DNA of 64,000 nt from Promethearchaeota archaeon. Its GTDB lineage: Archaea > Asgardarchaeota > Heimdallarchaeia > Hodarchaeales > Hodarchaeaceae. Positions within the stretch are counted from its first letter, which is position 1. Every line of letters starts with the position of its first letter. Positions 1 through 64,000 of the stretch are shown here, piece by piece. Below the pieces are notes generated by a model that saw only the letters and a list, made by a program, of their open reading frames with translations, was not told the DNA's origin and did no database searches. The position numbers and the translations under genes are program-made. The DNA lies in the NCBI GenBank assembly GCA_048938105.1, contig JBHLMN010000003.1, forward strand, positions 160,001 through 224,000. The letters are read 5' to 3'.

Positions 1-93
1 TGGCAGAATTATAGAATTCCTGATCCTAAGACTATTGAAGATTACTATCGGAAATACTATTCGAGTTTCGGAAAATATTATTCGGATTTTTAA
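1..93 (+). CDS. 3' end of a gene entering the window (WQNYRIPDPKTIEDYYRKYYSSFGKYYSDF*), product unknown
   Basis: Frame 1 open from base 1 to TAA at 91-93; convergent with the next gene. Confidence 0.4.
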   Translation, partial: WQNYRIPDPKTIEDYYRKYYSSFGKYYSDF

Positions 94-168
94 AGTATTC
101 TACTATTTGGAGACTGTCCACTAAATAGAAAGAAAATCCCCCCTTTTCCTCATGGTAATTAGAGAGTT

Positions 169-891
169 TTAAGAAGGCATTTCTACATCAGGAGAAACTA
201 CAATTCCTTTATCTGTTATTGAAAATGGGAAAATCCCCCGTTTATGGTTAATCCCTCGCATTTTTATTATTTCAATACCTCTTTGACGTTTAGCTCCTGT
301 TCTTTCATTATAAAGTCTAATAATTCCAGCAGCTAGAAATTCTTCGACGCTGTATTCATCCGTTCCCTTAGATTCAACCACTGCAAGTGAAGTTACACCA
401 AATCGTCGAATTACATCGAAAAATCTAAACATATTATATCGAATTTCGCGAATATCGTCAAAAAGGAGGGATATTATTGTCAATGGATCAATAACCATTC
501 TTTTGGCTTCAATAGAATTAATAGCTTCTTTCAACTTTTTTGTCAGAGCTGGAAGATCTAATCTGTATTGTTGTAACGATAACTGCCCATCACCTAGTGC
601 ACGACCATAAGAAAAGTCCAGTAAAATAAATTTCTTCTCAGATTCAAGTTTCTGTAAATCATATCCGTAAGCCAGCTGTGTTAGATAGAGTTCTTTTTTA
701 GACTCGTTAAATGAGCAAAATATTCCTGGTTCGTCATAATCTTCGATCCCTCGGACGAGAAATCCTACAGAAAGGCATGTCTTCCCTGCACCAGGCTCAC
801 CTGATAAGATGGTACTCCAACCCACAGGAATTCCACCACCAAGAAGCTTGTCGAGTCCTTTAATTCCAGTTTTGGTAAGAGGTAGTTCCAT
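169..891 (-). CDS. Single-domain KaiC/RAD55-like RecA-superfamily ATPase
   Basis: TGIKGLDKLLGGG, Walker A GEPGAGKT, RMVIDP, EEFLA, IIKMRG; ATG at 891 preferred over the ORF-track start at 924. Confidence 0.9.
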   Translation of the reverse strand: MELPLTKTGIKGLDKLLGGGIPVGWSTILSGEPGAGKTCLSVGFLVRGIEDYDEPGIFCSFNESKKELYLTQLAYGYDLQKLESEKKFILLDFSYGRALGDGQLSLQQYRLDLPALTKKLKEAINSIEAKRMVIDPLTIISLLFDDIREIRYNMFRFFDVIRRFGVTSLAVVESKGTDEYSVEEFLAAGIIRLYNERTGAKRQRGIEIIKMRGINHKRGIFPFSITDKGIVVSPDVEMPS

Positions 892-1069
892 TGAATCACT
901 TCTTTCTTGTTCATGAAATAGCAATATAGTATTTCATAATGATTTCATACATTATTGATATACAATTACTTATTTCTTTTAAAAATAGTTCGCTTTCTTT
1001 AATAGGATCAGTATTAAAGTTTTTTCTTCGATGTGAATCGTTTTTACATTGAAAAGAATTAATTTCTAG

Positions 1070-2470
1070 TTATTTATGCATGGTTGAAGCATTTATTAAA
1101 GCAATCTGGAGATCCATAACATTTGTCCCAGTGGGACCACTCAACAAAACAGATCCGCCTAATTCTTCAAAAAATTTACTTAGATTGTTTTCTTTTTGGA
1201 ATTTCGCTAGCTTCAATCCTTTTTTATGAACAACTGAGATGGATTTATCATCAATCAAGGCTCCAGCATAAGGAGAATTACCATCGATTCCGTCTGTGCC
1301 AGCAGAGAGAAATGTAATATCAGGAGGGAAAGGTAAAGATAAAAATTCATCTAAAACTGCTCCCACAACCTCCTGATTTCTCCCACCAATACCCTTTCCA
1401 TATACTTTCATTGTTGGTTCACCACCGCTGACAACTAGAAGAGGTTCTTGTGACCCCTCTGCTAGTCCGCAATAAATCCTAGCAAGTAAGCGCCCCAAAC
1501 ACCTAGCGTCTCCTTCTAATTTATCTGTTAGTAGAATAGCCTTTAAATCAAATCGCATTGCAGTTGAAATTATGTTCTTACAGGCCAGTTTATTTGATCC
1601 TAGTATATAAGTATCAACTCGTGAAAAAACTGGATCATCCTTCTTGAGTGTTTCAGGTATTATGCCTTCAATTCCTTGTTCAATTACTAATTTCACTGAA
1701 GCAGGAATTTCACCATCCCAAAGATGATACTGATCAAGTAGAAACTTGGAATCATGAAAAGTACTAGGATCAGGATAAAAATAACCAGAAGAGATACTTT
1801 CTAAATTATCCCCTACCACATCAGACAGAACTATTACTAGTATTTCTCCAGGAATCTGCATTGCTAGCTTCCCACCTTTAATTGTTGATATATGTTTTCT
1901 TACTACGTTTATCTCATGAATATTCATACCAGAATTAATCAATTGCTTGTTAAGAGCAATTAATTCATCAATAGTAATAGGAGATATCGGAGAAACCCAA
2001 ATTGCGGACCCTCCTCCACTAATTAAGGCAATTACTAAATCCTCAGGTTTAATATTCTCGACCATTTCTAAGATTGATTTAGTATTAATAACATTAACCT
2101 CGGAAGGAAGAGGATGAGACGATTCGAGGCATTGGAGTTTCTTTAGCTTTATCTCCCTTTTTATTCCCTTAGAAACACAAATTGTGCCACGATAATCTAA
2201 TTCCGTAAAAACTTTTTCTAGTGCTTCAGCCATCCGACCGATAGCCTTTCCTGCCCCTATAACCCAAATCTTTCTCTGGTCGATATTAAAATGTTGGTTT
2301 TTGATAATTAACTCCTTTTTTTCTGAATTGATGGTCAAATTATCATAAATAATCCGATAAGGATCAACAGCGTCTACTGCAGAACTAAAAAGTTTGAGTA
2401 CAGTTTCTCTTGAGCTACGTAAGCTAGAAGAAGCGAAATTAATAATTTCCCCATAATTTTGAATTTTCAT
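1070..2470 (-). CDS. Glycerate 2-kinase (DUF4147/MOFRL family)
   Basis: GAGKA, SHPLP, ISGGGSA, RKHISTIKGG, GGRNQE, GTDGIDG, GPTGTNVMD; start 2470 (track: 2503). Confidence 0.9.
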   Translation of the reverse strand: MKIQNYGEIINFASSSLRSSRETVLKLFSSAVDAVDPYRIIYDNLTINSEKKELIIKNQHFNIDQRKIWVIGAGKAIGRMAEALEKVFTELDYRGTICVSKGIKREIKLKKLQCLESSHPLPSEVNVINTKSILEMVENIKPEDLVIALISGGGSAIWVSPISPITIDELIALNKQLINSGMNIHEINVVRKHISTIKGGKLAMQIPGEILVIVLSDVVGDNLESISSGYFYPDPSTFHDSKFLLDQYHLWDGEIPASVKLVIEQGIEGIIPETLKKDDPVFSRVDTYILGSNKLACKNIISTAMRFDLKAILLTDKLEGDARCLGRLLARIYCGLAEGSQEPLLVVSGGEPTMKVYGKGIGGRNQEVVGAVLDEFLSLPFPPDITFLSAGTDGIDGNSPYAGALIDDKSISVVHKKGLKLAKFQKENNLSKFFEELGGSVLLSGPTGTNVMDLQIALINASTMHK

Positions 2471-2489
2471 ATGCAATCGCTTCTCATAC

Positions 2490-4067
2490 CTAACATCGTC
2501 CATAACCTCCCCCTCCTGGTGTGTTGATAACTAGAGTTTCCCCCGCCTTGAAGTTAATTATAGCTCTTCCTGGAAGGACAATCTCTTCGTTATCCAATTT
2601 TCGTTTGATATTTAGTCCTTTTGCTCCATTAGAACCGCCAGCTAAACCATAAGGTGCGAGCTTTCTACGCTCCGTTTGCAGCGATACAACTGAATCCACT
2701 AAACATTCAATCTCTCGAATAAGCCCATCACCTCCTTTAACATATCCTCGACCACCAGAATCATTTCGAAAAGAATAACGTTTAACTCGGAGTGGATAAG
2801 CTAATTCTAATGCTTCAATTGGAGTATTGAGTGTATTTGTCATGTGAGAATGAACCCCAGGGATCCCCTGATAGTTTTTACTACTTCCTGTACCACCACC
2901 TATTGTTTCGTAATACGTGAATGCTTTTCCTGTTTGATCAAATCCTCCAATTGTAATATTGTTCATAGTTCCTTGAGATGCAGCAGGAATCTCTGGTATT
3001 GCTTGGGATAATGCTCCAAGCAGGATATCTACCAAACGTTGAGATGTTTCCACATTTCCAGATGAAACAGCTGCTGGAGGAGAAGGATCAAGTAAGCTTC
3101 CTTTCGGAATTTCAATGTCAATGTTACAGAATAACCCTGCATTTGTCATAATCGTTGGGTCAGTTAATGCTCTAAATACATAATAAACACATGAATAAAC
3201 AACGCTTTTTGGAGCGTTTACATTCCCTATTTGTTGAGAATCAGTTCCGTTAAAAGAAACTTTGATTTTATCGTCAATTTTGGTAATAGCTACTTTTATT
3301 CTAACTAAATCGTCAGTTACGCCATTTGAATCAAGAAAATCTTCAAATTGAAACTTTCCCTCTGGAAAATTAGCTAATTGGGATTTAAATGACTTCTCGG
3401 AGAGATCCATTAATTCCTTGACAATATTAAAAAGTGAATCTTGTCCATATTTATCTGTCAGCTCCTCAAGACGTTCTTGTCCTCTTAAGAGAGATGCTCG
3501 CTGAGCTCGAAAATCTCCCAATCTTTCTTCCTGAACACGCACATTAGATAAAATTAGCTTCATAACATCTTTCACTTCTTTCCCCTGATCATAAAGCTTG
3601 ATCGGAGGAATAACTAATCCTTCTTCAAAAAGTTCAGTAGATATACCTGGCATAGATCCTGGTGTGGAGCCACCTATATCGGCATGGTGCGCCCGATTAT
3701 TCACAAAGAAACTTAACTTATTATTTATGAAAATAGGCATTAAAAAGGTCACATCTGGAAGATGAGTGCCTCCAGTATAAGGAGAGTTAAGAATAATGAC
3801 ATCACCTGGGTTCATAGCCTCAATAGGGAATTCTTGCAGAATAGCAGCTATTGATGAAAACATAGCACCAAGATGAACTGGAATGTGCTCTGCTTGTGCT
3901 AATAGTTCAGCGTTTCGATCAAATATAGCACATGAAAAGTCCAACCTTTCTTTACAATTAGGACTGAAAGATGCTCGTTGAAGAATTATCCCCATTTCCT
4001 CAGCAATATTTTCTAATGCCTTTTGAATAACACTTAAGGTTACAATGTCAGTCTTCATTACTGTCAC
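2490..4067 (-). CDS. Hydantoinase B/5-oxoprolinase subunit
   Basis: SPNCKERLDFSCA, HIPVHLG, GGTHLPD, HHADIGG, HMTNT, TPGGGGYG; 4-bp overlap with subunit A. Confidence 0.92.
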   Translation of the reverse strand: MTVMKTDIVTLSVIQKALENIAEEMGIILQRASFSPNCKERLDFSCAIFDRNAELLAQAEHIPVHLGAMFSSIAAILQEFPIEAMNPGDVIILNSPYTGGTHLPDVTFLMPIFINNKLSFFVNNRAHHADIGGSTPGSMPGISTELFEEGLVIPPIKLYDQGKEVKDVMKLILSNVRVQEERLGDFRAQRASLLRGQERLEELTDKYGQDSLFNIVKELMDLSEKSFKSQLANFPEGKFQFEDFLDSNGVTDDLVRIKVAITKIDDKIKVSFNGTDSQQIGNVNAPKSVVYSCVYYVFRALTDPTIMTNAGLFCNIDIEIPKGSLLDPSPPAAVSSGNVETSQRLVDILLGALSQAIPEIPAASQGTMNNITIGGFDQTGKAFTYYETIGGGTGSSKNYQGIPGVHSHMTNTLNTPIEALELAYPLRVKRYSFRNDSGGRGYVKGGDGLIREIECLVDSVVSLQTERRKLAPYGLAGGSNGAKGLNIKRKLDNEEIVLPGRAIINFKAGETLVINTPGGGGYGRC

Positions 4068-6079
4068 CCCTTAGATATTCTCGAGAGAATTAAATGGCCG
4101 TCATTCTTAACTTCTGCTCTCCAACCAATATCAACTAATGTTGTAGAATCATTTTGTTCTATAACACTAGGCCCATCTACTACATTGTTGGCTTTTAATT
4201 TAGATTTTTGGTAAATATTAGCTTTAACCCAATTATTTTCCAAGAATATATCACGAGTCCCTGTTTGAGCATCTTCTGGATCAGTACCTCCGAATAATAA
4301 AGGAGAAAGCTCGAATTTTGGAAGAGGAACCATTGCAGCGACTCGAAGATTAACTATTTCACGAGGAGCTTGGGGAGAGGCGTACCCATATGCTTTTTTG
4401 TGGGCTTCATCGAAAGCATGTGAAGTAGCTTCAATCTTTCCGTAAAATGGTATAGTCAACTCATAGGATTGGCCTACTAGTCGAAGATCAAGGTTGCGGG
4501 CGATAATAACATCTTTCTTTGAAAAACCGTCTTCAACGCATAATTGAATCCCCTGTTGAACAAGAGATGTAAAAGCTGAATCAAGCTGCTCATTAGATAT
4601 TTCATCCAAAGGTTCCAAGAGAGAGTGAGAGAGATCATGACGGATATCAGCAGTTAGGAGGCCATAAGCAGACCAGACTCCTGGATATGGAGGAATAACA
4701 ACCTGCTTCAAAGATAAGCGATCTGCTAGAGAACATCCATGTAGAGGCCCTGCTCCTCCGAATGCCACTAAAACAAAATCACGACTATCATATCCACGTT
4801 CAGTAGAAACTTTACGAAGAGCCAAAGCCACATTGTTCTCAAAAATTTCAATAATCCCTGCAGCACATTCTTCGAGTGAAGAAAAATTGAGTTCATCAGC
4901 AAGAGGAGAGAGAACTCCTTTTGCCAATTTAGGATAAATTTCAATAGCTCCACCACAAAAATAATCAGGATTTAATAGGCCTCTGACCAAGTTTGCATCA
5001 GTAACAGTGGGTAATTTCCCCCCATTATTATAACAGGCTGGCCCTGGATCAGCTCCAGCGCTTTCTGGTCCAACAAGAAAAATTCCATGTTCATACTTAG
5101 CAATTGATCCTCCTCCTGCACCAATTGTTTGTACTGCTATGGATGGAAGATGAATAGGGTAACCTGCAATTTCATTTACATTGGATATTTCTATTTTTCC
5201 ATTTACAATGCTTGCAACATCGGTAGAAGTCCCTCCAATATCCAAGGTGAGAGCATTTTTAATTTGGAGTTCATTACAAGAATAAAAACCTCCAAGTACT
5301 CCTCCAGCCAAACCTGAAAAAATCGTTTCAACAGAAGCTGCATTTTTAATTTGAGTAACTCCTCCTGTAGAGAGAAGAATAAGAGGAGGTACCATTATTC
5401 CTTTTTCATTAATTCTATGTAAAAAAGAATTGAAGTATTTTTTACATAAAGGCGCAATATAAGCATCTAGTACTGTTGTACTCGTTCTATCGTATTCACG
5501 AAATATAGGAAGAATTTGGCTTGAACGTGACACATTTATCGAAGGAAGTTGCTGTATAATTTTATTAGCGATTTTCATTTCATGTTGAGGATAAAAAAAA
5601 GAGAATAGGAGGGAGATAGCTACAGACTCAACTTTCGTTTCCTGTAGAGCGTTTACAATTCCCCCTAAATCATTGAGATCCAACGGTGTAAGTATTTCAC
5701 CAGAAGCACTAATACGTTCTTTCACACCAAATCTTAGCTCTTTAGCAACAAGAGGTTTAACTCTTATAGGATAGAGTGAATAGAGATTCAAGCGGTTTTG
5801 ACGACCAATTTCTATAATATCTGAGAAACCTTCGGTTGCAATCAATGCGGTCTTAGCTCCTTTATGTTCTAATATGGCATTTGTTGCAACGGTAGTTCCA
5901 TGAACAACGACGTTTAGATTCTCTAATGTGGTTTTTAGTTTGGTTAATCCAACCTCCACTCCAATAGATTGATCATTAGGTGTACTGGAAACTTTTTCAA
6001 GGATAACAGAGTTACTTTCTGAATTAACAACGATTAAATCTGTGAAAGTACCACCTATGTCTATACCAAGACATTTCAT
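4064..6079 (-). CDS. Hydantoinase A/5-oxoprolinase subunit
   Basis: DIGGTFTD, HGTTVATNA, DIGGTSTD, GAGGGS, GADPGPACY, FGGAGPLH. Confidence 0.92.
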   Translation of the reverse strand: MKCLGIDIGGTFTDLIVVNSESNSVILEKVSSTPNDQSIGVEVGLTKLKTTLENLNVVVHGTTVATNAILEHKGAKTALIATEGFSDIIEIGRQNRLNLYSLYPIRVKPLVAKELRFGVKERISASGEILTPLDLNDLGGIVNALQETKVESVAISLLFSFFYPQHEMKIANKIIQQLPSINVSRSSQILPIFREYDRTSTTVLDAYIAPLCKKYFNSFLHRINEKGIMVPPLILLSTGGVTQIKNAASVETIFSGLAGGVLGGFYSCNELQIKNALTLDIGGTSTDVASIVNGKIEISNVNEIAGYPIHLPSIAVQTIGAGGGSIAKYEHGIFLVGPESAGADPGPACYNNGGKLPTVTDANLVRGLLNPDYFCGGAIEIYPKLAKGVLSPLADELNFSSLEECAAGIIEIFENNVALALRKVSTERGYDSRDFVLVAFGGAGPLHGCSLADRLSLKQVVIPPYPGVWSAYGLLTADIRHDLSHSLLEPLDEISNEQLDSAFTSLVQQGIQLCVEDGFSKKDVIIARNLDLRLVGQSYELTIPFYGKIEATSHAFDEAHKKAYGYASPQAPREIVNLRVAAMVPLPKFELSPLLFGGTDPEDAQTGTRDIFLENNWVKANIYQKSKLKANNVVDGPSVIEQNDSTTLVDIGWRAEVKNDGHLILSRISKG

Positions 6080-6249
6080 TTGGAATTACCTAGATGAGAT
6101 GGAATTTTTTACTGCTGTTTAAGTGAAATAGTCATAATAATATTTGCTTAATGCTACTTTATATTTGTAGAATTAAATAAAAGTCTACTCACAGGGTTGA
6201 TCGCATATAATATATTACAAATGAACTCCTATTCAGTAAACCTATCAAG

Positions 6250-6879
6250 TTGAATAGGGTTATTCAAGTGGTAAAAATCAAAATTCTGTGCATTGGTGAC
6301 TCACATACTGCAGGATTTCCACTCTTTGACCCAATATACGGAGGAGAGGTTCGAAGTTCTTATGAATACTGGTTCAACATTCTTCTGACCAATTGTTTTC
6401 CAGAGATTTCATTCCTCATTGATAATAAAGGCATTTGTGGACAAACATCAGGTGAAGTATTTCAACGTCTTAGAACCCACCTAACCAAGTCCAGCTATCA
6501 TTTAGTTATTTTCTGGGGAGGGGCAAACGATATAGCTATAGGCTACTCTGTGAATGCAATTTGGAACAACTTATGGCGGGTATTTAAATTCACACAAGAA
6601 AATTCAACAGCATTGATACTCGTTACAATTCCACCAATGAATTGGCCTGAAACTAAAGAAATAATTCTGCAGCTGAATGAAAAAATACGATTTAAAAGTA
6701 GTTTTAAGACCTATATGTATTCTGATGTATATAACGCTTTAGTTCTAGAGGAACAGGGTATTTTAGATCCACTCTTTGATGCGGGTGATGGAGTTCATCT
6801 TTCAATTGATGGATATGAACAAGTAGGCCGAAAGGTTTTTAATACAGCCTCCCCATTCATCACGAACCTTTTGAAATAA
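6250..6879 (+). CDS. SGNH/GDSL-family hydrolase
   Basis: Blocks GDSHTAG, NKGICG, GGAND, DGVH. Confidence 0.88.
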   Translation: MNRVIQVVKIKILCIGDSHTAGFPLFDPIYGGEVRSSYEYWFNILLTNCFPEISFLIDNKGICGQTSGEVFQRLRTHLTKSSYHLVIFWGGANDIAIGYSVNAIWNNLWRVFKFTQENSTALILVTIPPMNWPETKEIILQLNEKIRFKSSFKTYMYSDVYNALVLEEQGILDPLFDAGDGVHLSIDGYEQVGRKVFNTASPFITNLLK

Positions 6880-7015
6880 TTTCTATCGCTATTTAAGAGA
6901 CAACAAACATCATTAAATCTTAAATTCGGGAAAACAAATCGATATTTAACGTGGTCTTTTTTGATATAGGGATAAAAAAAACTTTGGAGTTTAAAATCCT
7001 TAAGGGAGAAGACCA

Positions 7016-7612
7016 TTGAAGTATATGAATTTACCCTTAAAATGGCAGTCTCGCTTTAGACGACGAATATGGTCAAAAACTCGACTCAATCACACAACAA
7101 ATTGGAAAAAACATTTAATTTCGCTTTATATAATCCGATCTGATGGTATTTGTTTGTTCTCCCACCATTTTCAAATAGGTCTAATATCTCAAATTGAAAC
7201 TCAATTAGTAGGAATGGGATTTACAGCTATCTCTCAAATGATGCAAGAAATTGTCGATTCATCATTAAGTTTGGAATTGATAGATCTTGGTCCGAAAAAG
7301 GTTTTAATTGAGGAATACGAGAATATTTTAGCCATTTTAATCGCTACAACAAACTCTGACTTCTTACGAGCTAAACTTAAAGAACTAGCGGATCATTTTG
7401 AAAAAATGTTTGAACTCCAGCAAAGAATAAGCGCCGAAACACGAGTGAGTTTGGAGGATTATGCGTTGACAGCAGAATTAGTTTCGATGGTTTTTCAAGA
7501 TCAACCCACGCGTGTCTTAGAGATAATTCCCGTGATTTTCAAGTCAATTAGAAAAAATAAAACCACTAAATCTGGGCAAAAAACTCTTTCTACCATTTTA
7601 CACAGTTACTAA
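7016..7612 (+). CDS. Longin-like domain protein (Asgard eukaryotic-signature type)
   Basis: LYIIRSDGICLFS...LVGMGFTAISQMMQEI...LKELADHFEKMF matches the longin beta-beta-alpha-beta3-alpha pattern. Confidence 0.65.
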   Translation: MKYMNLPLKWQSRFRRRIWSKTRLNHTTNWKKHLISLYIIRSDGICLFSHHFQIGLISQIETQLVGMGFTAISQMMQEIVDSSLSLELIDLGPKKVLIEEYENILAILIATTNSDFLRAKLKELADHFEKMFELQQRISAETRVSLEDYALTAELVSMVFQDQPTRVLEIIPVIFKSIRKNKTTKSGQKTLSTILHSY

Positions 7613-8746
7613 AATCAGGAGTAATGGGATCGCTTCTATCATCAGATGGAAACCGAGTGCAGTTTCAAAATCACGTCGTACAAATAAATAAAACAGAGGG
7701 AGACTTCTGAATAGAACTGTTCTAAGAAGATATGGTAATACTGCTAACCAAAAAGTAATTGGATATAATAGTTCAACCTCAACAAATATTACAAAGATAA
7801 TTGCTCCCCAACAACGATATTCTACTTTATCAAGAGGTCTAAACAGAATATAAGCTATTGGGATTAAGAATAATCGTGCCCAAACTTCTTCATTAAGTCC
7901 AAAACACAAAAAATTATACACTAGAGTAAACTCAGCAAGTGGCTCTCTTCTTGAAAACGCAACAAGTGGTTCCCACCAATAGAAATCGGTCCCCACATTG
8001 AAAGTAATAAGACTTACAGATGCTAAGCCCCAAGGAATCCCTAGAAAAAGCCCAACGCATAAGCTCCTTAATGCGGGATAGAAGTCTTTGTCCAATAGGT
8101 TCACTTGAATAAAACCAGTTTTCCTGATCAGGAATAATCCTGCATGAACAATAGAGAAAAAGCATATTAATAAAACTGAGGTTATAATCAAAACTCCCAA
8201 AGAAATATCCTCTGGAGGAATGACAGATTTATGAAAAATTACCCTCCAGATAGTCTCCCAAAAAACGAAACCAATAACCAAAATAATAGTTACTATAATC
8301 ATCCAAGGATCAATCATTCGAGTTTTTAAAATAAAAAAACTAATAATTCCCACGGCGGTCAAACCTAGTATTAATGTTCCAATCAAGTCGATACTCTGCG
8401 ACGGACCAAAGACTGCAACCAGAAAAATTATGATAGATGGTATTATTAGTGTTATCATTGGACTCTCTTTGAATGATTCATCAATGAATGGCCTTCTTAT
8501 CCTCTGTTCAGATTGTTTTTCTAGGTAGTCTTCTGTCCATGGTTCCTTATTAAGCCAAAAGTAAGTTGAAATTATAATTATTAAAAGAATAACATAATTT
8601 ATAAGGTTTGAATCAAGTCCGAACGAAAAGTTGGCTATAATAATGAAAACTGAACCAATAATTATTGCCAATATTACTATTAACTCTTCTTTCCAATTAG
8701 ACATTTCCAATTTAGAGATCATGGAAGGCACCAGCGATATTTTCAA
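7598..8746 (-). CDS. Polytopic membrane protein, probable CPBP (CAAX/Abi) intramembrane protease family
   Basis: About 10 hydrophobic segments; EEVWAR (EExxxR) and C-terminal GFHLMI. Confidence 0.6.
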   Translation of the reverse strand: MKISLVPSMISKLEMSNWKEELIVILAIIIGSVFIIIANFSFGLDSNLINYVILLIIIISTYFWLNKEPWTEDYLEKQSEQRIRRPFIDESFKESPMITLIIPSIIIFLVAVFGPSQSIDLIGTLILGLTAVGIISFFILKTRMIDPWMIIVTIILVIGFVFWETIWRVIFHKSVIPPEDISLGVLIITSVLLICFFSIVHAGLFLIRKTGFIQVNLLDKDFYPALRSLCVGLFLGIPWGLASVSLITFNVGTDFYWWEPLVAFSRREPLAEFTLVYNFLCFGLNEEVWARLFLIPIAYILFRPLDKVEYRCWGAIIFVIFVEVELLYPITFWLAVLPYLLRTVLFRSLPLFYLFVRRDFETALGFHLMIEAIPLLLILVTV

Positions 8747-8747
8747 A

Positions 8748-9539
8748 TCAGAGTTTTTGAATGAATCCTGGGGAAGGTTCGAAAAAGATTCCCTTCAACA
8801 ATCCCTGTTCTATCGCTTGTTTTACAGAGCTAAAAGGAACTCCTTTCTCGTTTGCTATCTTATTGAGTGTCTCAAGTTTAATAGGTTTATCAGTAATGAA
8901 CGACAAGACATCTGCCGCAGTTTCATTGGCCATTAAGAAATCTTTGAAATCCTGTTCCAAATTATCTGCATCTTCTTGGGAAATACTTTTCTTTTGCAAT
9001 GATGTCTGTAGTAAATCTTGAAATATGGTTTTTGCATCCGAGGCTGATTCAAGATAGCACCTGATATGATAGAATTTGTGAGAAAAAAACTTGCGACCAC
9101 CATCCAATTCAACTTGTGAGGGTTCAGCAACACGAAGAATTCCTTTTTCTATCTTTTTCTCACAGATTCTACAAGCTCCTCGCGAACTCTTCGAATACTC
9201 AAGAAAAGATTTACGTGTAGCAGCAGTTCTTTGAGGGCTATCAATAACCTCCTTTTTTCTTTTTTTCAGAGATTCGAAGATTTTCGCTTTATCCTCTGCA
9301 TCTATTGTGGAAGACGAGTCCAAGAATTCCATTATTATGTCTATTTTATCTTGAGGAACACAGGCTACATGATAGAAACCATGAGAGGTGATTGTTTCGC
9401 CGTCTGGTTTAGTAAAAAGATAAGGAATACCAATCCGAAACTCATTTTTAATGATTTTTTGACGACAAGTCCTACAAGATGCTCTACTTGTCTTTGCAGG
9501 CTCAATTTTTAGTTTAATTTTCCCAGACATCAAGCTCAC
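8748..9539 (-). CDS. Protein with two PARP-type zinc fingers and a probable C-terminal winged helix
   Basis: IEPAKTSRASCRTC-x31-HVAC and LEYSKSSRGACRIC-x31-HIRC. Confidence 0.85.
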   Translation of the reverse strand: MSLMSGKIKLKIEPAKTSRASCRTCRQKIIKNEFRIGIPYLFTKPDGETITSHGFYHVACVPQDKIDIIMEFLDSSSTIDAEDKAKIFESLKKRKKEVIDSPQRTAATRKSFLEYSKSSRGACRICEKKIEKGILRVAEPSQVELDGGRKFFSHKFYHIRCYLESASDAKTIFQDLLQTSLQKKSISQEDADNLEQDFKDFLMANETAADVLSFITDKPIKLETLNKIANEKGVPFSSVKQAIEQGLLKGIFFEPSPGFIQKL

Positions 9540-9610
9540 TTCTGGGTAGAATTAGTAATTCAACTAAAAGACCTCTCCTCTATCTTTCTTTTAAAACTTC
9601 CTTTTATTTC

Positions 9611-9913
9611 TTCTATTAACGGAAAAACCTACCTTATTTCTTAGAGGATATCGTGCCGAGAAGGTGCGAACCTTTCGCAAGGAAGGTTTATAAGGGTTAG
9701 TGTGTTAGGGTTTGGTAGGATCAAACTGAAAGATGTAGTTCCTACGGTGGCGCGTTGGGTAAAGATGTGTGTTCTGGAGATGCACCAGAATCGTTATACC
9801 TACTACATCCTAAGTAATCCTATCGGGCTCTTTAATCAAGGGAAGGCGAGTTGAACCTTCGGTTCACTCTTACCTTGCATAAATAGGATTACAGTAGGTG
9901 AGAGTTAATAGAA
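9611..9913 (+). ncRNA. Putative ~300-nt structured non-coding RNA, family unknown
   Basis: No long ORF; GC-richer than its flanks; nested helices 9611-9620/9904-9913, 9627-9632/9894-9899, 9732-9739/9802-9809, 9814-9823/9883-9892; GCAA-capped and UUCG-containing hairpins; G-U pairs favour the + strand. Confidence 0.65.
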
Positions 9914-9980
9914 TCGAGTATTACAAATAAAATCGCATTAATCAGTGGTAATAACAAGGGACTCCAAAATTTTGTGGAAT

Positions 9981-10943
9981 TCATGAAAGAAAAATAAATC
10001 TAGTGCTCTTAATGCCTTCGCTTGACTTTTGTGAAAATGAAGAATGAGTTTCTGAGGCTGCAATAAATTCCTCTAAATTATTTGCAATGAAAGTTATCAT
10101 TTCTTCCTTTAGGATGTCAAATTTTCCGTAAATCTCTGGAATAACATATGTAAAGAAGACAAAAATCTTGTCATAGCATTTAAAATGCCAGATGACCGAA
10201 TCACGAAGTCGCTTGGCTCCTATTAAAGACATATTATCTCTGTATTTGCTTAATAGATACTCTTGTTTAATATAATTGGAAATAGAGGCTAATAAAGGAT
10301 CTGAAATGTCTTCGTGAGTTTGACTTTTTGCAGTTGAGAATAAATAATTCCCATTTTCATCGTAAACGAGAATGAATGAGACAAATTCTTCTAGATCAGT
10401 TTTAATTTTACTTAAAATTTTCCAATATATTGAAGCATCTTCCCCCAATGGTCCCTCGATGGCTTTTTCGAAATTCTCTTCCAAACCTACATATTCAGGG
10501 TTTTCTAGGTTTGCTTGCATTGGAGAATAATGACTAAGTAAATTTGTTGGTAATTGTTGAAATTCAGGAGAAGTAGATATTGATACTAGCGATATCCCGT
10601 TTGGAGCCTTCGCATAATCGACATATAGTGGTTTATTTTCTTTTTTGGATATGTCTAAGAGAGTAGGTCTAACAATATCTTTCAATTGTATTATAGCTTC
10701 CAATAGGCCTGACATTAGAAGTATTCTCTCATTTTTTGGACTTACTTCTTGACTTTGACGAGTGTGTATTTCTCCTGATTTATTTATATGAATAGATCGA
10801 GTATAGACGGGGAGGCCACCCTCATCAGCAAGAATCACCATTAAATTACTTCCCCTTAAGGAGGATTGACAAACGAGAGGCTGATTCTCATTGGCTAGCT
10901 GGTCAAATGACAATCTTTTAGAATTTTCATTGGACAAATTCAA
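9981..10943 (-). CDS. Hypothetical protein, possibly tandem longin/roadblock-like domains
   Basis: VILADEGGLPVYTR...LLMSGLLEAI and FILVYDENGNYLFS...DPLLASI. Confidence 0.45.
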   Translation of the reverse strand: MNLSNENSKRLSFDQLANENQPLVCQSSLRGSNLMVILADEGGLPVYTRSIHINKSGEIHTRQSQEVSPKNERILLMSGLLEAIIQLKDIVRPTLLDISKKENKPLYVDYAKAPNGISLVSISTSPEFQQLPTNLLSHYSPMQANLENPEYVGLEENFEKAIEGPLGEDASIYWKILSKIKTDLEEFVSFILVYDENGNYLFSTAKSQTHEDISDPLLASISNYIKQEYLLSKYRDNMSLIGAKRLRDSVIWHFKCYDKIFVFFTYVIPEIYGKFDILKEEMITFIANNLEEFIAASETHSSFSQKSSEGIKSTRFIFLS

Positions 10944-11066
10944 TTCACATCATATAATAAAATAAACCCAATGATAAACCTATTCACAAAATAGTTCTTA
11001 AGATGAACTAGAGAATCTTTTCGAAGGTTAATATCCCCATCCTAAAAGTAGGCTTGTAAAAAGGAT

Positions 11067-12083
11067 TTAAAAGAACCCTGACATTAAGATATTATCCCAA
11101 CTTACCTCATTGAAAAGATAGAGGAATTCTTTAAATGTTAAAATCGGTTTTTTGAAATTAATATGATCATCAATAGCTATTCGTGGACAAGCTGTATCTA
11201 CCCAAGCATCAACCCAAGTGATGTTGGCAAGATTCTCAAAATTGAGATTTTCCGCAATAACAGAGATTTTTGATCTATTATGATCGATTAATATCTTTTC
11301 GATCTTAGTTATTTGATCAGGATGATATTGGCCAAGTTTCGAACTCCCTAAAATTCCCCATACTTTTGCATTACGACCTTGGTTAATAATGTGAAGCCTC
11401 TTGCGAATTAATTTATTTCTCTCTTCATTTGGGAAGTATTGTATTTCACCTGTAAAGGGATTTAATTGTAAGATAGGGATTGATGTACAGAGGAGTAATC
11501 CATAAGTGTGAAAGTACCCAGCATGAAGGCTGATTATCCCATCAACTTCTTTCGGAAATCCTCTAATATTCTTAACATGGCATCCAAGTATTTGACCTTC
11601 TCCCTCACTATTATAATTTATTCCTATAGTATCTAAAAAGGTTTTTAATTCTTGTAAATTCCTCAAATGCTGAACTGTTGCTATTAAACCCACATTATTC
11701 CATTTTAATTCCTTTAATTTCTCAGATAATTTAGTAAAGTAAGAAGATATTCCAAACGTAACGAAAGCAGGAATTATTAATATTTCAAGGGATTTATTGA
11801 TTATAGAATTGATTTTTTGCTTAAAGCCAAACTCATTATGCCCAAAGTGGATGAGTAATTCACATTCCAATTGAATAGCTAAATTGACAGCTAAATCGCA
11901 TATTCCATAACTAGGATCACCCACTGCAATGATTTGAACATCAAGAGGTTCTAATGTTTCAAGTAACGTTTTAAGAGGAGTATCAAGTAACCCTTCAGGC
12001 ATTTGGATTAGAATTTTTTTGTATCGCTTATCTAAGATTATTTGTGTGATTTTATCTAATTCTAGATTGTATAATTGACTCAT
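11067..12083 (-). CDS. dph2: Diphthamide biosynthesis protein Dph2
   Basis: QMPEG, YGICD, HFGH, GQILGC, KLGQ, TACPRIAIDD (three Fe-S cysteines). Confidence 0.93.
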   Translation of the reverse strand: MSQLYNLELDKITQIILDKRYKKILIQMPEGLLDTPLKTLLETLEPLDVQIIAVGDPSYGICDLAVNLAIQLECELLIHFGHNEFGFKQKINSIINKSLEILIIPAFVTFGISSYFTKLSEKLKELKWNNVGLIATVQHLRNLQELKTFLDTIGINYNSEGEGQILGCHVKNIRGFPKEVDGIISLHAGYFHTYGLLLCTSIPILQLNPFTGEIQYFPNEERNKLIRKRLHIINQGRNAKVWGILGSSKLGQYHPDQITKIEKILIDHNRSKISVIAENLNFENLANITWVDAWVDTACPRIAIDDHINFKKPILTFKEFLYLFNEVSWDNILMSGFF

Positions 12084-12205
12084 TATGTCTCAACTATTCC
12101 ATATGGGAGAATACTTTCCTCTATAGTGAAAGAATCAAATATTTCACACCATTAACACAAAAATGCAAAAGAATTTAAAAACTGTACATTTAATAGAAAA
12201 GTACT

Positions 12206-13156
12206 TTGCTTGAGACAATTCTTATTGACCAGGGGATAATCCAATCACAACGATTAAGTCTTTTATGTGTTCCTGACTACTTATTTTTTAGAACGCACTC
12301 TCATAGGCTTTATAGAGAGTTTAAAGGTATTCCACGATATTCCATAATAACTCGAAAGGTCACTGATCAGCTTGATACCGCCTTACATTATGATCACGCT
12401 TGTTCTCTAAAAACGCTTTTTATTGTTGACGGTTCAACAGCCTTAACAAATGCTCCCTTTTACTTTCAACTTGCAAAACAGTTAGACCTATCTATTGTTG
12501 GGACAAACTTGGATATTAATGAACTCCCCAAACTTAGGTATACTCCGACAAAAAGTATGAACTTTCAGAAATTTGAACCTCTCACTATTGTTAGTAGTGA
12601 AGTCCATTATCATGCTCCACTACATGAAAGTGGTTTGGAAAACAATGCCATAACTCTCCCTCCAACATTTAACCTCTTTACCCAACCAATTACTATAACC
12701 CAAAACACCATTGCAATAGGTTCTGTCAAAAACATAAATGATTTTTTTCCTATCAATTTTGATTTAATGAGAATTAATTTAGGAGATTTTGTCGAATACA
12801 ATCAGCGTTTTCCAAAAACATCTGGAAGTAATGATAATACAAAAAAGAGCCGAAAACAGGCAATTCTTGAGGGGATAAATAGAATCATTAATGTATTCAA
12901 TATTTCTGTTATACTTATTTCACTTTATAAACTCTCTAAATTTTTCGCATCATCAACAGATCCGATAAAACACCAAGTACAAGATATTTGTGACAATTGG
13001 AACTTCTCCGAGGCGATGCTTATAAATAATGAAAAAAGGAGAGTCTGGGAAAAGGAGCCAATGGAGAATTTAAAGGATTTGTTTGATGCCCAAGGTTATA
13101 TTGTAATATTCAATCAAGAAAGAAGGCCAAAAACAGTTTCTCAAGTTAAATATTAA
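12206..13156 (+). CDS. Hypothetical protein
   Basis: 316-aa ORF; no motif recognised. Confidence 0.6.
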   Translation: MLETILIDQGIIQSQRLSLLCVPDYLFFRTHSHRLYREFKGIPRYSIITRKVTDQLDTALHYDHACSLKTLFIVDGSTALTNAPFYFQLAKQLDLSIVGTNLDINELPKLRYTPTKSMNFQKFEPLTIVSSEVHYHAPLHESGLENNAITLPPTFNLFTQPITITQNTIAIGSVKNINDFFPINFDLMRINLGDFVEYNQRFPKTSGSNDNTKKSRKQAILEGINRIINVFNISVILISLYKLSKFFASSTDPIKHQVQDICDNWNFSEAMLINNEKRRVWEKEPMENLKDLFDAQGYIVIFNQERRPKTVSQVKY

Positions 13157-13308
13157 GATAATTCAGAAAAAGACTTCCTCATCGAAGGATGATGGATCAA
13201 AAAAGAGAATGAATCAAAAAGGAATTAGTTTTAAAAGTAGTAATAAAGAGTTAAAATAGTAGTATAATTTCGTACAAAATGGTGAAACAAGAATAGGGTG
13301 GCAGTTAA

Positions 13309-13821
13309 ATGAGTGAAGAAACCTTTAAAATTGAAGAAATCATACCCATAATCGAGAAGGTTAAAAATACTATTGTCACAATGGAAAATGAGTTAGAAGA
13401 AAAACAAAAAGAGGCCGAAGATAAGGAAAAACTTTTAGCTGAACGAGAGGCAAAGTTGAATGAAGCCCAAATTCAGCAACAACAACTAGAATTTGAATAT
13501 GCAAGCCTTGAAACCGAGTTCAAAAAAATATCTGGGCTTTTTGCAGAACTCTCGGAAAAAGAGGAAGCCTCACTTGATGTGAAGCAACTTCTTAGCATCT
13601 ACATTGCTTTACTCGAGAAAGTGTTCGAGGGTAAACCCCATGCAAAGATCTTATACCTCTTACATGGAGATAAATCTGAAATGACTCGTCAAGAATTAGC
13701 AGCAGCTACAGGTTTTTCTCCTGCAATTGTTCTTCATTCATTACATGAGTTAAATAGAGCAGAACTAATCAAATATGATGAAGAACTAGCTACAGCTTCT
13801 CTTGTGAATAGAATATACTGA
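13309..13821 (+). CDS. Coiled-coil protein with C-terminal winged HTH
   Basis: Heptad E/K/Q-rich N-terminal half; KILYLLH..MTRQELAAATGFSPAIVLHSLHELNRAELI. Confidence 0.75.
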   Translation: MSEETFKIEEIIPIIEKVKNTIVTMENELEEKQKEAEDKEKLLAEREAKLNEAQIQQQQLEFEYASLETEFKKISGLFAELSEKEEASLDVKQLLSIYIALLEKVFEGKPHAKILYLLHGDKSEMTRQELAAATGFSPAIVLHSLHELNRAELIKYDEELATASLVNRIY

Positions 13822-13948
13822 GTGGAATGTCTTTTATTTTAGTACTTGTAGTACTGATTCTCATTGAGGGAGGATGAAGCTTTTTTGATTGTGTCATCTA
13901 CGTATTCTTATTCTTTAGAAAGTATTTGACGACATTTTTTACAAAAAT

Positions 13949-14839
13949 GTGGATGAATTTCATTTGCTAATTGATGACTTTCTTATCACTCTTGAAATTG
14001 AAAAAGGGTATTCACCGAAGACTATTCGTGAATATTCTTATGATCTGAAAATGTTTGAACGGTTTAATGGTAGTAAACCAATTGAAACCACAACTACAAC
14101 GGACTTACGACGATTCCTACTCCATCTTAAGCGAGATAAGGAGTATGCAGCAAGAAGCTTACACCGAAAAATCTGCGCATTGAGATCATTTTTTAAATTC
14201 TTGAAGAAAGAAGGTTTCATCACATTAAATCCAACTGATAATATAGAGTCCCCGAAAATCCCGAAATCTCTGCCTAAAACCATTACAATAGAAGAAACAT
14301 TAAAGCTTCTGACTACTCCTGACAATCCACGAGACAAAGCAATTCTTTATCTGTTGTATGGAACAGGTATGCGAGTATCAGAGCTTAGTAATCTTAATAT
14401 CAATCAACTAGATCTCAATGATAGAATAATTCATGTAGTTGGTGGAAAAGGTGGGAAAGATAGAATAATTCCTCTCCCTATTGGAATTATTGAACTCTTA
14501 ACAGATTACATTAAAACTCGTCCAACTGATACAAAAAATCCTGCGTTCATATTGAACCGTTCAGGGAAGCGTTTAACCCCTCGTTCAATACAAAGGATTG
14601 TCAAAAAGTACAAAAAAGCAGCAAATCTATTAGAAAAGAAGGTAACCCCTCATACATTACGACATGCGTTTGCCACCCATCTTTTATCAAATGATGTTGA
14701 TATCCGTGTAATCCAAGAACTTCTAGGCCATGCTTCACTTTCAACAACACAGCTTTATACACATGTTTCTTTAGAACATCTCAGAAAATCTTATGATTTA
14801 GGACATCCATTATCAAACCAACAAGTTTTTGATGGCTAA
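13949..14839 (+). CDS. xerA: Tyrosine recombinase XerA (XerC/D family)
   Basis: TGMRVSEL, GKGGKDR, HTLRHAFATH, LLGHASLSTTQLY; compact 296 aa. Confidence 0.85.
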   Translation: MDEFHLLIDDFLITLEIEKGYSPKTIREYSYDLKMFERFNGSKPIETTTTTDLRRFLLHLKRDKEYAARSLHRKICALRSFFKFLKKEGFITLNPTDNIESPKIPKSLPKTITIEETLKLLTTPDNPRDKAILYLLYGTGMRVSELSNLNINQLDLNDRIIHVVGGKGGKDRIIPLPIGIIELLTDYIKTRPTDTKNPAFILNRSGKRLTPRSIQRIVKKYKKAANLLEKKVTPHTLRHAFATHLLSNDVDIRVIQELLGHASLSTTQLYTHVSLEHLRKSYDLGHPLSNQQVFDG

Positions 14840-14898
14840 AGAAGTATCTCCTATAGTTTAACGACTATGTATGCGGAGTAGAGGAGGCTTCCTTATCA

Positions 14899-15654
14899 TT
14901 GAAGTATAATCATTCCAATTCATACGCCTTCATAAAACAAATTCAAAAACAACAGCTTAGTATTATATGTTATATTTTATGGTATTTTTATCAGAAACGT
15001 CAAAAAACAGAACTAGCATTTTCTAGTGACCCTTTCCAATATATTTTCCGTTATGAAAATAAATATACTCTTATGGGAGAAAATGTTTGGCAATTTGAAA
15101 ATAAAGTGCGGTGGTTTAAAACTAACCTTGTCTTAATATTTGAAAAAAAGAGATGGGGAGAAATAATACAACGTTTTGAGAATTTTCGGGATTTAGAGAC
15201 GAATCAAAGAATTGATTCATACAATACATACCTATCTCTTAATCTTTCAAGAGATCTCTTTTCCTTTTCTAACCCCGATAATCAAATTATCCAAATTCCA
15301 TCTCTAAAATACCCTCTCCCTAAGCGATACCGTCCTTATGGCGGTGGTTTAAGCTATGGACTGATTAAGAATAGAAATATTGTATGCTTTGCAGCAGCTC
15401 CTCACATTCTGTCCCAAGAAACCTTTTCTTTTGCTATATTACGAGGAATAGAAACAAAGATCATTGAGAGAAGGCAACATTATGCGTTGAAAACTGTTGG
15501 GGTTTTATGTAAAGAATTATTCTCCCGCTACAACTTGTCGAACATTTTTTTGTGGGTAGATGAAAAGAATAAGGCTGCTCGTAATTTGTATAAGAAATTA
15601 GGTTTTTTTGAAGAAGGAAAAACATATACTACTTATTGTGATTTGAAAAAGTAG
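14899..15654 (+). CDS. GNAT-family acetyltransferase (C-terminal domain)
   Basis: RRQHYA...LWVDEKNKAARNLYKKLGF. Confidence 0.75.
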   Translation: MKYNHSNSYAFIKQIQKQQLSIICYILWYFYQKRQKTELAFSSDPFQYIFRYENKYTLMGENVWQFENKVRWFKTNLVLIFEKKRWGEIIQRFENFRDLETNQRIDSYNTYLSLNLSRDLFSFSNPDNQIIQIPSLKYPLPKRYRPYGGGLSYGLIKNRNIVCFAAAPHILSQETFSFAILRGIETKIIERRQHYALKTVGVLCKELFSRYNLSNIFLWVDEKNKAARNLYKKLGFFEEGKTYTTYCDLKK

Positions 15655-15698
15655 ATTATATCATTAGCAACTATTCAACTCAAGATAGGACATTTAGA

Positions 15699-16769
15699 TC
15701 AGTTTTTTGACAAGAATATCACTTCTTTTACTGTTTTTTTTGTTGATGTTAAGGCATATTTGTAATCTTTTGTTTGTACTATAATATTTTTTTTGTAACT
15801 AAGTAATATCTTCTTTATTGTATCAATATCTGGAATACCAGGGTCTCTATAGGATATAATCATTTTATAATCTCGGAATTTCTCAATAGTTTTCTCAAAT
15901 TCCTGTAAGACTTTTTTTGGACTTGTCCATCCGTTGTGTATTATTTTTAATCGCCTATGTTTTGATTCATAGTCAATCATACTTTCCCAACAATCATAAT
16001 TACAAATACCCTCTAAGAAATGATAAAAATCCCGATAATCAATGCCAATCCCTTGAGAAGAAACATAAGGAGGATCAAGATAAACTAGATCGTAACCCTC
16101 ATCTGGTAAAGGTAGATCTAAAATTGGATAATTAAAAGCTTTATTTACCCTTTGATTATCAAAAACGGCGTGATTCCCCTCTTTGATTGCTTTCAAAAAC
16201 AATTGCTCAAATGGAGTGTCCCAAGTCTTTTTATTCCCGAAACTTCGTTCAACCTTATTTAAACGGAGATAAAGATTCTTTCTATGAAAAAGATTAAAGG
16301 GACGTTTCTGAATACAAGCTTGAAAAAGAGCGAAAAAACAAATGGCTTTTTCAAATTGGTTTTCAAGCCGAAAGATATTTTGTACTACAATATCTAATAG
16401 TTCATTCTCTTTATCAATATAATAAATATCTTGGAATTGATCCTGTATAGTAGTAAGATAAGAAAAACCTTTTTTTTTCTCAAAAAGCGACCTTACTTTT
16501 AATAGATCAAATTTTGTTGAATTATTCTCAATCAATGCTTTTCCAATATACCAATTTGAGGTAAGTATGTCATTATAAGTTACTTCTTTCCCCATTCTTT
16601 TAAACATATGACTGACTGCGCTTGTGCCTCCAAATGCATCTAGTACAGTGTCAAATTCAATATTATGAAATATAGGCTGAAACCAATCAAGTAATTTTAG
16701 TTTACTTCCCTGGTATCGAGTTTGTGGGAAAAGAACTTGCATTTTCATCATCTCGAAGGGAGACCACAA
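15699..16769 (-). CDS. DNA adenine methyltransferase (D12/Dam-like class), no adjacent nuclease
   Basis: RYQGSK, DAFGGT, YLDPPY. Confidence 0.88.
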   Translation of the reverse strand: MWSPFEMMKMQVLFPQTRYQGSKLKLLDWFQPIFHNIEFDTVLDAFGGTSAVSHMFKRMGKEVTYNDILTSNWYIGKALIENNSTKFDLLKVRSLFEKKKGFSYLTTIQDQFQDIYYIDKENELLDIVVQNIFRLENQFEKAICFFALFQACIQKRPFNLFHRKNLYLRLNKVERSFGNKKTWDTPFEQLFLKAIKEGNHAVFDNQRVNKAFNYPILDLPLPDEGYDLVYLDPPYVSSQGIGIDYRDFYHFLEGICNYDCWESMIDYESKHRRLKIIHNGWTSPKKVLQEFEKTIEKFRDYKMIISYRDPGIPDIDTIKKILLSYKKNIIVQTKDYKYALTSTKKTVKEVIFLSKN

Positions 16770-16802
16770 ATAATTTTTCCCTCCTTCCCCCTCTATAGTG
16801 GC

Positions 16803-18131
16803 TTAGATTTTTTCAACTCGGTCAGTAAATCCTATATTAAGTTCCTCTAACTCTTTCAAGACTGGTTCATAAATATTCTTTTGTACAGGAATTATGACAC
16901 CCTTATCGGTGATTTTACCTTCTAAAATCATATGAACACCTATTGCGCATGGTAAGCCAACTGTTCGTGACATTGAAGTGGGACCATCCTTAATTCCAAG
17001 ATCAACCATGGTACTAGTGCGTTTTTCTTTACCTTCAGGCAATTCATATTTGAACTCGTGAACCATAATTAACATATCCCGTTCACCAGGCGAATATTGG
17101 AGATGAGTCTCCCATTGATGACACAAAGCATCAAGGGGTGATATCTTAGTAGAAGGTACTTGGTCATTCCCAAATAGTCCCATCCATTCAAAACGATGAA
17201 TGATATCATCGGTCACCACAAGATTGAATTTTTTCATGAATTCTTCTTTAGAATCCGCATCCAAAGATACTCCTAGAAGTTTATTAGTAAGTTGGTTATA
17301 AGTGAATCCTGAAGGGAGTTCTAGTTCCTCTAAATCCATATATCCCGAGTCAGCAACCTTTTTAAGAGCACGACACCATCCTGTATTACGTAGAGTCCCC
17401 CGAAACATCGTCTTGGTCTCGGAAATCTCATAAATATTAATATAAGGTGTTGAATCACGATTAGGATAAGCTTCATAATCATCTTCTAAACCATCGACTG
17501 GATAAGGATAGTAATTGTCAAACAGCTCTTCACCAGGAATTTCTATTATTTTACCATCTTCTTTGTATTTTGCAGGATTACGGCCTGCCAGAATCACCCC
17601 ACGAGGTGACCAAGATAATTTATATTTCCATGGTGTTGTTACAGCATCTGGGGCAGGTAATCCTCCGCAATATGATTTGAAGGAAAGAATTTTTCCTCCT
17701 CTTTCATGAACATCATCAATGATTTTTTTCGCTGACATATGGTCTATTCCTGGGTCAACACCTATTTCATTCAAAATTGTGATCCCTGCTTTCTTAGCGT
17801 CTTCATCTAATGCTCGCATTTCAGGACTAACATAAGAAGTGGTTACCATGTGTTTTTTGTATTTAATACAAGACTTGGCTACATGCACATGATAGATATA
17901 AGGTAACAAACTGACAACTAAATCGCTTTCCTTCACTAACTGATCTAACTCTTCTTCAGATGCCTTTGTGATATCAAATTCTTTTGCTATACCATTAGGA
18001 TGATCTCCAATTAGATTTATAGCTTTACTCTTAGTACGACTTGCTACTGTGACTTGATAACCATGGTCTAATAAATAAGTTACAGGAGGCCCAGCAACCA
18101 TTCCTGCGCCAAGAATCAAAACTTTTTTCAA
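16803..18131 (-). CDS. Saccharopine dehydrogenase (glutamate-forming; SDH/Lys9-like)
   Basis: GAGMVA, TTSYVS, NEIGVDPGIDH, SYCGGLP, SWSPRG, YPNRDS, RGTLR, MSRTVGLP. Confidence 0.92.
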   Translation of the reverse strand: MKKVLILGAGMVAGPPVTYLLDHGYQVTVASRTKSKAINLIGDHPNGIAKEFDITKASEEELDQLVKESDLVVSLLPYIYHVHVAKSCIKYKKHMVTTSYVSPEMRALDEDAKKAGITILNEIGVDPGIDHMSAKKIIDDVHERGGKILSFKSYCGGLPAPDAVTTPWKYKLSWSPRGVILAGRNPAKYKEDGKIIEIPGEELFDNYYPYPVDGLEDDYEAYPNRDSTPYINIYEISETKTMFRGTLRNTGWCRALKKVADSGYMDLEELELPSGFTYNQLTNKLLGVSLDADSKEEFMKKFNLVVTDDIIHRFEWMGLFGNDQVPSTKISPLDALCHQWETHLQYSPGERDMLIMVHEFKYELPEGKEKRTSTMVDLGIKDGPTSMSRTVGLPCAIGVHMILEGKITDKGVIIPVQKNIYEPVLKELEELNIGFTDRVEKI

Positions 18132-18183
18132 TTCTAATTACTCCTTACTAATTAATATAATTATTTTTAGGTTCATGGGGTTT

Positions 18184-19527
18184 CTATACGCCCTTAAAGG
18201 TATCAAATTCCTCAATATATTTATAGTTAGGTGTCAACTCTCCCAGATGAACAATGACTGCATTCTTGATTACTGGTGGTAAATCTAATTCAGAGAAAGG
18301 TTTTGAGTAATCAGCTTTTGCAATTATCGGTACATATGGCTTTAACGTCTCACTGAAACTAGTTGAGGATTCAACGGGTAATTCGCAAGGGAGATTATCC
18401 ACAGCCATAATTGCCATTCCTATTCCCTTCAATCCAACAGTTCCTTCATCAGTAAAAGGATTATAGATAAATACTGGGTTATCAGGTTTTGTTGTCTGTA
18501 ATGTGGCTTCAATGCCTCCTTCAATATCACAAGAAATGTCACCTATGATTTGGCACTGAATTTCTTCGTCAGATTCGAATTGAGACTTAAGGAATTTCTT
18601 AGTTATTAATCTGGGGTATTTATCACTCCAATAAATCGCATTTATGAGGATTGATATGTATGGGAAATATTGCTCGAAAATTCCTCTATATTTTGTTTTA
18701 CCATGATCATAGTAATGTTGTAAGTTAAATTCACCTTCAATTGGTTCAACCATATGCTCCTCTTTAAATACGACTTTGTAAACGCAATTCGGGGAGAATT
18801 CTCCCCGATCAAAAAAATCTTTTAGTTCCATTGGGTCAATCTCTTCGACTGGCAAAAATTCTAACATGGATTGGGCGCCAGTTGACACATTTCCATAACC
18901 AGCAAAACCAATCACAAGAGGAACGAGTTCTTTTGGAAGTCCTTTTTCAATTATTTCTTCACCCACCTCAGATACAGCTTTTCTTGCACTATCTAGACTT
19001 TCGTATTCCCAAGTATGTTTGAGTTTCTGGAATGGATTTTCTACTTTTTTATTTAATTTCACTCTTTGGCCATATCCCCAAAGAATTTCAACCATCCCAG
19101 CTAAGCCAGCCCAATTTCCAAAAAAGATAAGACGAAATCCTTTTTCATTAACCACCTTTTCATAATCAATGAGAGTAGCCTTCCTCTCCATTATTTTTTT
19201 CAACATTGGCATATTGTGTTTCTGACCTTTTATTGTATGCGAAAAGAATATATAGGTTTTTGGAGATTTTTGAGCCTCAACGACTGGAAGTGGGATTTCT
19301 TTTATTGCAAAAATCACATTTGCTTCTTCAATGTCAGGGATCACTTTTACTCCAATTTCACGGTAGTATTCATCTTTGAAAGCCCGAATTGAAGAGGATT
19401 GTACAACAAAATCGATAGATTCTTTGTTAATTAACTCTTTCATATCATTAGGAACAATGGGGACTCTTCTTTCCCATACATTTTTATTTTCCAACCTAAC
19501 ACCCACTTTATTTTTCATTAAAACCAC
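18184..19527 (-). CDS. Lysine-ketoglutarate reductase (LKR) domain protein
   Basis: WERRVP, FFSHTIKGQ, LIDYE, FGNWAG, GYGNVS, DISCD, MAVDNLPCELP. Confidence 0.88.
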   Translation of the reverse strand: MVLMKNKVGVRLENKNVWERRVPIVPNDMKELINKESIDFVVQSSSIRAFKDEYYREIGVKVIPDIEEANVIFAIKEIPLPVVEAQKSPKTYIFFSHTIKGQKHNMPMLKKIMERKATLIDYEKVVNEKGFRLIFFGNWAGLAGMVEILWGYGQRVKLNKKVENPFQKLKHTWEYESLDSARKAVSEVGEEIIEKGLPKELVPLVIGFAGYGNVSTGAQSMLEFLPVEEIDPMELKDFFDRGEFSPNCVYKVVFKEEHMVEPIEGEFNLQHYYDHGKTKYRGIFEQYFPYISILINAIYWSDKYPRLITKKFLKSQFESDEEIQCQIIGDISCDIEGGIEATLQTTKPDNPVFIYNPFTDEGTVGLKGIGMAIMAVDNLPCELPVESSTSFSETLKPYVPIIAKADYSKPFSELDLPPVIKNAVIVHLGELTPNYKYIEEFDTFKGV

Positions 19528-19791
19528 TTTCCAACTAGATTTACTTATTTTATAACCTGATGATTTTACAATAAATAGAAATTCCTCTTCTATGATATTT
19601 GTTTGAAATGATTATTTGATTTTTGAACTCCTCTAAATAAATCTTGTTATGATACATGTTCGGAAAATGTTGGATCCCCTCTCCTAAAAGAGATTAAGAT
19701 ACTTTACTAATAACAAAAAGTCATAGAACAAATAAAAGAAAAATAAAAAATATGGTATGAGATTTGTAAGAAAGAATGATTCAGGTTGAAA

Positions 19792-20325
19792 TTACCAGCG
19801 AGTTCTCTCACGATCTCGTGAACGGCCCCTATCACCCGAAAAACCACGATCACCGCGATCACCGCGATCACCGCGATCTCCACGGTTGTATCCACCATAA
19901 CTCCGGCGTGGCCTTCTTCTTCTGCGAGTATCCTCATGGACTTCTTCAGATCGGTCATTATCCATATCAACAGAATCAAGAGTAATTTTTTCATCTGTTT
20001 CTTCAAGAGAACCCCACTTTCCTAGCGCCAGACGCATATGTTCTTGGAAGACATTCACATAACCATTCTTAACCATATAAGTGTCTCCTTCATTGACTCG
20101 GTCAATTGTGTCGTCCCAGAGGGTAAGGATAATGGTACCTGTTGGATCCCCAATTTTTACATCAGCTAATGTATGTTCTTCATTTGTTTTTCGGGATGTA
20201 ATTGTACGTGATTCACCTTTCTCAATAACAACGAATGTTACTTGAAGCTTTCGATCGAAAGGTGATAATTCACTAATTTTCTTTTCATTTAATTCAATAT
20301 TACTGTCGTCTTGAGATTCGTTCAT
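19792..20325 (-). CDS. ssb: Single OB-fold single-stranded nucleic-acid-binding protein with Arg/Gly/Asp-rich tail
   Basis: KISEL...IGDPTGTIILTLWD...NGYVNVF..L.LGKWG; ATG at 20325. Confidence 0.85.
   Translation of the reverse strand: MNESQDDSNIELNEKKISELSPFDRKLQVTFVVIEKGESRTITSRKTNEEHTLADVKIGDPTGTIILTLWDDTIDRVNEGDTYMVKNGYVNVFQEHMRLALGKWGSLEETDEKITLDSVDMDNDRSEEVHEDTRRRRRPRRSYGGYNRGDRGDRGDRGDRGFSGDRGRSRDRERTRW
19847..19882. repeat. 9-bp tandem repeat CGATCACCG (3 perfect + 1 degenerate) encoding RGD repeats in the SSB tail
   Basis: Read directly from the sequence. Confidence 0.9.
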
Positions 20326-20716
20326 AATTTTCACGTGTGTTTTCTTTTCACGATGCTTAAAGCTTCGCTTGATAATCACATAAAAGAAGAATCAGGTTAA
20401 ATCGAGTAAACTGATGCATATTCGAGCCTTTTGATGTGAATAAAAGCGTTTTTCGTGCAAATTACTTGAAAAAAAAAGAGAATTATTAACCTTTTTATTT
20501 TTGGTTGAATAAATCCACTAATATGATGGTGTTTTGTATTAAACCTGCCAATATTATTGAAGCTTCATAGAGAACAACTAATCAAATATAGTAACAAATT
20601 CAAGCCTGTTTAAGACTTCTCAAGAATAATACCAGAGAAAGTATAAAAATCTCTGGTGTAAAATAATATCGATAAACTAATTTATTTATTTTATAGCCAA
20701 AACTAGTGAGATTTTA

Positions 20717-21133
20717 TGGTAGACTATGAAATTTTTGACAACCAGACGATCTACTATAAGAGTTCAGCCTCCGCTTCCCAAAATTACAGTTTTCACGCAT
20801 CATCTCCTCGAAAATACAGCTGAACCAATATTTCCTGACGTAATAACCTTAAAAAGTAACAAGCAATACATTATAATGTGTCACATTGTCTGATTATGAG
20901 TTGAGAATCAGATAGCTAATATTAGAAGTTAATCTAACAAATCCACTGAGATTGTCAGGGTTCTCTTTAACAAAATGAAAAACAGAAATACTCTATAAAG
21001 ATCAATCGAAAATTATCAAAAAAGGAGAGGCGTTAAGAAGTAAGAAGTTAGAATTTTCACTTTCACTGATCTCTCTCAGGTACAGAATTATAAGATTGCA
21101 TCATCAATATATAAACAACTACAAGTACGCTGA
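20717..21133 (+). pseudogene. Possible decayed gene (PD-(D/E)xK nuclease-like?) upstream of tnpB
   Basis: Protein-like frames broken by several stops and a frameshift, including EPIFPDVITLKSNKQYIIMC. Confidence 0.25.
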
Positions 21134-21189
21134 AATATCAATTATAATTTCAAAAGTAAGATCGCTGACAATCTCACTTTTATTCTCTC

Positions 21190-22480
21190 AGGAAATTCAA
21201 CCAGAGTGAAGTTCTCCTAATGATGGTCACACGAACAGAACAAATCTGGTTAAAACCGAATAAAACCCTCTCTTGGTTCTGTCATCTGTCAAAGAACCTC
21301 TACAACGAAGGAAATTACCAAATCCGTCAGGAGTTTTTCAAACATAACAAATGGATTCACTATCAATCCCTGTATCACATACTAAAAACCTCTAATAGCT
21401 ATTGTCAGCTTCCTGCTCAGACTGCTCAACAGGTCTTGAAAATCCTTGATAGAAATTGGACGTCCTTTTTTAGAGCGATTAAAGAGTGGAGGAATAACAA
21501 ATCAAAATTTAAAGCAAAGCCTAATCTCCCTCGATATAAACCGAAGAATGGGGAGTTTATGTTGGTTTTTACCAATCAACAGGTGAAATTAAAAGATAGA
21601 ATCCTCCGATTTCCTAAGAGAGTCGGATTAGAAATAAAAACAAGACTTCCTGAGAATACTGACATTAGAGAAGTAAGAATAATTCCGAAAGGAGTCGGAT
21701 ATGTATTAGAAATTGTCTATATTAAAATATCTAATCTAAAGGCTTTGAATAAGAATAATATTATTGCAATTGACCTAGGGGTGCGCAACCTCGTAACTGG
21801 GGTCAATAACAATGGATTAAATCCATTTGTTATTAAAGGCGGGGTTGTTAAATCCATTAATCAATACTATAACAAAGAACGAGCGAGAATTCAATCAATA
21901 TATGACCGACAGGGAATAAAAACAGGAAGAAAATTGTCAAAACTGACCAGTAAGCGCAATAAAAAACTTAATGACTATTTTCACAAGATTAGCAAGCGGA
22001 TAATAAACTATTGTGTGGAAAATGACATCGGGACATTAATAATTGGGTATAATCCCAATTGGAAACAAAACTGTCAGATTGGTAAGAGGAATACCCAAAA
22101 TTTTGTCACCTTACCTTTTTATAGACTTGTACATCAGCTTGAATATAAATCTGAGGAACAGGGGATAAAAATCATTAAACAAGAAGAAAATCATTCGAGT
22201 AAGTGTTCATTCTTAGATAATGAGCTAATAAAACATCATACAAGATATCTTGGAAAACGGATTACTAGAGGGTTGTTTAAATCCAAGAGAGGTATAATTA
22301 TCAATGCTGATGTGAATGGAGCATTTAATATTCTTAAGAAAGCAGTCCCAAATGCTTTACTCGCTGATGGGATAGAGGCTGTCGGGTTACAGCCATCACG
22401 ATGGAGATTAGCATCGGTGACGAGCTAGTTGATGACCTCAGGTGAATAAAAGTGATTTTTATTTCATCAGTTTTAATAAC
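21190..22480 (+). mobile_element. Non-autonomous tnpB-only insertion sequence (IS1341-like); left boundary approximate
   Basis: tnpB with no tnpA; structured 3' end finishing near AATAAC at 22480. Confidence 0.6.
21220..22428 (+). CDS. tnpB: RNA-guided nuclease TnpB (IS200/IS605 superfamily), RuvC-II rearranged type
   Basis: KNLYN, IAIDLG (RuvC-I), LIIGYN in place of the RuvC-II Glu, QEENHSSKCS, NADVNGAFNI (RuvC-III). Confidence 0.92.
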   Translation: MMVTRTEQIWLKPNKTLSWFCHLSKNLYNEGNYQIRQEFFKHNKWIHYQSLYHILKTSNSYCQLPAQTAQQVLKILDRNWTSFFRAIKEWRNNKSKFKAKPNLPRYKPKNGEFMLVFTNQQVKLKDRILRFPKRVGLEIKTRLPENTDIREVRIIPKGVGYVLEIVYIKISNLKALNKNNIIAIDLGVRNLVTGVNNNGLNPFVIKGGVVKSINQYYNKERARIQSIYDRQGIKTGRKLSKLTSKRNKKLNDYFHKISKRIINYCVENDIGTLIIGYNPNWKQNCQIGKRNTQNFVTLPFYRLVHQLEYKSEEQGIKIIKQEENHSSKCSFLDNELIKHHTRYLGKRITRGLFKSKRGIIINADVNGAFNILKKAVPNALLADGIEAVGLQPSRWRLASVTS

Positions 22481-22500
22481 CTAAGAGTTCAGAAAATATC
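22340..22500 (+). ncRNA. Putative TnpB omega/reRNA scaffold plus guide
   Basis: Hairpins GGCTGT/ACAGCC (22377-22394) and AGTTGATGA/TCATCAGTT (22427-22472) overlapping the tnpB 3' end, where such RNAs are typically encoded. Confidence 0.55.
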
Positions 22501-22981
22501 CTTAAAGAAAATTATTATCTGAGAAAGCTGGAATAAAATGGACTACTGAAAACTATTGCAATTCGAAATTTTTTGAATATTTAAGGTATTTAATTAATAA
22601 TTACGTGCCCATATAATTCCTCTCTTTCAGATCTAAATTTTTTAATAAAGTGCTATGATTTCAATTTAAAAATTGTTTCACTGTCATGATATAATCAACA
22701 AATCCGACTATATTCAAAATAAACATCATAATAGTTCAAGGTAGTTACTAGAAAAATTTAAAGAAATCATAATGTAACAGGATTTATTCAATAGGAATAT
22801 AAGTGTAAAGTAGATTAGGAACATTCATTCCAATTTTAAAATATCAAGAGAGGTGCGAATGAGATATTAAAACAGGAAAAAAAGTACCGCAATGAATAAT
22901 CTTGTGCCATGTTGTACCACAGAGAGCAAAGATAGTAAAATCGTTAAATTTATAAATAGAGAGATTTTTTAGCTATACACT

Positions 22982-24220
22982 GTGAATGGTGATTTTATGC
23001 AGGAGTTGGAAGGATCTCAGATTGATGATCAGATATCTTCAGATAAAGTCAGGAATTCAGAATTTTGGACAAACAAACAACGTCAAATGAATCATATCCA
23101 TTACACAGTTTCCTACCGCGGTTCTTTTAAACCTGAATTACCACATTTCTTTATATCGAAATATTTAGGGGATAATGGTAATTTAACAAAGTACTTCACT
23201 GATGACGAAGAAAAATTAGTGTTAGATCCTTTTGCAGGGCGAGGAACTACTATTATACAAGCAAACTTAATGGGTTATAATGCAATTGGTAATGATATAA
23301 ATCCATTATTTGAAAAAATATGTTACCCTTTAACTCATCCGCCGAAAATAAATGAAATAGAAGAACGAATTCATGAAATAGATTACTTTAAAAAATCACT
23401 TGATGATTTTAATCTAGAAAAAAAAGAAGATTTGCTTCCTTTTTACCATTCATATACGTTAACACAACTGTTAAATCTCAAAGAATATTTAAGAACGCAT
23501 CATGATGACATCGACAGGTTTATTGAGGTAATTGCTCTCTCTAGGCTCCATGGACATTCACCTGGGTTCTTTTCTGCATATTCATTCCCTCAAATATCAG
23601 TACCCCCCCAAAGGCAAAGAAAAATAAACCAAAAACACAGTTTACCTGTTGAAAAAAATATAGCTGAATTAATTTTGAGAAAAGCAAGAAGATCTCTGCG
23701 AGGAGATATATTTGAACTTGATACATTAAGAAAATATGGTAGGAATTCAATTTTTACTCATGATGACGCTCGAAACCTTCCAAAAGAATTCTATAAGGAT
23801 TCTTTCGTTGATTTAATAATTACTTCTCCCCCATTTTTAGCTCAAGTAGATTACTTAGGGGATAACTGGTTAGAATTCTGGTTCTTAGACATAGATCCTG
23901 ATTCATTTAAAGAAAATCTTGTAATGACCAATAGTATGGAAGTCTGGAAAGATTTCATTAGAAATTCACTAAAGGAAATGTATAGAGTTCTGAAAAACAA
24001 AGGAGTTGTAGTAATAGAAGTGGGAGATGTGAAATATAAACGGGAGAGAATAAATTTAGATGAAATAGTAGAAGATTTAGGTATAGAAGTAGGATTTTCA
24101 ATAATTAAGAGATATATTCATTTGCAGAAATTTACCAAACTCTCAAATTGCTTTAATGTAAGGAACAATATAGATGGAGTAAATACACAGCGAATGGTTG
24201 CCTTTAAAAAGAAAGTATAG
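22982..24220 (+). CDS. DNA amino-methyltransferase (likely N4-cytosine; FxGxG before SPPF)
   Basis: SYRGSFKPELP, DPFAGRGT, ITSPPF. Confidence 0.85.
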   Translation: MNGDFMQELEGSQIDDQISSDKVRNSEFWTNKQRQMNHIHYTVSYRGSFKPELPHFFISKYLGDNGNLTKYFTDDEEKLVLDPFAGRGTTIIQANLMGYNAIGNDINPLFEKICYPLTHPPKINEIEERIHEIDYFKKSLDDFNLEKKEDLLPFYHSYTLTQLLNLKEYLRTHHDDIDRFIEVIALSRLHGHSPGFFSAYSFPQISVPPQRQRKINQKHSLPVEKNIAELILRKARRSLRGDIFELDTLRKYGRNSIFTHDDARNLPKEFYKDSFVDLIITSPPFLAQVDYLGDNWLEFWFLDIDPDSFKENLVMTNSMEVWKDFIRNSLKEMYRVLKNKGVVVIEVGDVKYKRERINLDEIVEDLGIEVGFSIIKRYIHLQKFTKLSNCFNVRNNIDGVNTQRMVAFKKKV

Positions 24221-24230
24221 TGATTCTTTC

Positions 24231-24839
24231 CTAAATTCTTGCTTCTAGAGTCTTTTTGGAGCTTGCAGAGCATTCAATCTTTGTTGTAAGCTCAATGATA
24301 GAAAGGTTAATTAAACGTACTTCATTAGGATAGACGTTAGGAATATCTTCGGTTGATTCTAAATCATAAATAAAAACTAAACCTAAATGATACCCTGATT
24401 TTTCTACTTTAAGACCACGTGGTGAAAGATATAGATAACGTGGACTTGAACCAGTTGTAGATCTCATTGTTTTAATCGTTAAGTAACCGCTGTCAATCTC
24501 AAATCTTGGATAACCAGCCCATCCCAAGCTTTCTATAGAAAGCTTTGTCTGTGTTCGTATCCTATCCTCAATTTCTCTTTGAAACCAAGAAGAAATTTCT
24601 GTTCTTAAATTTGATTCAGGTTCAGGGTCAAACTCCTGACCCCCTTTATTTTGTATGTCATTGATAAGATTATTAGCAACATTTAATAGCTCATTTTTAA
24701 GATTAACACATTCTGTTTTTGTTAAATCAAATTCCCAAACTTTAAAATTTGTTAAAATCTCAATAATTTCTTTTACAGATAATTTTGTATATTTTTCATT
24801 GAATTCTTTTATCAGTTCTTTAAATCTTTTATTTCCCAC
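24231..24839 (-). CDS. Restriction-endonuclease-like protein with degenerate PD-(D/E)xK site
   Basis: AGYPRFEI..GYLTIKT...SSPRYLYLS resembles GYPD..YLExK..S.R.FY.S nucleases, but D>R and E>T. Confidence 0.4.
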   Translation of the reverse strand: MGNKRFKELIKEFNEKYTKLSVKEIIEILTNFKVWEFDLTKTECVNLKNELLNVANNLINDIQNKGGQEFDPEPESNLRTEISSWFQREIEDRIRTQTKLSIESLGWAGYPRFEIDSGYLTIKTMRSTTGSSPRYLYLSPRGLKVEKSGYHLGLVFIYDLESTEDIPNVYPNEVRLINLSIIELTTKIECSASSKKTLEARI

Positions 24840-24950
24840 ATAAATCCCACCTTATGGATTTACTGCATATTTCTCTTAATAGCACCTATTTAATCCCTAT
24901 AAAGTTTTCAATTATTGAATATAAAAGCATTAAGAGGATATACAATGAGT

Positions 24951-25409
24951 TTAGGTAGTTTCATCATCATCTTCATTCATTTCTAGGTTTAATTCAAGGA
25001 GTTTTTCTATTAAAAGTTCTTCTATTGTTTCCGTTTTTGAATCATCTAGTAATAATTCATCTAGTAGGAATATCCCTGCATTAACAAACCTTTGGGCTTC
25101 TGTATAGACTTCTTTCTCCTTTTTTGGATCTAAATAGGTGAGATCACTTTTATATGCAGTCACAATAAAATGTGGTAAATCTTTATAATATCTTTCCAAT
25201 GCAATTCTACTTACTAATGGTTTATTACCTAAAGGCTCCTCTTTTTGCGTTTTTGCCTTATAACCGAAGGCTAATGCCCAAGCCCAAATCGTGGCATTGG
25301 TAGCTTTACTTTTAAATATTTCATGATTTGCTAAATTTAATACGATATCTTGAGCTCTTGATGGAAAACGTAAGTCTCTTGGTGCTTCTTCTATCTGTTG
25401 ATTGGACAT
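24951..25409 (-). CDS. PbeD-like / dnd-associated small protein
   Basis: F...IWAWALAFGY...AQRFVNAGIFLL; lies after the SMC-like ATPase. Confidence 0.6.
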   Translation of the reverse strand: MSNQQIEEAPRDLRFPSRAQDIVLNLANHEIFKSKATNATIWAWALAFGYKAKTQKEEPLGNKPLVSRIALERYYKDLPHFIVTAYKSDLTYLDPKKEKEVYTEAQRFVNAGIFLLDELLLDDSKTETIEELLIEKLLELNLEMNEDDDETT

Positions 25410-25422
25410 TTAAATACCTCTA

Positions 25423-27378
25423 TTAAGAAATTTCTGTAGTACCTGAAATTTTATCATATTTTAGATTTATAATTTTATTGATAAATCGATCTAAACCTTT
25501 TTTAACAGCACCAGTGTACTCAGAAGGAGTTGCTAATATGGTTATTTGACTATTTTTTAAATATTTAGGAAGGTTTTGAGATATGTTCCGTCTAGCAGCT
25601 TCGCCTATTCTACCAAAAGGTGTATCAATTATAACAGGTAAATCGAATCCAGATACATCTCTCACAGCTGTGATAAATGCTAAGGCTAAGAAATTCTGTT
25701 CTCCTGCTGAAAGTGATCCTAGTGCTTCTTTCCCAAATTTTTTTATTGATAAACCACTCTCTGTTTCAAGTGAAATTGTATCAAAAGTGTTTTCATCTTT
25801 CCAATGAAACTCTCTAAAATAATCATTCATTTTTTTATTAACTTTCATCATTGTTTCTGATTCAATGTTAATTTTAGCTTTTTCTAAAATCTCTATTGCA
25901 GCATTAGTTAAATCACGTCTTTTAACACTTAATTTGTGCTTTTTTTGTTTATTTAATTCATTATTAATTTTAGTATCAACTTCTATTTCATTAGACTTAA
26001 ATTGATCAATAGAGTGCTCTAACCGACCAATAGATCGTGTTAAATCGTAAATTCGTTTTTCTAAAGATTTACGCTGTGTTTCAAGTGCTTTTACGAACTC
26101 TTCAGGATTGTCTTTTAAAATCTCACTGATTTGTTTGCTTCTGAGAGTGTTTAAATTAATTTGATTTTGAATTGCACTTATTTCACTCCTTAATCTTTTC
26201 AGTCTTATTGATAAATTTTTATACTTAGTTTGTTGAACTAATATTTCTTTATATTTTGTTTGCGCTATTTGAATAAATTCTTGTGTAATGAGAGTTTTTA
26301 AAAGAAATTCTACTTCCTTTCTGTGTATACTGCCTTCTGTTAATTCCTGTTTACATATACATAAACCTTGTTCTAATAATTGCTTAACAAAAGTATCCTT
26401 AATATCAGGAGGAAATTCACCGATTTTTTCCTTATTATCTATTAGTTCTCGAACTTTTTTAAGAGCTGAATTACTTAGAAAAAAAGGACCTTCATACTGA
26501 GTATATTTTAAACGTTCTTCTTCAAGACTTGAGCGATTTTTATTCAGTGTCTTCCTCTGAGTTTCTAGCTCTTGTCTTTCATTAGCTAATTTTTGGATAT
26601 CTTGACCTTTACATGTTTCGTATTCTCTATCAATCTTATTTTTTTCAGATTCAGCTAATGTTAAAGCCCTTTTATTTTCCATTATCTGAGATTGGGTTGT
26701 AGTTTTCTTACTTTCTAACATATCTCTTTCTTTTAATAAATATTCAAGATTAGGATTGTGCTTTGCTACTTCTTTTGCATAATCTTTTTTTACTTCTTTC
26801 AATTTCCGTATTGTCTCTTTAAGAATGTCAATTCGTGCTAATTTTTCAATTCCTTTTGCGACCGTATCGCTTACTGTTGATAGGAAATAGTTCTCTAACT
26901 GTTCTCCATCAAAAAGAAAGAAGTCAATTAAATCTTCAGGAATGTTTTGCCCAATAAAGATGTTTGGGTCAGTTAAAGATACAGGATTAGGATTATTTTT
27001 AGGTATTAAAACAGCAGTAAGCTTCTGCCCATCAATATCGCCATTGTAAATGGTAGATTCTCGTGTTATAATTAATTCATCATATTTCTTATTAGAATCT
27101 GCTAAATCAAAACTAATTTCTACCAATACTTGTTTAAGTTCGTTAGATGTTTCATTATCGAGTATTTGAGTAGGTATAGGAAGTTCATCGTAATCTGTGG
27201 TTTTCCGTTCCTTTCCATATAGACACCAAGAGATACTGTTTAGAAAGTTGGTCTTACCCTCTCCATTTTCACCAATTATAAGCGTGATATTCTTCCCCTC
27301 ATTATTATTCTTAAATTCTAATTCTTGATGTCCTTTAAATTGACGATAATTTTCTAATACAATCTTTTTGATTCTCAT
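25423..27378 (-). CDS. SMC/Rad50-like ABC ATPase (DndD/PbeC-like)
   Basis: MRIKKIVLENYRQF, GENGEGKT, FFLFDGE, coiled coil with central CIC, LSAGE, IIDTPFGR; ATG at 27378. Confidence 0.85.
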   Translation of the reverse strand: MRIKKIVLENYRQFKGHQELEFKNNNEGKNITLIIGENGEGKTNFLNSISWCLYGKERKTTDYDELPIPTQILDNETSNELKQVLVEISFDLADSNKKYDELIITRESTIYNGDIDGQKLTAVLIPKNNPNPVSLTDPNIFIGQNIPEDLIDFFLFDGEQLENYFLSTVSDTVAKGIEKLARIDILKETIRKLKEVKKDYAKEVAKHNPNLEYLLKERDMLESKKTTTQSQIMENKRALTLAESEKNKIDREYETCKGQDIQKLANERQELETQRKTLNKNRSSLEEERLKYTQYEGPFFLSNSALKKVRELIDNKEKIGEFPPDIKDTFVKQLLEQGLCICKQELTEGSIHRKEVEFLLKTLITQEFIQIAQTKYKEILVQQTKYKNLSIRLKRLRSEISAIQNQINLNTLRSKQISEILKDNPEEFVKALETQRKSLEKRIYDLTRSIGRLEHSIDQFKSNEIEVDTKINNELNKQKKHKLSVKRRDLTNAAIEILEKAKINIESETMMKVNKKMNDYFREFHWKDENTFDTISLETESGLSIKKFGKEALGSLSAGEQNFLALAFITAVRDVSGFDLPVIIDTPFGRIGEAARRNISQNLPKYLKNSQITILATPSEYTGAVKKGLDRFINKIINLKYDKISGTTEIS

Positions 27379-27391
27379 ACTATATTCATTC

Positions 27392-27610
27392 CTATTTTGG
27401 GATGAATCCTTCAATGACTTTCTTATAATGCTTCTTGTATGTTTTAGCATCAGTTGTTATTAATCTATGTTCTGTATTCAATATGTTTTCAAGAAATGTT
27501 TTCATTTTTATCAAATCAAGTCCAGCGAGATCTTCTTTGCTATACTTATCACAAACATCAATAACTTTGGAGATAATTGTTTTTAAACTTCTTATTTGAT
27601 ACAGGGACAT
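27392..27610 (-). CDS. Small protein between helicase and ATPase (PbeB-like position)
   Basis: 72 aa; GAGG upstream; 11-bp and 13-bp gaps to its neighbours. Confidence 0.6.
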   Translation of the reverse strand: MSLYQIRSLKTIISKVIDVCDKYSKEDLAGLDLIKMKTFLENILNTEHRLITTDAKTYKKHYKKVIEGFIPK

Positions 27611-27621
27611 GTATTTTCCTC

Positions 27622-29691
27622 TTATTCTCTTCTACTTATTCTATCTCTTATTTTTAATAGTGTTGAAGCTGAAATCTCGGGATTCCGTGATGTTTTTGTA
27701 AATTGAACATATCTTTGAAGCTCTCTACTATACATTTGACTAAAATCATTGTCAAAAGAAGAGCCTCGTGCAGGAATTACAATAAAATCATGAATACTAG
27801 CAAATTCTTTATCCCTATATGTTCTTAGAATTCTCCCTCGTCTTTGTATGAATTCCCTTGGATTCATTGTACTTGCCATTATTACTGCATTTTTAATGCC
27901 AGGGATATCTAAACCTTCATCAAGGCATTTAATTGCAACTAATACCTTAATGGTACCTGTGTTGAATTTGTTTAATATTAAGCTTCTTTCTTTTTCTGTT
28001 TCTTGTGCTGTATATCTTTGATGTTGATATATATCAAGCTCATTGAGCATATTTTGAACTTCATAAACCTGTTCTAGATCTCCACAATAGATTAATGTTT
28101 TTTCTAATTTGATTAATCCATTTGATATTAATTCTTTTAAGCGAGGAGATTTTTTTGATGCTTTACGGATAATTTTTGCCCTTTCTATGAGGTTCTTTTT
28201 GACATTATCTGGAACATTCTCCTCATCTAATAAATATGCCATATTTTTGATTCTAGATGAAATTCGGATATATTCTCTTGATTCTTCGATATTTAATTCA
28301 ACGATATGAGGATAGTAATCATAAGGAACAAGATGTCCATCCTCAATTGCTTGTTTTAGAGAATACTGATAAATTATGTCATGAAAATAGTCTTTTATTG
28401 ATGTACTCCCCTCTTCATCAAACCAACGTTCTGGAGTTGCACTCAATCCTAATCTAAATTTAAAAATGTCAATCATCCCTGCTTGTCTATTTCGAGCTCC
28501 AAAATTATGGACTTCATCCGCAATAATCATAGCATTATTACATTTTTTCAAGTAATTAAGGGATTTTGGAGTAGATAATTTATCATATGTCAATACAATG
28601 AAAGTTATATTATTAGAACCCCATAAATGAAAATTAACAGCTTTTCTCAACTTATCTATCCATTGATGATCAAGTTTCCATACATTTTGTCCGTATTCAG
28701 TTAAAATCTTTGTCCATTGATCAACAATTACAACATATGGACAAACAATAACAACTAATAGTGATTTCGTTAGTTTTTCATGCAATTCGATGGCAGCTTT
28801 AATTGCTGCAAGTGTTTTTCCACTTCCTGTAGACATCTGCCAAATACCATTATGATCCGCAATATGCCATATCTTGATAGCTTCTAGTTGGTGTTTCCAG
28901 AGATCTGGAAGAAGTTTCTCCTCTTTCTTAATACATACGCCTTTATACCATCGTAATAGACGTGCTTTCATTGATTCAATAGATTTAGGTGCCATATTAA
29001 TTAGACGATCTTTCACTGCTTCTGGAACATCATATGTTTTTGCCCTTTTAAGAGAACCATCCCAATATTTTTTAAATTTGTTTAAATCTGCTTCAAGATA
29101 TCCTTTTTGAACTTCTTCCCAGCTTTTGTATACCTTAAACTCTTCTATATTACCCATCCAGCCTGTTATGGATTCATTAATTGATCCACTAAAAGAAACA
29201 CGTTCTCCAAAAGCATCTTTGAGAATACCAATCTTAGGATGAAACATGATATTAGACTTACCTGCTGGTATAACATTTCCTTTATTATCTACCATAACTA
29301 TGATTTTTATTTCAAGTTTCTTACTCGCTACTAGCCATCCTAATGCAGCTATATGATCTTGAATTATTTCTTTTTCAATTGTATTCAAATCAGATAAGAG
29401 TTTTTTTGATAACACATTACTTAATTCTTCTCCTGATTGAATCGCTTCGATATCACAGGTTCGAAGTTTAGCATCAGCCACTAACTTCATTTTGCCATCA
29501 TTAATAACTAGCCCTGCGATCCCTCTTGCTGCAATTAAAAGAGCACTAGAAGAAAATGAGCCAGTTACGCGGAGATATTCAACAGATCGTTCTAAAACTG
29601 GTTGAAAAAAACAAGAAACGATATTCTCATCTTCATCAGAATCATAAGAAAGCTTCAGGTCTAAGTCTCGGAAAGATTTTCTGTTTTTCAA
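27622..29691 (-). CDS. PLD-domain + superfamily 2 helicase (PbeA-like / dnd-associated restriction helicase)
   Basis: HPKIGILKD..GSINES (HKD); MSTGSGKT, DEVH, LSATP, LDEGLDIP, QRRGRILR. Confidence 0.85.
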   Translation of the reverse strand: MKNRKSFRDLDLKLSYDSDEDENIVSCFFQPVLERSVEYLRVTGSFSSSALLIAARGIAGLVINDGKMKLVADAKLRTCDIEAIQSGEELSNVLSKKLLSDLNTIEKEIIQDHIAALGWLVASKKLEIKIIVMVDNKGNVIPAGKSNIMFHPKIGILKDAFGERVSFSGSINESITGWMGNIEEFKVYKSWEEVQKGYLEADLNKFKKYWDGSLKRAKTYDVPEAVKDRLINMAPKSIESMKARLLRWYKGVCIKKEEKLLPDLWKHQLEAIKIWHIADHNGIWQMSTGSGKTLAAIKAAIELHEKLTKSLLVVIVCPYVVIVDQWTKILTEYGQNVWKLDHQWIDKLRKAVNFHLWGSNNITFIVLTYDKLSTPKSLNYLKKCNNAMIIADEVHNFGARNRQAGMIDIFKFRLGLSATPERWFDEEGSTSIKDYFHDIIYQYSLKQAIEDGHLVPYDYYPHIVELNIEESREYIRISSRIKNMAYLLDEENVPDNVKKNLIERAKIIRKASKKSPRLKELISNGLIKLEKTLIYCGDLEQVYEVQNMLNELDIYQHQRYTAQETEKERSLILNKFNTGTIKVLVAIKCLDEGLDIPGIKNAVIMASTMNPREFIQRRGRILRTYRDKEFASIHDFIVIPARGSSFDNDFSQMYSRELQRYVQFTKTSRNPEISASTLLKIRDRISRRE

Positions 29692-30089
29692 AATTTTTCT
29701 CCATAGTTCCCCATTAATTAACTTTAAAAATTTGATAAAAAGAAGTTTTATTGACTTTTATAAATGTTCCTACGTAGAAGTGTTGGTTCTATATTATTAC
29801 TAATGAATTAATAATGATTCATCTAATAATAGGAGAGATATTCAGAATTTATGTATTTAAGCTGAAATTCCGAACCTATTAATGTTATGACTTTATTCCT
29901 ATAAGTTAATAAAAGATATATATTTGGTAAAAGTGAATTTAGTTATATTCTTTGAATCAATAATTGAAGAAATAAATTAATATTAAAATAATCAAGAGGG
30001 AAATTAATGATAATAATTAGATTATTAGTAAAAATAATAAAAATGAGTAATCTACATTTCTAGGAGGCAATATGGCATTGTGAGGAAAT

Positions 30090-30836
30090 ATGTCAAATGT
30101 CAATTTATGCTTCCAATTTCATTTTATACTTACAGCCTATTTTATTTTATGGTTCAAAACACATAACCTCTGGGAGAATATTTTTGTACTTGCTAAAGAC
30201 AAGAAACAGTATCATATTAATCCAAAGGCAATAGGAATTCCATATGCTGATAAATCAAACATAGGAAGATACTCTGTTGAAGATCTGAGAGACGCAGGAA
30301 ATATATGGTTAGTACCCTACTCCAAGACCACAGGAGCTACAATAAAAAAAGGCCATGAGGCACCTTTCCCAATAGAATTACCATATAAGTGTATCAAATT
30401 ATCTGAGGGAGAAACAATTCTAGATCCATTTGCTGGAACAGGAAGTACTCTAGCAGCTTCACGAATACTGAAAAAGAAGGGATTTGGATATGAGAAGTTT
30501 CCCCGTAAAGAGATTATTCGTAAAAGAATCATGGAAAGTTCTTTCCAAGATTCTCTCCCTGTACTTATTCCCCATATGGAACTAGCAATTAATATTCTTA
30601 CACATTATTGTAATAAGATTGAATATAATGATTTCAAAAAAGAAGGAACGCTAAAGCTCTCCCAAAAAGAAAAATCTGACTTGAATATTCTCAAAGATGT
30701 CTTAGATCGATTAGGACTTCAACTTCCCATTTTAGATTATTATTTTAATCAACAAGGAAAAAATCAGCTAGATAAAGAAAGTGTCAAGAAGACTGAGTCA
30801 CTTACAAAGTTTCTAAAAAAAAGCTTCAATGATTAA
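30090..30836 (+). pseudogene. 5'-truncated beta-class DNA methyltransferase
   Basis: Has ENIFVLAK, GNIW, HEAPFPIELP and DPFAGTGST but lacks the N-terminal (D/S)PPY half; preceded by AT-rich non-homologous DNA. Confidence 0.7.
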
Positions 30837-30884
30837 CATCTTTCACATTCCTAAGGTAAGACATCAACCAGGAGCTAATTATTC

Positions 30885-32324
30885 TTGAATGAGTCAATTC
30901 AAGTCAGGAATTATGCCTTCAAACAGAACTTGAAAGATATTATTCCATCTGGTAACTATTTAACGCACAATCTATACTCTTATCCCGCAAAATTCATCCC
31001 ACACGTACCTTACTATGTTATATCAAAATTCACAAAAAAAGAAAATAGTATTGTATTGGATCCCTTTGCTGGAAGTAGTTCAACAGCAATTGAAGCCTTA
31101 CACTTAGGTCATAATTCAATTTGCATTGATATCAATCCTCTTACAAATTTCCTCACTGAAGTAAAAACCCAACGAATAGCATTTAATTTGACTCAACAAA
31201 CTCCAATGAAGTTAGATGGTTTCTTGGGAGCTGCTTATGACAAAAGAAACGAAAGAAAAATTAAAACCATTGATCTAAAGCTATTCATTGAAGAAATGCA
31301 AAAAAATGATGAAAGATTCTACCCTAAATGGAAAAATATTGATCATTGGTATCCTGAGGAGTTTAAACATATACTTGCGAAAATTTGGGGGTTTATTTAT
31401 TCTAAAGAAGACAAATATCCAAAAAACCTTATGAATTTACTTAAATTAACTGCATTATATGTTTCTCGTTATTTGTCGTATGGAGCGCGTGATGTACCTA
31501 AATTATTCAGATCAAAACGGAGAATAGTACAAGTTGAAGAACTACGTAAAAAAGTAGAAATTAATCCTAATATTCCATATAATACCTTCCGCAAAACACT
31601 CCTTAATAATTTTAATCAAATGAAAGAATTTGCAAGAATTCTTGAAAAAAAGAACATTACTCCAAAATATGAATATGAAATCAGCTCTAGCAGTATTCGA
31701 AACAAGACGATTAATACTAGGAAAATCGTCTGTTTAGGCGATACGGATGTTTTATCCTACAATTTTCCTATTTATGAAGAATTTATTGATTTAATTATTA
31801 CTTCTCCTCCATATATTTATGCTCAAGAGTATATCAGATCAACAAAGTTGGATCTCTATTGGATGAACCTAGTTGATGATGAGCGGGTGAGAGAACTTAC
31901 GAAAAAAGAATTAGGTACTAAAAAAGACGCTGATATTGAATTAATCAAAACCAAATTGGGAAATATTGACTCTTTTAATTTAACAGCTGAAAATATTGAA
32001 AAAAATGAGAGAAAAAAATATGGTAAAGTTGGGAAATATACTCAACAGACCTATAATTATTTTTATGACATGTATTTGATTATTGAAAAACTAAGCAGCT
32101 ATATTAAGCAAAATGGAACATTTGGTTTGTTTATTGGAAATCCAACTATCTTAGGATACCAAGTTCCTTGCCATAGAATTTTCTACGAAATATTCTCAGA
32201 TCTGGGATTAAACATTATTGAATTTGGATATGACGAAATTGTCTCCCCTCGGCTGCTAAAAGGGCGACAAAATTTATCACCAGAGGGTATGAAAGCAGAG
32301 TGGTTGATTGTCGCTCAGAAATAA
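30885..32324 (+). CDS. DNA methyltransferase (likely N4-cytosine, alpha motif order)
   Basis: THNLYSYPAKFIP, DPFAGSS, ITSPPY. Confidence 0.88.
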   Translation: MNESIQVRNYAFKQNLKDIIPSGNYLTHNLYSYPAKFIPHVPYYVISKFTKKENSIVLDPFAGSSSTAIEALHLGHNSICIDINPLTNFLTEVKTQRIAFNLTQQTPMKLDGFLGAAYDKRNERKIKTIDLKLFIEEMQKNDERFYPKWKNIDHWYPEEFKHILAKIWGFIYSKEDKYPKNLMNLLKLTALYVSRYLSYGARDVPKLFRSKRRIVQVEELRKKVEINPNIPYNTFRKTLLNNFNQMKEFARILEKKNITPKYEYEISSSSIRNKTINTRKIVCLGDTDVLSYNFPIYEEFIDLIITSPPYIYAQEYIRSTKLDLYWMNLVDDERVRELTKKELGTKKDADIELIKTKLGNIDSFNLTAENIEKNERKKYGKVGKYTQQTYNYFYDMYLIIEKLSSYIKQNGTFGLFIGNPTILGYQVPCHRIFYEIFSDLGLNIIEFGYDEIVSPRLLKGRQNLSPEGMKAEWLIVAQK

Positions 32325-32344
32325 TTGGTTCCCCTAATACGTTT

Positions 32345-33616
32345 TTAGGGGGAAATTAAATCATTGTCTACTGCAAAAGGCAACCGTTTATGAAATAGAA
32401 TAGTCACAAAAAAGGATAATAATATTAATAGGAACATGAATGCGAAACCTGCGATTGGTGATTGAAACAGATCCAATAACGCACCAAAAATTGTGGGTGA
32501 AGTTGAACTAACCACTAATCCTAACGAAAATACAATTGAATAAAAAAAAGTCCTACTTTCTTGGGGTACAAGATCACTCATTAGGGCTTGGAGAGTTCCC
32601 CCAGCAAGGTAGAAACAAATAGCACATAATGAAAAGCCAAAAAGGATTGCCCATATCACAGAGAAGTTTTCAGTAAGAAAAATGAGAATTAAGATCGCAA
32701 GACTAGTTCCTACAGCAGACAATAAAATGATTTTCACCCGTCCATAAGAACCAGATTTATCACTGATATAAGCTCCGTAGATATCGCTCCCAGAACCCAA
32801 TATTAGAATGAAACTGGTCATAACCCCAGCTTCAAAGGATTGGACACCATAGAAATCTCGTAGCAATGTAACAGTAAAAAAACTAATCAATCTATATACT
32901 CCTCCCCTTAGTGCGCTCATAATGATAACTAAACCTAATGTTACTAAAATCCAATTTTTAAATTCAATTCTTGAGGTATTGTTTGTCAGATTCTCCCGAA
33001 CCTCATTATCATTATTATTTTGAATTAATGATGAATACTGGGGTATTAATTTTCGAATAATAAGCCAGATAGTCATAAAAATCAAGAGTGTAAAGCAACT
33101 AAAACCAAGTAAGGAGAATGTTTGCCTCCAGTCACCCAGTACAAAAATAGTGAGTCCAAGTGTTCCTAAGGGGGCGAGAGCAGTTCCAATTACACCAGCT
33201 GCATGATTCACTGCCATAGCTTTGCCTCTATTCTCCCCTCTAAAAGAATTTGCTGCCACTCCTAATCCTATAGGGTGAAAAGTAGTACATCCAAGTCCTA
33301 AGATAATATTTCCAATGAAAAGATAAAAGAAATCCAAAGAGATAGATATTATGAAACTAGAAAGACCAAATAGGAAGATACCGAGTAAAATAATATAAAA
33401 TCCCAATCCAGCATTTCTTCCTAAATAACCAATCAATGGTGATGTAATTGCCATGATTAAAATGGGCAGAGATCCAAGTATCCCCATTTCTAAATAACTC
33501 ATTGATATTTCCTGGGAAATAAGTATAAGCATTGCTGGAAATGCGTAAAGTTCAACGTGATGGATAAAATGAGCAAATGACATAAATGAGAGTAACTGTA
33601 ATCGCACTGATGACAT
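32345..33616 (-). CDS. MFS transporter
   Basis: About 12 TM segments; GLGCTTFHP, RGKAMA, GAYISDK. Confidence 0.88.
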   Translation of the reverse strand: MSSVRLQLLSFMSFAHFIHHVELYAFPAMLILISQEISMSYLEMGILGSLPILIMAITSPLIGYLGRNAGLGFYIILLGIFLFGLSSFIISISLDFFYLFIGNIILGLGCTTFHPIGLGVAANSFRGENRGKAMAVNHAAGVIGTALAPLGTLGLTIFVLGDWRQTFSLLGFSCFTLLIFMTIWLIIRKLIPQYSSLIQNNNDNEVRENLTNNTSRIEFKNWILVTLGLVIIMSALRGGVYRLISFFTVTLLRDFYGVQSFEAGVMTSFILILGSGSDIYGAYISDKSGSYGRVKIILLSAVGTSLAILILIFLTENFSVIWAILFGFSLCAICFYLAGGTLQALMSDLVPQESRTFFYSIVFSLGLVVSSTSPTIFGALLDLFQSPIAGFAFMFLLILLSFFVTILFHKRLPFAVDNDLISP

Positions 33617-33652
33617 GAATAAAACTAGATGAAATCTTTCTATAAGTTTTAC

Positions 33653-35038
33653 TCAATCATTATATTTTAAAGGACAAATCAAAGAAAACTGAAGCCCTTC
33701 TTTTGGTAAGATGTCGTTTATAGTTAATTTCCCATGAATTTCTCTAAGCAATACATCCGCAAGGTAAATTTCCATTAAAAATTCCGATTTTTTGGGTGAT
33801 TTTGTTTTTTTTAGAAAAGTTCTCCCATCATCTGTGATAGTTAATTGTAGGCTCTTTTCGGAGGCTAATTCAATATCAATTGTAATTTCATTAGATGATC
33901 TCTCAAGAGAATTTTGTATTATCTGTTCAATGGCTATTATTAAGATTCTAGGACAACTGTAGAAGTTTGGATTTTTCACCTGCAAGTTAAAGTTGATTGT
34001 GCTACCTTTCGATTCAGCAAGAGGATTTATCAGTTCGTTCAATTCATTAATTAATTCTTCAATCGACACAAGTAAAAGAGGGTATTCAAAAATTGGCTTC
34101 AAGCTTTCAAAATCACTAATTTGGCGATTAAGCCGAATAACTTTTTCAATAATTCCGATTAACTTGTCCACTCGTTCGTTTTGCTCGGGTAATGAAGCTT
34201 GAAGTATATCTAACCAACCTCGTGTGAGAAGTAATTGTTCTGAAATCTCAGACATTATCATCTTGAGTAAAAATCCACGAGTATCAGCTAATCTATCACT
34301 TTCAAGATATCGATCAGTGATGTCAACACAAACAACGATTATTCCATTATAATTCGATTGAGAATCATAAAGTGGAGCAGTTGAAATTAAAAATGTTTTG
34401 TCACGGCCAAACTTTGCTTTTAATTTTATTTCATGATGTCTAAGCGGGATCTTCTCTCTGCCTATGATCTTAGCTTCAATTGATTTGAATTCTTCAGGAT
34501 GAGTAACCTCAAAGAAATCTTTGTTTATAAGCTCTGTTTTGTGATACTTCAATATTCCGCATAGAACTGGATTTACAAATACAATTTTCCCATGTTTATC
34601 TAAGATCATAAGACCTTCGTGAATGTTTTCAATAAAAGCTCGATAGGTCGCTTCTGATTCTTTCAATTGTTTCATACTTAATTGCTCTTTAGTGATATCT
34701 TTGACGAGTCCAAGGATAATATTGAAGCGTCGAATGTCGAGAATTGTAAGATCAAGTGAGATAATATCCCTCCCGCGAGTGAAGGCTCGAACTTCACCTT
34801 GAAAATATCCTTTTTGTTCTAATGTGTTTAGAGGTAACTGAATATCCTGAGGAAGTAGGAAGTCCCAAAGAACTAAACCATTAACGTCTGTACTAGAATT
34901 GTAACCATGAATTTGGGCAAAAGCATTGTTAGAAGTAATGATTTTTGTTGTTTTACGGTCTAGTACGAATACTCCAGATGAAGAAATATTTTCGATAATT
35001 TCCTCTATAAAATTAATTACTTGCTCTTGAGGGTACAA
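33653..35038 (-). CDS. PAS-PAS sensor with degenerate histidine-kinase module
   Basis: Two PAS/PAC domains (..KDIT, ..VDIT); H-box His absent, G2 box degenerate. Confidence 0.75.
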   Translation of the reverse strand: MYPQEQVINFIEEIIENISSSGVFVLDRKTTKIITSNNAFAQIHGYNSSTDVNGLVLWDFLLPQDIQLPLNTLEQKGYFQGEVRAFTRGRDIISLDLTILDIRRFNIILGLVKDITKEQLSMKQLKESEATYRAFIENIHEGLMILDKHGKIVFVNPVLCGILKYHKTELINKDFFEVTHPEEFKSIEAKIIGREKIPLRHHEIKLKAKFGRDKTFLISTAPLYDSQSNYNGIIVVCVDITDRYLESDRLADTRGFLLKMIMSEISEQLLLTRGWLDILQASLPEQNERVDKLIGIIEKVIRLNRQISDFESLKPIFEYPLLLVSIEELINELNELINPLAESKGSTINFNLQVKNPNFYSCPRILIIAIEQIIQNSLERSSNEITIDIELASEKSLQLTITDDGRTFLKKTKSPKKSEFLMEIYLADVLLREIHGKLTINDILPKEGLQFSLICPLKYND

Positions 35039-35266
35039 TTCATTGCGACCTAAAGTTTTTCCCCTCGCTGAAACACTTTTTTACTTGAATATTTTGTCTA
35101 TCCATCTCTTTGGAGATTATTATGGAATAAGTTATTCAATATGGTGAAATATTAGTATTTTGAAGCTAAAAAGGTTATCTAGAGAATATTTCCGCAAATA
35201 ACAAATGAAGACATATTCTAGAGAATTTCTCCGCACATTAAAAAATATATTTTCATTAAGAAGAGG

Positions 35267-35803
35267 TTATAATCGTCCCAAATCTTTTTCTAGTTCGATA
35301 TAATAAACAGGAAGCTCGTTTTCTTGAATAATCCTTGCGCGGACACGAATAGGGGGGCCTTTTACTGATACCTGTTTATCAATAATCCCAGTTTGAGATA
35401 ATCCATCGTAAATCTGCTTTAAGGTGTTTGCATCTACCACAATTCTGAATAAGGAGGTTAATACTATCCCTAAAAACGGTTTAAAGCGAAAAGGATTAAT
35501 TGTTTGCTCAGTAACAAAGGATAGACTGGCTATTGAAGCTCCACTTAAGGTACGGACGCCACCTCGGAGGAATTTATAGAAACTATATACGATTCGCTGT
35601 TCTGAAACCTGAAAAACGGTAAATCCAGCTCCATCTACATCAAAGAATTCATCCTGCTGCCCTATCCCTGGCATACTCATCGCAGCTATCCGTTTAATCT
35701 CTTCTGGATACAAATTGTTAGGATAAATTGCTCGAATTACCGGCCCAGCTTTTTCATCGAATTCAGAGTACACTAAAGTGCCTTCGAATTCATTATTACT
35801 CAT
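35267..35803 (-). CDS. uDENN/longin-like protein
   Basis: LVYSEFDEKAGPVIRAIYP...IAAMSMP; ATG at 35803. Confidence 0.65.
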   Translation of the reverse strand: MSNNEFEGTLVYSEFDEKAGPVIRAIYPNNLYPEEIKRIAAMSMPGIGQQDEFFDVDGAGFTVFQVSEQRIVYSFYKFLRGGVRTLSGASIASLSFVTEQTINPFRFKPFLGIVLTSLFRIVVDANTLKQIYDGLSQTGIIDKQVSVKGPPIRVRARIIQENELPVYYIELEKDLGRL

Positions 35804-35937
35804 AAAAATTACTCCAAGTTTCTTTACGTATAGCAAAACTAATCTATCGGTTATTGTCTTCTTTTTTTCTGAATATTAATATCAATTTCAATTGACTTGA
35901 TATGATTAACAATTCTATCTAATCTTTTTATCCTTTA

Positions 35938-37158
35938 TTAAAATCCCATTGGGATTGAAGTTATTTTCTCAAGTTCAGCCTTAATTTCTGGCCTTAATCC
36001 CTCAATGTCGATACTTAAGAATCCTCTAACAATCATGTCTGTTGCTTCTTCCTCAGTCATACCCCGAGCCATTAAATAGTTAAGCTGTTCCTCACCAATT
36101 CGCCCAATGGATGCCTCATGTGACATCTCAAGATCGGGGCGATCGGCAACAAGTTCAGGAATGGCGTGAATTATCCCTTTGGCAAGTAGAAGCCCGTCAC
36201 ATTGCAAATGGGCTTTTATATTTGATGCTCGACCGTCAAGAATCCCCCGAGCAATAATTTTCCCTCCAATGGTAACAGATCGTGAAATAACTTCTGCTCG
36301 GGAACGATCGCCTTGAAGAACAACATGTCCGCCAATATCCATTGTTGAACCTGGATGACCGTACAAGATACTATTGTACCGCGCAGTAGCATCAGCCTCA
36401 ATGTACGTAGTTGGAAAAAGTTGTACAGATTTTACTGGATCCATCACAATGTAATTGTTTGTAAAATTCCCTCCTTCTTTAACTGTGGTTACCGAACGTG
36501 GTCTTACCACAAAATCGTCTTCCCAATTATGGATCATAGTGAAAGTAAGTGAAGCTTTCTCTTCGACATAAAACTCAGATACCCCTACGTGGAGGCCAGC
36601 TTTAGCTGATGTTGCACAACCAGTAATAACGTGGATATCACTCTTTTCTTCTGCTATCACGATATTATGAACGTTCTGAGCACCAAAGTTTTGTGATATA
36701 AAAAGACATGACTGTAAGGGATATGTGATTTTAGCTCCGGCCTTTGCACGAATGAAGTATCCACGAGTCATGTGCAACTCGGTTTGAGACGTAAATTTAT
36801 CAGTATCAATTGGAACATTTTTCCACCAGTAGTCTTTCAAACAATCACTATATTCCTCCCAAGCCTCATCAATAGGCAAAACTTCAACACCAGGATCATT
36901 ACTTTTATGACAAATTGTATCAAAATCGTATTGTAAATAACTTCCAGATGTCCTATTATCATTATCTGAGAATCCTGCTTTTCGTAATAGTGTGATTTCG
37001 TCACGTGAGCTAAGTTCTGATGGATTGACAACAGGTTCGTGGACATTAATTTCTGGAAGTTTATAAGTACTTAAGTCAACATCAACTCCATATTTTGCTT
37101 TTTTTGAGATGGCACGACGTGCTCGTTGTTTAAGCTGGTCATTTGATATTTTTACCAT
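35938..37158 (-). CDS. sufB: Fe-S scaffold SufB/SufD family (SmsB-like)
   Basis: ITGCA, TMIHNW, CDGLL, IPEL, SHEASIG, YLMARG. Confidence 0.9.
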   Translation of the reverse strand: MVKISNDQLKQRARRAISKKAKYGVDVDLSTYKLPEINVHEPVVNPSELSSRDEITLLRKAGFSDNDNRTSGSYLQYDFDTICHKSNDPGVEVLPIDEAWEEYSDCLKDYWWKNVPIDTDKFTSQTELHMTRGYFIRAKAGAKITYPLQSCLFISQNFGAQNVHNIVIAEEKSDIHVITGCATSAKAGLHVGVSEFYVEEKASLTFTMIHNWEDDFVVRPRSVTTVKEGGNFTNNYIVMDPVKSVQLFPTTYIEADATARYNSILYGHPGSTMDIGGHVVLQGDRSRAEVISRSVTIGGKIIARGILDGRASNIKAHLQCDGLLLAKGIIHAIPELVADRPDLEMSHEASIGRIGEEQLNYLMARGMTEEEATDMIVRGFLSIDIEGLRPEIKAELEKITSIPMGF

Positions 37159-37162
37159 TTAC

Positions 37163-37960
37163 TCATCCCCCCACGAGTTTGAATTGCAGTTGATCTTCTA
37201 AGCGTTCATGACATCGGACACACTCAGGATATCCTAAATTCCTGATGTCCTCTAGTAATCGTGATGGGGTTCCAGTGCAACCTATATGACCATGACACAT
37301 AACGTGAGCTCTATCAGTATGAATATAATCCAAAATGTGACCTGTGTGCGTAATAACAAGACCTGCTTTTTTCTTTGACCAAGGTTGTGATGGTGTACGG
37401 GGAGTGGTGCCTAACAACACATTAGTCATCCGACCAATCAGTTTCATGGCTTGAATATCAACCCCTGATTCAGGTTCATCTAAGAGGATGAAATCGGGAT
37501 CTTGAAGAAGTAGTTGTAATAATTCAGATCTTTTTATTTCACCACCAGAAAAGTGTACATTAAGATCTCGATTAAGGAAATCTCTCATTTCGAGTTCTTT
37601 TGCTTTTTTACCAATCTCAGCTGTCGTTTCAATTCTTTGATGCACTAAAAATTCTGTTAGTTTACGTAATTTCAACCCAGGGATATTTGGTGGTCTTTGA
37701 AAGGAGATTCCTATCCCCATCTTGGCCCGGTCTGTGATAGACTTACCTATAATATCACTTCCTTTGAATAAAATCGAGCCATGGACAACACGGTATTGGG
37801 GGAAACCCATAATGGTCTGTATAAGTGTGGATTTTCCAGAACCATTTGGACCAAACAGTACATGGATTTCTCCTTCTGGTATATGTAGATTCAGATTCCT
37901 TAATATGATATTACCTGGTTCTTCTGTTATTTCAACTGTTAAGTTCTTTATTTTCAACAT
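37163..37960 (-). CDS. sufC: Fe-S assembly ATPase SufC (SmsC-like, with C-terminal CxxC)
   Basis: GPNGSGKST, FSGGEIKRSE, LDEPESGVD, ITHTG, C-terminal ECVRC. Confidence 0.9.
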   Translation of the reverse strand: MLKIKNLTVEITEEPGNIILRNLNLHIPEGEIHVLFGPNGSGKSTLIQTIMGFPQYRVVHGSILFKGSDIIGKSITDRAKMGIGISFQRPPNIPGLKLRKLTEFLVHQRIETTAEIGKKAKELEMRDFLNRDLNVHFSGGEIKRSELLQLLLQDPDFILLDEPESGVDIQAMKLIGRMTNVLLGTTPRTPSQPWSKKKAGLVITHTGHILDYIHTDRAHVMCHGHIGCTGTPSRLLEDIRNLGYPECVRCHERLEDQLQFKLVGG

Positions 37961-38228
37961 AATATTGTCCCTTCTTAGAAAGAGTGATCAAAACTCATTA
38001 TAATAATGTTTTACTACTTTAATATGTTAAAAAACGTAGACTTAAGGTGATTATTTAGGTTATAATCCATATATTTCTTGAAGAAACAAATACTGTTCAC
38101 ATATCTATAGCTATTTTTCTGAATTAAGAACAGAAAAGTCCATGATAAAGTGTTTAACAGTCTCAAGATAAGATTAATAAGATAGTCGTAATAATTCTCG
38201 AGGTAAGTTCTTATAGCTCTTTTTTGTT

Positions 38229-39293
38229 ATGGACAATCAAATCCACCTTTTATTGGAGGATTTTAAAATTTCCCTATTGAAGAGACTCTTCCGACGTTAT
38301 TCGAAAAAGGAGGAAGAACCCTCTACTCCACTTAAAGAAGAATTGATAACATTTATTGGAGAAGCATATGCAGGAAAAACCACTATTTTACATCGTTTGA
38401 GAACAGGGGAATTCTATAGTAGTTTAGTAAGAACTATGGGATTAAATGTTGACTCTTTTGAGTATCGTAATGTCAAGTTCCAAGCATTTGACTTGGGTGG
38501 CCAAGAATCATTCCACATGATTTGGGGAGATTACTTACGTCTTTCTAATGCTGTAGTTTTTGTCGTAGATTGCTCCAATCCAAACAGTTTTAGGTCAAGT
38601 AAAGCAGCTCTTTATAATGCAATGCCTAGCATTCCCTCAAATGCTGTCCTTCTTATTGTAGCAAATAAAGCTGATATATCAGGTGTTGATCCCTATGTTA
38701 CGCTTCTCAAACACTTTGACCTTTATGATATTCAACAAAAAGGCGAATTTCGTGCCATTAATATATTCCACATGTCAGCAAAGACGGGAATGAACTTTTA
38801 TCAGGCCTTCGATTGGTTGATTGAAACATTAACAGGAGAAATTATTCTTCCTAATATTAATATTCACAACATTTGTATTTATAAAACAGATTCTGGTTTG
38901 CTAGTTGGAAGCAGTATAACTAATCAAGGTCTAACGCAATATGATCCTGCATTATTAACAAGTATGTTCTCAGCAGTAAATACTTTTGCCGAAGCATCCA
39001 TGGGAGCTGGAGTAAGAGAAATACTCATGAAGCGAAGTAAGTCAGCAGGAGCAGATGAGATCTCAGATAATTATAAACTAGTTCGGGTTGAGGAAACAGA
39101 CTTTTCTGTGATCCTCATTGTTAACGAGTCGGACTCCATGAGGAAAAGTATAAAGATAGGTAAAGATCTATTAGTGTGGACGAGATTAAAGATCCCAGAA
39201 CCAGAGAACCTCATTGAGATGATCGAGGGGGAAGAAATTAAAACCTATTTAACTATGAAATTCCCAGAAGACATTGCAATGGTTAGTGCTTAA
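38229..39293 (+). CDS. Arf/Sar1-like small GTPase fused to a C-terminal longin/roadblock domain
   Basis: GEAYAGKTT, TMG, DLGGQ, NKAD, SAK; C-terminal CIYKTDSGLL..DPALLTSMFSAVNTF. Confidence 0.85.
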   Translation: MDNQIHLLLEDFKISLLKRLFRRYSKKEEEPSTPLKEELITFIGEAYAGKTTILHRLRTGEFYSSLVRTMGLNVDSFEYRNVKFQAFDLGGQESFHMIWGDYLRLSNAVVFVVDCSNPNSFRSSKAALYNAMPSIPSNAVLLIVANKADISGVDPYVTLLKHFDLYDIQQKGEFRAINIFHMSAKTGMNFYQAFDWLIETLTGEIILPNINIHNICIYKTDSGLLVGSSITNQGLTQYDPALLTSMFSAVNTFAEASMGAGVREILMKRSKSAGADEISDNYKLVRVEETDFSVILIVNESDSMRKSIKIGKDLLVWTRLKIPEPENLIEMIEGEEIKTYLTMKFPEDIAMVSA

Positions 39294-39330
39294 ATTCACT
39301 CTCATTTCTCGTTAGAAGAGTCACACGTAA

Positions 39331-40935
39331 TTAACGAGTATTCATTCTCTTGAACCACTTTTTATTCTGTTTATAGAGGTTCTTAAATTCTTTAAACAAA
39401 CGATCATATAATAATCGATATTCTGGGTTTGGATAAAACTCTTTGTCAAAATAAATGAAATCCTTAATTTCTGCAGGATCATTTAATTCTTCCAGTGCCA
39501 TTTTAGCTACTATGGCTGCCCCAATAGCTCCAGCAACTTGTGGCCACTTAACTCGCAAAATTCTTCTATTCATGATGTCTGCATAGATTTGACACCAAAC
39601 ATCCGATTTTGCTCCTCCACCTATAATATGTAGTGACTCCACAGGCGAATACATTTTTTCTACAATTTCTAAAGCCCATTTAGCATTAAACGCCACTCCC
39701 TCAAAAATAGATCGAAGTAAATGTCGGCGATTATGATCTAATGATACATTAATCAAGCCAGCTCGTACATGGTCATCATCCAACGGACATCGTTCCCCAA
39801 ATAGCCACGGCATAAATAGCAAATGGGTTCCTCCTTTCCCTTTCGCTCCGGGTTCACATTGTGCAACTAATTCATCGAAGATCTCGTAAACTTGTTTCTT
39901 CTCTTTCTCTTGAAGCTCTTCTTTGAAGTAAAGAATGCTGTTTTTGACCCACTCTAAAGCAGCTCCCGCAATTTCTTGATGAGCGGTGATTAAATAAAAT
40001 TGATCTGGAAAAGCACTGCCTGTACATCCTGTATAATGACTGATATCAACTTTCCTTTCGGAAACATGTCCTAAAACCCATCCACTGGTTCCAATTTGAC
40101 AATGAAGCTCTCCTTCTAAGACTGCTCCCGATCCAATAGCTGCTGCTGGCATATCACCTATACCACAAACAATTTGTGTTTCTTTTGAGAGACCAAGAAC
40201 ATTAGCTGCTTCATCTGTCAAGTTACCAATAATATCCGTAGGTTTTCGAATTTCGGGGAGTCTATTCATGTCAATTTTGTAAGTTTTACAGAGAGATTTT
40301 GACCATTCATTAAGAGGTTTCCCGTCTTTTTTCCGAGTATCAACCAACCAATACAAATAAGCTAAATCTGTGCTGGTAACCATCTCCCCTGTTAAGCGAA
40401 AAATAATATAATCTTTAACATCCAAATATTTGTAACATTTTTCATATATTTCAGGATGTTTATCTCTTAACCATAAGATTTTAGGGATTTGATCTTTCCC
40501 AGTCAGACCTGGGGCGCCTCCTGTTATACGGAGAAACTTCAAAATCCGAAGGGGACTGTATCCAAGTACTCGTGGCCAGGGGTAGACTTTGTGTAAATAT
40601 TCAGCTCCACGAGCATCTAACCAGATCATACAGTTCATTAAAGGAGAACCACGTTCATCTACAGGTAATAATCCTTGTGTTTGAGAACAGAAGGTCAATG
40701 CAGTAATTTCATCTTTTTGTGTTTGGGTTTTTTCGAGAACTGCTTTTGTTGTTGAAACTAGTATTCTCCACCAATCCTTTGGATCATGCTCAGCGTAACC
40801 TTGTTGCGGGTAAAGCGTGTTAAATTCTTCTACTGCAGAGTCAATTAATTTCATTTCGTTAGATACAAGAACAGCTTTAGTTGCTGTCGTTCCCAAATCA
40901 TAAGCTAAGAATTTTTCAGCACTCAAACCTATCAA
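39331..40935 (-). CDS. FGGY-family kinase (xylulokinase-like)
   Basis: DLGTTATK, WLDAR, GTSGW, GERCP, FEGVAF, GGGAKS. Confidence 0.9.
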   Translation of the reverse strand: MIGLSAEKFLAYDLGTTATKAVLVSNEMKLIDSAVEEFNTLYPQQGYAEHDPKDWWRILVSTTKAVLEKTQTQKDEITALTFCSQTQGLLPVDERGSPLMNCMIWLDARGAEYLHKVYPWPRVLGYSPLRILKFLRITGGAPGLTGKDQIPKILWLRDKHPEIYEKCYKYLDVKDYIIFRLTGEMVTSTDLAYLYWLVDTRKKDGKPLNEWSKSLCKTYKIDMNRLPEIRKPTDIIGNLTDEAANVLGLSKETQIVCGIGDMPAAAIGSGAVLEGELHCQIGTSGWVLGHVSERKVDISHYTGCTGSAFPDQFYLITAHQEIAGAALEWVKNSILYFKEELQEKEKKQVYEIFDELVAQCEPGAKGKGGTHLLFMPWLFGERCPLDDDHVRAGLINVSLDHNRRHLLRSIFEGVAFNAKWALEIVEKMYSPVESLHIIGGGAKSDVWCQIYADIMNRRILRVKWPQVAGAIGAAIVAKMALEELNDPAEIKDFIYFDKEFYPNPEYRLLYDRLFKEFKNLYKQNKKWFKRMNTR

Positions 40936-40957
40936 TCCACTTTCAAGACGATTTTTG

Positions 40958-42337
40958 TTACATGTAATCTATAGCTTCAATGAGACTATTCTCAAATACT
41001 TCTAAAATATGATCAGAGTCCTCACGAGTGATAATTAATGGGGGTTTTATTTTTAGGATATTCCTAAAGAGTTTTCCACTATCTGAGGATATGGGGGCAG
41101 AATGACCAAAGATGACTCCCTGACTCATAGCCTCCTCAATGAGATCGGAGCATAAAGCATTAGCAGGTTCTTTAGTTTCAGGATCTTTGATGAGCTCAAT
41201 TCCAATAAAAAGCCCTGGACACCTAATATCTCCAATAACATCATATTTTTTTTGCAATTGCTTTAATTTGGATGTTAGGTAATCACCCTGTTCACGAGTG
41301 TTTTTTAAAAGATCAGCTTTTTCAATATAGTTGAGAAACACCAAACCCGAGGCAAACATGAGCGGATTAGCACCGAAAGTCGTGTGTTCCTCTGCAGCAT
41401 TGAATCCAATCAAATTATCTCTAGCAATTGTTACTCCCATTGGTAAACCACCACCAATTGCCTTTGTAAGACAAGTAATGTCAGGAATAACTCCATTATA
41501 GTAATCTGATGCAAACCAATAACCAATACGAGTAAAAACTTGTGATTCATCAAAAATTAAGAAGATATCATTCTTTTGAGTGAATTGTTGAAGTCCTTGA
41601 AGATATCTTTCAGGAGCAGGGATGTGACCACCTGGTGCTTGTAATGGCTCCATCAATATTCCACATACTTTGTCAACTGATCCATACTCAATCATATATT
41701 TTGCAAGTTCTAAACACTCTAAATGACAGGTTTTCTCACTCTCTTGGCCCATAGGACAACGATAACAATAAGGAAAAGGTATTTTAGAGACTTTATCAAA
41801 ACCCCAAGGCCGAAAGCGCGTCACGCCAGCAAATCGAGTAGAAAGGGTCATAGTAGCTAGGGAACTACCATGATAACTTCGAGTAAAGGTATAGAAATGT
41901 TCTGCATCTGGTTTATTAATCATAGCTAAACGTAAAGCAGCTTCAACAGCTGCTCCGCCCCCCATTGCATTAACCGCGATCTTTTTTAGGTTTCCAGGGG
42001 TAATACTAGCCAATTTGTGAATGAATTTAATACGAGGAACAGTTGGAAAACCATAACGAACATGGGTCAACCGTTTTAATTGTTCCCCTACAGCAAACGC
42101 AACATCAGGATTGGCAAAGCCAATATTACATGTCCATGCTTGAGCCGTACAATCCAAAAATTCTTTCCCAGTATAATCTTTTAAGTAAGCTCCATGACCT
42201 TCAAGAAATAATTGATCATAGAAAGGTACTAAGCTTTTTTTATGAACCTCATCTATTTCATTATCAGTTATGTCTGTGATCCAAGATAATATTTCATCAT
42301 CTTTGAAAAGTCGTTTTTGATGCTCCATTTTCATCAT
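40958..42337 (-). CDS. Class III PLP aminotransferase
   Basis: SYHG, MEPLQ, IFDESQ..RIG, TKAIGGG, TTFGANP. Confidence 0.9.
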   Translation of the reverse strand: MMKMEHQKRLFKDDEILSWITDITDNEIDEVHKKSLVPFYDQLFLEGHGAYLKDYTGKEFLDCTAQAWTCNIGFANPDVAFAVGEQLKRLTHVRYGFPTVPRIKFIHKLASITPGNLKKIAVNAMGGGAAVEAALRLAMINKPDAEHFYTFTRSYHGSSLATMTLSTRFAGVTRFRPWGFDKVSKIPFPYCYRCPMGQESEKTCHLECLELAKYMIEYGSVDKVCGILMEPLQAPGGHIPAPERYLQGLQQFTQKNDIFLIFDESQVFTRIGYWFASDYYNGVIPDITCLTKAIGGGLPMGVTIARDNLIGFNAAEEHTTFGANPLMFASGLVFLNYIEKADLLKNTREQGDYLTSKLKQLQKKYDVIGDIRCPGLFIGIELIKDPETKEPANALCSDLIEEAMSQGVIFGHSAPISSDSGKLFRNILKIKPPLIITREDSDHILEVFENSLIEAIDYM

Positions 42338-42521
42338 TCAGCCTTTAGGTTAGTTTATACTATAAAGAACTGTGATGGTTAAGAATTTTTCTAGATGCTC
42401 CTAGTTTCCCCTTACAAATGACATCTATGACTATATATCATGAAAAATACAATATAGAGATGATAATAATTCTTGATTCAAATCAAGAAAATTAATCAAT
42501 AACTAGAAGAGAATAAAACAA

Positions 42522-42899
42522 TCATTCACGGATTCGTTCTTTCATACTAAATGGAAGATCCCCATATTCTTCAGTTAATAGCTTCGTGAATCTAATTTTA
42601 TATTTCTCTTTAGGTAATGGGTTAACTCGTTCAAAATACAATGTAGCTAGAGTTTTAACAGAGAATTTAACTGGATTCTGCTCTGTTATTTCCTTATTAT
42701 TCACTTTCTCTCCATCGAGATCAATTGTAAAATCTTTAAACTTCTCTTTTTCTATTGATTCGCTTTTAATCTCCAGTTTTATTGGAGCGATAATAGTTGC
42801 ATCACTTATAGTATTTTTCATTTGGAGTTGGAATCCACTCTCATTATTCTTGAACGATTTTTTTACAAATAACTGACGTAGTAAATCCTCGTTTACCAT
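42522..42899 (-). CDS. Small hypothetical protein
   Basis: 125-aa ORF with GGAG SD-like motif upstream. Confidence 0.65.
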   Translation of the reverse strand: MVNEDLLRQLFVKKSFKNNESGFQLQMKNTISDATIIAPIKLEIKSESIEKEKFKDFTIDLDGEKVNNKEITEQNPVKFSVKTLATLYFERVNPLPKEKYKIRFTKLLTEEYGDLPFSMKERIRE

Positions 42900-43115
42900 A
42901 ATTTAATACTCCTTTGTGAAATATAAAGCATAGGAGGGTATTTCATACCTCCAATCATGAAATAGAAAATTATACTTTAAATTTATTGATAATATATTTT
43001 TTGAGAGCTATTATATCATGAAGATAATAGCCAGATATTTGGGAACATTTATGAGATTAATAATTAAAAATAAGACTCAAGATAATAATTCTGATTTATG
43101 GATAGATGAAAAGAG

Positions 43116-46064
43116 ATGAAGAAGCATAACTGGGGAATTACTTTTATTTTGATATTTTGTTTGATTTCTGTTTTTTCGGCCACAAAGACCACAGAATCTT
43201 CAAATAGTAAATTATCTAGACCTCTAGAAACACCCCAAGCGACCTTTTCTATCGCTGATAGTGAGGGCCCCATTATTGGATTACCATCTTTAAATAACAC
43301 GAATCCTAATAGTGATGAAGGTGTTGAGGTAACGTTTCCTATTGATGATATTGACGGTGTGCAAAATGCGACATTATTCTGGGAATATACTTTCAATAAC
43401 AGTCAATATAATCACACGGTTTACAATACAATTAGCGATCGTGAAATTCGTTTAAGAAATACTGACTTTCCTAATCCTGTCTATATTTATCAGACTGGTG
43501 TAGAAAGCCCATCTATAACAAATTGGGTATATGGTGAATACATCTTTAATGAATCATGTGTTTCAGTGATAGATATAACAATCGAAGGAGATTTTCGTTC
43601 CAATTTAGTTTATGTCCTTATCCAAGCAAAGAATATTTCTACAGGCTTATGGCAAACTGTCCATGAGAATGGTGCTGATGGATATACGCAAACTCTACCA
43701 GGAAATGATGAAGATTATTATAGTAACGACCTTACACTTGGTTATAAAATCAGTGCGGTAACATATAATAGTGGTGGGGATCCTAATCCTCCTGAATTTG
43801 ATACTCTTGACATTTGGCGAGAGGAAGTTGTGTGGGATATTCCTGCGGCAAACAAAGCTACTTTTGTAGACTATTATGTTAGAGCATTTGATGACCTTAA
43901 CCAAAGTATTTTGTCGCCCACATACACCTTCCTCATGGATTATACCCCTTCTGTATCAATTATGGCGGTACCACCTGTTCTTAGTGCAAACGACGACTAT
44001 ATTCTTAATGTTTCAGTAATAGACCGAGATGGAACAGTAAACAAAAGCAGTGGTGTTGCTTATTATCAATTTGTTGGTGATACCAATTGGACTGCAATTA
44101 GTTTGAATCATCAATATAAAATACCAACTGTACCATATCCAACTCACTTTTTTAATGGTACAATTCCAGCTAGTAACCTTGGAAATGTTGAGACTTATTT
44201 GATTGTTAGGGTTAATGTTTCTGACATGGTAGAAGACAAAAAAGGACGCGAAGGGACTTCTGGAGATCGTTGGATTCGTATCGATAGCCTAGCCCCGAGA
44301 GTTAGCGATATATCGATCGATGGTGGGACTATTATTGAGAATGTTACGTTACCCACTTCACCAGTGTATATCGAAGCAGAATTCGTGGATGCAAGGGGAA
44401 TTAAGTCAGTATTCATCTATTATTCCCTACCAAATGGAACAATACCAATCAAAAAGGAAATGACAAATTTATCATTCACGAGTCCCTATGATTCTCCTGT
44501 ATGGTTTAATGTCACCTTACCTAAGTCAAACATAACTGCTTTTGTAGAGTACTTTTTCGAAACAGAAGACTTTTTTGGAAATAAAGGAAATACTTCGGTA
44601 AATTTCTATTATTCAGACGGATCAGGACCAGTATTAGATACTCTTTCCCTATATCCATCTGTTATTAGTAACTATACTAAAGTACTTGTCCTTTTCAATT
44701 CATCTGATTATTCTGGAACAATGCAATCAGTAGTTTGGTATAGTTTTGACAATCAAATATCTTGGATACCTATTGGGGCTAATCAAATTAATTATCAAGC
44801 CAATATGGACTCAGAAACTTTCACAGCAACTGATCTTCATTATATAAAAGATAACGCAATGAGTTATTTCCCTCTTGAAGTAATTCGAAGCATACCTGTA
44901 GATGAAGCAATATTAACGTTTGAAATAACTCATGAAATGCCCACTGATTTACGAATTTGGCTCAAATTAGACGATGGCAGACGATTCTTACTCTATGATC
45001 GTGAACCTGGTCCAAATACTTTTACCAGAAATATTGATCTTACAAATTTAGGCATTAACGAAAATGATTTCACTAAGGGGAATTTTACTCTGGAAATTCA
45101 AGATTTTTCAGATATCTATTCTGGGTCAATCTTAAATTTCGAAATTGAAATTAGGGATTATAAGTATCCACTTGGCTACCAATATTACGTAGAGATTCCA
45201 GCTTCAGTAAATGATACAATAGTGTTTTTCTATATCAATATGACGGATAATCTGTGGAATTCAGAAAACACCTCCCTCTATCAATACTATGCAGATGGTA
45301 CCGCTCCAAATATAAATATGATACAACTTTCATCACCCATGAATCTTGCTGGAAAACATTATATTCGAGTATCTGCAAATATTATAGATCAAGGAGGTGT
45401 TTTTGGAGCAGATGCTTACTACAAATTTTCTGAGGACGATTATTGGGTTATAGGTACAATGTCTCTAAACAGTACATCAGGAAATTACTTCTTTGATGTT
45501 CCCATTTCCAGTGAAAATGGAACATTGTTTTATAAAGTCCGTGCTTTTGATCTTGCAGGACTTTCATCGGAAACAGCAGTATATTCAGTAAGTTACTCTC
45601 ATGGTCTAGCTCCATTTATCGAAATTCAAGGAATTCCTTACCCATCCCCACTTGATATGGAAGGTAAAAATACAATCAGGATTTGGGCTAATGTTACAGA
45701 TTTTGATGGACAAGTTGTCAACTGCACTATTGGTTACCGATTTACTGATGCTGATGAATGGAAATTTGAGGACATGGTTTATGATGAGGAGACAGGTTAC
45801 TATTACTTCGATGTCAAAGTCAATACAAAGAGTGGTAATTTGACTTTCATCATCGTGGCTTCTGATAATCTGGACTTAACATCGGAAAGTGACCCCTATA
45901 CAATTGAATTCGTTAATGCTGGTACCACTCCTGGACTTCCAACTGATCTTCTCCTCTTTGGAACTGTTTTAGCTGTTGGCGGAGGTGGATCAATAGCAGC
46001 AATTGTTTATTTATCTAAAAAGGGAAAACTCAAACTTCCTGAGAGATTTAGTAGAGGAGACTGA
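43116..46064 (+). CDS. Large membrane-anchored surface protein with Ig-like repeats and a proprotein-convertase P-like domain
   Basis: Signal peptide; repeated D..GV..V.L.Y / V.YY..A.D..GN units; ITHEMPTDLRIWL..GNFTLEIQD..SGSI; C-terminal TM plus basic tail. Confidence 0.7.
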   Translation: MKKHNWGITFILIFCLISVFSATKTTESSNSKLSRPLETPQATFSIADSEGPIIGLPSLNNTNPNSDEGVEVTFPIDDIDGVQNATLFWEYTFNNSQYNHTVYNTISDREIRLRNTDFPNPVYIYQTGVESPSITNWVYGEYIFNESCVSVIDITIEGDFRSNLVYVLIQAKNISTGLWQTVHENGADGYTQTLPGNDEDYYSNDLTLGYKISAVTYNSGGDPNPPEFDTLDIWREEVVWDIPAANKATFVDYYVRAFDDLNQSILSPTYTFLMDYTPSVSIMAVPPVLSANDDYILNVSVIDRDGTVNKSSGVAYYQFVGDTNWTAISLNHQYKIPTVPYPTHFFNGTIPASNLGNVETYLIVRVNVSDMVEDKKGREGTSGDRWIRIDSLAPRVSDISIDGGTIIENVTLPTSPVYIEAEFVDARGIKSVFIYYSLPNGTIPIKKEMTNLSFTSPYDSPVWFNVTLPKSNITAFVEYFFETEDFFGNKGNTSVNFYYSDGSGPVLDTLSLYPSVISNYTKVLVLFNSSDYSGTMQSVVWYSFDNQISWIPIGANQINYQANMDSETFTATDLHYIKDNAMSYFPLEVIRSIPVDEAILTFEITHEMPTDLRIWLKLDDGRRFLLYDREPGPNTFTRNIDLTNLGINENDFTKGNFTLEIQDFSDIYSGSILNFEIEIRDYKYPLGYQYYVEIPASVNDTIVFFYINMTDNLWNSENTSLYQYYADGTAPNINMIQLSSPMNLAGKHYIRVSANIIDQGGVFGADAYYKFSEDDYWVIGTMSLNSTSGNYFFDVPISSENGTLFYKVRAFDLAGLSSETAVYSVSYSHGLAPFIEIQGIPYPSPLDMEGKNTIRIWANVTDFDGQVVNCTIGYRFTDADEWKFEDMVYDEETGYYYFDVKVNTKSGNLTFIIVASDNLDLTSESDPYTIEFVNAGTTPGLPTDLLLFGTVLAVGGGGSIAAIVYLSKKGKLKLPERFSRGD

Positions 46065-46066
46065 AT

Positions 46067-46110
46067 GAGAAATTAAGAATTTTCTTAGTTTCCTCTTATT
46101 TTCTTTTTAT
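46067..46110. terminator. Hairpin plus T-tract between convergent genes
   Basis: GAAATTAAGA/TCTTAGTTTC inverted repeat followed by a T-rich run. Confidence 0.4.
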
Positions 46111-46111
46111 G

Positions 46112-47308
46112 TTAAAAATCGATCTCTTTACCTGTAAAAACACACTCAACGATTTTCTCGAAATCCTCATAATCTAATGGTCGTGGATTTGAGAGAGATC
46201 CTGAATCATTCAACGCATATTCAATCAAGCTCTCACGATTTGTTTCATATTGTTCCTTAGTGACTTTCATATCTTGTAACGAAAGAGGTAGTTCGAATTT
46301 GATCAGTAGGTCTTTAAACGCGTTAATTAGCTTGGATGTTAATTCCTCATCAGAAGCTCCATTCATATCAACTAAACGAGCTAAATCAGCAATTCGTTGT
46401 GGCTCAGTATTCTTATTATACATTAAAGAATACCAACACATTGTCCCAATGCAAACTGAATGAGGAATTTTAAACACAGCTCCTATACTGTGGGCTAAGG
46501 AATGAGATAAGATAATTTGAGAATTACCAAAACCCCAGCCTGCCATGGTGGCGGCATTATGAAGTTTCTCAAGCGTTTCTGTATCTATTTCACCATTTCG
46601 GCCCTGTTTGATTGCAATTGGAAGGTTTTCCCACACGAGCTTAAAGGAATGTCTTAATAAAGCGTCTGAGAAGTCGTTCCGCCAATCAGAAAGGTAACCA
46701 TCGATTGAATGACACAAAGCATCCATCCCAGTGCCTGCACGAAGAAGAAGAGGCATTGTTTTTGTAAAAATAGGATCGAGAATAATCACATCCCCAACGA
46801 GTTCACGATTAGCAAATGAAGCTTTACGATCAACTTTATCAGATTCATCAGTGAGAACCGCGGCCCAGGTAGCATCACTCCCTGTCCCACTCGTTGTAGG
46901 GATGTTAATTAATTTACATTTTGTTTTTTCTCTGAGATTTATAGCTCCAACTGGATCGAGCCCCTCGATTGCATCAAGGCCCTTATCGAAATCAGCCCAG
47001 ATTGGCCACATCCCTTTAGCTGAATCAAGGACACTACCCCCACCCAACGCAATAATGACATCTGGCTGACTTTTAGCTAATATTTTGGCTCCTTTTTGGA
47101 CAATCTGTAAAGTTGGTTCACCAAGGATTTCATCAAATACCGTTATCTTAGTATTATTCTTTTTCAGCTTTTCTTCGACTTTCTTGAGATGTAATTTCTT
47201 CATTGTAGGATCAGTTACAATGAAGACATGCTTAAAAGTCTGTTCAGTAAGATAATCTAAAGCATCTTCACCAAATATTACTTTACGCGGATTAGTAAAA
47301 TCCCACAT
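46112..47308 (-). CDS. Iron-containing alcohol dehydrogenase
   Basis: GGGSVLD, PTTSGTGS, DALCH, HSLAH, IPH. Confidence 0.92.
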   Translation of the reverse strand: MWDFTNPRKVIFGEDALDYLTEQTFKHVFIVTDPTMKKLHLKKVEEKLKKNNTKITVFDEILGEPTLQIVQKGAKILAKSQPDVIIALGGGSVLDSAKGMWPIWADFDKGLDAIEGLDPVGAINLREKTKCKLINIPTTSGTGSDATWAAVLTDESDKVDRKASFANRELVGDVIILDPIFTKTMPLLLRAGTGMDALCHSIDGYLSDWRNDFSDALLRHSFKLVWENLPIAIKQGRNGEIDTETLEKLHNAATMAGWGFGNSQIILSHSLAHSIGAVFKIPHSVCIGTMCWYSLMYNKNTEPQRIADLARLVDMNGASDEELTSKLINAFKDLLIKFELPLSLQDMKVTKEQYETNRESLIEYALNDSGSLSNPRPLDYEDFEKIVECVFTGKEIDF

Positions 47309-47339
47309 CTTTTAAGGCTCCCTTACGAGTGAAAAATGA

Positions 47340-47777
47340 TCACGGATACTCTACATCTTCGATCTGTGTGCATTTGACAAGTTCCTGTGTGGCTTTCACA
47401 GCACGTAACATTTTAGCCATATTTTTGGGACTACATTGGACTTTGAATTTACGTTGAAGAACCCCCTTTAATGGATCCAGTGTCGTATCGAAAACCTTTA
47501 ACCAATGGCCATATTTGCCGCCAAAAATATATGCTACGTTTTCTGGGGCAGGTTTTTCAGGAGTTACGTAATAAGCTCCTCGACATTTGCCATGCCACAG
47601 ATCCACGTATACCCTTCGTTCCTCAGTAAAGGTACCTGTACCATCAGGAGTAAATATGAATACAAAATCTCCTTCCCAAGTAGCAGCTGCTTTTGCGTAC
47701 GCTTCACTTCCGTTAAGTTTCTTCACAACAGCATCTAGCCACTCCTGTTCGCCGAATATGATTTTATCATTACCCAT
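47340..47777 (-). CDS. SCP2 sterol/lipid-carrier domain protein
   Basis: EWL..LN.SEAYAKAAATWEGDF..DLWHGKC..LDP.KG...K; ATG at 47777 with GAGGAG upstream. Confidence 0.75.
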   Translation of the reverse strand: MGNDKIIFGEQEWLDAVVKKLNGSEAYAKAAATWEGDFVFIFTPDGTGTFTEERRVYVDLWHGKCRGAYYVTPEKPAPENVAYIFGGKYGHWLKVFDTTLDPLKGVLQRKFKVQCSPKNMAKMLRAVKATQELVKCTQIEDVEYP

Positions 47778-47961
47778 TTTATCATTCCTCCTAAATTGAC
47801 CAATTAATTGTATTAGTTTGAGAATATTAGGACACGATTTAAGAGTTACTGTGAGTGCCTCACCCATTCTAAACTTTACAATAGCTAAATAAATTGAAGA
47901 TAGAGAAAAAACTAAAAACCTAAATAATGAAACCAATTCAGTATTTTGGGGTATTTATAAA

Positions 47962-49836
47962 ATGTATGGTTATATAGGTAAGATATTACGAGTGAACCTG
48001 TCAAATGGAACAATAACGGAAGAATTTCCTGATAATGATACTTTGAAAATGTTTCTAGGGGGAGCGGGACTAGCAACTAAATATCTCTTCGATGAAGTCA
48101 AAGCAGGAATCGATCCTCTGGGTCCTGAAAATAAACTTATTTTCATGACTGGCCCGATGACTGGTACTTCATCTCCTAGCACAGGACGATATTCAGTAGT
48201 TGCTAAATCTCCTCTTACAGGATTCTGGGGTCATGCGAACTCAGGAGGGTTTTGGGGGCGAGATCTCAAGAGATCAGGCTTTGATGGGGTTATTTTCGAG
48301 GGAGTCTCTGAAAAACCCGTCTATCTTGTAACTGATGAAGGAAAATTCGAACTAAAAGATGCTACGCATCTTTGGGGTAAAAACACCTCAGAAACAACAA
48401 GACTAATCAAAGAAGAGCTTGGAGAGAAGTTCAATGTCGCTTGTATAGGAATTGGAGGAGAAAATTTAGTCAAGTTCGCGGCAATAATGAATGATGCTAA
48501 TGAAGCAAATTGGGGTCGGGCTGCTGGAAGATGTGGTTTAGGAGCAGTTATGGGATCTAAAAAGTTGAAAGCTGTCGCCTCACGGGGCACAGCAAAAATC
48601 AATGTTTCAGATCCAGCTAAATATAAAGAGGAGGCGAAGAAGCGGTTCGATTGGGTAAATCAGAGCTTGTTAAAAATATCCCTCGAAGTATTCGGAACAG
48701 CTGTAATGCTTGATCTTGTTAATGAAAAAGGTGGATTTCCTACCAGAAATTTTCAACTTGGGATGTTTAAGGAATCAGCGAAAATTAATGGTGAGGCGAT
48801 TAATGATAACATACTCGTTGAAAGAAAACCATGTTTTGCATGTCCCATCCATTGTGGAAGGATCTCGGAAATTAAAACAGGACCATACTCTAGCAAGGGA
48901 GAAGGGCCAGAATATGAGTCACTATGCTCTCTTGGTAGTATGTGTGACATCGATAACCTAGAGGCAATCACATATGCTCACTTTCTATGCAATGAGTATG
49001 GTTTAGATTCGATATCTACAGGAGCAACAATTGCCTTTGCAATGGAGTGTGTTGAAAAGGGAATTCTATCTGATACTGATGGATTAGAGATTAGCTTTGG
49101 TGATGCAAATGTCATGCTTGAACTTGTTCATCGAATTGCTAAAAGAGAAGGAAAACTTGGAAATTTGTTAGCTGAAGGGACAAAGGTTATTTCTGAAAAA
49201 TTGGGCCACGGATCCGAAAAATTTGCCATGCATGTTAAAGGTCTCGAATTACCAGCATATGATAGTAGATCAGCAAAGATAACAGGTGTAGGATTCGCTA
49301 CTGCTAATCGTGGAGGAGACCATATGACTTCTTTCATTGAGGGACCTACCTTTTTGGCTCTACCATTCACTCTTGTTGATGGTGAACTAAGTGATGACCT
49401 AGAAGCAACTCCAGAGGATACTAGAATTCTCAAAGATTATGAGGATGCTTTTGGTGTATTTGACTCCATTGGTGGTTGTAAGTTCATGGGAATGGTACTT
49501 ACAGGAGAGGACTGGGCAACATTAATTGCCACACTCTTCGGTTGGGAAGACTTCACTGAAAAGGATTTTCGAAAAACAGGTGAAAGAATTTTTAATCTTC
49601 AAAGAGCCTATAATATCAGAGAAGGGTTAACCAGAGCTGATGATACACTTCCAAAACGGTTATTAGAAGAACCAATGCCTGAGGGGCCCGCGAAAGGACA
49701 TACGGTGGATCTGGAACCTCTTTTGGACGCTTATTACGCAAATCGAGGATGGAATAAAGATGGAATCCCAACTTCTGATAAACTTCAAGAATTAGGATTA
49801 GATTGGTTATCGAAAGAGATAAGCAAAGATTATTAA
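47962..49836 (+). CDS. aor: Tungsten aldehyde:ferredoxin oxidoreductase family protein
   Basis: KSPLTG, GRCGLGAVMGSKKLKA, CFACPIHC, EGPEYE, DDTLP. Confidence 0.92.
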   Translation: MYGYIGKILRVNLSNGTITEEFPDNDTLKMFLGGAGLATKYLFDEVKAGIDPLGPENKLIFMTGPMTGTSSPSTGRYSVVAKSPLTGFWGHANSGGFWGRDLKRSGFDGVIFEGVSEKPVYLVTDEGKFELKDATHLWGKNTSETTRLIKEELGEKFNVACIGIGGENLVKFAAIMNDANEANWGRAAGRCGLGAVMGSKKLKAVASRGTAKINVSDPAKYKEEAKKRFDWVNQSLLKISLEVFGTAVMLDLVNEKGGFPTRNFQLGMFKESAKINGEAINDNILVERKPCFACPIHCGRISEIKTGPYSSKGEGPEYESLCSLGSMCDIDNLEAITYAHFLCNEYGLDSISTGATIAFAMECVEKGILSDTDGLEISFGDANVMLELVHRIAKREGKLGNLLAEGTKVISEKLGHGSEKFAMHVKGLELPAYDSRSAKITGVGFATANRGGDHMTSFIEGPTFLALPFTLVDGELSDDLEATPEDTRILKDYEDAFGVFDSIGGCKFMGMVLTGEDWATLIATLFGWEDFTEKDFRKTGERIFNLQRAYNIREGLTRADDTLPKRLLEEPMPEGPAKGHTVDLEPLLDAYYANRGWNKDGIPTSDKLQELGLDWLSKEISKDY

Positions 49837-49843
49837 TGGTAAC

Positions 49844-50725
49844 CTAAGTTTTTAACATCTTTCGCAGCTGTTCACGTTGAAGTAAGGTAGTTTTTCTTAA
49901 AAACCGATAGTGTTTCGATTTACGGGAGGGGATAGGAATCCTCTCTAGAGGAGCAGCAAACGCTCGTTCTACTACATTAAAATAATACTTCTCTTCAATT
50001 AACATCAAAAAACGAATAGACCACATAATTTTGTCAACGATTTCTCTTGCCGTGGGAAAGAAGTCAGGATCAGATTCTTTCCACCCTTTAGAACGAGTAT
50101 ATTCTTTAAATATCAAGGGTTCCCCGATTCGAATGGATATATTAGCCTTAAATCTTGGTATGAATTGTCCAGATCTCAACGCCTCATACGCACCATGAAG
50201 ATAGAACGGAATGATTGGGATTTTTCCATTGGTTTTCAAAATTATTCTTCCAACACCAGTACGACCTTCTTGCGCTAAATTATGAAAATCATGAAAAGGT
50301 GTACGCCCAATTCGCTTTCCTTGAGGAGAAATATATACCGCATAACCATGTTTCAAGAGTTTAATTGCGGTAGTTAGGGCAGGTTTTGGATTTTCTTTAA
50401 AAACGGGAAATGCACCAAGATAGCGAGTCAACCCAAAGAACTTATTTTCCATCATTGCTTTTCCAGATGCCATAAATGCTAAAAAGTCTCTTGAACCCTG
50501 GGGTTTTACGATTGCAGACCCAAATAAAACAGAATCAAGATGAGACTGATGATTTCCACAAAATATAACAGGTGTTCCCTCTGGGAGTTTGTTACTATGC
50601 TCTATACCATAAACATTAAACTTGAAGAAAAATCGGCTCCATAGGGGCACAAATGCTCTTATAAAACAATAAAAAGCTCTTTGAAGAAATGACCAATCCC
50701 TGAAAGAGGCTACATTGTACTTCAT
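49844..50725 (-). CDS. PlsC-like lysophospholipid acyltransferase
   Basis: NHQSHLD (HxxxxD), GAFPV, SPQGKR, PIIP. Confidence 0.8.
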   Translation of the reverse strand: MKYNVASFRDWSFLQRAFYCFIRAFVPLWSRFFFKFNVYGIEHSNKLPEGTPVIFCGNHQSHLDSVLFGSAIVKPQGSRDFLAFMASGKAMMENKFFGLTRYLGAFPVFKENPKPALTTAIKLLKHGYAVYISPQGKRIGRTPFHDFHNLAQEGRTGVGRIILKTNGKIPIIPFYLHGAYEALRSGQFIPRFKANISIRIGEPLIFKEYTRSKGWKESDPDFFPTAREIVDKIMWSIRFLMLIEEKYYFNVVERAFAAPLERIPIPSRKSKHYRFLRKTTLLQREQLRKMLKT

Positions 50726-50824
50726 TTTACTCTTAAAGTATTATAGGAGTTAATTATAAATGTTTAGGGATTATTAATATTATAACCTCTATTAAGTTTT
50801 TGACGGTTTTTCCTCTGTATAGAA

Positions 50825-52543
50825 TTGGTGAGAGTCTTGACTGAAAAAATGACATATGCTGATAAACCTTGGATAAAATCTTACAAGGTTGGACCGTATA
50901 AACTCCCAAAAACTATGAAACCCTATCCTAAAATTCCTGTAACTAAATTTCTTGATGATGCTGCAACAGATTATCCAGATAACATTGCATGTACATTCAT
51001 TGCAGGAGAGTACAAAACAGATTTAACATACTCTGAGTTGAAGCTACAAGTAGATAAACTCGCAACAGCTCTTGATGGTTTAGGAGTGAAAAAAGGGGAT
51101 AGAGTTGCGACCATTCTACCTTCTTGTCCTCAATTCATTATGGCTGATTATGCAATCATGAAACTTGGAGCGGTGCATGTTCCACTCAGTATCTTACATA
51201 AAGCTCCCGAAGTGCTATATGAATTAAAAGAATCTGGCACTGAAACCGTTATATGTTCCTTTAGACGTCTTGAAAGAATTGATGCAATTAAAGATGAGAT
51301 TAAGTTAAAAAATGTGATCTATACACCAATCCCTTTATTTCCTGATTATTCAATCCCTGAAATGATAAAATTACCTGAAATTGTTAATCTACACCGATTT
51401 GAAGATTTAATCAAAAAAAGTGACAGTAATCCTCCAACAGTCGAAATCAATCCAATGGAGGATCTTGCATTACTCCCATTCACAGGGGGAACGACAGGGG
51501 TTCCAAAAGCAACTATGTTAACTCATTATAACATCACGACTAACGTGATTCAGTCAGTCCAGTGGATGATGCATCCTTTACGTGCAGGTATCAAAGGGAA
51601 AGCTGCTGCATTAATCTGTCTCCCCATCTTTCATCAGGCAGGGCATTTTTTGATGCATGCTGGAATTTCATGGGGATTGCGTGGCTTCTTAATTGATGGA
51701 CGGGATCTATTATTAATAATGGATATAATCAATGAGCATCGTCCGTTCATTGTAGGCGGTGTACCAACACATTACATGTTACTACTTGACAATCCAAACC
51801 TAAAAAGGATACCCATTTTCTTCTTCTCTGGTGCAGCTGCTTTACCACATGATGTTGCAGAAAGGTGGGAAAAAAAAGTTGGGACTCCATTGAGCGAGGG
51901 ATATGGTATGACAGAAGCATGCGCTGTTACTCATATGAATCCATCGGGCCTTTCTAAAGTCACTGGTTTTATGTCAAAAGCAAAGAGATCAGTGGGAGTC
52001 CCTGTTGCTGATACAGAGGTGAAAATTATCAATCTAGAGACAGGTGAAGAAGTCCCCTTTGGTGAACCAGGTGAACTGTGGATTCGTGGACCTCAAACTA
52101 TGAGAGGCTACTGGCCAACAGTAGGTAAGGGGTTACAAGAAGGGGGCTGGTTAGCTACTGGTGATGTTGCGAAAATGGATGAGGATGGCTACTTTTACAT
52201 TGTCGACCGCATAAAAGATATGATTAATGTCAGTGGAATGAAGGTCTACTCTCAAACTGTCGATGATGTATTGCATGGCCATCCTGCAGTTAGTGTTGCA
52301 GGTGTGATTGGAGTTCAGGATCCAGAACGTCCAGGTAGTGAGAGAGTTAAAGCATTCGTGGCTCTAAGAGATGATTATAGAGAGAAGATTACTTCTGATG
52401 ACATACTTCAGTATTGCAAGGACAATCTCCCCTCATACGCTGTCCCAAAATATATTGAAGTTAGAGAATTGTTACCACTGACCCCAGTTATGAAACTTGA
52501 TAAGAAAAGATTAAGAGAAGAAGAGAAGTCACAAAAACTATGA
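50825..52543 (+). CDS. Long-chain acyl-CoA ligase (AMP-binding)
   Basis: FTGGTTGVPK, EGYGMTE, GELWIRGP, TGD, DRIKD. Confidence 0.9.
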   Translation: MVRVLTEKMTYADKPWIKSYKVGPYKLPKTMKPYPKIPVTKFLDDAATDYPDNIACTFIAGEYKTDLTYSELKLQVDKLATALDGLGVKKGDRVATILPSCPQFIMADYAIMKLGAVHVPLSILHKAPEVLYELKESGTETVICSFRRLERIDAIKDEIKLKNVIYTPIPLFPDYSIPEMIKLPEIVNLHRFEDLIKKSDSNPPTVEINPMEDLALLPFTGGTTGVPKATMLTHYNITTNVIQSVQWMMHPLRAGIKGKAAALICLPIFHQAGHFLMHAGISWGLRGFLIDGRDLLLIMDIINEHRPFIVGGVPTHYMLLLDNPNLKRIPIFFFSGAAALPHDVAERWEKKVGTPLSEGYGMTEACAVTHMNPSGLSKVTGFMSKAKRSVGVPVADTEVKIINLETGEEVPFGEPGELWIRGPQTMRGYWPTVGKGLQEGGWLATGDVAKMDEDGYFYIVDRIKDMINVSGMKVYSQTVDDVLHGHPAVSVAGVIGVQDPERPGSERVKAFVALRDDYREKITSDDILQYCKDNLPSYAVPKYIEVRELLPLTPVMKLDKKRLREEEKSQKL

Positions 52544-52544
52544 G

Positions 52545-52868
52545 ATGCCTCATTTGACTGATATAACAGACCATCGTAGATTTATTCTGATAACAGTAAG
52601 ATTCTTTGCATCTTTCAAACAAATTACAAACAAGCGTGAAAGAGAAATTAATATAGAGGAAGGAACAACCATCCAACAACTCTTAGAGATTTTATTTGAT
52701 CAATATAGCGCATTAAAAGACAAAATTTTCGATGATAATAATGAGATTAGACAGTGGATACAAATTTTAAAAAATGGACGAAATATTAAATTCCTAAATG
52801 GTGTTGAAACTATATTAACAAATGGGGATATAATAGCTCTGTTTCCACCTGTAGCTGGGGGCGTTTAG
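52545..52868 (+). CDS. MoaD/SAMP ubiquitin-like sulfur carrier
   Basis: VRFFA...ILKNGRNI...GDIIALFPPVAGG followed by one extra Val. Confidence 0.88.
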   Translation: MPHLTDITDHRRFILITVRFFASFKQITNKREREINIEEGTTIQQLLEILFDQYSALKDKIFDDNNEIRQWIQILKNGRNIKFLNGVETILTNGDIIALFPPVAGGV

Positions 52869-52941
52869 ATATCTATAGCGATAATTTGAGGAGAACAGGT
52901 CTTTTAATTTTCATACCGACAATTTCTTGGTTATGATATGT

Positions 52942-53109
52942 GTTTAGCAAGATGTTCAAAATCGAATCGGCCTTTATCTATCTCATAAAATCATAGAGGA
53001 ACATGGTGGAAATTTATTCGTTAAGAGTGAAGGAACAGATAGTAGAATAGGGAGGGATGATAGAATTATCCTAAAAACAACTCTAATAAATCATTCTTGT
53101 TCTAGATAA
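52942..53109 (+). pseudogene. Remnant of a histidine-kinase HATPase C-terminus
   Basis: Frame from 52966 reads IGLYLSHKIIEEHGGNLFVKSEG (G2 box region); no upstream part of the gene. Confidence 0.6.
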
Positions 53110-53324
53110 CATCCAATAAGGGAAATTAGAATTAATTTGACTATCTTTTTATAGTCAGCACGCCTTTTATCTCTAAATGCACATTTTTCAATTATGATAT
53201 CTAAAAATAATTTGGTACGGATGTGTAATGGAAGATCATTGGAAAAAAACCGTATTAAAACACAATACTCTTTGAATTCATTACTAATTACCCAATAATA
53301 AACCAAACTAAGGTAAAAATATAA

Positions 53325-54899
53325 ATGACTCTCAAGCATGCAATTACATTGGAATCCGAGGAAGGCCTTAAAGAACTCCTAGACTTTCTTCGTCAAACAG
53401 GTATTCATTTTTCCTCTGAATACGAAGAGAGAGTAAGTAAGAGGTTAAGAATCGTAGCAGAGATAAACGGTTTCAAGAATTACTTTGAATTACTAAATTT
53501 GTTAAATGTTGACTCACAAACTCGTATAAATCTATTTAATTGGTTAGAAAACGGGAAGGCTTACAATGAAACAGAAAATTCTTTCATTCCTTTAGTTAAG
53601 CGTTATAAAAATCAAGAAAAATACATAGATGCCTCAAAGAAGAAGAGAAAGAAGATAGTAAGTAAAATTAAAATTAATAAATGGGAGAAATCACAAACAG
53701 CTATTGAAAAAGAAGAAATTTGGTCTGAATCAGAAAAAGACTTGAAAAAACTACTAAACTTTTTTAGACGTAAGAAAGTAAATTTCGCATCTAAAGATGA
53801 AGTAAGAATAATTAAACGGTTAAGGCTAATAACAAAGAGACTTGGCCTCAAGAGTTTCTTAGAGTTGTTGAATTTGTTAAGTATTGATCCACAAACTCTT
53901 GAGGGTGTATTGAGCTGGTTGGAAAAAGGAAAAGTCTACAATGAAGAGGTAAATTCGTTCACCCCTCTCATAAGACGAGAGAATATTTTGAAAGACTCTT
54001 TTCCACAAAAAGAAACAAGAACTAAGAGGAAAAAAAAGAAACAAAGAGGGGGTTTTTTGAATTTTTTACCCTCAATTCCTGACCCACCTGATACAAGAAA
54101 CCTTTCGTCAATCTATGACTTTTTGTCCAAAAATGATATTAATTTTGGGGCTTACAAAGAGAAGTACTTCCTAAGGCGCCTACATAGCCGAATGTTGAAA
54201 GTTGATGCGACTACTTATCAAGAGTACCAAGAAATTTTAGAAACTGATCCATCAGAAATTAGTTTGCTTATTGATAATCTATCTATAAATGTAACCCGGT
54301 TTTTTAGAGATAAGGATCTGTGGACTAAACTAAACACAGAAATCCTGCCAATAATTAGTTCAGATATATCTAAATCGATTCGTGTTTGGAGTGCTGGTTG
54401 TGCAATTGGTCCAGAACCCTACAGTATTGCTATACTCATGTTTGACAGATTCAAAAATTCTATTCTAGATAACCTTCAAATTTTAGCAACAGATATCCGT
54501 CAGGAATTTTTGGAACAGGCAAAAGCCGGAATATATTCGAAAGATCTATTAGAAGAAATGAATCCAGTAAAAATCCAAAAATATTTCAAGCCTCTGGGTA
54601 GTGAATTATTCCAACTATCTGTAAACATTCGAAATAAAGTTACGTTCAAATTTCATGATCTTAGAAAATCCCCTCCTTTCCGCAATTTAGATCTAATAAT
54701 ATGTCGCAATGTATTAATCTATTTTTCAAGAACCCAAAGTGAAAAACTTTTTCAGCGCTTTCATTCAGCACTAAATTCGAAAGGGTATCTTGTGCTGGGT
54801 AAATGCGAACTCGTTCCTATACCTGTAAGACATCTATTCACGGTTATTGACGCAAAAACTCGGATTTATCAGCGAAAGAAACTTGAAGATGTCATATAA
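53325..54899 (+). CDS. cheR: CheR-type protein-glutamate methyltransferase with two extra CheR_N-like repeats
   Basis: INVTRFFRD, RVWSAGCAIGPEPYS, ATDI, DLIICRNVLIYF, GYLVLG. Confidence 0.85.
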   Translation: MTLKHAITLESEEGLKELLDFLRQTGIHFSSEYEERVSKRLRIVAEINGFKNYFELLNLLNVDSQTRINLFNWLENGKAYNETENSFIPLVKRYKNQEKYIDASKKKRKKIVSKIKINKWEKSQTAIEKEEIWSESEKDLKKLLNFFRRKKVNFASKDEVRIIKRLRLITKRLGLKSFLELLNLLSIDPQTLEGVLSWLEKGKVYNEEVNSFTPLIRRENILKDSFPQKETRTKRKKKKQRGGFLNFLPSIPDPPDTRNLSSIYDFLSKNDINFGAYKEKYFLRRLHSRMLKVDATTYQEYQEILETDPSEISLLIDNLSINVTRFFRDKDLWTKLNTEILPIISSDISKSIRVWSAGCAIGPEPYSIAILMFDRFKNSILDNLQILATDIRQEFLEQAKAGIYSKDLLEEMNPVKIQKYFKPLGSELFQLSVNIRNKVTFKFHDLRKSPPFRNLDLIICRNVLIYFSRTQSEKLFQRFHSALNSKGYLVLGKCELVPIPVRHLFTVIDAKTRIYQRKKLEDVI

Positions 54900-54984
54900 T
54901 TTTTCTCCTCAAAAGTCCATGAAAAAAAAGGTTTTTGTCACTATACAATGATTGGGAGTAAAAGAAAAAGAAGGGAAGGATAAA

Positions 54985-56322
54985 TTAAAATCTTGTATCA
55001 GAAACTCCCCACGCCTCCATCGCTCGTACAAGCTCTGGGTATTCTTCTTCATGTTCTTCAACGTAATCTTCGAAGTCCTCACTTGCAGCAGCTAAATCCT
55101 TCATCCCAATATCGATAGCTTGACGGAAAGCTTTAGCTCCAGCAACAGGACCATCAGGATGAGCATGAATCCCTCCACCTGATCCAATCATTATATCTTT
55201 TCCAAGATCCTGCATAACTCTTATAACCATCCCAGGGGTAATTCCACCCGAAGGCATGGGTAGGCTTGGTTTTAAGTGATGCATCCGATAACGGTGAGCT
55301 TTTGCAATACCAAGATATTTTTCTTTTAAATAGGGAGCTTTTCCATAAGGTGCTGGATAAACAACAATATCAGCTCCAGCTAACCTAGCAAGCTTTCCCA
55401 TTATTAGAAAAGATGAAACTCCTGAATATGGCGACTCATAAAAAGCTCCAGCGAAGTCCATATGAGCGAGAATTGGCAATTTGACTTCTTTATCTTCTGC
55501 TAACATCCTCAATGCAGGAAGCCCAACGACTAAATAATTCAGCATTAATGCGTTTCCTCCAACATCTTGGACAGCTAACGCGTTTTCCTTTAATTTTGTG
55601 ATTTTATCGGTAATATTCACAGTATAAAGAGTTTCCTCTCCCGTTTCTTCCCGCACTTTGTCTACTGCTTCCATCATGATAGGAACTCTATCACTTATCT
55701 TATTATAATCCATATCAGCGATAAGTTCATCATCTTTGACAACATCACACCCACCTAAAGCAGCGGAATAAAATAACTGTGCTCCTACCTCTGGAGTCCA
55801 ACCACTACATGGCTTGATCATATTATTTAATAGAGGACGATCTGGAACTTTAAGCAACTTTCGAATTCCTGTGATACCAAATTTCGGTCCTTTAAAATTC
55901 TTGATCCACTTTTTAGGAAATCGAAGATCCAATAATTTTAACTTCCCACCCATTGAAATGTTCCCAATGGTAGCTGTTAGCATGAGGCCAATCTGATCTG
56001 TTTGATTAATAGCAGGAAAAGCGATTTGGTAGATGTAATTACGTTCCTCAACGTTTTTAGGAACTTCAAACTCGTATGAGGGAACCTCATAAAGACCAAT
56101 TACTTTAGCACCAAATTTTGATCGCAATTCAGGAGTGTTAGCAGGGACAGGTACCCAGGTACCAGTTGACTGCTCACAGGCAGCAGCTCTCCCTATAAAC
56201 CAAGGATCCATCCTAGGTCCAAGTTGAACCATATAAGTACCAATAATGTATTCTTCAGGATTGATACCCTCTTGAAGAGCTTCTTCAATATGATCATACT
56301 GAGTAAAAATATCCTTAGACAT
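54985..56322 (-). CDS. RuBisCO-like protein (form IV)
   Basis: EQSTGTW, GPKFG, IKPCSG (KPK replaced by KPC), VKDDE, PMPSGG, GGGIHAHPDG; ATG at 56322. Confidence 0.88.
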   Translation of the reverse strand: MSKDIFTQYDHIEEALQEGINPEEYIIGTYMVQLGPRMDPWFIGRAAACEQSTGTWVPVPANTPELRSKFGAKVIGLYEVPSYEFEVPKNVEERNYIYQIAFPAINQTDQIGLMLTATIGNISMGGKLKLLDLRFPKKWIKNFKGPKFGITGIRKLLKVPDRPLLNNMIKPCSGWTPEVGAQLFYSAALGGCDVVKDDELIADMDYNKISDRVPIMMEAVDKVREETGEETLYTVNITDKITKLKENALAVQDVGGNALMLNYLVVGLPALRMLAEDKEVKLPILAHMDFAGAFYESPYSGVSSFLIMGKLARLAGADIVVYPAPYGKAPYLKEKYLGIAKAHRYRMHHLKPSLPMPSGGITPGMVIRVMQDLGKDIMIGSGGGIHAHPDGPVAGAKAFRQAIDIGMKDLAAASEDFEDYVEEHEEEYPELVRAMEAWGVSDTRF

Positions 56323-56471
56323 GTTTTCAACACCAAGATAATAAGAGTTGGATAGGAAATTAAGGTTTTTCATTTGAGATGAATACTAGTGGAAAGTTTT
56401 ATCAAATATTAAGTTCGTATCTACTGGTTATTAAACCTCATTTTGAATAAATCCTCTGCAGGTGTAAAAAA

Positions 56472-59400
56472 GTGTTCCGAAAGATCATAGGAGGAGTAGG
56501 GTTCTTAATCATTGTGTTCTTACTGTTAGGCTCAATTGAAGGCTTAATTTTTTATCAAACTCATCCGAATAATCTATCTCAGTTATCAGATCCAAGTATT
56601 GAATGTAATTCCGAAAAATACACTGAAAAAGAATCCCCAACAGAAGATTCTGTTAGTAATAACTTCAGATACACCCCCTTTGAGTACATGTATCCAGTAA
56701 ATCCCAAAATTCGGCCGCCTCTCGCAAGTATTAAGTCAAGTGCTCCTACTAGCAAGAAAAGCGATGTTACGACTGGAACTGTCAAAATTGCGGTTTTACT
56801 GGTTGGTTTTAGTAATGTGAGCTTTGATAGCGCTCATAATTCAAATTATTACGCAAATCTCATTTTCAATCATAGTAATCCAAAGAGCGTTGCTAGCTAT
56901 TATTGGGAGAATTCGTATGGACAATTGAATATAACGGGAGAAATAATTGGAGGAATCTACCTCTCCTCGCATACTAGTCGCTATTGGGGGGAAGATTCAG
57001 CATCAGGAAACGTTTTTCCACAGGTTGATGACAAGAATGACTACATCTATAATTTAGTCGTTGAAGGAGTTCAACTCGCTGATCCAAATGTTAATTTTAC
57101 GAGGTTTGACGTAAACAGAGACAGTATCGTCGATTATCTACTAGTTGTTCATGCTGGAGACGCTCAGGAAAGCACTGGAGTTTCCAATCACATTTGGTCT
57201 CATCGTTGGAGTGTTCAAACAAAATGTGTTGTTGATAGAGTTGTAGTGAAAGATTATACAATGTGTGCTGAAACTTCTCCAATGGGAACTTTTGCCCATG
57301 AATTAGGGCACGCAATCGGGAATCTACCTGATTTATATGACACTGATTATTCTTCTGATGGAATTGGACGTTGGGGACTTATGGGAGCAGGAGCATGGAA
57401 TTACAATGATACATTAGGCTCAGGAGAAAAACCTGGAGACACACCAGCCCATTTTTGTGCATGGTCGAAGATAAAAATGGGATGGCTTATACCTACTATT
57501 GTTACAACTAACCTATTTGGAAAAACTCTTCCAGCTATTGAGACATCAAATCATGATAGTGTAATGAAGATATTTTTATCAAATGATACAAATAGTGTGT
57601 CTCTGCGTGAGTATTTTTTAGTCTGTTTTCGCAATCAAACTGGCTTTGATAGTGCACTCCCAGGTTCAGGTATCCTTATTTGGCATATTGATGAATGTAA
57701 CATTTATGAAGGGAATGATGGAGAAAAACGAAAACTTGTTGATTTGGAAGAGGCAGATGCTATCGACCCGATGGGCATTATATGGGAACAGCTTGACTAT
57801 TATCATAGCCAGCCAGGAGGAGTTCAAAATCCTGATGATGAAGGGAATATTACTGACCCTTGGTCACCTGGAACGGTTTTCTCTTGGGGATCTGCTCCAA
57901 ATAGTGATAGTAATGATGGTATAAAGACTTATATCAATATAAGTGTCAATACATTGAATGAAATCGATATTTCCGTTGCCTATGATCCATTTCCTTGGGA
58001 TTATACATTATTTTTGATGGATCAAACAGCTATTAATATTAACGATGATGAACCTTCTATTATAGAACATAGCTCAGGCAGCTTCTCTGTAGTTTGGCAA
58101 ACTAATAGAACGGGTGATTGGGACATCTATGGCTCCCAAACTGGGGATGCAGGCCAGACATGGAGTTCTGCAATTCCAATTACATCAAATTCGTCAGATG
58201 ATTATAGTCCCTCACTAATTTATTGGTATCCTCCTGCATATTGGGCTCGCACATTTGTCCCAGACATAGTAAGTAGACCTATTCCTGCAGGAGATATAAG
58301 TTTAAATACTCAACCACCATTACACTACATTGTAGCATTTGTATCTGACCGAACTGGTAATCCTGAGATATTTATCACAATAAGTCCAGATTTTAAAAAC
58401 AACTCATGGAGTCAACCAGTTCAAATAACAAATGATTCGGCTTATGATTTAGATCCGTGTTTAATTCAAACACCTAGTGGAGATTTGGGCTTATTCTGGG
58501 CTTCTAATCGGACTGGTAATTATGAAATCTACTTCATTGAAGAACCATGGAATACCTCAAATATTGTACAAGTCACTAATAATCTCGATTTAGATCGTGG
58601 TCCTTCTTATTGTCTTTCACAGAATAATACTCACCTGGTGGCATTTGAACGAAAAGTGGGGGGTACCTCTAACATTCACCTTCTTAGTTCAACAGATTTA
58701 ACTTCGTGGATTTCCTCTTCGATTACATGTACAAATCCCTTGGTTGATTCAACTGAACCTTCACTTGTTGAACGTGAGGATGGATCATTATTAATCGCCT
58801 TCACTCAAACTTCTGGATCAAACGAGAAAATTTGTCAAGTTATTTCTTCTAATTGGATCAACTGGTCTCCTCATTTGGTTATGGGCATCCCCAAAAATGC
58901 TAGTAGTCCATCATTAATAGAAGCGAAGTGTGGGGCTTTATTCATGGCATATACAACGTATGATGTTAACCTTATCCCACATGTGTACTTAATTCATACT
59001 ACTTTATGCTACCGTTTTGGTGTAGGGATAGATTATCCTCGTGATACTGGTACCTCATTTTTTAATCCATCTCATGTTGAACAAGGCTCAAACTGGGTCT
59101 TTACAGGAGAAATGCGATTAAATCTATCGGATGCAGCTATACCTGCTAATAATGCTTCAATAGTCGTCACGGATACTAGAAACACTTGGGACGAGAGTGA
59201 TGATGAGATTATCTTTAATATCCAGTTAAAACAGGAAGACTATCCACAGTTTCTACCAATACTTGATCCAGTGATTGGTGTAGGAGCTTTCACTATTCCT
59301 TTAGATGAATTTCAAGTACATTTTGGAAAATTACCAACAGGAACCATTCTTCATTTTCGGATAGGTTGGTTTTATAAAGATTTTAATGAACAATCAAAAA

Positions 59401-60452
59401 ACATAACAGGATCTATCTATATCGAATTATTAATTCCTCAGGATCATATCCAATTTGAAGGAAATATTCCAACTCCAACGACGGTTGATTATCCTTTATC
59501 AATTCAAGCACCAATTATCCAAGGATATGTTAATTATGGTGTTGAATCTGTAACTCTTGCATTATATGATACTGCAGATGAACCCCCACCCCTCCCTGAA
59601 AATGGTTTGCATTCTCAACCTCCATTTGGGAGTACTTCTAAAAGAAATATTGTGTCTTGTTCTCAAAAAGCTATCTCAAACGCCATTGTTACTCTGTATT
59701 CTCAACAAACCATTGTTTTTACTGAATTAACAAAAGTCAAAGGTGTTTGGACAACATATCTTCCGAATCTAAGAGACGATACAATTACCAGAGTTGTGGC
59801 TACCTCAAATGGAATATATCCCCGGAAAACTGCAGAACTCTTTGTCCAAAAATCTCCATGGGATACTAATCCTCCTCAATTAATTCATATTAAGCCAATT
59901 ACGACTCAAACTGAAGAAATGCCAATTGTATTTTCAGAACAGATAACCGATGATCAAGGAGTCTATAATTACGGTATTGATAATACCTCTGTTACATTTT
60001 CTTATAATGTATTGAATAACCAAGAATCATGGATTGAGGTTTCATACTCCGCTAGTGATCCAAATTGGTCCAAAATCGGTAATATATACAATTACACCCT
60101 CAGTTTGAGCGAATCAGATGATCCGATATATATTACATACTACTGGTCAGCTAGTGACTTAGCATACCCAAGTAATCATGCCACTGATGGAAATCAAGAA
60201 ACACCATATTATATAGGAATATATCAAAGGGAAACTGAAATTTATACGACTACAATCACTGATATTACTACAAAAACACTTCAAAATACAACGACTATTA
60301 CAGTCCCCACTACTGTCTCTTTAAATGCTACTTCTGTTACTTCTACTACTAGTGCCACCACAAAACCAGGCCCAGCAATTGGATTCGAATTCTTGGTGAT
60401 TATTGGGACACTTGGAACAACCATAGTTGTCTGTAGAAAGAAACGTCATTAA
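56472..60452 (+). CDS. Secreted M6 (immune inhibitor A-like) metalloprotease with propeller-like repeats and a C-terminal anchor
   Basis: HAG..QE, IWSHRW, AHELGH..LPDLYD, LMGAG, AWSK..MGW; repeated S.RTGN.EI; Thr-rich linker, then GFE-TM-RKKRH. Confidence 0.88.
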   Translation: MFRKIIGGVGFLIIVFLLLGSIEGLIFYQTHPNNLSQLSDPSIECNSEKYTEKESPTEDSVSNNFRYTPFEYMYPVNPKIRPPLASIKSSAPTSKKSDVTTGTVKIAVLLVGFSNVSFDSAHNSNYYANLIFNHSNPKSVASYYWENSYGQLNITGEIIGGIYLSSHTSRYWGEDSASGNVFPQVDDKNDYIYNLVVEGVQLADPNVNFTRFDVNRDSIVDYLLVVHAGDAQESTGVSNHIWSHRWSVQTKCVVDRVVVKDYTMCAETSPMGTFAHELGHAIGNLPDLYDTDYSSDGIGRWGLMGAGAWNYNDTLGSGEKPGDTPAHFCAWSKIKMGWLIPTIVTTNLFGKTLPAIETSNHDSVMKIFLSNDTNSVSLREYFLVCFRNQTGFDSALPGSGILIWHIDECNIYEGNDGEKRKLVDLEEADAIDPMGIIWEQLDYYHSQPGGVQNPDDEGNITDPWSPGTVFSWGSAPNSDSNDGIKTYINISVNTLNEIDISVAYDPFPWDYTLFLMDQTAININDDEPSIIEHSSGSFSVVWQTNRTGDWDIYGSQTGDAGQTWSSAIPITSNSSDDYSPSLIYWYPPAYWARTFVPDIVSRPIPAGDISLNTQPPLHYIVAFVSDRTGNPEIFITISPDFKNNSWSQPVQITNDSAYDLDPCLIQTPSGDLGLFWASNRTGNYEIYFIEEPWNTSNIVQVTNNLDLDRGPSYCLSQNNTHLVAFERKVGGTSNIHLLSSTDLTSWISSSITCTNPLVDSTEPSLVEREDGSLLIAFTQTSGSNEKICQVISSNWINWSPHLVMGIPKNASSPSLIEAKCGALFMAYTTYDVNLIPHVYLIHTTLCYRFGVGIDYPRDTGTSFFNPSHVEQGSNWVFTGEMRLNLSDAAIPANNASIVVTDTRNTWDESDDEIIFNIQLKQEDYPQFLPILDPVIGVGAFTIPLDEFQVHFGKLPTGTILHFRIGWFYKDFNEQSKNITGSIYIELLIPQDHIQFEGNIPTPTTVDYPLSIQAPIIQGYVNYGVESVTLALYDTADEPPPLPENGLHSQPPFGSTSKRNIVSCSQKAISNAIVTLYSQQTIVFTELTKVKGVWTTYLPNLRDDTITRVVATSNGIYPRKTAELFVQKSPWDTNPPQLIHIKPITTQTEEMPIVFSEQITDDQGVYNYGIDNTSVTFSYNVLNNQESWIEVSYSASDPNWSKIGNIYNYTLSLSESDDPIYITYYWSASDLAYPSNHATDGNQETPYYIGIYQRETEIYTTTITDITTKTLQNTTTITVPTTVSLNATSVTSTTSATTKPGPAIGFEFLVIIGTLGTTIVVCRKKRH

Positions 60453-60497
60453 TTTCAAGTCCCTCCTTTTTCTTTTAAAAAAGAAAGACCTATTTGG

Positions 60498-60650
60498 TTA
60501 CTGTTGATATTTTAGAGGGTCAGGTATATCAGGAATGTCTGGAGTTGCTCTTGGTGAAAGCTTTCTTCGACATTCAACGCATATCCCACTAGGATGGGGA
60601 CGCATCATCATTTTACCACATCTCTTACAAGGCCCAAGGACTTCTCCCAA
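60498..60650 (-). CDS. 50-aa zinc-finger microprotein (not in the ORF track)
   Basis: TTG start after GGAGATG; MGEVLGPCKRCGKMMMRPHPSGICVECRRKLSPRATPDIPDIPDPLKYQQ*. Confidence 0.7.
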   Translation of the reverse strand: MGEVLGPCKRCGKMMMRPHPSGICVECRRKLSPRATPDIPDIPDPLKYQQ

Positions 60651-60787
60651 ATAATTTCATCTCCATCATGATTTCATGTTAACTCTGACAATCGATACTA
60701 TAAATTTTCTCATTATTTATAGAAATCCGATTAAAATTATTTAGAGAATTGAAAATAACCTTTGTCAAAACGATTAATCTAACGGAT

Positions 60788-61477
60788 CTATTTTGAAGTT
60801 TTTGTACTGGAAAATGATTTATCTGGTTTTTTGGTTTCCTTCCGCCAGCTTAAAAGTCTTGATTGTTCAAATAATTGGAATAGGAATAAACCAAGATAGC
60901 CCCCAAACACGACTCCACTAATAAAACATACCCCAAGTATTAATATAAAGATTTCAAGTGGAAGGGCGAAACCTAAGAAAGTGTTAAGTCGAATTACTAT
61001 ATTTGATACCGCTGCTAAACCAGCAGCTGATATTAATATGAGACTTTCTATTTTTAATGCTTTTGGGAGGATAGACAAACTGAAGTACACGATTTCAAAC
61101 ACCAATGCCTCCCCTATAGAAACATAAAGCACAATGATGCCAAGATGACTAGCTGAAAAAAGTTCAATAAACCCTTTGATTATCCCACACAGAATAACAG
61201 TTCCTACTTTTCGATCAGTTTGTAAAAAGACCAATACAAACCATAAGATATGCAATCCTGCAAATATCTGCCCCCCACCTTGAGGAAAACCGATTGCTAA
61301 TCCAAATAATTTACCAAGATAGCCAATAAAAGAACTAAATACTCCTCCTAACGATGCAAACAGAGCTATAATAACTAGATCACTTGTTTCATAATAATAC
61401 GTTGGTTTCTTCAATTTATTTTGGGGAGGGGGCTCCATATATGAACTCTCATCATACAGTTCAGTTAAAACTCTCAA
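60788..61477 (-). CDS. ECF transporter S-component-like membrane protein
   Basis: DLVIIALFASLGG, KVGTVILCG..E, about 6 TM segments. Confidence 0.7.
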   Translation of the reverse strand: MRVLTELYDESSYMEPPPQNKLKKPTYYYETSDLVIIALFASLGGVFSSFIGYLGKLFGLAIGFPQGGGQIFAGLHILWFVLVFLQTDRKVGTVILCGIIKGFIELFSASHLGIIVLYVSIGEALVFEIVYFSLSILPKALKIESLILISAAGLAAVSNIVIRLNTFLGFALPLEIFILILGVCFISGVVFGGYLGLFLFQLFEQSRLLSWRKETKKPDKSFSSTKTSK

Positions 61478-61536
61478 TCCTCGGGAATATCATATATTTT
61501 TAACTGTATGTTTCAGAGTTTTGTTTCATCATTTTT

Positions 61537-63513
61537 TCAGGTAGAAAACTCATAAAAAACTTCTCGATTTAGCTTAGGAGTAATTTCATATAGTTCAAAA
61601 ACTATATCATCAATCTCTTTTTCGAGTAGTTCGATTTTTTGATTTAACCTTTCTAAATTCAAATTATTTTCTTGAAATCGTTGTTGTAAAGAATATTTCT
61701 TTTGATATTGAGATTGAAGGACTTTAGCTTTTTTAGCAAGCTGATTTGCTAAGATTACCTCTTTCTCAGTTAACGGTACTTTAATTGGAAGACGTAAAAA
61801 CTTTTTCTGGGTGAAATGAGGAAAATCTTGACGATGAGGATCTGCAAATTCGATGAAAAAATATTTGGTAATTAATCGAGAATTCAACACTCCCATAATG
61901 TATTCTAAGCTGATAGAGATATTTTTCTTTAATTTAAAGAGATAAACAACTTGATTAACCCATCTGTTATCGTAATCTATTACAGTCCGAATTCCCTTTC
62001 CAGTTTTTCTAAGTAAAAGCTTAGAACCTTGATACAGAGTAGGATCTTTATAATTTATTCCAGTACGTGTAGGATCAATATATTTTTGATTCTGAATATA
62101 ATATCTCTGAATGTGATGCCCTACGAGAAAAGGATAATCCCTCTCAGGGTGTTTAGGGTTATTAAACACTATAAAATCTGTTTTATCATATTCTGTTATT
62201 TCTTGTTGGCACTCTGGATTTGCACACTGCTTAGTTTTTATTCCATTTTTCACGAGACCAGGTGGGGAAGACCACCAACCACAGGATGAGCACTGGATGA
62301 TTCTACCATTTTTATTAAGTTCTACTCCCCTAGCGTTCACAACAAAATCTCTTAAAGGTTTGACTTGGATTTTTTCATGACGAAAATCTTTCTCTATAGC
62401 CTCTCTAAATTCTTCATAGCCAATTGAAAAAATATTGAATTGATAATCAATATTCGAAAGGAAACGATTTTGGTGGCAAGAAACAGTAGGTAGAGAAGAT
62501 AACGATTGGTGTCCTTCCTTAAGAAGCCTTTTTATTGGTGGAGGAATATACTGAACAATATCAAGATGATGATTAGGAGCCATTGATCCTTTTTCAGCAA
62601 TAATAATCATACAAGGCTGAGTTATGCCAGGAAAAACATTTTCTCCGAGATTGATTATATTGTTTATTCTGCAGGAATTTAGTATTAATTTTCGTATATC
62701 ACTATAATTCTCATTTAAAAGCAAAGTGTTTGGAATGACAAATCCCAAACGTCCCCCATCTCTTAAAGCGATCATGCTTCTTTCAATAAAAAGACTCCAA
62801 GAGTCTACCTGCTGGGTTCCCACGCTATAAAAACTTAGTAGTTTGGAAGAAAATAGAGTTGCTCCCCAAGGAGGATTCCCTAGTATTACGTCAAATCTTC
62901 CGTCTGTCTCTGGAAAAACAGTTTCCCAAGGCATTGGATTAATACGTGTAGAAATTTGGAAATCATCAGTTAATTTGATTCTTAAATTCTGCTTAATTCG
63001 TTTTTCAAGATCAGAGATTTCTCTTTTCTCTTTTTCGCTGGAAAATATCTCACTTCCGTTTATGAAGTGCTCTTTATACCGAAAGCGTAATTCTTCTAGT
63101 GAATAAACCTCACATTGATGCTCATAAGTTGCTGGAGGAATCAATGCGTTAAAAATCTTAAAATTTAAGTTGAAGTCTTGACAATTAAGGTTTTTTTGAG
63201 TCTCTGCAATCTGAGTTCTGTCAATGTCGATCCCATATAATTGGTTTGCAATAATAGACTTTCTAACTTGCGTTAAAGTTAATTCATTTGTCCTTTCAAT
63301 CGATTCAAAATAGGATAACAAAGACTCTAAGGATCGTACAAGAAATATTCCTAATCCACATGCAGGATCAAGGATTTTTAATGAACAAATCCTATTATAA
63401 CTGGAGCTTTTAAGGAAGCGACCAATCGTCTGATCAACAATGTAATTTACAATGTAATCTGGTGTATAATATTGGCCTAAAGTTTTGTTTTTTCCCCCAA
63501 TTTGGTTTATCAT
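61537..63513 (-). CDS. N6-adenine DNA methyltransferase (Eco57I/TaqI-like, with TRD; no nuclease domain)
   Basis: GQYYTP, DPACGLG, GNPPW, TaqI_C-like LNS; CSSC...CANPEC insertion. Confidence 0.88.
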   Translation of the reverse strand: MINQIGGKNKTLGQYYTPDYIVNYIVDQTIGRFLKSSSYNRICSLKILDPACGLGIFLVRSLESLLSYFESIERTNELTLTQVRKSIIANQLYGIDIDRTQIAETQKNLNCQDFNLNFKIFNALIPPATYEHQCEVYSLEELRFRYKEHFINGSEIFSSEKEKREISDLEKRIKQNLRIKLTDDFQISTRINPMPWETVFPETDGRFDVILGNPPWGATLFSSKLLSFYSVGTQQVDSWSLFIERSMIALRDGGRLGFVIPNTLLLNENYSDIRKLILNSCRINNIINLGENVFPGITQPCMIIIAEKGSMAPNHHLDIVQYIPPPIKRLLKEGHQSLSSLPTVSCHQNRFLSNIDYQFNIFSIGYEEFREAIEKDFRHEKIQVKPLRDFVVNARGVELNKNGRIIQCSSCGWWSSPPGLVKNGIKTKQCANPECQQEITEYDKTDFIVFNNPKHPERDYPFLVGHHIQRYYIQNQKYIDPTRTGINYKDPTLYQGSKLLLRKTGKGIRTVIDYDNRWVNQVVYLFKLKKNISISLEYIMGVLNSRLITKYFFIEFADPHRQDFPHFTQKKFLRLPIKVPLTEKEVILANQLAKKAKVLQSQYQKKYSLQQRFQENNLNLERLNQKIELLEKEIDDIVFELYEITPKLNREVFYEFST

Positions 63514-63639
63514 TTTAGAAATTACACATCTATTCCCTATAATTAGATTGCGGAAAAAAAATAGAAGATATAGATTATGGGAGGGAAAACCACATGAAAT
63601 AAAAAAAAGAGGGATAGGAGGGGGGTTTCAATCAAGCCT

Positions 63640-64000
63640 TCATGGCATGATATCTGTGTCTTTCAAAGTCTTTCTCTTCGCATGTCGTGCTATGTCTATA
63701 GCTCCCTTAGCTAGTGTGTAGCAATATGCTTCTAATTGCTTGTTTAAGTAGTCTACAGCGTCAGCTGATACTCGTGACGCGCCAGATTCTCGAATCACTC
63801 TTTCTACACGTGCTTTAGCAAACGCTCGAGATTTTGGGCCAGTGGGACTCATCTTAGGAGCACCAATCTTTGAAACAGCTAACTTGATATCATCAGATTG
63901 TACTGTCTTACGACCGGCAGTATTTGCCAGATTAATTGCTGTTTTTGATGCCTTCCCGCCAAATTCAGCACAAAGCTCGTCCATTCGCGCAATAGCCTTT
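63640..64000 (-). CDS. Tandem histone-fold protein (doublet or multiplet), 5' end outside the window
   Basis: AGRKTVQSDDIKLA, then a full fold ARVERVIR..GASRVSADA...HAKRKTLKDTDI; frame open to the window edge. Confidence 0.88.
   Translation of the reverse strand, partial: KAIARMDELCAEFGGKASKTAINLANTAGRKTVQSDDIKLAVSKIGAPKMSPTGPKSRAFAKARVERVIRESGASRVSADAVDYLNKQLEAYCYTLAKGAIDIARHAKRKTLKDTDIMP

What the first reader, a model, noticed from the sequence alone, without database searches (positions are those of the whole stretch)
8748..9539. Archaeal protein with tandem PARP1-type zinc fingers and no catalytic domain
Seen: two C-x2-C-x31-H-x2-C fingers starting EPAKTSRASC and EYSKSSRGAC..EKKIEKG, followed by a winged-helix-like C-terminus. 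Known: eukaryotic PARP1 opens with two such fingers (EYAKSGRASC, EYAKSNRSTC..EKIEKG), which sense DNA breaks, and DNA ligase III has one. Inference: a stand-alone nick/end sensor resembling the PARP1 Zn1-Zn2 module, and a candidate eukaryotic-signature protein.
Basis: partly seen in the sequence, partly recalled or inferred. Interest (0 to 1): 0.75.

Follow-up and report, generated by a model that had tools for sequence, protein, structure and literature searches.

The report
Asgard PARP-type fingers with MCM-like tail
A Hodarchaeales (Asgard) archaeon encodes a small enzyme-free protein that joins two genuine PARP1-type DNA-break-sensing zinc fingers to a winged-helix tail like that of its own MCM helicase; such fingers were already reported in these archaea, so only the architecture and the functional hypothesis it suggests are new.

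Summary
ORF 8748-9539 (-), probably starting at ATG 9530 (260 aa), carries two zf-PARP fingers (Pfam PF00645, E 3.4e-24). Both have C-x2-C-x31-H-x2-C spacing and align co-linearly with human PARP1 F1-F2. The C-terminus is a winged helix (WH).

By profile comparison the WH is closest to the C-terminal WH of the same genus's MCM helicase (hhalign 96%, E 2e-9). It is related more weakly to the Rpa2/RPA32C WH. No PARP catalytic, WGR, BRCT or Zn3 domain is in the protein, and none was found in the 99%-complete genome.

The F-F-WH form was seen in the window's own family (18 of 20 genomes have the fingers) and sits in conserved synteny. Other Heimdallarchaeia and a second Asgard class carry different finger architectures.

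The headline is not new. Eme et al. 2023 (Nature, Supplementary 4.1.3) reported zf-PARP homologs in Heimdall- and Thorarchaeia. This scan also flagged the same family in other genomes.

The eukaryotic-signature reading is weakened. Stand-alone tandem-finger proteins also occur in Myxococcota, Planctomycetota (13 of 201 genomes), Acidobacteriota and Gammaproteobacteria, and the 56-column finger tree is unresolved.

Most likely function (inferred): a non-enzymatic adaptor that binds DNA discontinuities through the fingers and docks replication or repair proteins through the WH.

The parts
8748..9539 (-). Whole ORF of the F1-F2-WH protein (263 codons from GTG 9539; probable start ATG 9530 = 260 aa; stop codon 8748-8750)
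   Evidence: The database protein P0002 starts at M4, and homologs start at the equivalent Met.
9246..9515 (-). zf-PARP finger 1 (residues 9-98; Zn ligands C22, C25, H57, C60; grip arginines R19, R35)
   Evidence: Pfam PF00645 stretch 13-99; HMM envelope 9-98; alignment to PARP1 F1; fold match to PARP1 Zn1
9213..9245 (-). Flexible inter-finger linker (residues 99-109). In orthologs P0024 and P0025 an SSB-type OB fold is inserted here.
   Evidence: pLDDT below 50 for residues 100-106; OB insert (PF21473) at P0024 residues 132-196
8955..9212 (-). zf-PARP finger 2 with its helical tail (residues 110-195; Zn ligands C123, C126, H158, C161; grip arginines R120, R136)
   Evidence: fold match to PARP1 Zn2 (TM by target ~0.65)
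8751..8942 (-). C-terminal winged-helix domain of the MCM-tail / Rpa2 type (residues 200-263), ending ...GIFFEPSPGFIQKL
   Evidence: AF2 pLDDT 90; VIA Z 9.0 to P. abyssi Rpa2 WH and 7.7 to archaeal MCM WH; hhalign 96.3%, E 2e-9 to own-genus MCM WH and 72.8% to Heimdallarchaeial Rpa2 WH; BLASTP E 8e-10 to own MCM tail

Best explanation
The gene encodes a non-enzymatic DNA-damage or DNA-structure adaptor. Two PARP-type CCHC zinc fingers, joined by a flexible linker, bind DNA discontinuities (nick, gap or end) as PARP1 F1-F2 and the ligase III finger do. The C-terminal winged helix is a paralog-like copy of the MCM helicase tail and is related to the Rpa2/RPA32C WH. It acts as a protein-docking handle for replication or repair factors, for example Orc1/Cdc6, primase or a polymerase. 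Shown: the domain identities, the conservation of the zinc ligands and phosphate-grip arginines, and the absence of any catalytic domain. Inferred: DNA binding, nick or gap specificity, and WH-mediated recruitment.
For: Fingers:
- Pfam E 3.4e-24; co-linear alignment to PARP1 F1F2, E 1.6e-9.
- Foldseek to 2n8a (PARP1 F1F2 on DNA) E 8e-10; single fingers give TM by target ~0.65.
- R19, R35, R120 and R136 are (nearly) invariant in 19 homologs and align to PARP1 R18, R34, R122 and R138.

Winged helix:
- hhalign to own-genus MCM C-terminal WH: 96.3%, E 2e-9, score 50.2, against column-shuffled 10.7 +/- 2.5.
- BLASTP to own MCM tail E 8e-10; tblastn hit to the own MCM gene.
- hhalign to Heimdallarchaeial Rpa2 WH: 72.8%, score 30, against shuffled 10.6 +/- 2.0.
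- Best structural matches are Rpa2 WH (Z 9.0), MCM WH (7.7) and RPA32C (7.6).
- The WH has roughly zero net charge by my count of K/R against D/E in residues 200-263 (sequence).
- Its most conserved residues (E244, G246, L248, G250, F253, P257, Q261, K262, L263) lie in alpha3-end/beta2/wing/beta3. That is the canonical partner-binding surface of Rpa2-WH/PriS, RPA32C/SMARCAL1 and Stn1/Pol-alpha (PMC11686378).
- The archaeal MCM WH contacts ORB-bound Orc1-1 (PMC12141716).

Domain fusion: orthologs P0024/P0025 carry an SSB-type OB fold (PF21473, E 2e-13) between the fingers. It is 57% identical (BLASTP; 58% by the genome search) to the stand-alone SSB at window 19792-20379, which links the family to ssDNA and gaps.

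Inheritance: the fingers are present in 18 of 20 genomes of the family, and the gene lies in conserved synteny in 6 congeneric loci.
Against: - There is no biochemical evidence.
- PARP1's base-stacking residues (F44 in Zn1; L151/I154 in Zn2) are not conserved, and the loops are 1-3 residues longer, so the recognised DNA structure may differ.
- WH folds are common, and Z-alpha and DprA WHs tie structurally (Z 8.3).
- The gene neighbourhood holds no repair or replication genes: Dph2, conserved genes without a family match and an ArsR-type HTH gene.
- Inter-domain geometry is not confidently modelled (pTM 0.52).
Confidence: 0.55

Rival explanations
1. A general DNA-binding, chromatin or transcription factor. 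The fingers bind duplex DNA without break specificity, and the winged helix is itself a DNA-binding domain.
For: Many WH structural neighbours are DNA-binding regulators (Fur, IclR, MecI, Z-alpha). The base-stacking residues of PARP1 are not conserved. An ArsR-type HTH gene lies in the conserved synteny block.
Against: By sequence profile the WH is closest to the MCM and Rpa2 tails, which are protein-interaction or regulatory modules (PMC11686378, PMC12141716, PMC4619765). The WH has about zero net charge, and its alpha3 helix has only two lysines (sequence). The OB (ssDNA-binding) insertion in orthologs fits damage or gap recognition better.
Confidence: 0.2
2. An RNA-binding protein that forms an RNP with the structured RNA-like element directly upstream (9611-9913).
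For: From general knowledge, PARP1 fingers can also bind RNA.
Against: In five congeneric loci the same spacer is only 58-105 bp, and in a sixth it is 1258 bp, so the element is not a conserved partner of the gene. Another agent identified it as a group II intron-derived insertion. Rfam finds nothing at gathering threshold.
Confidence: 0.05
3. On origin, not function: the tandem-finger module is a prokaryotic invention shared with, or exchanged with, bacteria. It would not be a vertically inherited precursor of the PARP1 Zn1-Zn2 pair, and the Asgard and PARP1 finger duplications would be independent.
For: Stand-alone tandem zf-PARP proteins of 175-215 aa occur in Myxococcota (Archangium, Myxococcaceae), Acidobacteriota, Gammaproteobacteria and Planctomycetota (13 of 201 genomes). 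In the finger tree PARP1 F1 and F2 form one starred clade (99/96), with the very long-branched second finger of the f6-type proteins nested inside it. Asgard type-A F1 and F2 group with bacterial second fingers (99/88).
Against: Only 56 columns were used. AU tests do not reject bacterial monophyly (p 0.35) or an Asgard-F2 + PARP1-F2 clade (p 0.28). The tree is unrooted. The domain is far more prevalent in Heimdall-type families (18/20, 23/31, 10/12) than in the bacteria sampled.
Confidence: 0.35

Closest known systems
Human PARP1 N-terminal zinc fingers F1-F2 (Zn1-Zn2; PDB 2N8A, 4AV1, 3OD8, 3ODC, 9MI8)
   Same: Two tandem CCHC zf-PARP fingers at the N-terminus, joined by a flexible linker, with a co-linear alignment (E 1.6e-9). 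The fold is the same, and the phosphate-grip arginines are conserved.
   Different: Zn3/PADR1, BRCT, WGR, helical and catalytic domains are absent from the protein, and none was found in the genome. The base-stacking residues are not conserved. The CxxC-to-H spacing is 31 residues in both fingers, against 28 and 30 in PARP1. The C-terminus is a WH instead. Finger-by-finger orthology is not supported by the tree.
DNA ligase III-alpha zinc finger (PDB 1UW0)
   Same: A zf-PARP fold used as a nick sensor without PARylation (phmmer E 2.6e-4, Foldseek E 2e-3).
   Different: Ligase III has a single finger fused to a ligase. This protein has two fingers and no enzyme.
'zf-PARP' eukaryotic signature protein of Heimdall- and Thorarchaeia (Eme et al. 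2023, Nature 618:992, Supplementary Information 4.1.3)
   Same: This is the same protein family and the same claim. The distribution found here (own class plus one other Asgard class; almost none in the 135-genome family f20) matches 'only Heimdall- and Thorarchaeia'.
   Different: The publication is one paragraph. It does not describe the architectures (F-F-WH, F-OB-F-WH, F-insert-F, N-domain-F), the MCM-type WH or the bacterial homologs.
Bacterial stand-alone tandem zf-PARP proteins (~175-215 aa; Myxococcota, Planctomycetota, Acidobacteriota, Gammaproteobacteria; uncharacterised)
   Same: Two zf-PARP fingers and no catalytic domain.
   Different: They end right after finger 2 and have no WH. 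Their second finger is divergent.
C-terminal winged helix of archaeal MCM (PF21120; PDB 2MA3, 2M45) and of Rpa2/RPA32 (PF08784; PDB 9F27, 4MQV, 1DPU)
   Same: The same small WH fold with the same C-terminal signature (G-x-hydrophobic-F/Y-E-P-x-x-G-x-hydrophobic-K/Q-K/R-x): hhalign 96% to own-genus MCM WH, 73% to Rpa2 WH, VIA Z 7.6-9.0.
   Different: It is attached to zinc fingers instead of an AAA+ helicase or an OB fold with a trimerisation helix. Neither Pfam model matches at E <= 1.

Membership tests
zf-PARP (Pfam PF00645) | HMM score above the curated cut-off | tested here: met
   85.8 bits against 39.3, E 3.4e-24, two stretches
zf-PARP (Pfam PF00645) | CCHC zinc ligands (C-x2-C-x~28-31-H-x2-C) | tested here: met
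   C22/C25/H57/C60 and C123/C126/H158/C161. Across 19 homologs C60, C123, C126, C161, H57 and H158 are invariant and C22 and C25 nearly so.
zf-PARP (Pfam PF00645) | Three-stranded sheet plus helical tail fold, as in PARP1 Zn1/Zn2 | tested here: met
   AF2 pLDDT ~90 over the fingers. Foldseek to 3ODC, 3ODE and 3OD8 gives TM by target 0.59-0.66, E ~3e-4; to 2N8A E 8e-10.
zf-PARP (Pfam PF00645) | Phosphate-backbone-grip arginines (PARP1 R18/R34, R122/R138; positions from the literature, recalled) | tested here: met
   R19, R35, R120 and R136 align to them and are (nearly) invariant
zf-PARP (Pfam PF00645) | Hydrophobic base-stacking loop residue (PARP1 F44; L151/I154) | tested here: not met
   The aligned positions are P45 in F1 and polar or Gly residues in F2. 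The loops are 1-3 residues longer. L145 and F151 are conserved nearby, but their equivalence is unproven.
zf-PARP (Pfam PF00645) | Binding to nicked or broken DNA | not testable with these tools
   Needs EMSA or anisotropy
Poly(ADP-ribose) polymerase (PARP1-like) | PARP catalytic domain (PF00644), WGR, PADR1/Zn3 | tested here: not met
   None in the protein. PF00644 was not found in the own genome, but that search had no positive control. tblastn of three full-length PARP1s hits only the fingers.
Archaeal MCM C-terminal winged helix (PF21120) | Sequence-profile similarity to MCM WH | tested here: met
   hhalign 96.3%, E 2e-9 over 47 columns against 18 own-genus MCM tails, with shuffled controls at most 21.7 against 50.2. 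BLASTP E 8e-10. The Pfam model itself gives no hit.
Archaeal MCM C-terminal winged helix (PF21120) | Attached to an MCM AAA+ helicase core | tested here: not met
   The protein has only fingers N-terminal of the WH
Rpa2/RPA32 (PF08784 RPA_C) | WH fold and profile similarity | tested here: inconclusive
   Best structural match (Z 9.0, rmsd 1.9 A over 62 residues, 21% identity). hhalign 72.8%, E 3.2e-5. No Pfam RPA_C hit at E <= 1. Rpa2 WH and MCM WH of these archaea also resemble each other (95%).
Rpa2/RPA32 (PF08784 RPA_C) | OB fold (DBD-D) plus trimerisation helix N-terminal of the WH | tested here: not met
   Absent here. The OB inserted in P0024 is of the SSB type (PF21473) and sits between the fingers.
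Eukaryotic signature protein (strict sense) | Found in eukaryotes and Asgard archaea but not in other prokaryotes | tested here: not met
   zf-PARP tandem proteins occur in Myxococcota, Planctomycetota (13 of 201 genomes), Acidobacteriota and Gammaproteobacteria
Eukaryotic signature protein (strict sense) | Asgard sequences sister to eukaryotic ones in a phylogeny | tested here: inconclusive
   In the 56-column tree PARP1 fingers form their own clade and Asgard type-A fingers group with bacterial F2. AU tests reject neither arrangement.

The most novel reading that the evidence does not exclude
The protein is an enzyme-free break sensor. It would present an MCM-type 'loader handle' (WH) at nicks, gaps or broken forks and so recruit Orc1/Cdc6, primase or a polymerase for replication restart or repair. 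The PARP1 Zn1-Zn2 module of eukaryotes would descend from such a Hodarchaeales-type protein, making this a pre-PARylation stage of eukaryotic break signalling.
Probability: 0.15. Interest if true: 0.75.

Novelty: new member of a known kind. Interest (0 to 1): 0.42.

Why it matters
PARP1's break-sensing fingers are a hallmark of eukaryotic genome maintenance. A conserved Hodarchaeales protein combines the same fingers with a replisome-type docking domain and no enzyme. That gives a simple, testable model for what the fingers did before they were coupled to poly(ADP-ribosyl)ation. It also raises the question of whether archaeal replication-loading or priming factors are brought to DNA lesions. 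The bacterial homologs and the unresolved tree caution against listing zf-PARP as a clean eukaryotic signature inherited from Asgard archaea.

Tried and rejected
- Complex prediction of own PriS (L070:1210-2190) with the WH: no verdict (score 0.00). This is no evidence either way.
- The search for related loci with the mixed finger alignment A3 failed for lack of a conserved stretch.
- Viral contigs hold no relatives.
- Pfam and NCBIfam give nothing for the C-terminal domain. A recurrent weak Sp-DndD match (13 of 19 members, best E 0.002) was treated as generic HTH similarity.
- The exhaustive HMM search with the C-terminal profile found only this family (about 12 clusters), plus long coiled-coil proteins matching the long helix. 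Those were judged spurious.
- Atlas feature search for the WH gave only weak leads (0.81-0.83: MCM WH, RPA_C) and nothing for the N-domain of the single-finger proteins.
- AU tests on the finger tree were inconclusive.
- An operon link to the downstream 382-aa membrane gene (7598-8746, one base away) was rejected, because that gene is not next to the finger gene in any congeneric locus.
- The RNP idea with the upstream structured element was rejected, because the element is not conserved at this position.
- Neighbours of the other finger architectures (AMP-binding enzyme, thioesterase, HATPase, M3 peptidase) gave no functional hint.
- The middle insert of the F-insert-F proteins shows no BLAST similarity to the SSB OB, so I do not call it an OB fold.
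- The PF00644 genome search had no positive control. It was backed up by tblastn with three PARP1s.

Full report
**Observation**

The minus-strand ORF 8748-9539 is real. It has 263 codons from a GTG. The protein on record for this DNA starts three codons downstream at ATG 9530 (260 aa; P0002), and homologs start at the equivalent methionine. Residue numbers below follow the 263-codon frame.

Both fingers have exactly C-x2-C-x31-H-x2-C: C22/C25/H57/C60 and C123/C126/H158/C161. Pfam zf-PARP (PF00645) matches twice, with E 3.4e-24 and 85.8 bits against a 39.3-bit cut-off. phmmer against PDB chains aligns residues 10-168 co-linearly with residues 9-169 of human PARP1 (E 1.6e-9), and finger 2 alone matches the DNA ligase III finger.

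**Organism and inheritance**

All close homologs (41-82% identity, ~260 aa) come from MAGs labelled Hodarchaeota, Hodarchaeales, Heimdallarchaeota or Promethearchaeota. The window also carries Dph2 (11067-12083). Eme et al. report dph genes as retained in all Hodarchaeales but lost in other Heimdallarchaeia. The genome is 5.85 Mb and 99% complete, and this is its only zf-PARP gene.

The gene sits in a block conserved in six congeneric loci: Xer-type integrase, ArsR-HTH protein, a 316-aa protein, Dph2, a 320-aa protein with no family match, then the finger gene. This holds even where the finger protein is only ~32% identical. It is therefore a vertically inherited gene of this lineage, not a recent import.

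Two local features are not conserved next to it. The downstream membrane gene (7598-8746) is absent from the congeneric loci. The 441-bp upstream spacer, which holds a structured element that another agent reads as a group II intron remnant, is only 58-105 bp in five congeners.

**Structure**

AlphaFold2 on a 19-sequence alignment gives mean pLDDT 85.6, with a disordered inter-finger linker (residues 100-106) and pTM 0.52. Foldseek returns PARP1 F1F2 on DNA (2N8A, E 8e-10), and single PARP1 fingers with TM by target ~0.6-0.66.

In the alignments, PARP1's phosphate-grip arginines correspond to R19/R35 and R120/R136, which are (nearly) invariant in the family. The identity of those PARP1 residues (R18, R34, R122, R138) is my recollection of the PARP1 structural literature. 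PARP1's base-stacking residues (F44; L151/I154) are not conserved, and the hairpin loops are 1-3 residues longer. DNA binding is therefore a well-grounded inference, but nick specificity is not shown.

**C-terminal domain**

Modelled alone, residues 166-263 reach pLDDT 90. Residues ~201-263 form a small winged helix (WH). An all-against-all structural search ranks these matches:
- Pyrococcus abyssi Rpa2 WH: Z 9.0, rmsd 1.9 A over 62 residues.
- Z-alpha and DprA WHs: Z 8.3.
- Archaeal MCM WH: Z 7.7.
- Human RPA32C: Z 7.6.

No Pfam or NCBIfam model matches this domain.

Sequence profiles are more telling. Against the C-termini of Heimdallarchaeial Rpa2-like proteins, hhalign gives 72.8%, E 3.2e-5, score 30.0. 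Column-shuffled controls give 10.6 +/- 2.0, with a maximum of 19.9. Against the C-terminal WH of MCM from 18 genomes of the window's own genus, it gives 96.3%, E 2e-9, score 50.2. Shuffled controls give 10.7 +/- 2.5, with a maximum of 21.7.

The own-genome MCM tail ends ...RRGILFEPQPGYVKRP, and this protein ends ...LKGIFFEPSPGFIQKL (BLASTP E 8e-10). tblastn of the whole protein against the genome also finds the MCM tail. Rpa2 and MCM tails of these archaea resemble each other too (95%). The domain is therefore a replisome-type terminal WH, closest to the MCM tail.

An exhaustive HMM search with the C-terminal profile finds it only in this finger family.

**What such WHs do (literature)**

- The P. 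abyssi Rpa2 WH binds primase PriS through a canonical alpha3/beta2/beta3 surface that is shared with RPA32C-SMARCAL1 and Stn1-Pol-alpha. It binds PolD through a second surface (PMC11686378).
- The Sulfolobus MCM WH contacts origin-bound Orc1-1 (PMC12141716, citing Samson et al. 2016).
- Deleting the MCM WH raises ATPase and helicase activity (PMC4619765).

In this family the most conserved WH residues (E244, G246, L248, G250, F253, P257, Q261, K262, L263) lie on that same alpha3-end/beta2/wing/beta3 region. The domain has about zero net charge by my count of the sequence. This favours a protein-docking role over DNA binding, but it remains an inference.

**Variants and distribution**

In 399 genomes of the phylum, 100 have zf-PARP. 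By family:

| Family | Genomes with zf-PARP | Architecture |
|---|---|---|
| f1 (own family) | 18/20 | F-F-WH |
| f6 | 10/12 | Finger, ~120-aa unassigned insert, finger |
| f4 | 23/31 | ~150-aa unassigned N-domain plus one C-terminal finger |
| f5 | 3/3 | Same as f4 |
| Second class (f31 listed; tally covers three families) | 43/89 | Same as f4 |
| f7 | 0/12 | None |
| f12 | 0/19 | None |
| f19 | 0/14 | None |
| f20 | 1/135 (a weak, stop-containing match) | None intact |

Two orthologs, P0024 and P0025, have an SSB-type OB fold (PF21473, E 2e-13) inserted in the inter-finger linker. It is 57% identical (BLASTP; 58% by the genome search) to the stand-alone SSB at window 19792-20379, and that genome also keeps its own SSB ortholog. 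A fusion of the fingers with an ssDNA-binding fold supports a role at gaps or ss/ds junctions.

**No PARP enzyme**

The protein has no catalytic, WGR, BRCT or Zn3 domain. The PF00644 search of the genome is negative but had no positive control. tblastn with a mammalian, a fern and a mosquito PARP1 hits only the two fingers.

**Comparison with the literature**

The presence of these fingers in Asgard archaea is already published. Eme et al. [quoted passage not shown] My distribution agrees with this. I found no paper that describes the architectures or the WH. The same family was also flagged by this scan in other genomes, and one follow-up reached the same 'MCM tail' reading. I tested that independently.

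**Eukaryotic-signature claim**

Stand-alone tandem-finger proteins without a catalytic domain or WH also occur in bacteria. They are found in Myxococcota (Archangium, Myxococcaceae), Acidobacteriota and Gammaproteobacteria, and in Planctomycetota (13 of 201 sampled genomes).

A maximum-likelihood tree of 69 finger cores (56 columns) puts PARP1 F1 and F2 together in one supported clade (99/96). The very long-branched second finger of the f6-type proteins is nested inside that clade, probably through long-branch attraction. Asgard type-A F1 and F2 group with bacterial second fingers (99/88). This gives no support for one-to-one orthology of the tandem pair.

AU tests do not reject bacterial monophyly (p 0.35) or an Asgard-F2 + PARP1-F2 clade (p 0.28). 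The origin question is therefore open. The domain is not exclusive to Asgard archaea and eukaryotes, but a recent bacterial transfer into this lineage is not supported either.

**Verdict**

The finding is real and the domain reading is correct. The functional reading (break or nick sensor) is plausible but unproven. The evolutionary headline is already published and should be softened. What this analysis adds:
- The defined F1-F2-WH architecture.
- The MCM/Rpa2-type identity of the WH.
- The OB-insertion variant.
- The bacterial counterparts.
- A concrete adaptor hypothesis with direct bench tests.

Noticed in passing
window 19792-20379 (-): A stand-alone crenarchaeal-type SSB (PF21473, E 2e-15; NCBIfam SSB). 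It has a Gly/Arg/Asp-rich tail and is 57% identical to the OB fold inserted between the fingers of orthologs P0024/P0025. The own genome gives 6 matches to this SSB, one of them with an internal stop.
   Followed up: partly
window 9540-9980: The spacer between the finger gene and the upstream 320-aa gene is 441 bp here, but only 58-105 bp in five congeneric loci and 1258 bp in L034. This fits an insertion; another agent reads 9611-9913 as a group II intron remnant.
   Followed up: partly
window 9981-10943 (-) and 12206-13156 (+): Two conserved proteins (320 and 316 aa) have no Pfam or NCBIfam family. They flank Dph2 in the same order in six congeneric genomes, and the 320-aa gene is always directly upstream of the finger gene.
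   Followed up: partly
L004:1030-1725 (+), L028:1492-2178 (-) and about 60 further genomes (families f4, f5, f31): A second Asgard zf-PARP architecture: a ~150-aa N-terminal domain with no detectable family (starting ...EWGYY.DP...) followed by a single C-terminal finger. It is present in 23 of 31 and 3 of 3 genomes of two Heimdall-type families, and in 43 of 89 genomes of another class (probably Thorarchaeia).
   Followed up: partly
L024:671-1621 (+); P0041-P0043: A third architecture in family f6 (10 of 12 genomes): finger, then a ~120-aa unassigned, probably beta-rich insert, then a divergent second finger, with no WH. The second finger sits on a very long branch and was attracted into the PARP1 clade in the tree.
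   Followed up: partly
P0057, P0067 (911-918 aa; Sandaracinaceae): Bacterial proteins with N-terminal tandem zf-PARP fingers followed by ~740 residues without any Pfam match.
   Followed up: no
P0032, P0038 (table): The precomputed annotation lists a Pfam family PF26927 on two family members. It is not in the Pfam copy available here, so I could not tell whether it covers the WH.
   Followed up: no
G000:C52:452307-452519 (own genome, outside the window): The MCM gene lies in a 1345-aa open frame. Congeners range from ~690 to 1756 aa, which suggests intein-containing MCMs in part of the genus.
   Followed up: no
own genome and genus: The Pfam RPA_C model gives only weak matches in the window's family (7 of 20 at E <= 0.01, best 1.6e-4), while families f4 and f7 have clear ~220-240-aa Rpa2-like proteins. 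The Rpa2 of this lineage may be divergent.
   Followed up: no
window 2490-6079 (-): A hydantoinase/oxoprolinase B and A pair, conserved in synteny with the finger-gene block in the genus.
   Followed up: no

Follow-up and report, generated by a model that had tools for sequence, protein, structure and literature searches.

What is the folded stretch of about 300 nucleotides at positions 9611-9913 of the 64,000-nt piece of Promethearchaeota archaeon DNA analysed here (hereafter the window)? It lies in an intergenic region, and the original prediction took it for a novel or highly diverged large RNA of archaea. The stretch matches no catalogued family. On the comparisons described below, it is best read as a mini-element of intron origin that is rare and was inserted recently, and not as a new core RNA. 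With moderate confidence, we read it as a solitary non-autonomous derivative of a Hodarchaeales-like Asgard group II intron lineage, probably an inert relic. The inserted part, with its relatives, is called the S element, and its parts and surroundings are listed in Table 1.

Table 1 Positions of the S element, its parts and its neighbours in the window
Feature	Positions	Strand	Remarks
zf-PARP protein, 263 aa	8748-9539	-	two stretches match Pfam zf-PARP, E 3e-24
Intergenic region	9540-9980		flanked by two minus-strand ORFs
Palindromic TATA-like box	9590-9597	unassigned	also in G003 and G008 intergenic regions without the element
Outer closing helix, left arm	9611-9620	+	flank DNA; identical in the G003 empty site
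S element, ~247 nt	9631-9877	+	absent from the G003 orthologous intergenic region
Leader, 22 nt	9631-9652	+	only in the window copy; unalignable to G003 or metagenome S copies
Conserved 77-nt core, three hairpins	9652-9727	+	covariance model R1, 86-109 bits in 9 loci
Core hairpin H1	9652-9657/9663-9668	+	5-nt loop
Core hairpin H2	9669-9676/9681-9688	+	GNRA loop
Core hairpin H3	9709-9714/9722-9727	+	
'Domain B', 91 nt	9728-9818	+	unique to the window copy; sits exactly at the 3' edge of the core
Linker	9819-9842	+	conserved among S copies (alignment)
Domain VI-like 3' hairpin	9843-9878	+	basal 4 bp 9843-9846/9873-9876, bulged A 9872, upper stem
Flank segment	9883-9892	+	perfect 10-bp pairing with 9814-9823 inside the insertion
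Outer closing helix, right arm	9904-9913	+	flank DNA; fits the left arm 10/10, in G003 8/10
p320, 320-aa protein	9981-10943	-	no Pfam match
Predicted helix pairs (examples)	9611-9620/9904-9913; 9627-9632/9894-9899; 9651-9657/9663-9669; 9670-9676/9681-9687; 9732-9739/9802-9809; 9814-9823/9883-9892		

The predicted helices are present in the letters: all 13 named helix pairs occur once each, at the positions given for them, and consist of Watson-Crick or G-U pairs. The plus strand of 9611-9913 folds at -98.2 kcal/mol (z -4.13), a value that none of 100 shuffled controls equals; the minus strand reaches -75.1 kcal/mol (z -3.82). The G-U pairs of the conserved hairpins are compatible with the plus strand only, and on this strand G exceeds C, in a folded stretch with a G+C fraction of 0.43-0.44 against about 0.33 in the surroundings. 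Two inherited modules account for the excess stability, the core (z -3.1) and the 3' hairpin (locally -14 to -15 kcal/mol, z -2.7), whereas the central segment proposed as 'domain B' is on its own no better than its shuffles (z -1.2). Two parts of the proposed fold lie outside the inserted element, in flanking DNA, namely both arms of the outer closing helix and the right arm of the domain C helix. Of the proposed arrangement in three closed domains, then, every helix stands, but the closed architecture is peculiar to the window copy.

No Rfam family matches, either for the window at the gathering threshold or for 9450-10050 at E<=10, apart from a noise match to sroH. It is also correct that the stretch is neither SRP nor RNase P RNA: the region matches neither family, and the host carries the genes for both on another contig, with RNase P RNA (RF00373) at C52:489555-489917 (137 bits) and SRP RNA (RF01857) at G000:C52:297893-298199 (L001). 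The SRP RNA is of a diverged Asgard type: it aligns with the archaeal model from end to end but scores 70 bits, where the gathering score is 96.5.

The S element is rare. The covariance model R1, built from the 5' 83 nt and run on all 82 genomes of the class, finds it in two of them, the host and the same-genus sister species G003. BLAST returns only these two from 60 relatives and 2 of the 399 genomes of the phylum, and 19 of the 21 genus members are without it. Weaker covariance-model matches in G010, G001 and others (16-21 bits) contain many non-standard pairs and were rejected as noise, and a pattern scan of viral contigs gave no match to the element. Within the 5.85-Mb host genome it is single copy, for which reason a multi-copy repeat or MITE was rejected.

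Both flanks of the window copy align locally to the empty site of G003 (L049), and this maps the insertion to 9631-9877, with a 4-nt microhomology at the left junction and a 1-nt ambiguity at the right. The G003 copy is a clean 136-nt insertion at another locus, without target duplication when compared with the empty orthologous site of the host (contig C4). Since each genome is empty at the insertion site of the other, the two sister genomes hold independent insertions, and by these alignments the window copy is shown to have been inserted after the split from G003. A conserved large archaeal RNA gene finds no support in these results, with two genomes of the class, different loci, an insertion relative to the sister species and, as described below, modules shared with the ends of group II introns. 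In place of the candidate 'new large archaeal RNA', the results point to a small family that lacks domain V and is built from the end modules of a group II intron lineage in Hodarchaeales-like Asgard archaea.

The genes on either side have a history of their own. The p320/zf-PARP gene pair is syntenic across the genus with the S element missing there, and the zf-PARP protein, which has no catalytic domain, is conserved and syntenic throughout. In most genus members the spacer between the two genes is about 90-250 nt long, AT-rich and unstructured. In G009 (L055) and G014 (L056) it contains instead about 1.2 kb of unrelated inserted DNA, whose long open frame runs on the other strand, so this spacer has taken insertions more than once. 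The TATA-like box had been noted in the original prediction, and the same box is found in the sister species and in G008, both element-free there. The box, like the left arm of the outer helix, predates the insertion, and its purine-rich side is turned toward the minus-strand zf-PARP gene, whose promoter it most likely is, to judge from its position and conservation. Being kept in the element-free spacers of G003 and G008 and facing zf-PARP, it is not countable as a promoter of an S RNA. Functional coupling of the element with the zf-PARP gene is unsupported, as element-free members of the genus conserve both the gene pair and the promoter. At 7101-7543 on the minus strand, some 2 kb away from the window S element, lies a 70%-identical DNA paralogue of the gene that adjoins the S element of G003 (L020 1596-2165), which may be coincidence.

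The empty sites also bear on the idea that the stretch is a chance palindrome or the miniature of a DNA transposon, either a MITE or an IS200/IS605-type element. Such an origin would supply the 10-bp terminal inverted repeat and, as in IS200/IS605, the lack of target duplications. The empty site, however, has this inverted repeat too, as part of the flank DNA; the host has one copy of the element; and no matching inverted repeat accompanies its relative in the intron-bearing contig L149 (described below), where a search for an insertion sequence with inverted ends matching the S end found none. The domain VI homology and the strand-specific G-U pairs would remain unaccounted for. Compared with a MITE or IS-derived element, the S element thus has no terminal inverted repeats of its own, no target duplication and no multiple copies, and we regard this origin as hardly credible.

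Homology among the window, G003 and metagenome copies is limited to three parts, namely the core, the 3' hairpin and the short linker between 9819 and 9842; for the leader and domain B no similarity was found in any related locus. In the core, all 100 pair cells are standard across five distinct sequences. Two pairs of H2 are altered on both sides, and all five substitutions in this hairpin keep the pairing. Group II introns are recognized by domain V, a 34-nt catalytic hairpin, by a bulged A in domain VI at 7-8 nt from the 3' end, and by a 5' GUGYG together with a domain I that carries exon-binding sites. A near-consensus GUGYG-type pentamer stands at 9653, at the start of the core, but its second base differs in G003, and only about 75 nt would be available for a possible domain I (DI). 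In the 3' hairpin, the bulged A lies 6 nt before the boundary and is followed by the basal helix and then by 2 nt to the 3' end of the element.

Metagenome contigs link these modules to group II introns. A pattern scan of such contigs gave five true matches, one identical to the G003 locus and four from a single sediment assembly. Five contigs, which come from related Asgard archaea and at least three samples, carry the S modules immediately downstream of domain V in group II introns encoding a reverse transcriptase (RT)/maturase. Rfam RF00029 (domains V-VI) matches immediately 5' of the core in L086 and L094, with 44 and 56 bits, and a GIIM maturase ORF lies further upstream in L094. Full-length RVT_1 plus GIIM homologues led to contigs L149, L150 and L151, from other samples, which have domain V, about 60 nt, the core, the linker and the 3' strand in this same order; in L149 and L150 the RT ORF comes first and domain V follows 160 nt on. 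The intron copies pair a strand that begins 2-3 nt past domain V with the S 3' strand over 16 bp. This domain VI duplex has -19 kcal/mol in three copies, versus -5 to -9 for the local hairpin, and its bulged A is 7 nt from the boundary. The 3' boundary is the point at which homology between copies ends, and it coincides with a break in an independent assembly. Both strands of the window's 3' hairpin align with the intron domain VI strands of L149, L086 and L094, and 19 nt of its 3' strand are 100% identical to L086. Domain VI is of the usual compact kind in L152, a distant relative (52% RT identity), and its basal motif is the same; in the main lineage domain VI is unusual in being split by a structured insertion of about 175 nt.

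The core is found at the other end of these elements as well. Homology between L087 and L108 starts exactly at the core and extends for at least 1 kb, with unrelated housekeeping genes as the upstream flanks, and the core also stands at the 5' boundary of several RT-bearing elements. L108 (left, with the core at the boundary) and L094 (right) are the two ends of one insertion, because yegS and enolase are adjacent in the host. L151 begins and finishes inside the core, joining both halves, and on the 5' side of L152 nothing separates an S-like domain VI end from a degenerate core. Taken together, the alignments assign both modules of the window copy to the ends of an Asgard group II intron lineage.

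Extra ORFs, inversions and head-to-tail junctions are further traits of this lineage. In L087, L108 and L151, which have a 5' core, the presumed DI-DIII segment is inverted between 25-nt inverted repeats and the RT is N-terminally shorter. In L149 the segment, assigned as DI-DIII from its position and two short motifs only, is in the normal orientation, the 5' core is missing and the presumed 5' end is of different sequence. The segment is about 870 nt long (L108 4268-5139; L151 77-1010; L149 5398-6103), and the repeats that bound it are 88% complementary, with one arm duplicating the start of the RT gene; the inversion may reflect a rearrangement or act as a switch. Between the presumed DI-DIII of L149 and the canonical Asgard intron G240 there is no sequence similarity, and the Rfam DI-DIV models have no match in the 1 kb after the 5' core in L108. 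A candidate compensatory change in EBS1/IBS1 between L087 and L108 was dropped because it falls in the segment whose orientation is opposite to that in L149. The RT/maturase gene is separated from domain V by a block of about 1.3-1.5 kb with four small ORFs on the same strand (about 65-150 aa, no Pfam match), at L094 11640-13150 (minus strand), L151 2697-4000 and L153 2639-4188; it is absent from L149.

The core is not a general 5' motif of group II introns, as the canonical intron G240 does not have it. It may be the 5' terminus proper of the intron, a mini-copy in nested or tandem position, or a target element taken up by the intron. The S element might even be an independent small element or RNA gene, parasitized by group II introns that adopted its 3' hairpin as their domain VI. 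By eye, the final 7 nt of the window leader, directly before the core, are the same 7 nt that precede the presumed 5' end of the intron in L149, as an intron-less target allele predicts, and the sequence preceding the second core resembles a degenerate domain VI 3' strand. Four copies, moreover, have exactly the same 77-nt core (100% identity), with about 10% difference between their flanks. But the strand after domain V has no good partner except the S 3' strand, the distant L152 shares the basal motif within a compact, ordinary domain VI, and nearly all related genomes are without S; we consider this order of events distinctly unlikely.

Derivation of the S element from the intron lineage, which we prefer, leaves the window copy an orphan. 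The host genome, which is 99% complete, has no match to RF00029, GIIM or RVT_1, the window has none to intron families at the gathering threshold or at E<=10, and the G003 genome has no domain V. Without domain V the element is by definition not an intron, and in a host without domain V, RT or maturase the window copy is unable to splice or move by itself. Its arrival could be explained by an RT inserting an RNA that was anchored at its intron-type 3' end, given the fixed 3' end, the variation at the 5' end (which lies 2 nt or 22 nt ahead of the core), the lack of a target-site duplication, the 5' microhomology and the RT-encoding source lineage. The strong fold would then be a legacy of the intron modules, to which helices with the neighbouring inverted repeats add further strength. 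The window copy is most likely a dead relic.

Such remains are common: the majority of group II intron copies in bacteria are either inactive or truncated, and this is the commonest state of these introns in prokaryotes (PMC4424553). Truncated prokaryotic group II introns (PMC4424553) resemble the S element in being intergenic orphans with an intron-type 3' end, a domain VI-like hairpin with a bulged A and an RT/maturase-encoding source. They differ from it in three respects: the S element lacks domain V although the intron copies carry it just about 60 nt upstream of the core, its architecture is the same in independent insertions, and its 77-nt module also marks the 5' boundary of its relatives.

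The S element could instead be a living non-autonomous retroelement, either a group III-like mini-intron without domain V or a SINE-like passenger whose intron-type 3' end lets an intron RT copy it in trans; the window copy would then be recent and still competent. There are two independent clean insertions in sister genomes, all S copies have the identical internal junction of core, linker and domain VI, S always accompanies RT-bearing elements, and head-to-tail junctions, with a domain VI end against a core, recur. Euglena group III introns offer a precedent, since they keep only DI and domain VI (DVI) motifs and are thought to be trans-dependent (PMC4424553). On the other side, the host contains no RT, maturase or domain V and G003 no domain V, each genome has one copy, and G003 has a different second base in what would be the 5' splice motif. 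As the S element is intergenic, there are also no exons to splice. We therefore think a living element unlikely, if worth keeping in mind.

Group III introns are about 90-120 nt long, contain DI and DVI motifs only, interrupt a gene and are spliced out. The consensus S element, represented by the 136-nt copy of G003, fits this size and motif make-up, and the window copy is enlarged to 247 nt. The group III introns of Euglena plastids (PMC4424553), at about 100-140 nt, share with it DI-like hairpins, a DVI-like hairpin and the lack of domain V, and they too are nested with, or adjoin, full group II introns. In contrast to the S element, which is intergenic, single copy and housed in a genome without group II machinery, they interrupt genes and are spliced. 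Of the forms described with DI and DVI motifs alone, they appear by analogy to come closest. Among archaea, ORF-less and nested group II introns are described from Methanosarcina in work cited in PMC4424553 (Dai and Zimmerly 2003; Simon et al. 2008), and group II maturases occur in Heimdallarchaeia (bioRxiv 10.1101/2024.12.10.627823). Archaeal group II introns are like the S lineage in having an archaeal host, in lying beside other mobile DNA and in being arranged head-to-tail or nested; the ORF-less ones, as far as that account of them goes, retain the full ribozyme including domain V, which S does not. The main interest of the element lies in what it reveals of a peculiar group II intron lineage in the closest archaeal relatives of eukaryotes. 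Because Asgard group II introns bear on ideas about the origin of spliceosomal introns, degenerate and possibly trans-dependent derivatives are worth recording.

Could an inert copy have been put to new use? Several features of its letters hint that selection may act on the window copy as an RNA. The closed fold draws on flank DNA in three of its helices, two of which are perfect over 10 bp; the right arm of the outer helix differs from that of G003, and apparently of G008 too, at exactly the two positions that make the 10-bp match perfect. The solo copies also have a stronger local 3' hairpin than the intron-resident copies, and the five pair-preserving substitutions in H2 are a further such sign.

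One candidate use is that of a trans-acting RNA, for instance through U3-like pairing with the 5' end of 16S rRNA. The segment 9708-9725 forms a predicted duplex of -22.5 kcal/mol with the first 40 nt of the host 16S, the best duplex of the RNA, where random 18-mers average -8.8 (sd 3.5), and in several genus members the 16S 5' end would pair over 11 contiguous bp with the H3 region. The raised G+C and the perfect flank helices would fit such a role. In the 16S of the host itself and of its closest relatives, however, a C interrupts the duplex with an A-C mismatch, and the segment is sequestered in H3. Its conservation is best seen as inherited, since it is identical in the intron-resident copies and locked in H3. 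The duplex of the whole RNA with the pre-16S 5' region is no better than that of shuffles (28/100), most genus members have the same 16S end but no element, no C/D or other guide boxes are conserved among the copies by eye, and there is no Rfam snoRNA match. Recruitment as a trans-acting RNA is thus very unlikely.

U3 snoRNA itself is comparable in its short complementarity to the extreme 5' end of the small-subunit rRNA. The S element, in contrast, has no C/D boxes, its pairing is broken in its own host's 16S, its motif is inherited from an intron-associated module and it is absent from most of the genus; a U3-like role is unlikely. A broader proposal, a long shot in our view, is that S elements are pieces of group II introns without domain V that persist and act alone, as mini-introns, as SINE-like retroelements serviced in trans or as free RNAs. 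In the last form, S would present a branch-site helix together with an anti-16S loop. If true, it would be a living example of a group II intron splitting into separately encoded RNA parts.

The host 16S gene (G000:C9:1695-3919, L134) is itself unusual. Its 5' end departs from the usual archaeal sequence at three positions, and the match spans 2225 nt against the 1478 positions of the model, so the gene appears to contain about 750 nt of insertions, perhaps introns.

What the first reader, a model, noticed from the sequence alone, without database searches (positions are those of the whole stretch)
22982..32324. PbeABCD-like defence operon paired with DNA methyltransferases instead of phosphorothioation genes
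Seen: a tight minus-strand operon (PLD-helicase, 72-aa protein, SMC-like ATPase, 152-aa protein, nuclease-like protein), visibly AT-rich, between three plus-strand MTase genes; no dndA/C/E in the window. Known: this four-gene architecture matches PbeABCD, the antiviral effector coupled to Dnd phosphorothioation in haloarchaea; MTase-adjacent pbe loci have been noted bioinformatically. Inference: a methylation-gated, or stand-alone, Pbe-type antiviral system with a fifth component, in an Asgard-like host.
Basis: partly seen in the sequence, partly recalled or inferred. Interest (0 to 1): 0.75.

Follow-up and report, generated by a model that had tools for sequence, protein, structure and literature searches.

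The report
Pbe cassette beside a restriction-modification system
An Asgard (Hodarchaeales-type) archaeon carries a complete, already-described four-gene Pbe antiviral cassette, but the "fifth gene" and the three methylase genes around it are an ordinary MjaV-type restriction-modification pair and two resident methylase genes (one cut short), so this is two known defences side by side, not a new methylation-coupled system.

Summary
The minus-strand operon is a genuine pbeABCD cassette (the CxC-ABC-ATPase system): PbeA has intact HKD, Walker A and DEVH motifs, PbeC has the CxC hook, the 152-aa protein folds like DndE, and a 72-aa PbeB lies between them.

The claimed pairing does not hold:
- **The 202-aa "nuclease-like fifth component"** is a MjaV-family type II restriction enzyme. 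It lies convergent to the 412-aa SPPF (m4C-type) methylase. The same pair sits at the syntenic site in four related contigs that have no pbe.
- **The 248-aa and 479-aa methylase genes** are resident genes of the genus, present in congeners that lack pbe.
- **The 248-aa ORF** is a 5'-truncated remnant. The intact 356-aa gene in a congener has SPPY at residue 34, and the window copy starts at codon 134.

In three congeners the flanks are contiguous, so window 20516-30162 (TnpB, the R-M pair and pbeABCD; 30.8% GC against 35.1% genome-wide) is a strain-specific islet.

The genome has no canonical dndC or dndE. Contig C63 does carry a non-canonical sulfur-writer-like cluster with a second Pbe set.

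Pbe loci next to methylases, and solitary pbe loci, are already published. Verdict: a new member of a known kind, of low to moderate interest.

The parts
27622..29691 (-). pbeA: HKD (PLD-type) nuclease domain fused to an SF2 helicase
   Evidence: PADLOC PbeA 4.8e-205. TIGR04095 dnd_restrict_1 scores 410 bits, below its 600-bit cut-off. H151, K153, D159, G169-S-x-N172, GKT291-293 and DEVH392-395 are invariant in a 13-sequence alignment.
27392..27610 (-). pbeB: small 72-aa protein between pbeA and pbeC
   Evidence: No family hit. Position and size match PbeB (66 aa in H. jeotgali, PMC6459918). It is 38% identical to the 69-aa ORF at the same position in the closest cassette, L025.
25423..27450 (-). 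pbeC: CxC-clade coiled-coil ABC ATPase (likely start at 27378, M25)
   Evidence: PADLOC PbeC 2.3e-108. TIGR03185 DndD scores only 162 bits against a cut-off of 246. CIC at residues 364-366 lies mid-protein, and a CxC is present at the aligned position in 53 of 62 relatives.
24951..25409 (-). pbeD: DndE-like double ribbon-helix-helix protein (152 aa)
   Evidence: 52-53% identical to the L025 PbeD, which carries PF27807 DNA_S_mod_dnd_assoc_4. The AlphaFold model has pLDDT 86 and pTM 0.81. All of the top 17 PDB matches are DndE (4lrv, 5wtu, 7x4e; probability 0.97-1.0, TM 0.61-0.69).
24231..24839 (-). MjaV-family type II restriction endonuclease (202 aa), not a Pbe component
   Evidence: Its four homologues (61-88% identity) all carry PF27324 MjaV. 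Weak PADLOC REase_II hit, 3e-6. The convergent pairing with the MT412 homologue is conserved in L021-L024, which have no pbe.
22982..24220 (+). Cognate methylase of the R-M pair: 412 aa, motif I FAGRG84 before motif IV SPPF282 (m4C-type, permuted order)
   Evidence: PADLOC MTase_II PDLC03325 6.4e-81. Motifs. 75% identical to the methylase convergent on the MjaV homologue in L021-L024.
21220..22428 (+). IS200/IS605-type TnpB (OrfB_IS605 + Cas12f-like TNB), a multi-copy element
   Evidence: Pfam 4e-25 and 4.9e-11. Many 74-78% DNA copies in this genome and its congeners.
30090..30836 (+). 5'-truncated remnant of a resident beta-class m4C methylase (248 aa; motif I only)
   Evidence: Pfam match covers only profile positions 96-211. 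No xPPY motif and no upstream coding frame. The congener gene is 356 aa with SPPY34, and homology to the window starts at 30163, which is codon 134.
30885..32324 (+). Resident orphan methylase (479 aa; FAGSS ~61, SPPY307)
   Evidence: 68-75% identical over its full length to genes at the same place in congeners G009, G008 and G011, which lack pbe and the REase.
20516..30162 (.). Strain-specific islet (TnpB + R-M pair + pbeABCD) that replaces 351-605 bp in congeners
   Evidence: The flanks, window 16000-20515/20767 and 30163-35240, are contiguous in G009 (gap 521 bp), G011 (605 bp) and G008 (351 bp). GC is 30.8% against 35.1% for the genome.

Best explanation
Window 20516-30162 is a strain-specific defence islet in a Hodarchaeales-type Asgard genome. 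It holds two separate, already-known modules plus an IS element.

**Module 1: a MjaV-family type II restriction-modification pair.**
- The 412-aa SPPF methylase marks host sites. By analogy with M.MjaV this would be m4C.
- The convergent 202-aa endonuclease cuts unmarked incoming DNA.

**Module 2: a complete pbeABCD (CxC-ABC-ATPase) cassette.** The following steps are inferred from the family, not shown here.
- A PbeC dimer with the DndE-like PbeD scans DNA.
- The HKD-nuclease/SF2-helicase PbeA is the effector that blocks or cuts unmarked viral DNA.
- The small PbeB is a regulator or adaptor.

**The other two methylase ORFs** (248 and 479 aa) are resident genes of the genus. The insertion, or a deletion that came with it, removed the promoter and the first 133 codons of one of them, including the catalytic SPPY motif.

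**The mark that this Pbe reads is not settled.** My odds are:
- about 35%: a phosphorothioate-like mark written in trans by the sulfur-writer-like cluster on contig C63;
- about 40%: no cognate mark, meaning the cassette acts independently of a mark or is currently inert, like the many solitary pbe loci;
- about 12%: m4C from the neighbouring methylases.

The stated confidence applies to the architectural claim: two independent known modules side by side, with the methylases and the REase not being integral Pbe components.
For: **Pbe identity.**
- PADLOC scores for PbeA and PbeC.
- Intact HKD, Walker A and DEVH motifs.
- Conserved CxC hook.
- PbeD has the DndE fold.
- 11-13 nt spacers within the operon, against 111 nt before the 202-aa gene.

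**R-M identity.**
- All homologues of the 202-aa protein carry Pfam MjaV.
- They lie convergent to a 75%-identical methylase in four contigs with conserved flanks (o195 72%, o447 63%) and no PbeA, PbeC or PbeD match.
- R.MjaV is an active enzyme, and M.MjaV makes m4C in GTAC (PMC2615612, PMC2588503).

**Resident methylases and the islet.**
- A DNA search against 19 congeners joins the two flanks across 351-605 bp in G008, G009 and G011.
- Proteins of the flanks are 60-90% identical.
- G009 has an intact 356-aa SPPY methylase where the window has the 248-aa stub.
- PbeA, the REase and MT412 were not found in the 20 same-genus genomes searched.

**Context of relatives.**
- The closest Pbe cassette, L025 (PbeA 56% identical), has no dnd gene or methylase on its 12-kb contig.
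- The next closest, L026 and L027 (42%), are canonical dndBCDEA-pbeABCD.
- Of 19 relatives with at least 5 kb on each side, 4 have dndC, 3 have an ORF with methylase motifs and 12 have neither.
- Homologues of these particular methylases lie next to pbe only in L132, and weakly.

**Second Pbe set.** It sits on C63 next to a PAPS-reductase/4Fe-4S protein, a cysteine desulfurase and an ABC ATPase.
Against: - **Physical adjacency is real.** Xiong et al. found MTases within 10 kb of 155 of 320 solitary pbeAC loci. The Aravind group reports C5 and circularly permuted N4C methylases in CxC-system neighbourhoods (PMC6459918, PMC10853773). MT412 and MT479 have that permuted order, with motif I before SPPF/SPPY.
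- **Co-acquisition is not excluded.** The R-M pair and pbe are both missing from the congeners searched, so they could have arrived as one unit within this genus.
- **Co-transcription is not excluded.** The REase gene is on the pbe strand, 111 nt downstream.
- **Writing in trans is uncertain.** No canonical DndC or DndE is found in the genome. The window PbeD shows no sequence similarity to the 175-aa protein in the C63 Pbe set, so reading a mark written by C63 is not assured.
- **Specificity is unconfirmed.** GTAC is not depleted in the genome (observed/expected 1.01), so GTAC specificity or long residence of the R-M pair has no support.
Confidence: 0.78

Rival explanations
1. Methylation-gated Pbe. 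m4C written by MT412 and/or MT479 replaces phosphorothioate as the self mark that PbeABCD reads, giving a methylase-coupled CxC-ABC system.
For: - Two intact SPPF/SPPY methylases lie within 1-3 kb of the operon.
- The literature proposes exactly this coupling for some CxC systems (PMC10853773) and for solitary pbeAC loci (PMC6459918).
- No canonical dndC or dndE is found in the genome.
- Some PbeA relatives do have a C5 or SPPY methylase ORF directly adjacent: L091, L094, L105, L120, L132 and L133.
Against: - Each methylase has an independent explanation. MT412 pairs with the MjaV-type REase in relatives without pbe.
- MT479 and the ancestor of MT248 are resident in congeners without pbe.
- The arrival of the islet destroyed one methylase rather than recruiting it.
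- The closest Pbe cassette, L025, has no methylase on its contig.
- None of the methylases is in the pbe operon.
Confidence: 0.12
2. Five-gene Pbe variant. The 202-aa REase-like protein has been co-opted, possibly as a nuclease-dead modification reader, into the Pbe machinery.
For: - It is on the same strand, 111 nt downstream of pbeD.
Against: - GYPRFE and YLxIK are invariant in all four homologues (61-88% identity). These sit in plain methylase/REase contexts without pbe, so the residues are family features and not a private degeneration.
- The spacer is ten times longer than those within the operon. It contains a TTTATA box about 58 nt upstream of the start and a GGTGG motif that is conserved with L021.
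- An 88%-identical homologue sits on a 2.1-kb contig with 879 bp upstream in which no gene was called.
Confidence: 0.05
3. Trans-dependent Pbe. The window cassette is a second reader/effector for a phosphorothioate-like mark written by the C63 cluster (ABC ATPase, BrxP/DndC-like PAPS reductase with 4Fe-4S, SAM-methyltransferase-domain protein, DndA/SspA-like cysteine desulfurase). This is compatible with the architectural reading above. It is a rival only on the question of which mark is read.
For: - The characterised PbeABCD needs PT to protect (PMC6459918).
- The nearest annotated relatives, L026 and L027, are dnd-linked.
- The genome carries a sulfur-writer-like cluster flanked by its own PbeA, 175-aa and PbeC genes.
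- Parts of that writer occur in congeners at 66-72% DNA identity.
Against: - The writer is non-canonical. Its DndC score is 27-29 bits against a cut-off of 290, no DndE model hits, and its chemistry is unproven.
- The two Pbe sets are distant (PbeA 32-35% identical), and the PbeD-position proteins are unrelated in sequence. This argues for different DNA targets.
Confidence: 0.35
4. Inert passenger. A solitary pbeABCD acquired by horizontal transfer without a cognate modification, currently non-functional.
For: - Xiong et al. raise this for the 58% of pbeAC loci that lack dnd (PMC6459918).
- The cassette has low GC and is absent from the 20 congeners searched.
Against: - All four ORFs are intact with invariant catalytic motifs.
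- The PbeD model is well folded.
- 12 of 19 well-flanked relatives are likewise solitary. Such a frequency is hard to reconcile with general inactivity.
Confidence: 0.2

Closest known systems
DndCDEA-PbeABCD of Haloterrigena jeotgali A29 (Xiong et al. 2019, PMC6459918)
   Same: Same four genes in the same order. PbeA is PLD/HKD + ResIII + helicase. PbeB is small (66 aa there, 72 aa here). PbeC is a coiled-coil ABC ATPase. PbeD is 152 aa in both.
   Different: No dndCDEA next to it, and no canonical DndC or DndE anywhere in the genome. The host is an Asgard archaeon, not a haloarchaeon. Activity and dependence on PT are untested.
CxC ABC-ATPase/DndE-anchored systems, including methylase-linked versions (Aravind group, PMC10853773)
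   Same: CxC hook in the ATPase, a DndE-fold partner, an HKD-SF2 effector and a small rapidly evolving protein. Methylases with the permuted N4C-type motif order lie nearby.
   Different: The methylases here are not operonic with the system. They are explained by a neighbouring R-M pair and by resident genes. No MTaX1-type gene was identified.
MjaV type II restriction-modification system of Methanocaldococcus jannaschii (MJ1500; GTAC, m4C; PMC2615612, PMC2588503)
   Same: The REase is of the Pfam MjaV family (through its homologues). Its partner methylase has an S-P-P-F motif IV typical of m4C enzymes. The gene pair is tight and convergent.
   Different: Recognition site and activity are untested. 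GTAC is not depleted in this genome. In related contigs a second methylase (the MT479 homologue) lies upstream of the REase.
Non-canonical sulfur-writer + permuted Pbe locus on contig C63 of the same genome (earlier finding e1-5543267)
   Same: Second PbeA (PADLOC 5e-150) and PbeC (1e-41, CVC hook) in the same organism.
   Different: Gene order there is pbeC, 175-aa gene, pbeA, facing a PAPS-reductase/cysteine-desulfurase/ABC cluster. The window cassette has the canonical A-B-C-D order and no writer beside it.

Membership tests
PbeABCD / CxC-ABC-ATPase system | PbeA: HKD (PLD-superfamily) nuclease domain fused to an SF2 (ResIII/DEAD) helicase | tested here: met
   PADLOC PbeA 4.8e-205, with ResIII, DEAD and Helicase_C domains. 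H151-x-K153...D159...GSxN, GKT and DEVH are invariant in alignment A3.
PbeABCD / CxC-ABC-ATPase system | PbeC: coiled-coil ABC ATPase with a CxC Zn-hook at the apex, distinct from DndD | tested here: met
   PADLOC PbeC 2.3e-108. The DndD model TIGR03185 scores below its cut-off, 162 against 246 bits. CIC364-366 aligns with a CxC in 53 of 62 relatives.
PbeABCD / CxC-ABC-ATPase system | PbeD: cognate DndE-like protein with two ribbon-helix-helix repeats and a long C-terminal helix, encoded directly after the ATPase | tested here: met
   Model pLDDT 86 with beta-alpha-alpha twice plus long helices. The top 17 PDB matches are all DndE. 52-53% identical to a PF27807-bearing PbeD. No direct Pfam or NCBIfam hit in the local libraries.
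PbeABCD / CxC-ABC-ATPase system | PbeB: small, rapidly evolving protein between pbeA and pbeC | tested here: met
   A 72-aa ORF at the right position with no family hit. 38% identical to the L025 counterpart.
Dnd-Pbe defence as experimentally defined (PT-dependent) | Adjacent or genomic dndCDEA (or dndBCDEA) writing phosphorothioate | tested here: not met
   None in the window. The best genomic DndC match is 28.9 bits against a cut-off of 290, and there is no DndE match. Only a non-canonical PAPS-reductase/cysteine-desulfurase cluster on C63.
Dnd-Pbe defence as experimentally defined (PT-dependent) | PT-dependent block of viral DNA replication | not testable with these tools
   Needs virus challenge and PT chemistry.
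Methylase-coupled CxC-ABC systems (PMC10853773) | A cytosine methylase (C5 or permuted N4C) that is a conserved neighbour of the CxC-DndE core, often with MTaX1 | tested here: not met
   Methylases are adjacent, but MT479 and MT248 are resident in congeners without pbe, and MT412 travels with the REase without pbe. The closest cassette, L025, lacks them. MTaX1 was not searched with a model.
Type II R-M, MjaV family | REase belonging to Pfam PF27324 (MjaV) | tested here: met
   All four homologues (61-88% identity) carry PF27324 in precomputed annotation. The model is not in the local Pfam copy, so the window protein itself could not be scored. PADLOC REase_II 3e-6.
Type II R-M, MjaV family | A tightly linked cognate methylase that is conserved as a pair | tested here: met
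   Convergent, 10 bp apart in the window. The same arrangement holds in L021-L024, with 75% (methylase) and 62-65% (REase) identity.
Type II R-M, MjaV family | Cleavage at GTAC, blocked by m4C | not testable with these tools
   Only indirect data. The SPPF motif fits an m4C enzyme. GTAC observed/expected is 1.01, which is uninformative.

The most novel reading that the evidence does not exclude
The pbeABCD cassette has been captured into a resident methylase/restriction hot spot and now uses m4C from MT412 and/or MT479 as its self mark. The MjaV-type nuclease might be co-transcribed as an added effector. This would be a natural methylation-gated Pbe system in an Asgard archaeon, and the first concrete candidate for testing the predicted methylase-coupled CxC-ABC systems.
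Probability: 0.1. Interest if true: 0.6.

Novelty: new member of a known kind. Interest (0 to 1): 0.27.

Why it matters
- **For annotation.** The locus shows how a defence islet can look like a new multi-gene system when two known modules and truncated resident genes lie together.
- **For Pbe biology.** It adds a well-defined solitary pbeABCD in a Hodarchaeales-type Asgard genome that also carries a second, writer-linked Pbe set. That makes the organism a reasonable place to ask what solitary Pbe cassettes read.
- **For the field.** It does not open a new mechanism. MTase-adjacent and solitary pbe loci were already reported in 2019 and 2024.

Tried and rejected
- **Close relatives of PbeA in genome contigs, single-protein query:** no confirmed relative. 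I switched to the genome search and to a profile scan of metagenome contigs.
- **Direct family hits for the 152-aa, 72-aa and 202-aa proteins** in Pfam, NCBIfam and PADLOC at E up to 10: none useful apart from a weak REase_II hit. The relevant models, PF27807 and PF27324, are newer than the local Pfam copy.
- **phmmer of the 152-aa protein against 1.84 billion representatives:** only 3 hits. A profile search of PDB sequences gave nothing. The fold comparison settled the question.
- **Structure of the 202-aa REase from a 5-sequence alignment:** pLDDT 60, too poor for a fold search, so I ran none.
- **Flanking direct or inverted repeats that would mark the ends of the pbe cassette or the islet:** only short, chance-level matches.
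- **Bacterial promoter and terminator scan:** fewer promoter-like sites than in shuffles, and not applicable to an archaeon.
- **GTAC avoidance as a sign of a long-resident GTAC R-M:** observed/expected 1.01, uninformative.
- **'Three active MTases':** rejected, because one is a stub.
rejected as stated, because the residues are invariant across the family.
- **Homology between the L021 242-aa ORF and MT248:** none.

Full report
**What is there.** The ORF map and family scans show the following, in window coordinates:
- TnpB of an IS200/IS605 element (21220-22428, +).
- A 412-aa methylase (22982-24220, +).
- A 202-aa ORF (24231-24839, -).
- A tight minus-strand operon: the 152-aa ORF (24951-25409), PbeC (25423-27450), the 72-aa ORF (27392-27610) and PbeA (27622-29691).
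- ORFs of 248 aa (30090-30836, +) and 479 aa (30885-32324, +) with methylase homology.
- An MFS transporter.

PADLOC gives PbeA 4.8e-205 and PbeC 2.3e-108. Homology in PbeC begins at M25. With that start, the spacers between the four pbe genes are 11-13 nt, whereas 111 nt separate pbeD from the 202-aa gene.

**Is it Pbe?** I tested each defining feature.
- **PbeA** keeps H151-x-K153, D159, GSxN169-172, the GKT Walker A motif and DEVH. All are invariant in a 13-sequence alignment.
- **PbeC** has CIC at 364-366. A CxC sits at the aligned place in 53 of 62 relatives. The DndD model scores below its cut-off. This makes it the CxC-clade ABC ATPase that the Aravind group equates with PbeC (PMC10853773).
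- **The 152-aa protein** has no hit in the local libraries and only three phmmer hits in 1.84 billion representatives. It is 52-53% identical to a PbeD that carries PF27807. It aligns with 24 proteins found at the PbeD position. It models at pLDDT 86 as two beta-alpha-alpha units plus long helices. Its top 17 PDB matches are all DndE.
- **The 72-aa ORF** is at the PbeB position and is 38% identical to its counterpart in the closest cassette.

The four-gene membership is therefore met. The lengths even match H. jeotgali: PbeD is 152 aa in both, and PbeB is 66 aa there against 72 aa here (PMC6459918).

**The 'fifth component'.** The 202-aa protein has four database homologues at 61-88% identity, all annotated with Pfam PF27324 'MjaV'.
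- In contig L021 (NCBI SDBT01019122.1) and in three JGI metagenome contigs, the gene lies convergent to a methylase 75% identical to MT412, and a few bases apart from it. A homologue of MT479 lies upstream, and LAGLIDADG genes are nearby.
- These contigs share flanking genes with the window (o195 72%, o447 63%, o189 64%). They give no match to PbeA, PbeB, PbeC or PbeD.
- R.MjaV is an active type II enzyme, and M.MjaV makes m4C in GTAC (PMC2615612, PMC2588503). MT412 has FAGRG84 and SPPF282, an m4C-type motif IV.
Those residues are invariant in all homologues, so they are family features.

I conclude that the 202-aa gene and MT412 form an ordinary MjaV-type R-M pair. Its specificity is not shown, and GTAC is not depleted in the genome (observed/expected 1.01).

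**The other two methylases.** A 20-kb DNA query against 19 congeners shows two conserved flanks.
- Window 16000 to about 20515-20767, and window 30163-35240, are conserved and directly adjacent in G009 (gap 521 bp), G011 (605 bp) and G008 (351 bp).
- Protein comparison confirms the order o442, o447, o195, then a methylase, then the MT479 homologue, then MFS.
- In G009 the first methylase is 356 aa, with SPPY at residue 34 and FVGIG at 224. Homology to the window begins at 30163, which is codon 134.
- The window ORF of 248 aa therefore lacks the catalytic motif. The 400 bp upstream holds no frame that could supply it. It is a truncated remnant.
- MT479 is full length and 68-75% identical to the congener genes.
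- PbeA, the REase and MT412 were not found in the 20 same-genus genomes searched.

So window 20516-30162 (30.8% GC against 35.1% genome-wide) is a strain-specific islet of TnpB, the R-M pair and pbeABCD. It replaced the promoter and 5' third of a resident methylase gene. No terminal repeats were found. Whether the R-M pair and pbe arrived together cannot be decided. The R-M pair alone occupies the syntenic site in the more distant L021-L024 lineage. An 88%-identical REase homologue sits on a 2.1-kb contig with 879 bp upstream in which no gene was called.

**Phosphorothioation genes.**
- In the 99%-complete, 5.85-Mb assembly the best DndC match scores 28.9 bits (cut-off 290), and DndE is not found.
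- Following the weak hits led to contig C63. It carries an ABC ATPase, a PAPS-reductase/4Fe-4S protein (PADLOC BrxP 9e-68, SspD 8e-12, DndC 6e-9), a protein with a SAM-methyltransferase domain, and a DndA/SspA-like cysteine desulfurase.
- That cluster faces a second PbeC (CVC hook), a 175-aa protein and a second PbeA (5e-150).
- Parts of this writer occur in congeners at 66-72% DNA identity.
- An earlier follow-up of this scan (e1-5543267) read it as a non-canonical sulfur writer. I found it independently and did not test its chemistry.
- It means 'no PT genes' holds for the window but not clearly for the genome.

**Context of Pbe relatives.**
- PbeA has more than 3000 relatives at E < 1e-30.
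- The closest, L025 (56% identical), is a solitary pbeABCD followed by an LRR protein.
- The next closest, L026 and L027 (42%), are canonical dndBCDEA-pbeABCD.
- I collected 83 loci and scored the 19 with at least 5 kb on both sides. Of these, 4 have dndC, 3 have an ORF with methylase motifs (a crude motif screen) and 12 have neither.
- Homologues of MT412, MT479 or the REase lie beside pbe only in L132, and weakly.
- This matches the published figures: 58% of pbeAC loci are solitary, and about half of those are near some MTase (PMC6459918).

**How it most likely works.** The R-M pair acts as a classical type II system. This is inferred from family and gene arrangement.

For Pbe, only the parts list is shown here. 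The mechanism is inferred from PMC6459918 and PMC10853773:
- A PbeC dimer with the DndE-like PbeD scans DNA.
- PbeA supplies translocase activity and, given its intact HKD motif, probably nuclease activity.
- PbeB modulates the complex.

The self mark is open. My odds are about 35% for a PT-like mark from C63 in trans, about 40% for no cognate mark, and about 12% for m4C from the neighbours. The main reason to keep the methylation reading alive is the literature's statistical association, together with the permuted N4C-type architecture of MT412 and MT479. The main reason against it is that every methylase here has an independent and better-supported explanation.

**Host.** Flanking proteins are 84-93% identical to MAGs deposited as Candidatus Hodarchaeota or Heimdallarchaeota, including the closed genome CP070695.1, which is G009. 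The host is therefore Asgard. The genome is methylase-rich, with 33 N6_N4_Mtase-matching stretches.

**Verdict.** The locus is a new member of a known kind. The general idea of methylase-adjacent or solitary Pbe is already published.

Noticed in passing
G000 contig C63:79900-92000 (locus L006:3457-15991): A second Pbe-like set (PbeC with a CVC hook, a 175-aa protein and PbeA) faces a cluster of ABC ATPase, BrxP/SspD/DndC-like PAPS reductase with 4Fe-4S, a 732-aa protein with a SAM-methyltransferase domain, and a DndA/SspA-like cysteine desulfurase. GC is 30.3%. Parts of the writer match congeners G005 and G004 at 66-72% DNA identity. An earlier finding of this scan already covers it.
   Followed up: partly
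whole genome G000: CCGG is strongly under-represented (observed/expected 0.33 under a Markov model) and GGCC is over-represented (1.27). The other 4-base palindromes lie between 0.82 and 1.09. This suggests long-standing CCGG-directed restriction.
   Followed up: no
window 21182-22485: The TnpB (IS200/IS605, Cas12f-like) element is multi-copy. At least eight 72-77% DNA copies (full or partial) occur in this genome (C4, C6, C11, C52), and many more occur across congeners.
   Followed up: partly
L021:9136-10338, L022:1785-2693, L023:292-1200, L024:271-1179: LAGLIDADG homing-endonuclease genes lie beside or inside the MjaV-type R-M locus in the related contigs. In L022-L024 one sits between the MT479 homologue and the REase gene. 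This chromosomal site appears to be an insertion hot spot.
   Followed up: no
L026:1-1263 and L027:1-879, 20771-22024: The canonical dndBCDEA-pbeABCD loci closest to this PbeA lie between a Terminase_6N gene and, in L027, a phage-type integrase. The whole Dnd-Pbe unit may ride on an integrated element or provirus.
   Followed up: no
L025:2601-4336 and 9229-11946: The closest Pbe cassette (PbeA 56% identical) is preceded by a 343-aa protein resembling the C-terminal half of an SMC protein and by a 149-aa protein. It is followed by a protein of more than 900 aa made of leucine-rich repeats.
   Followed up: no
whole genome G000: 33 stretches match the N6_N4_Mtase model, about 26 genes, several with internal stops. 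The genome is unusually rich in this methylase family.
   Followed up: partly
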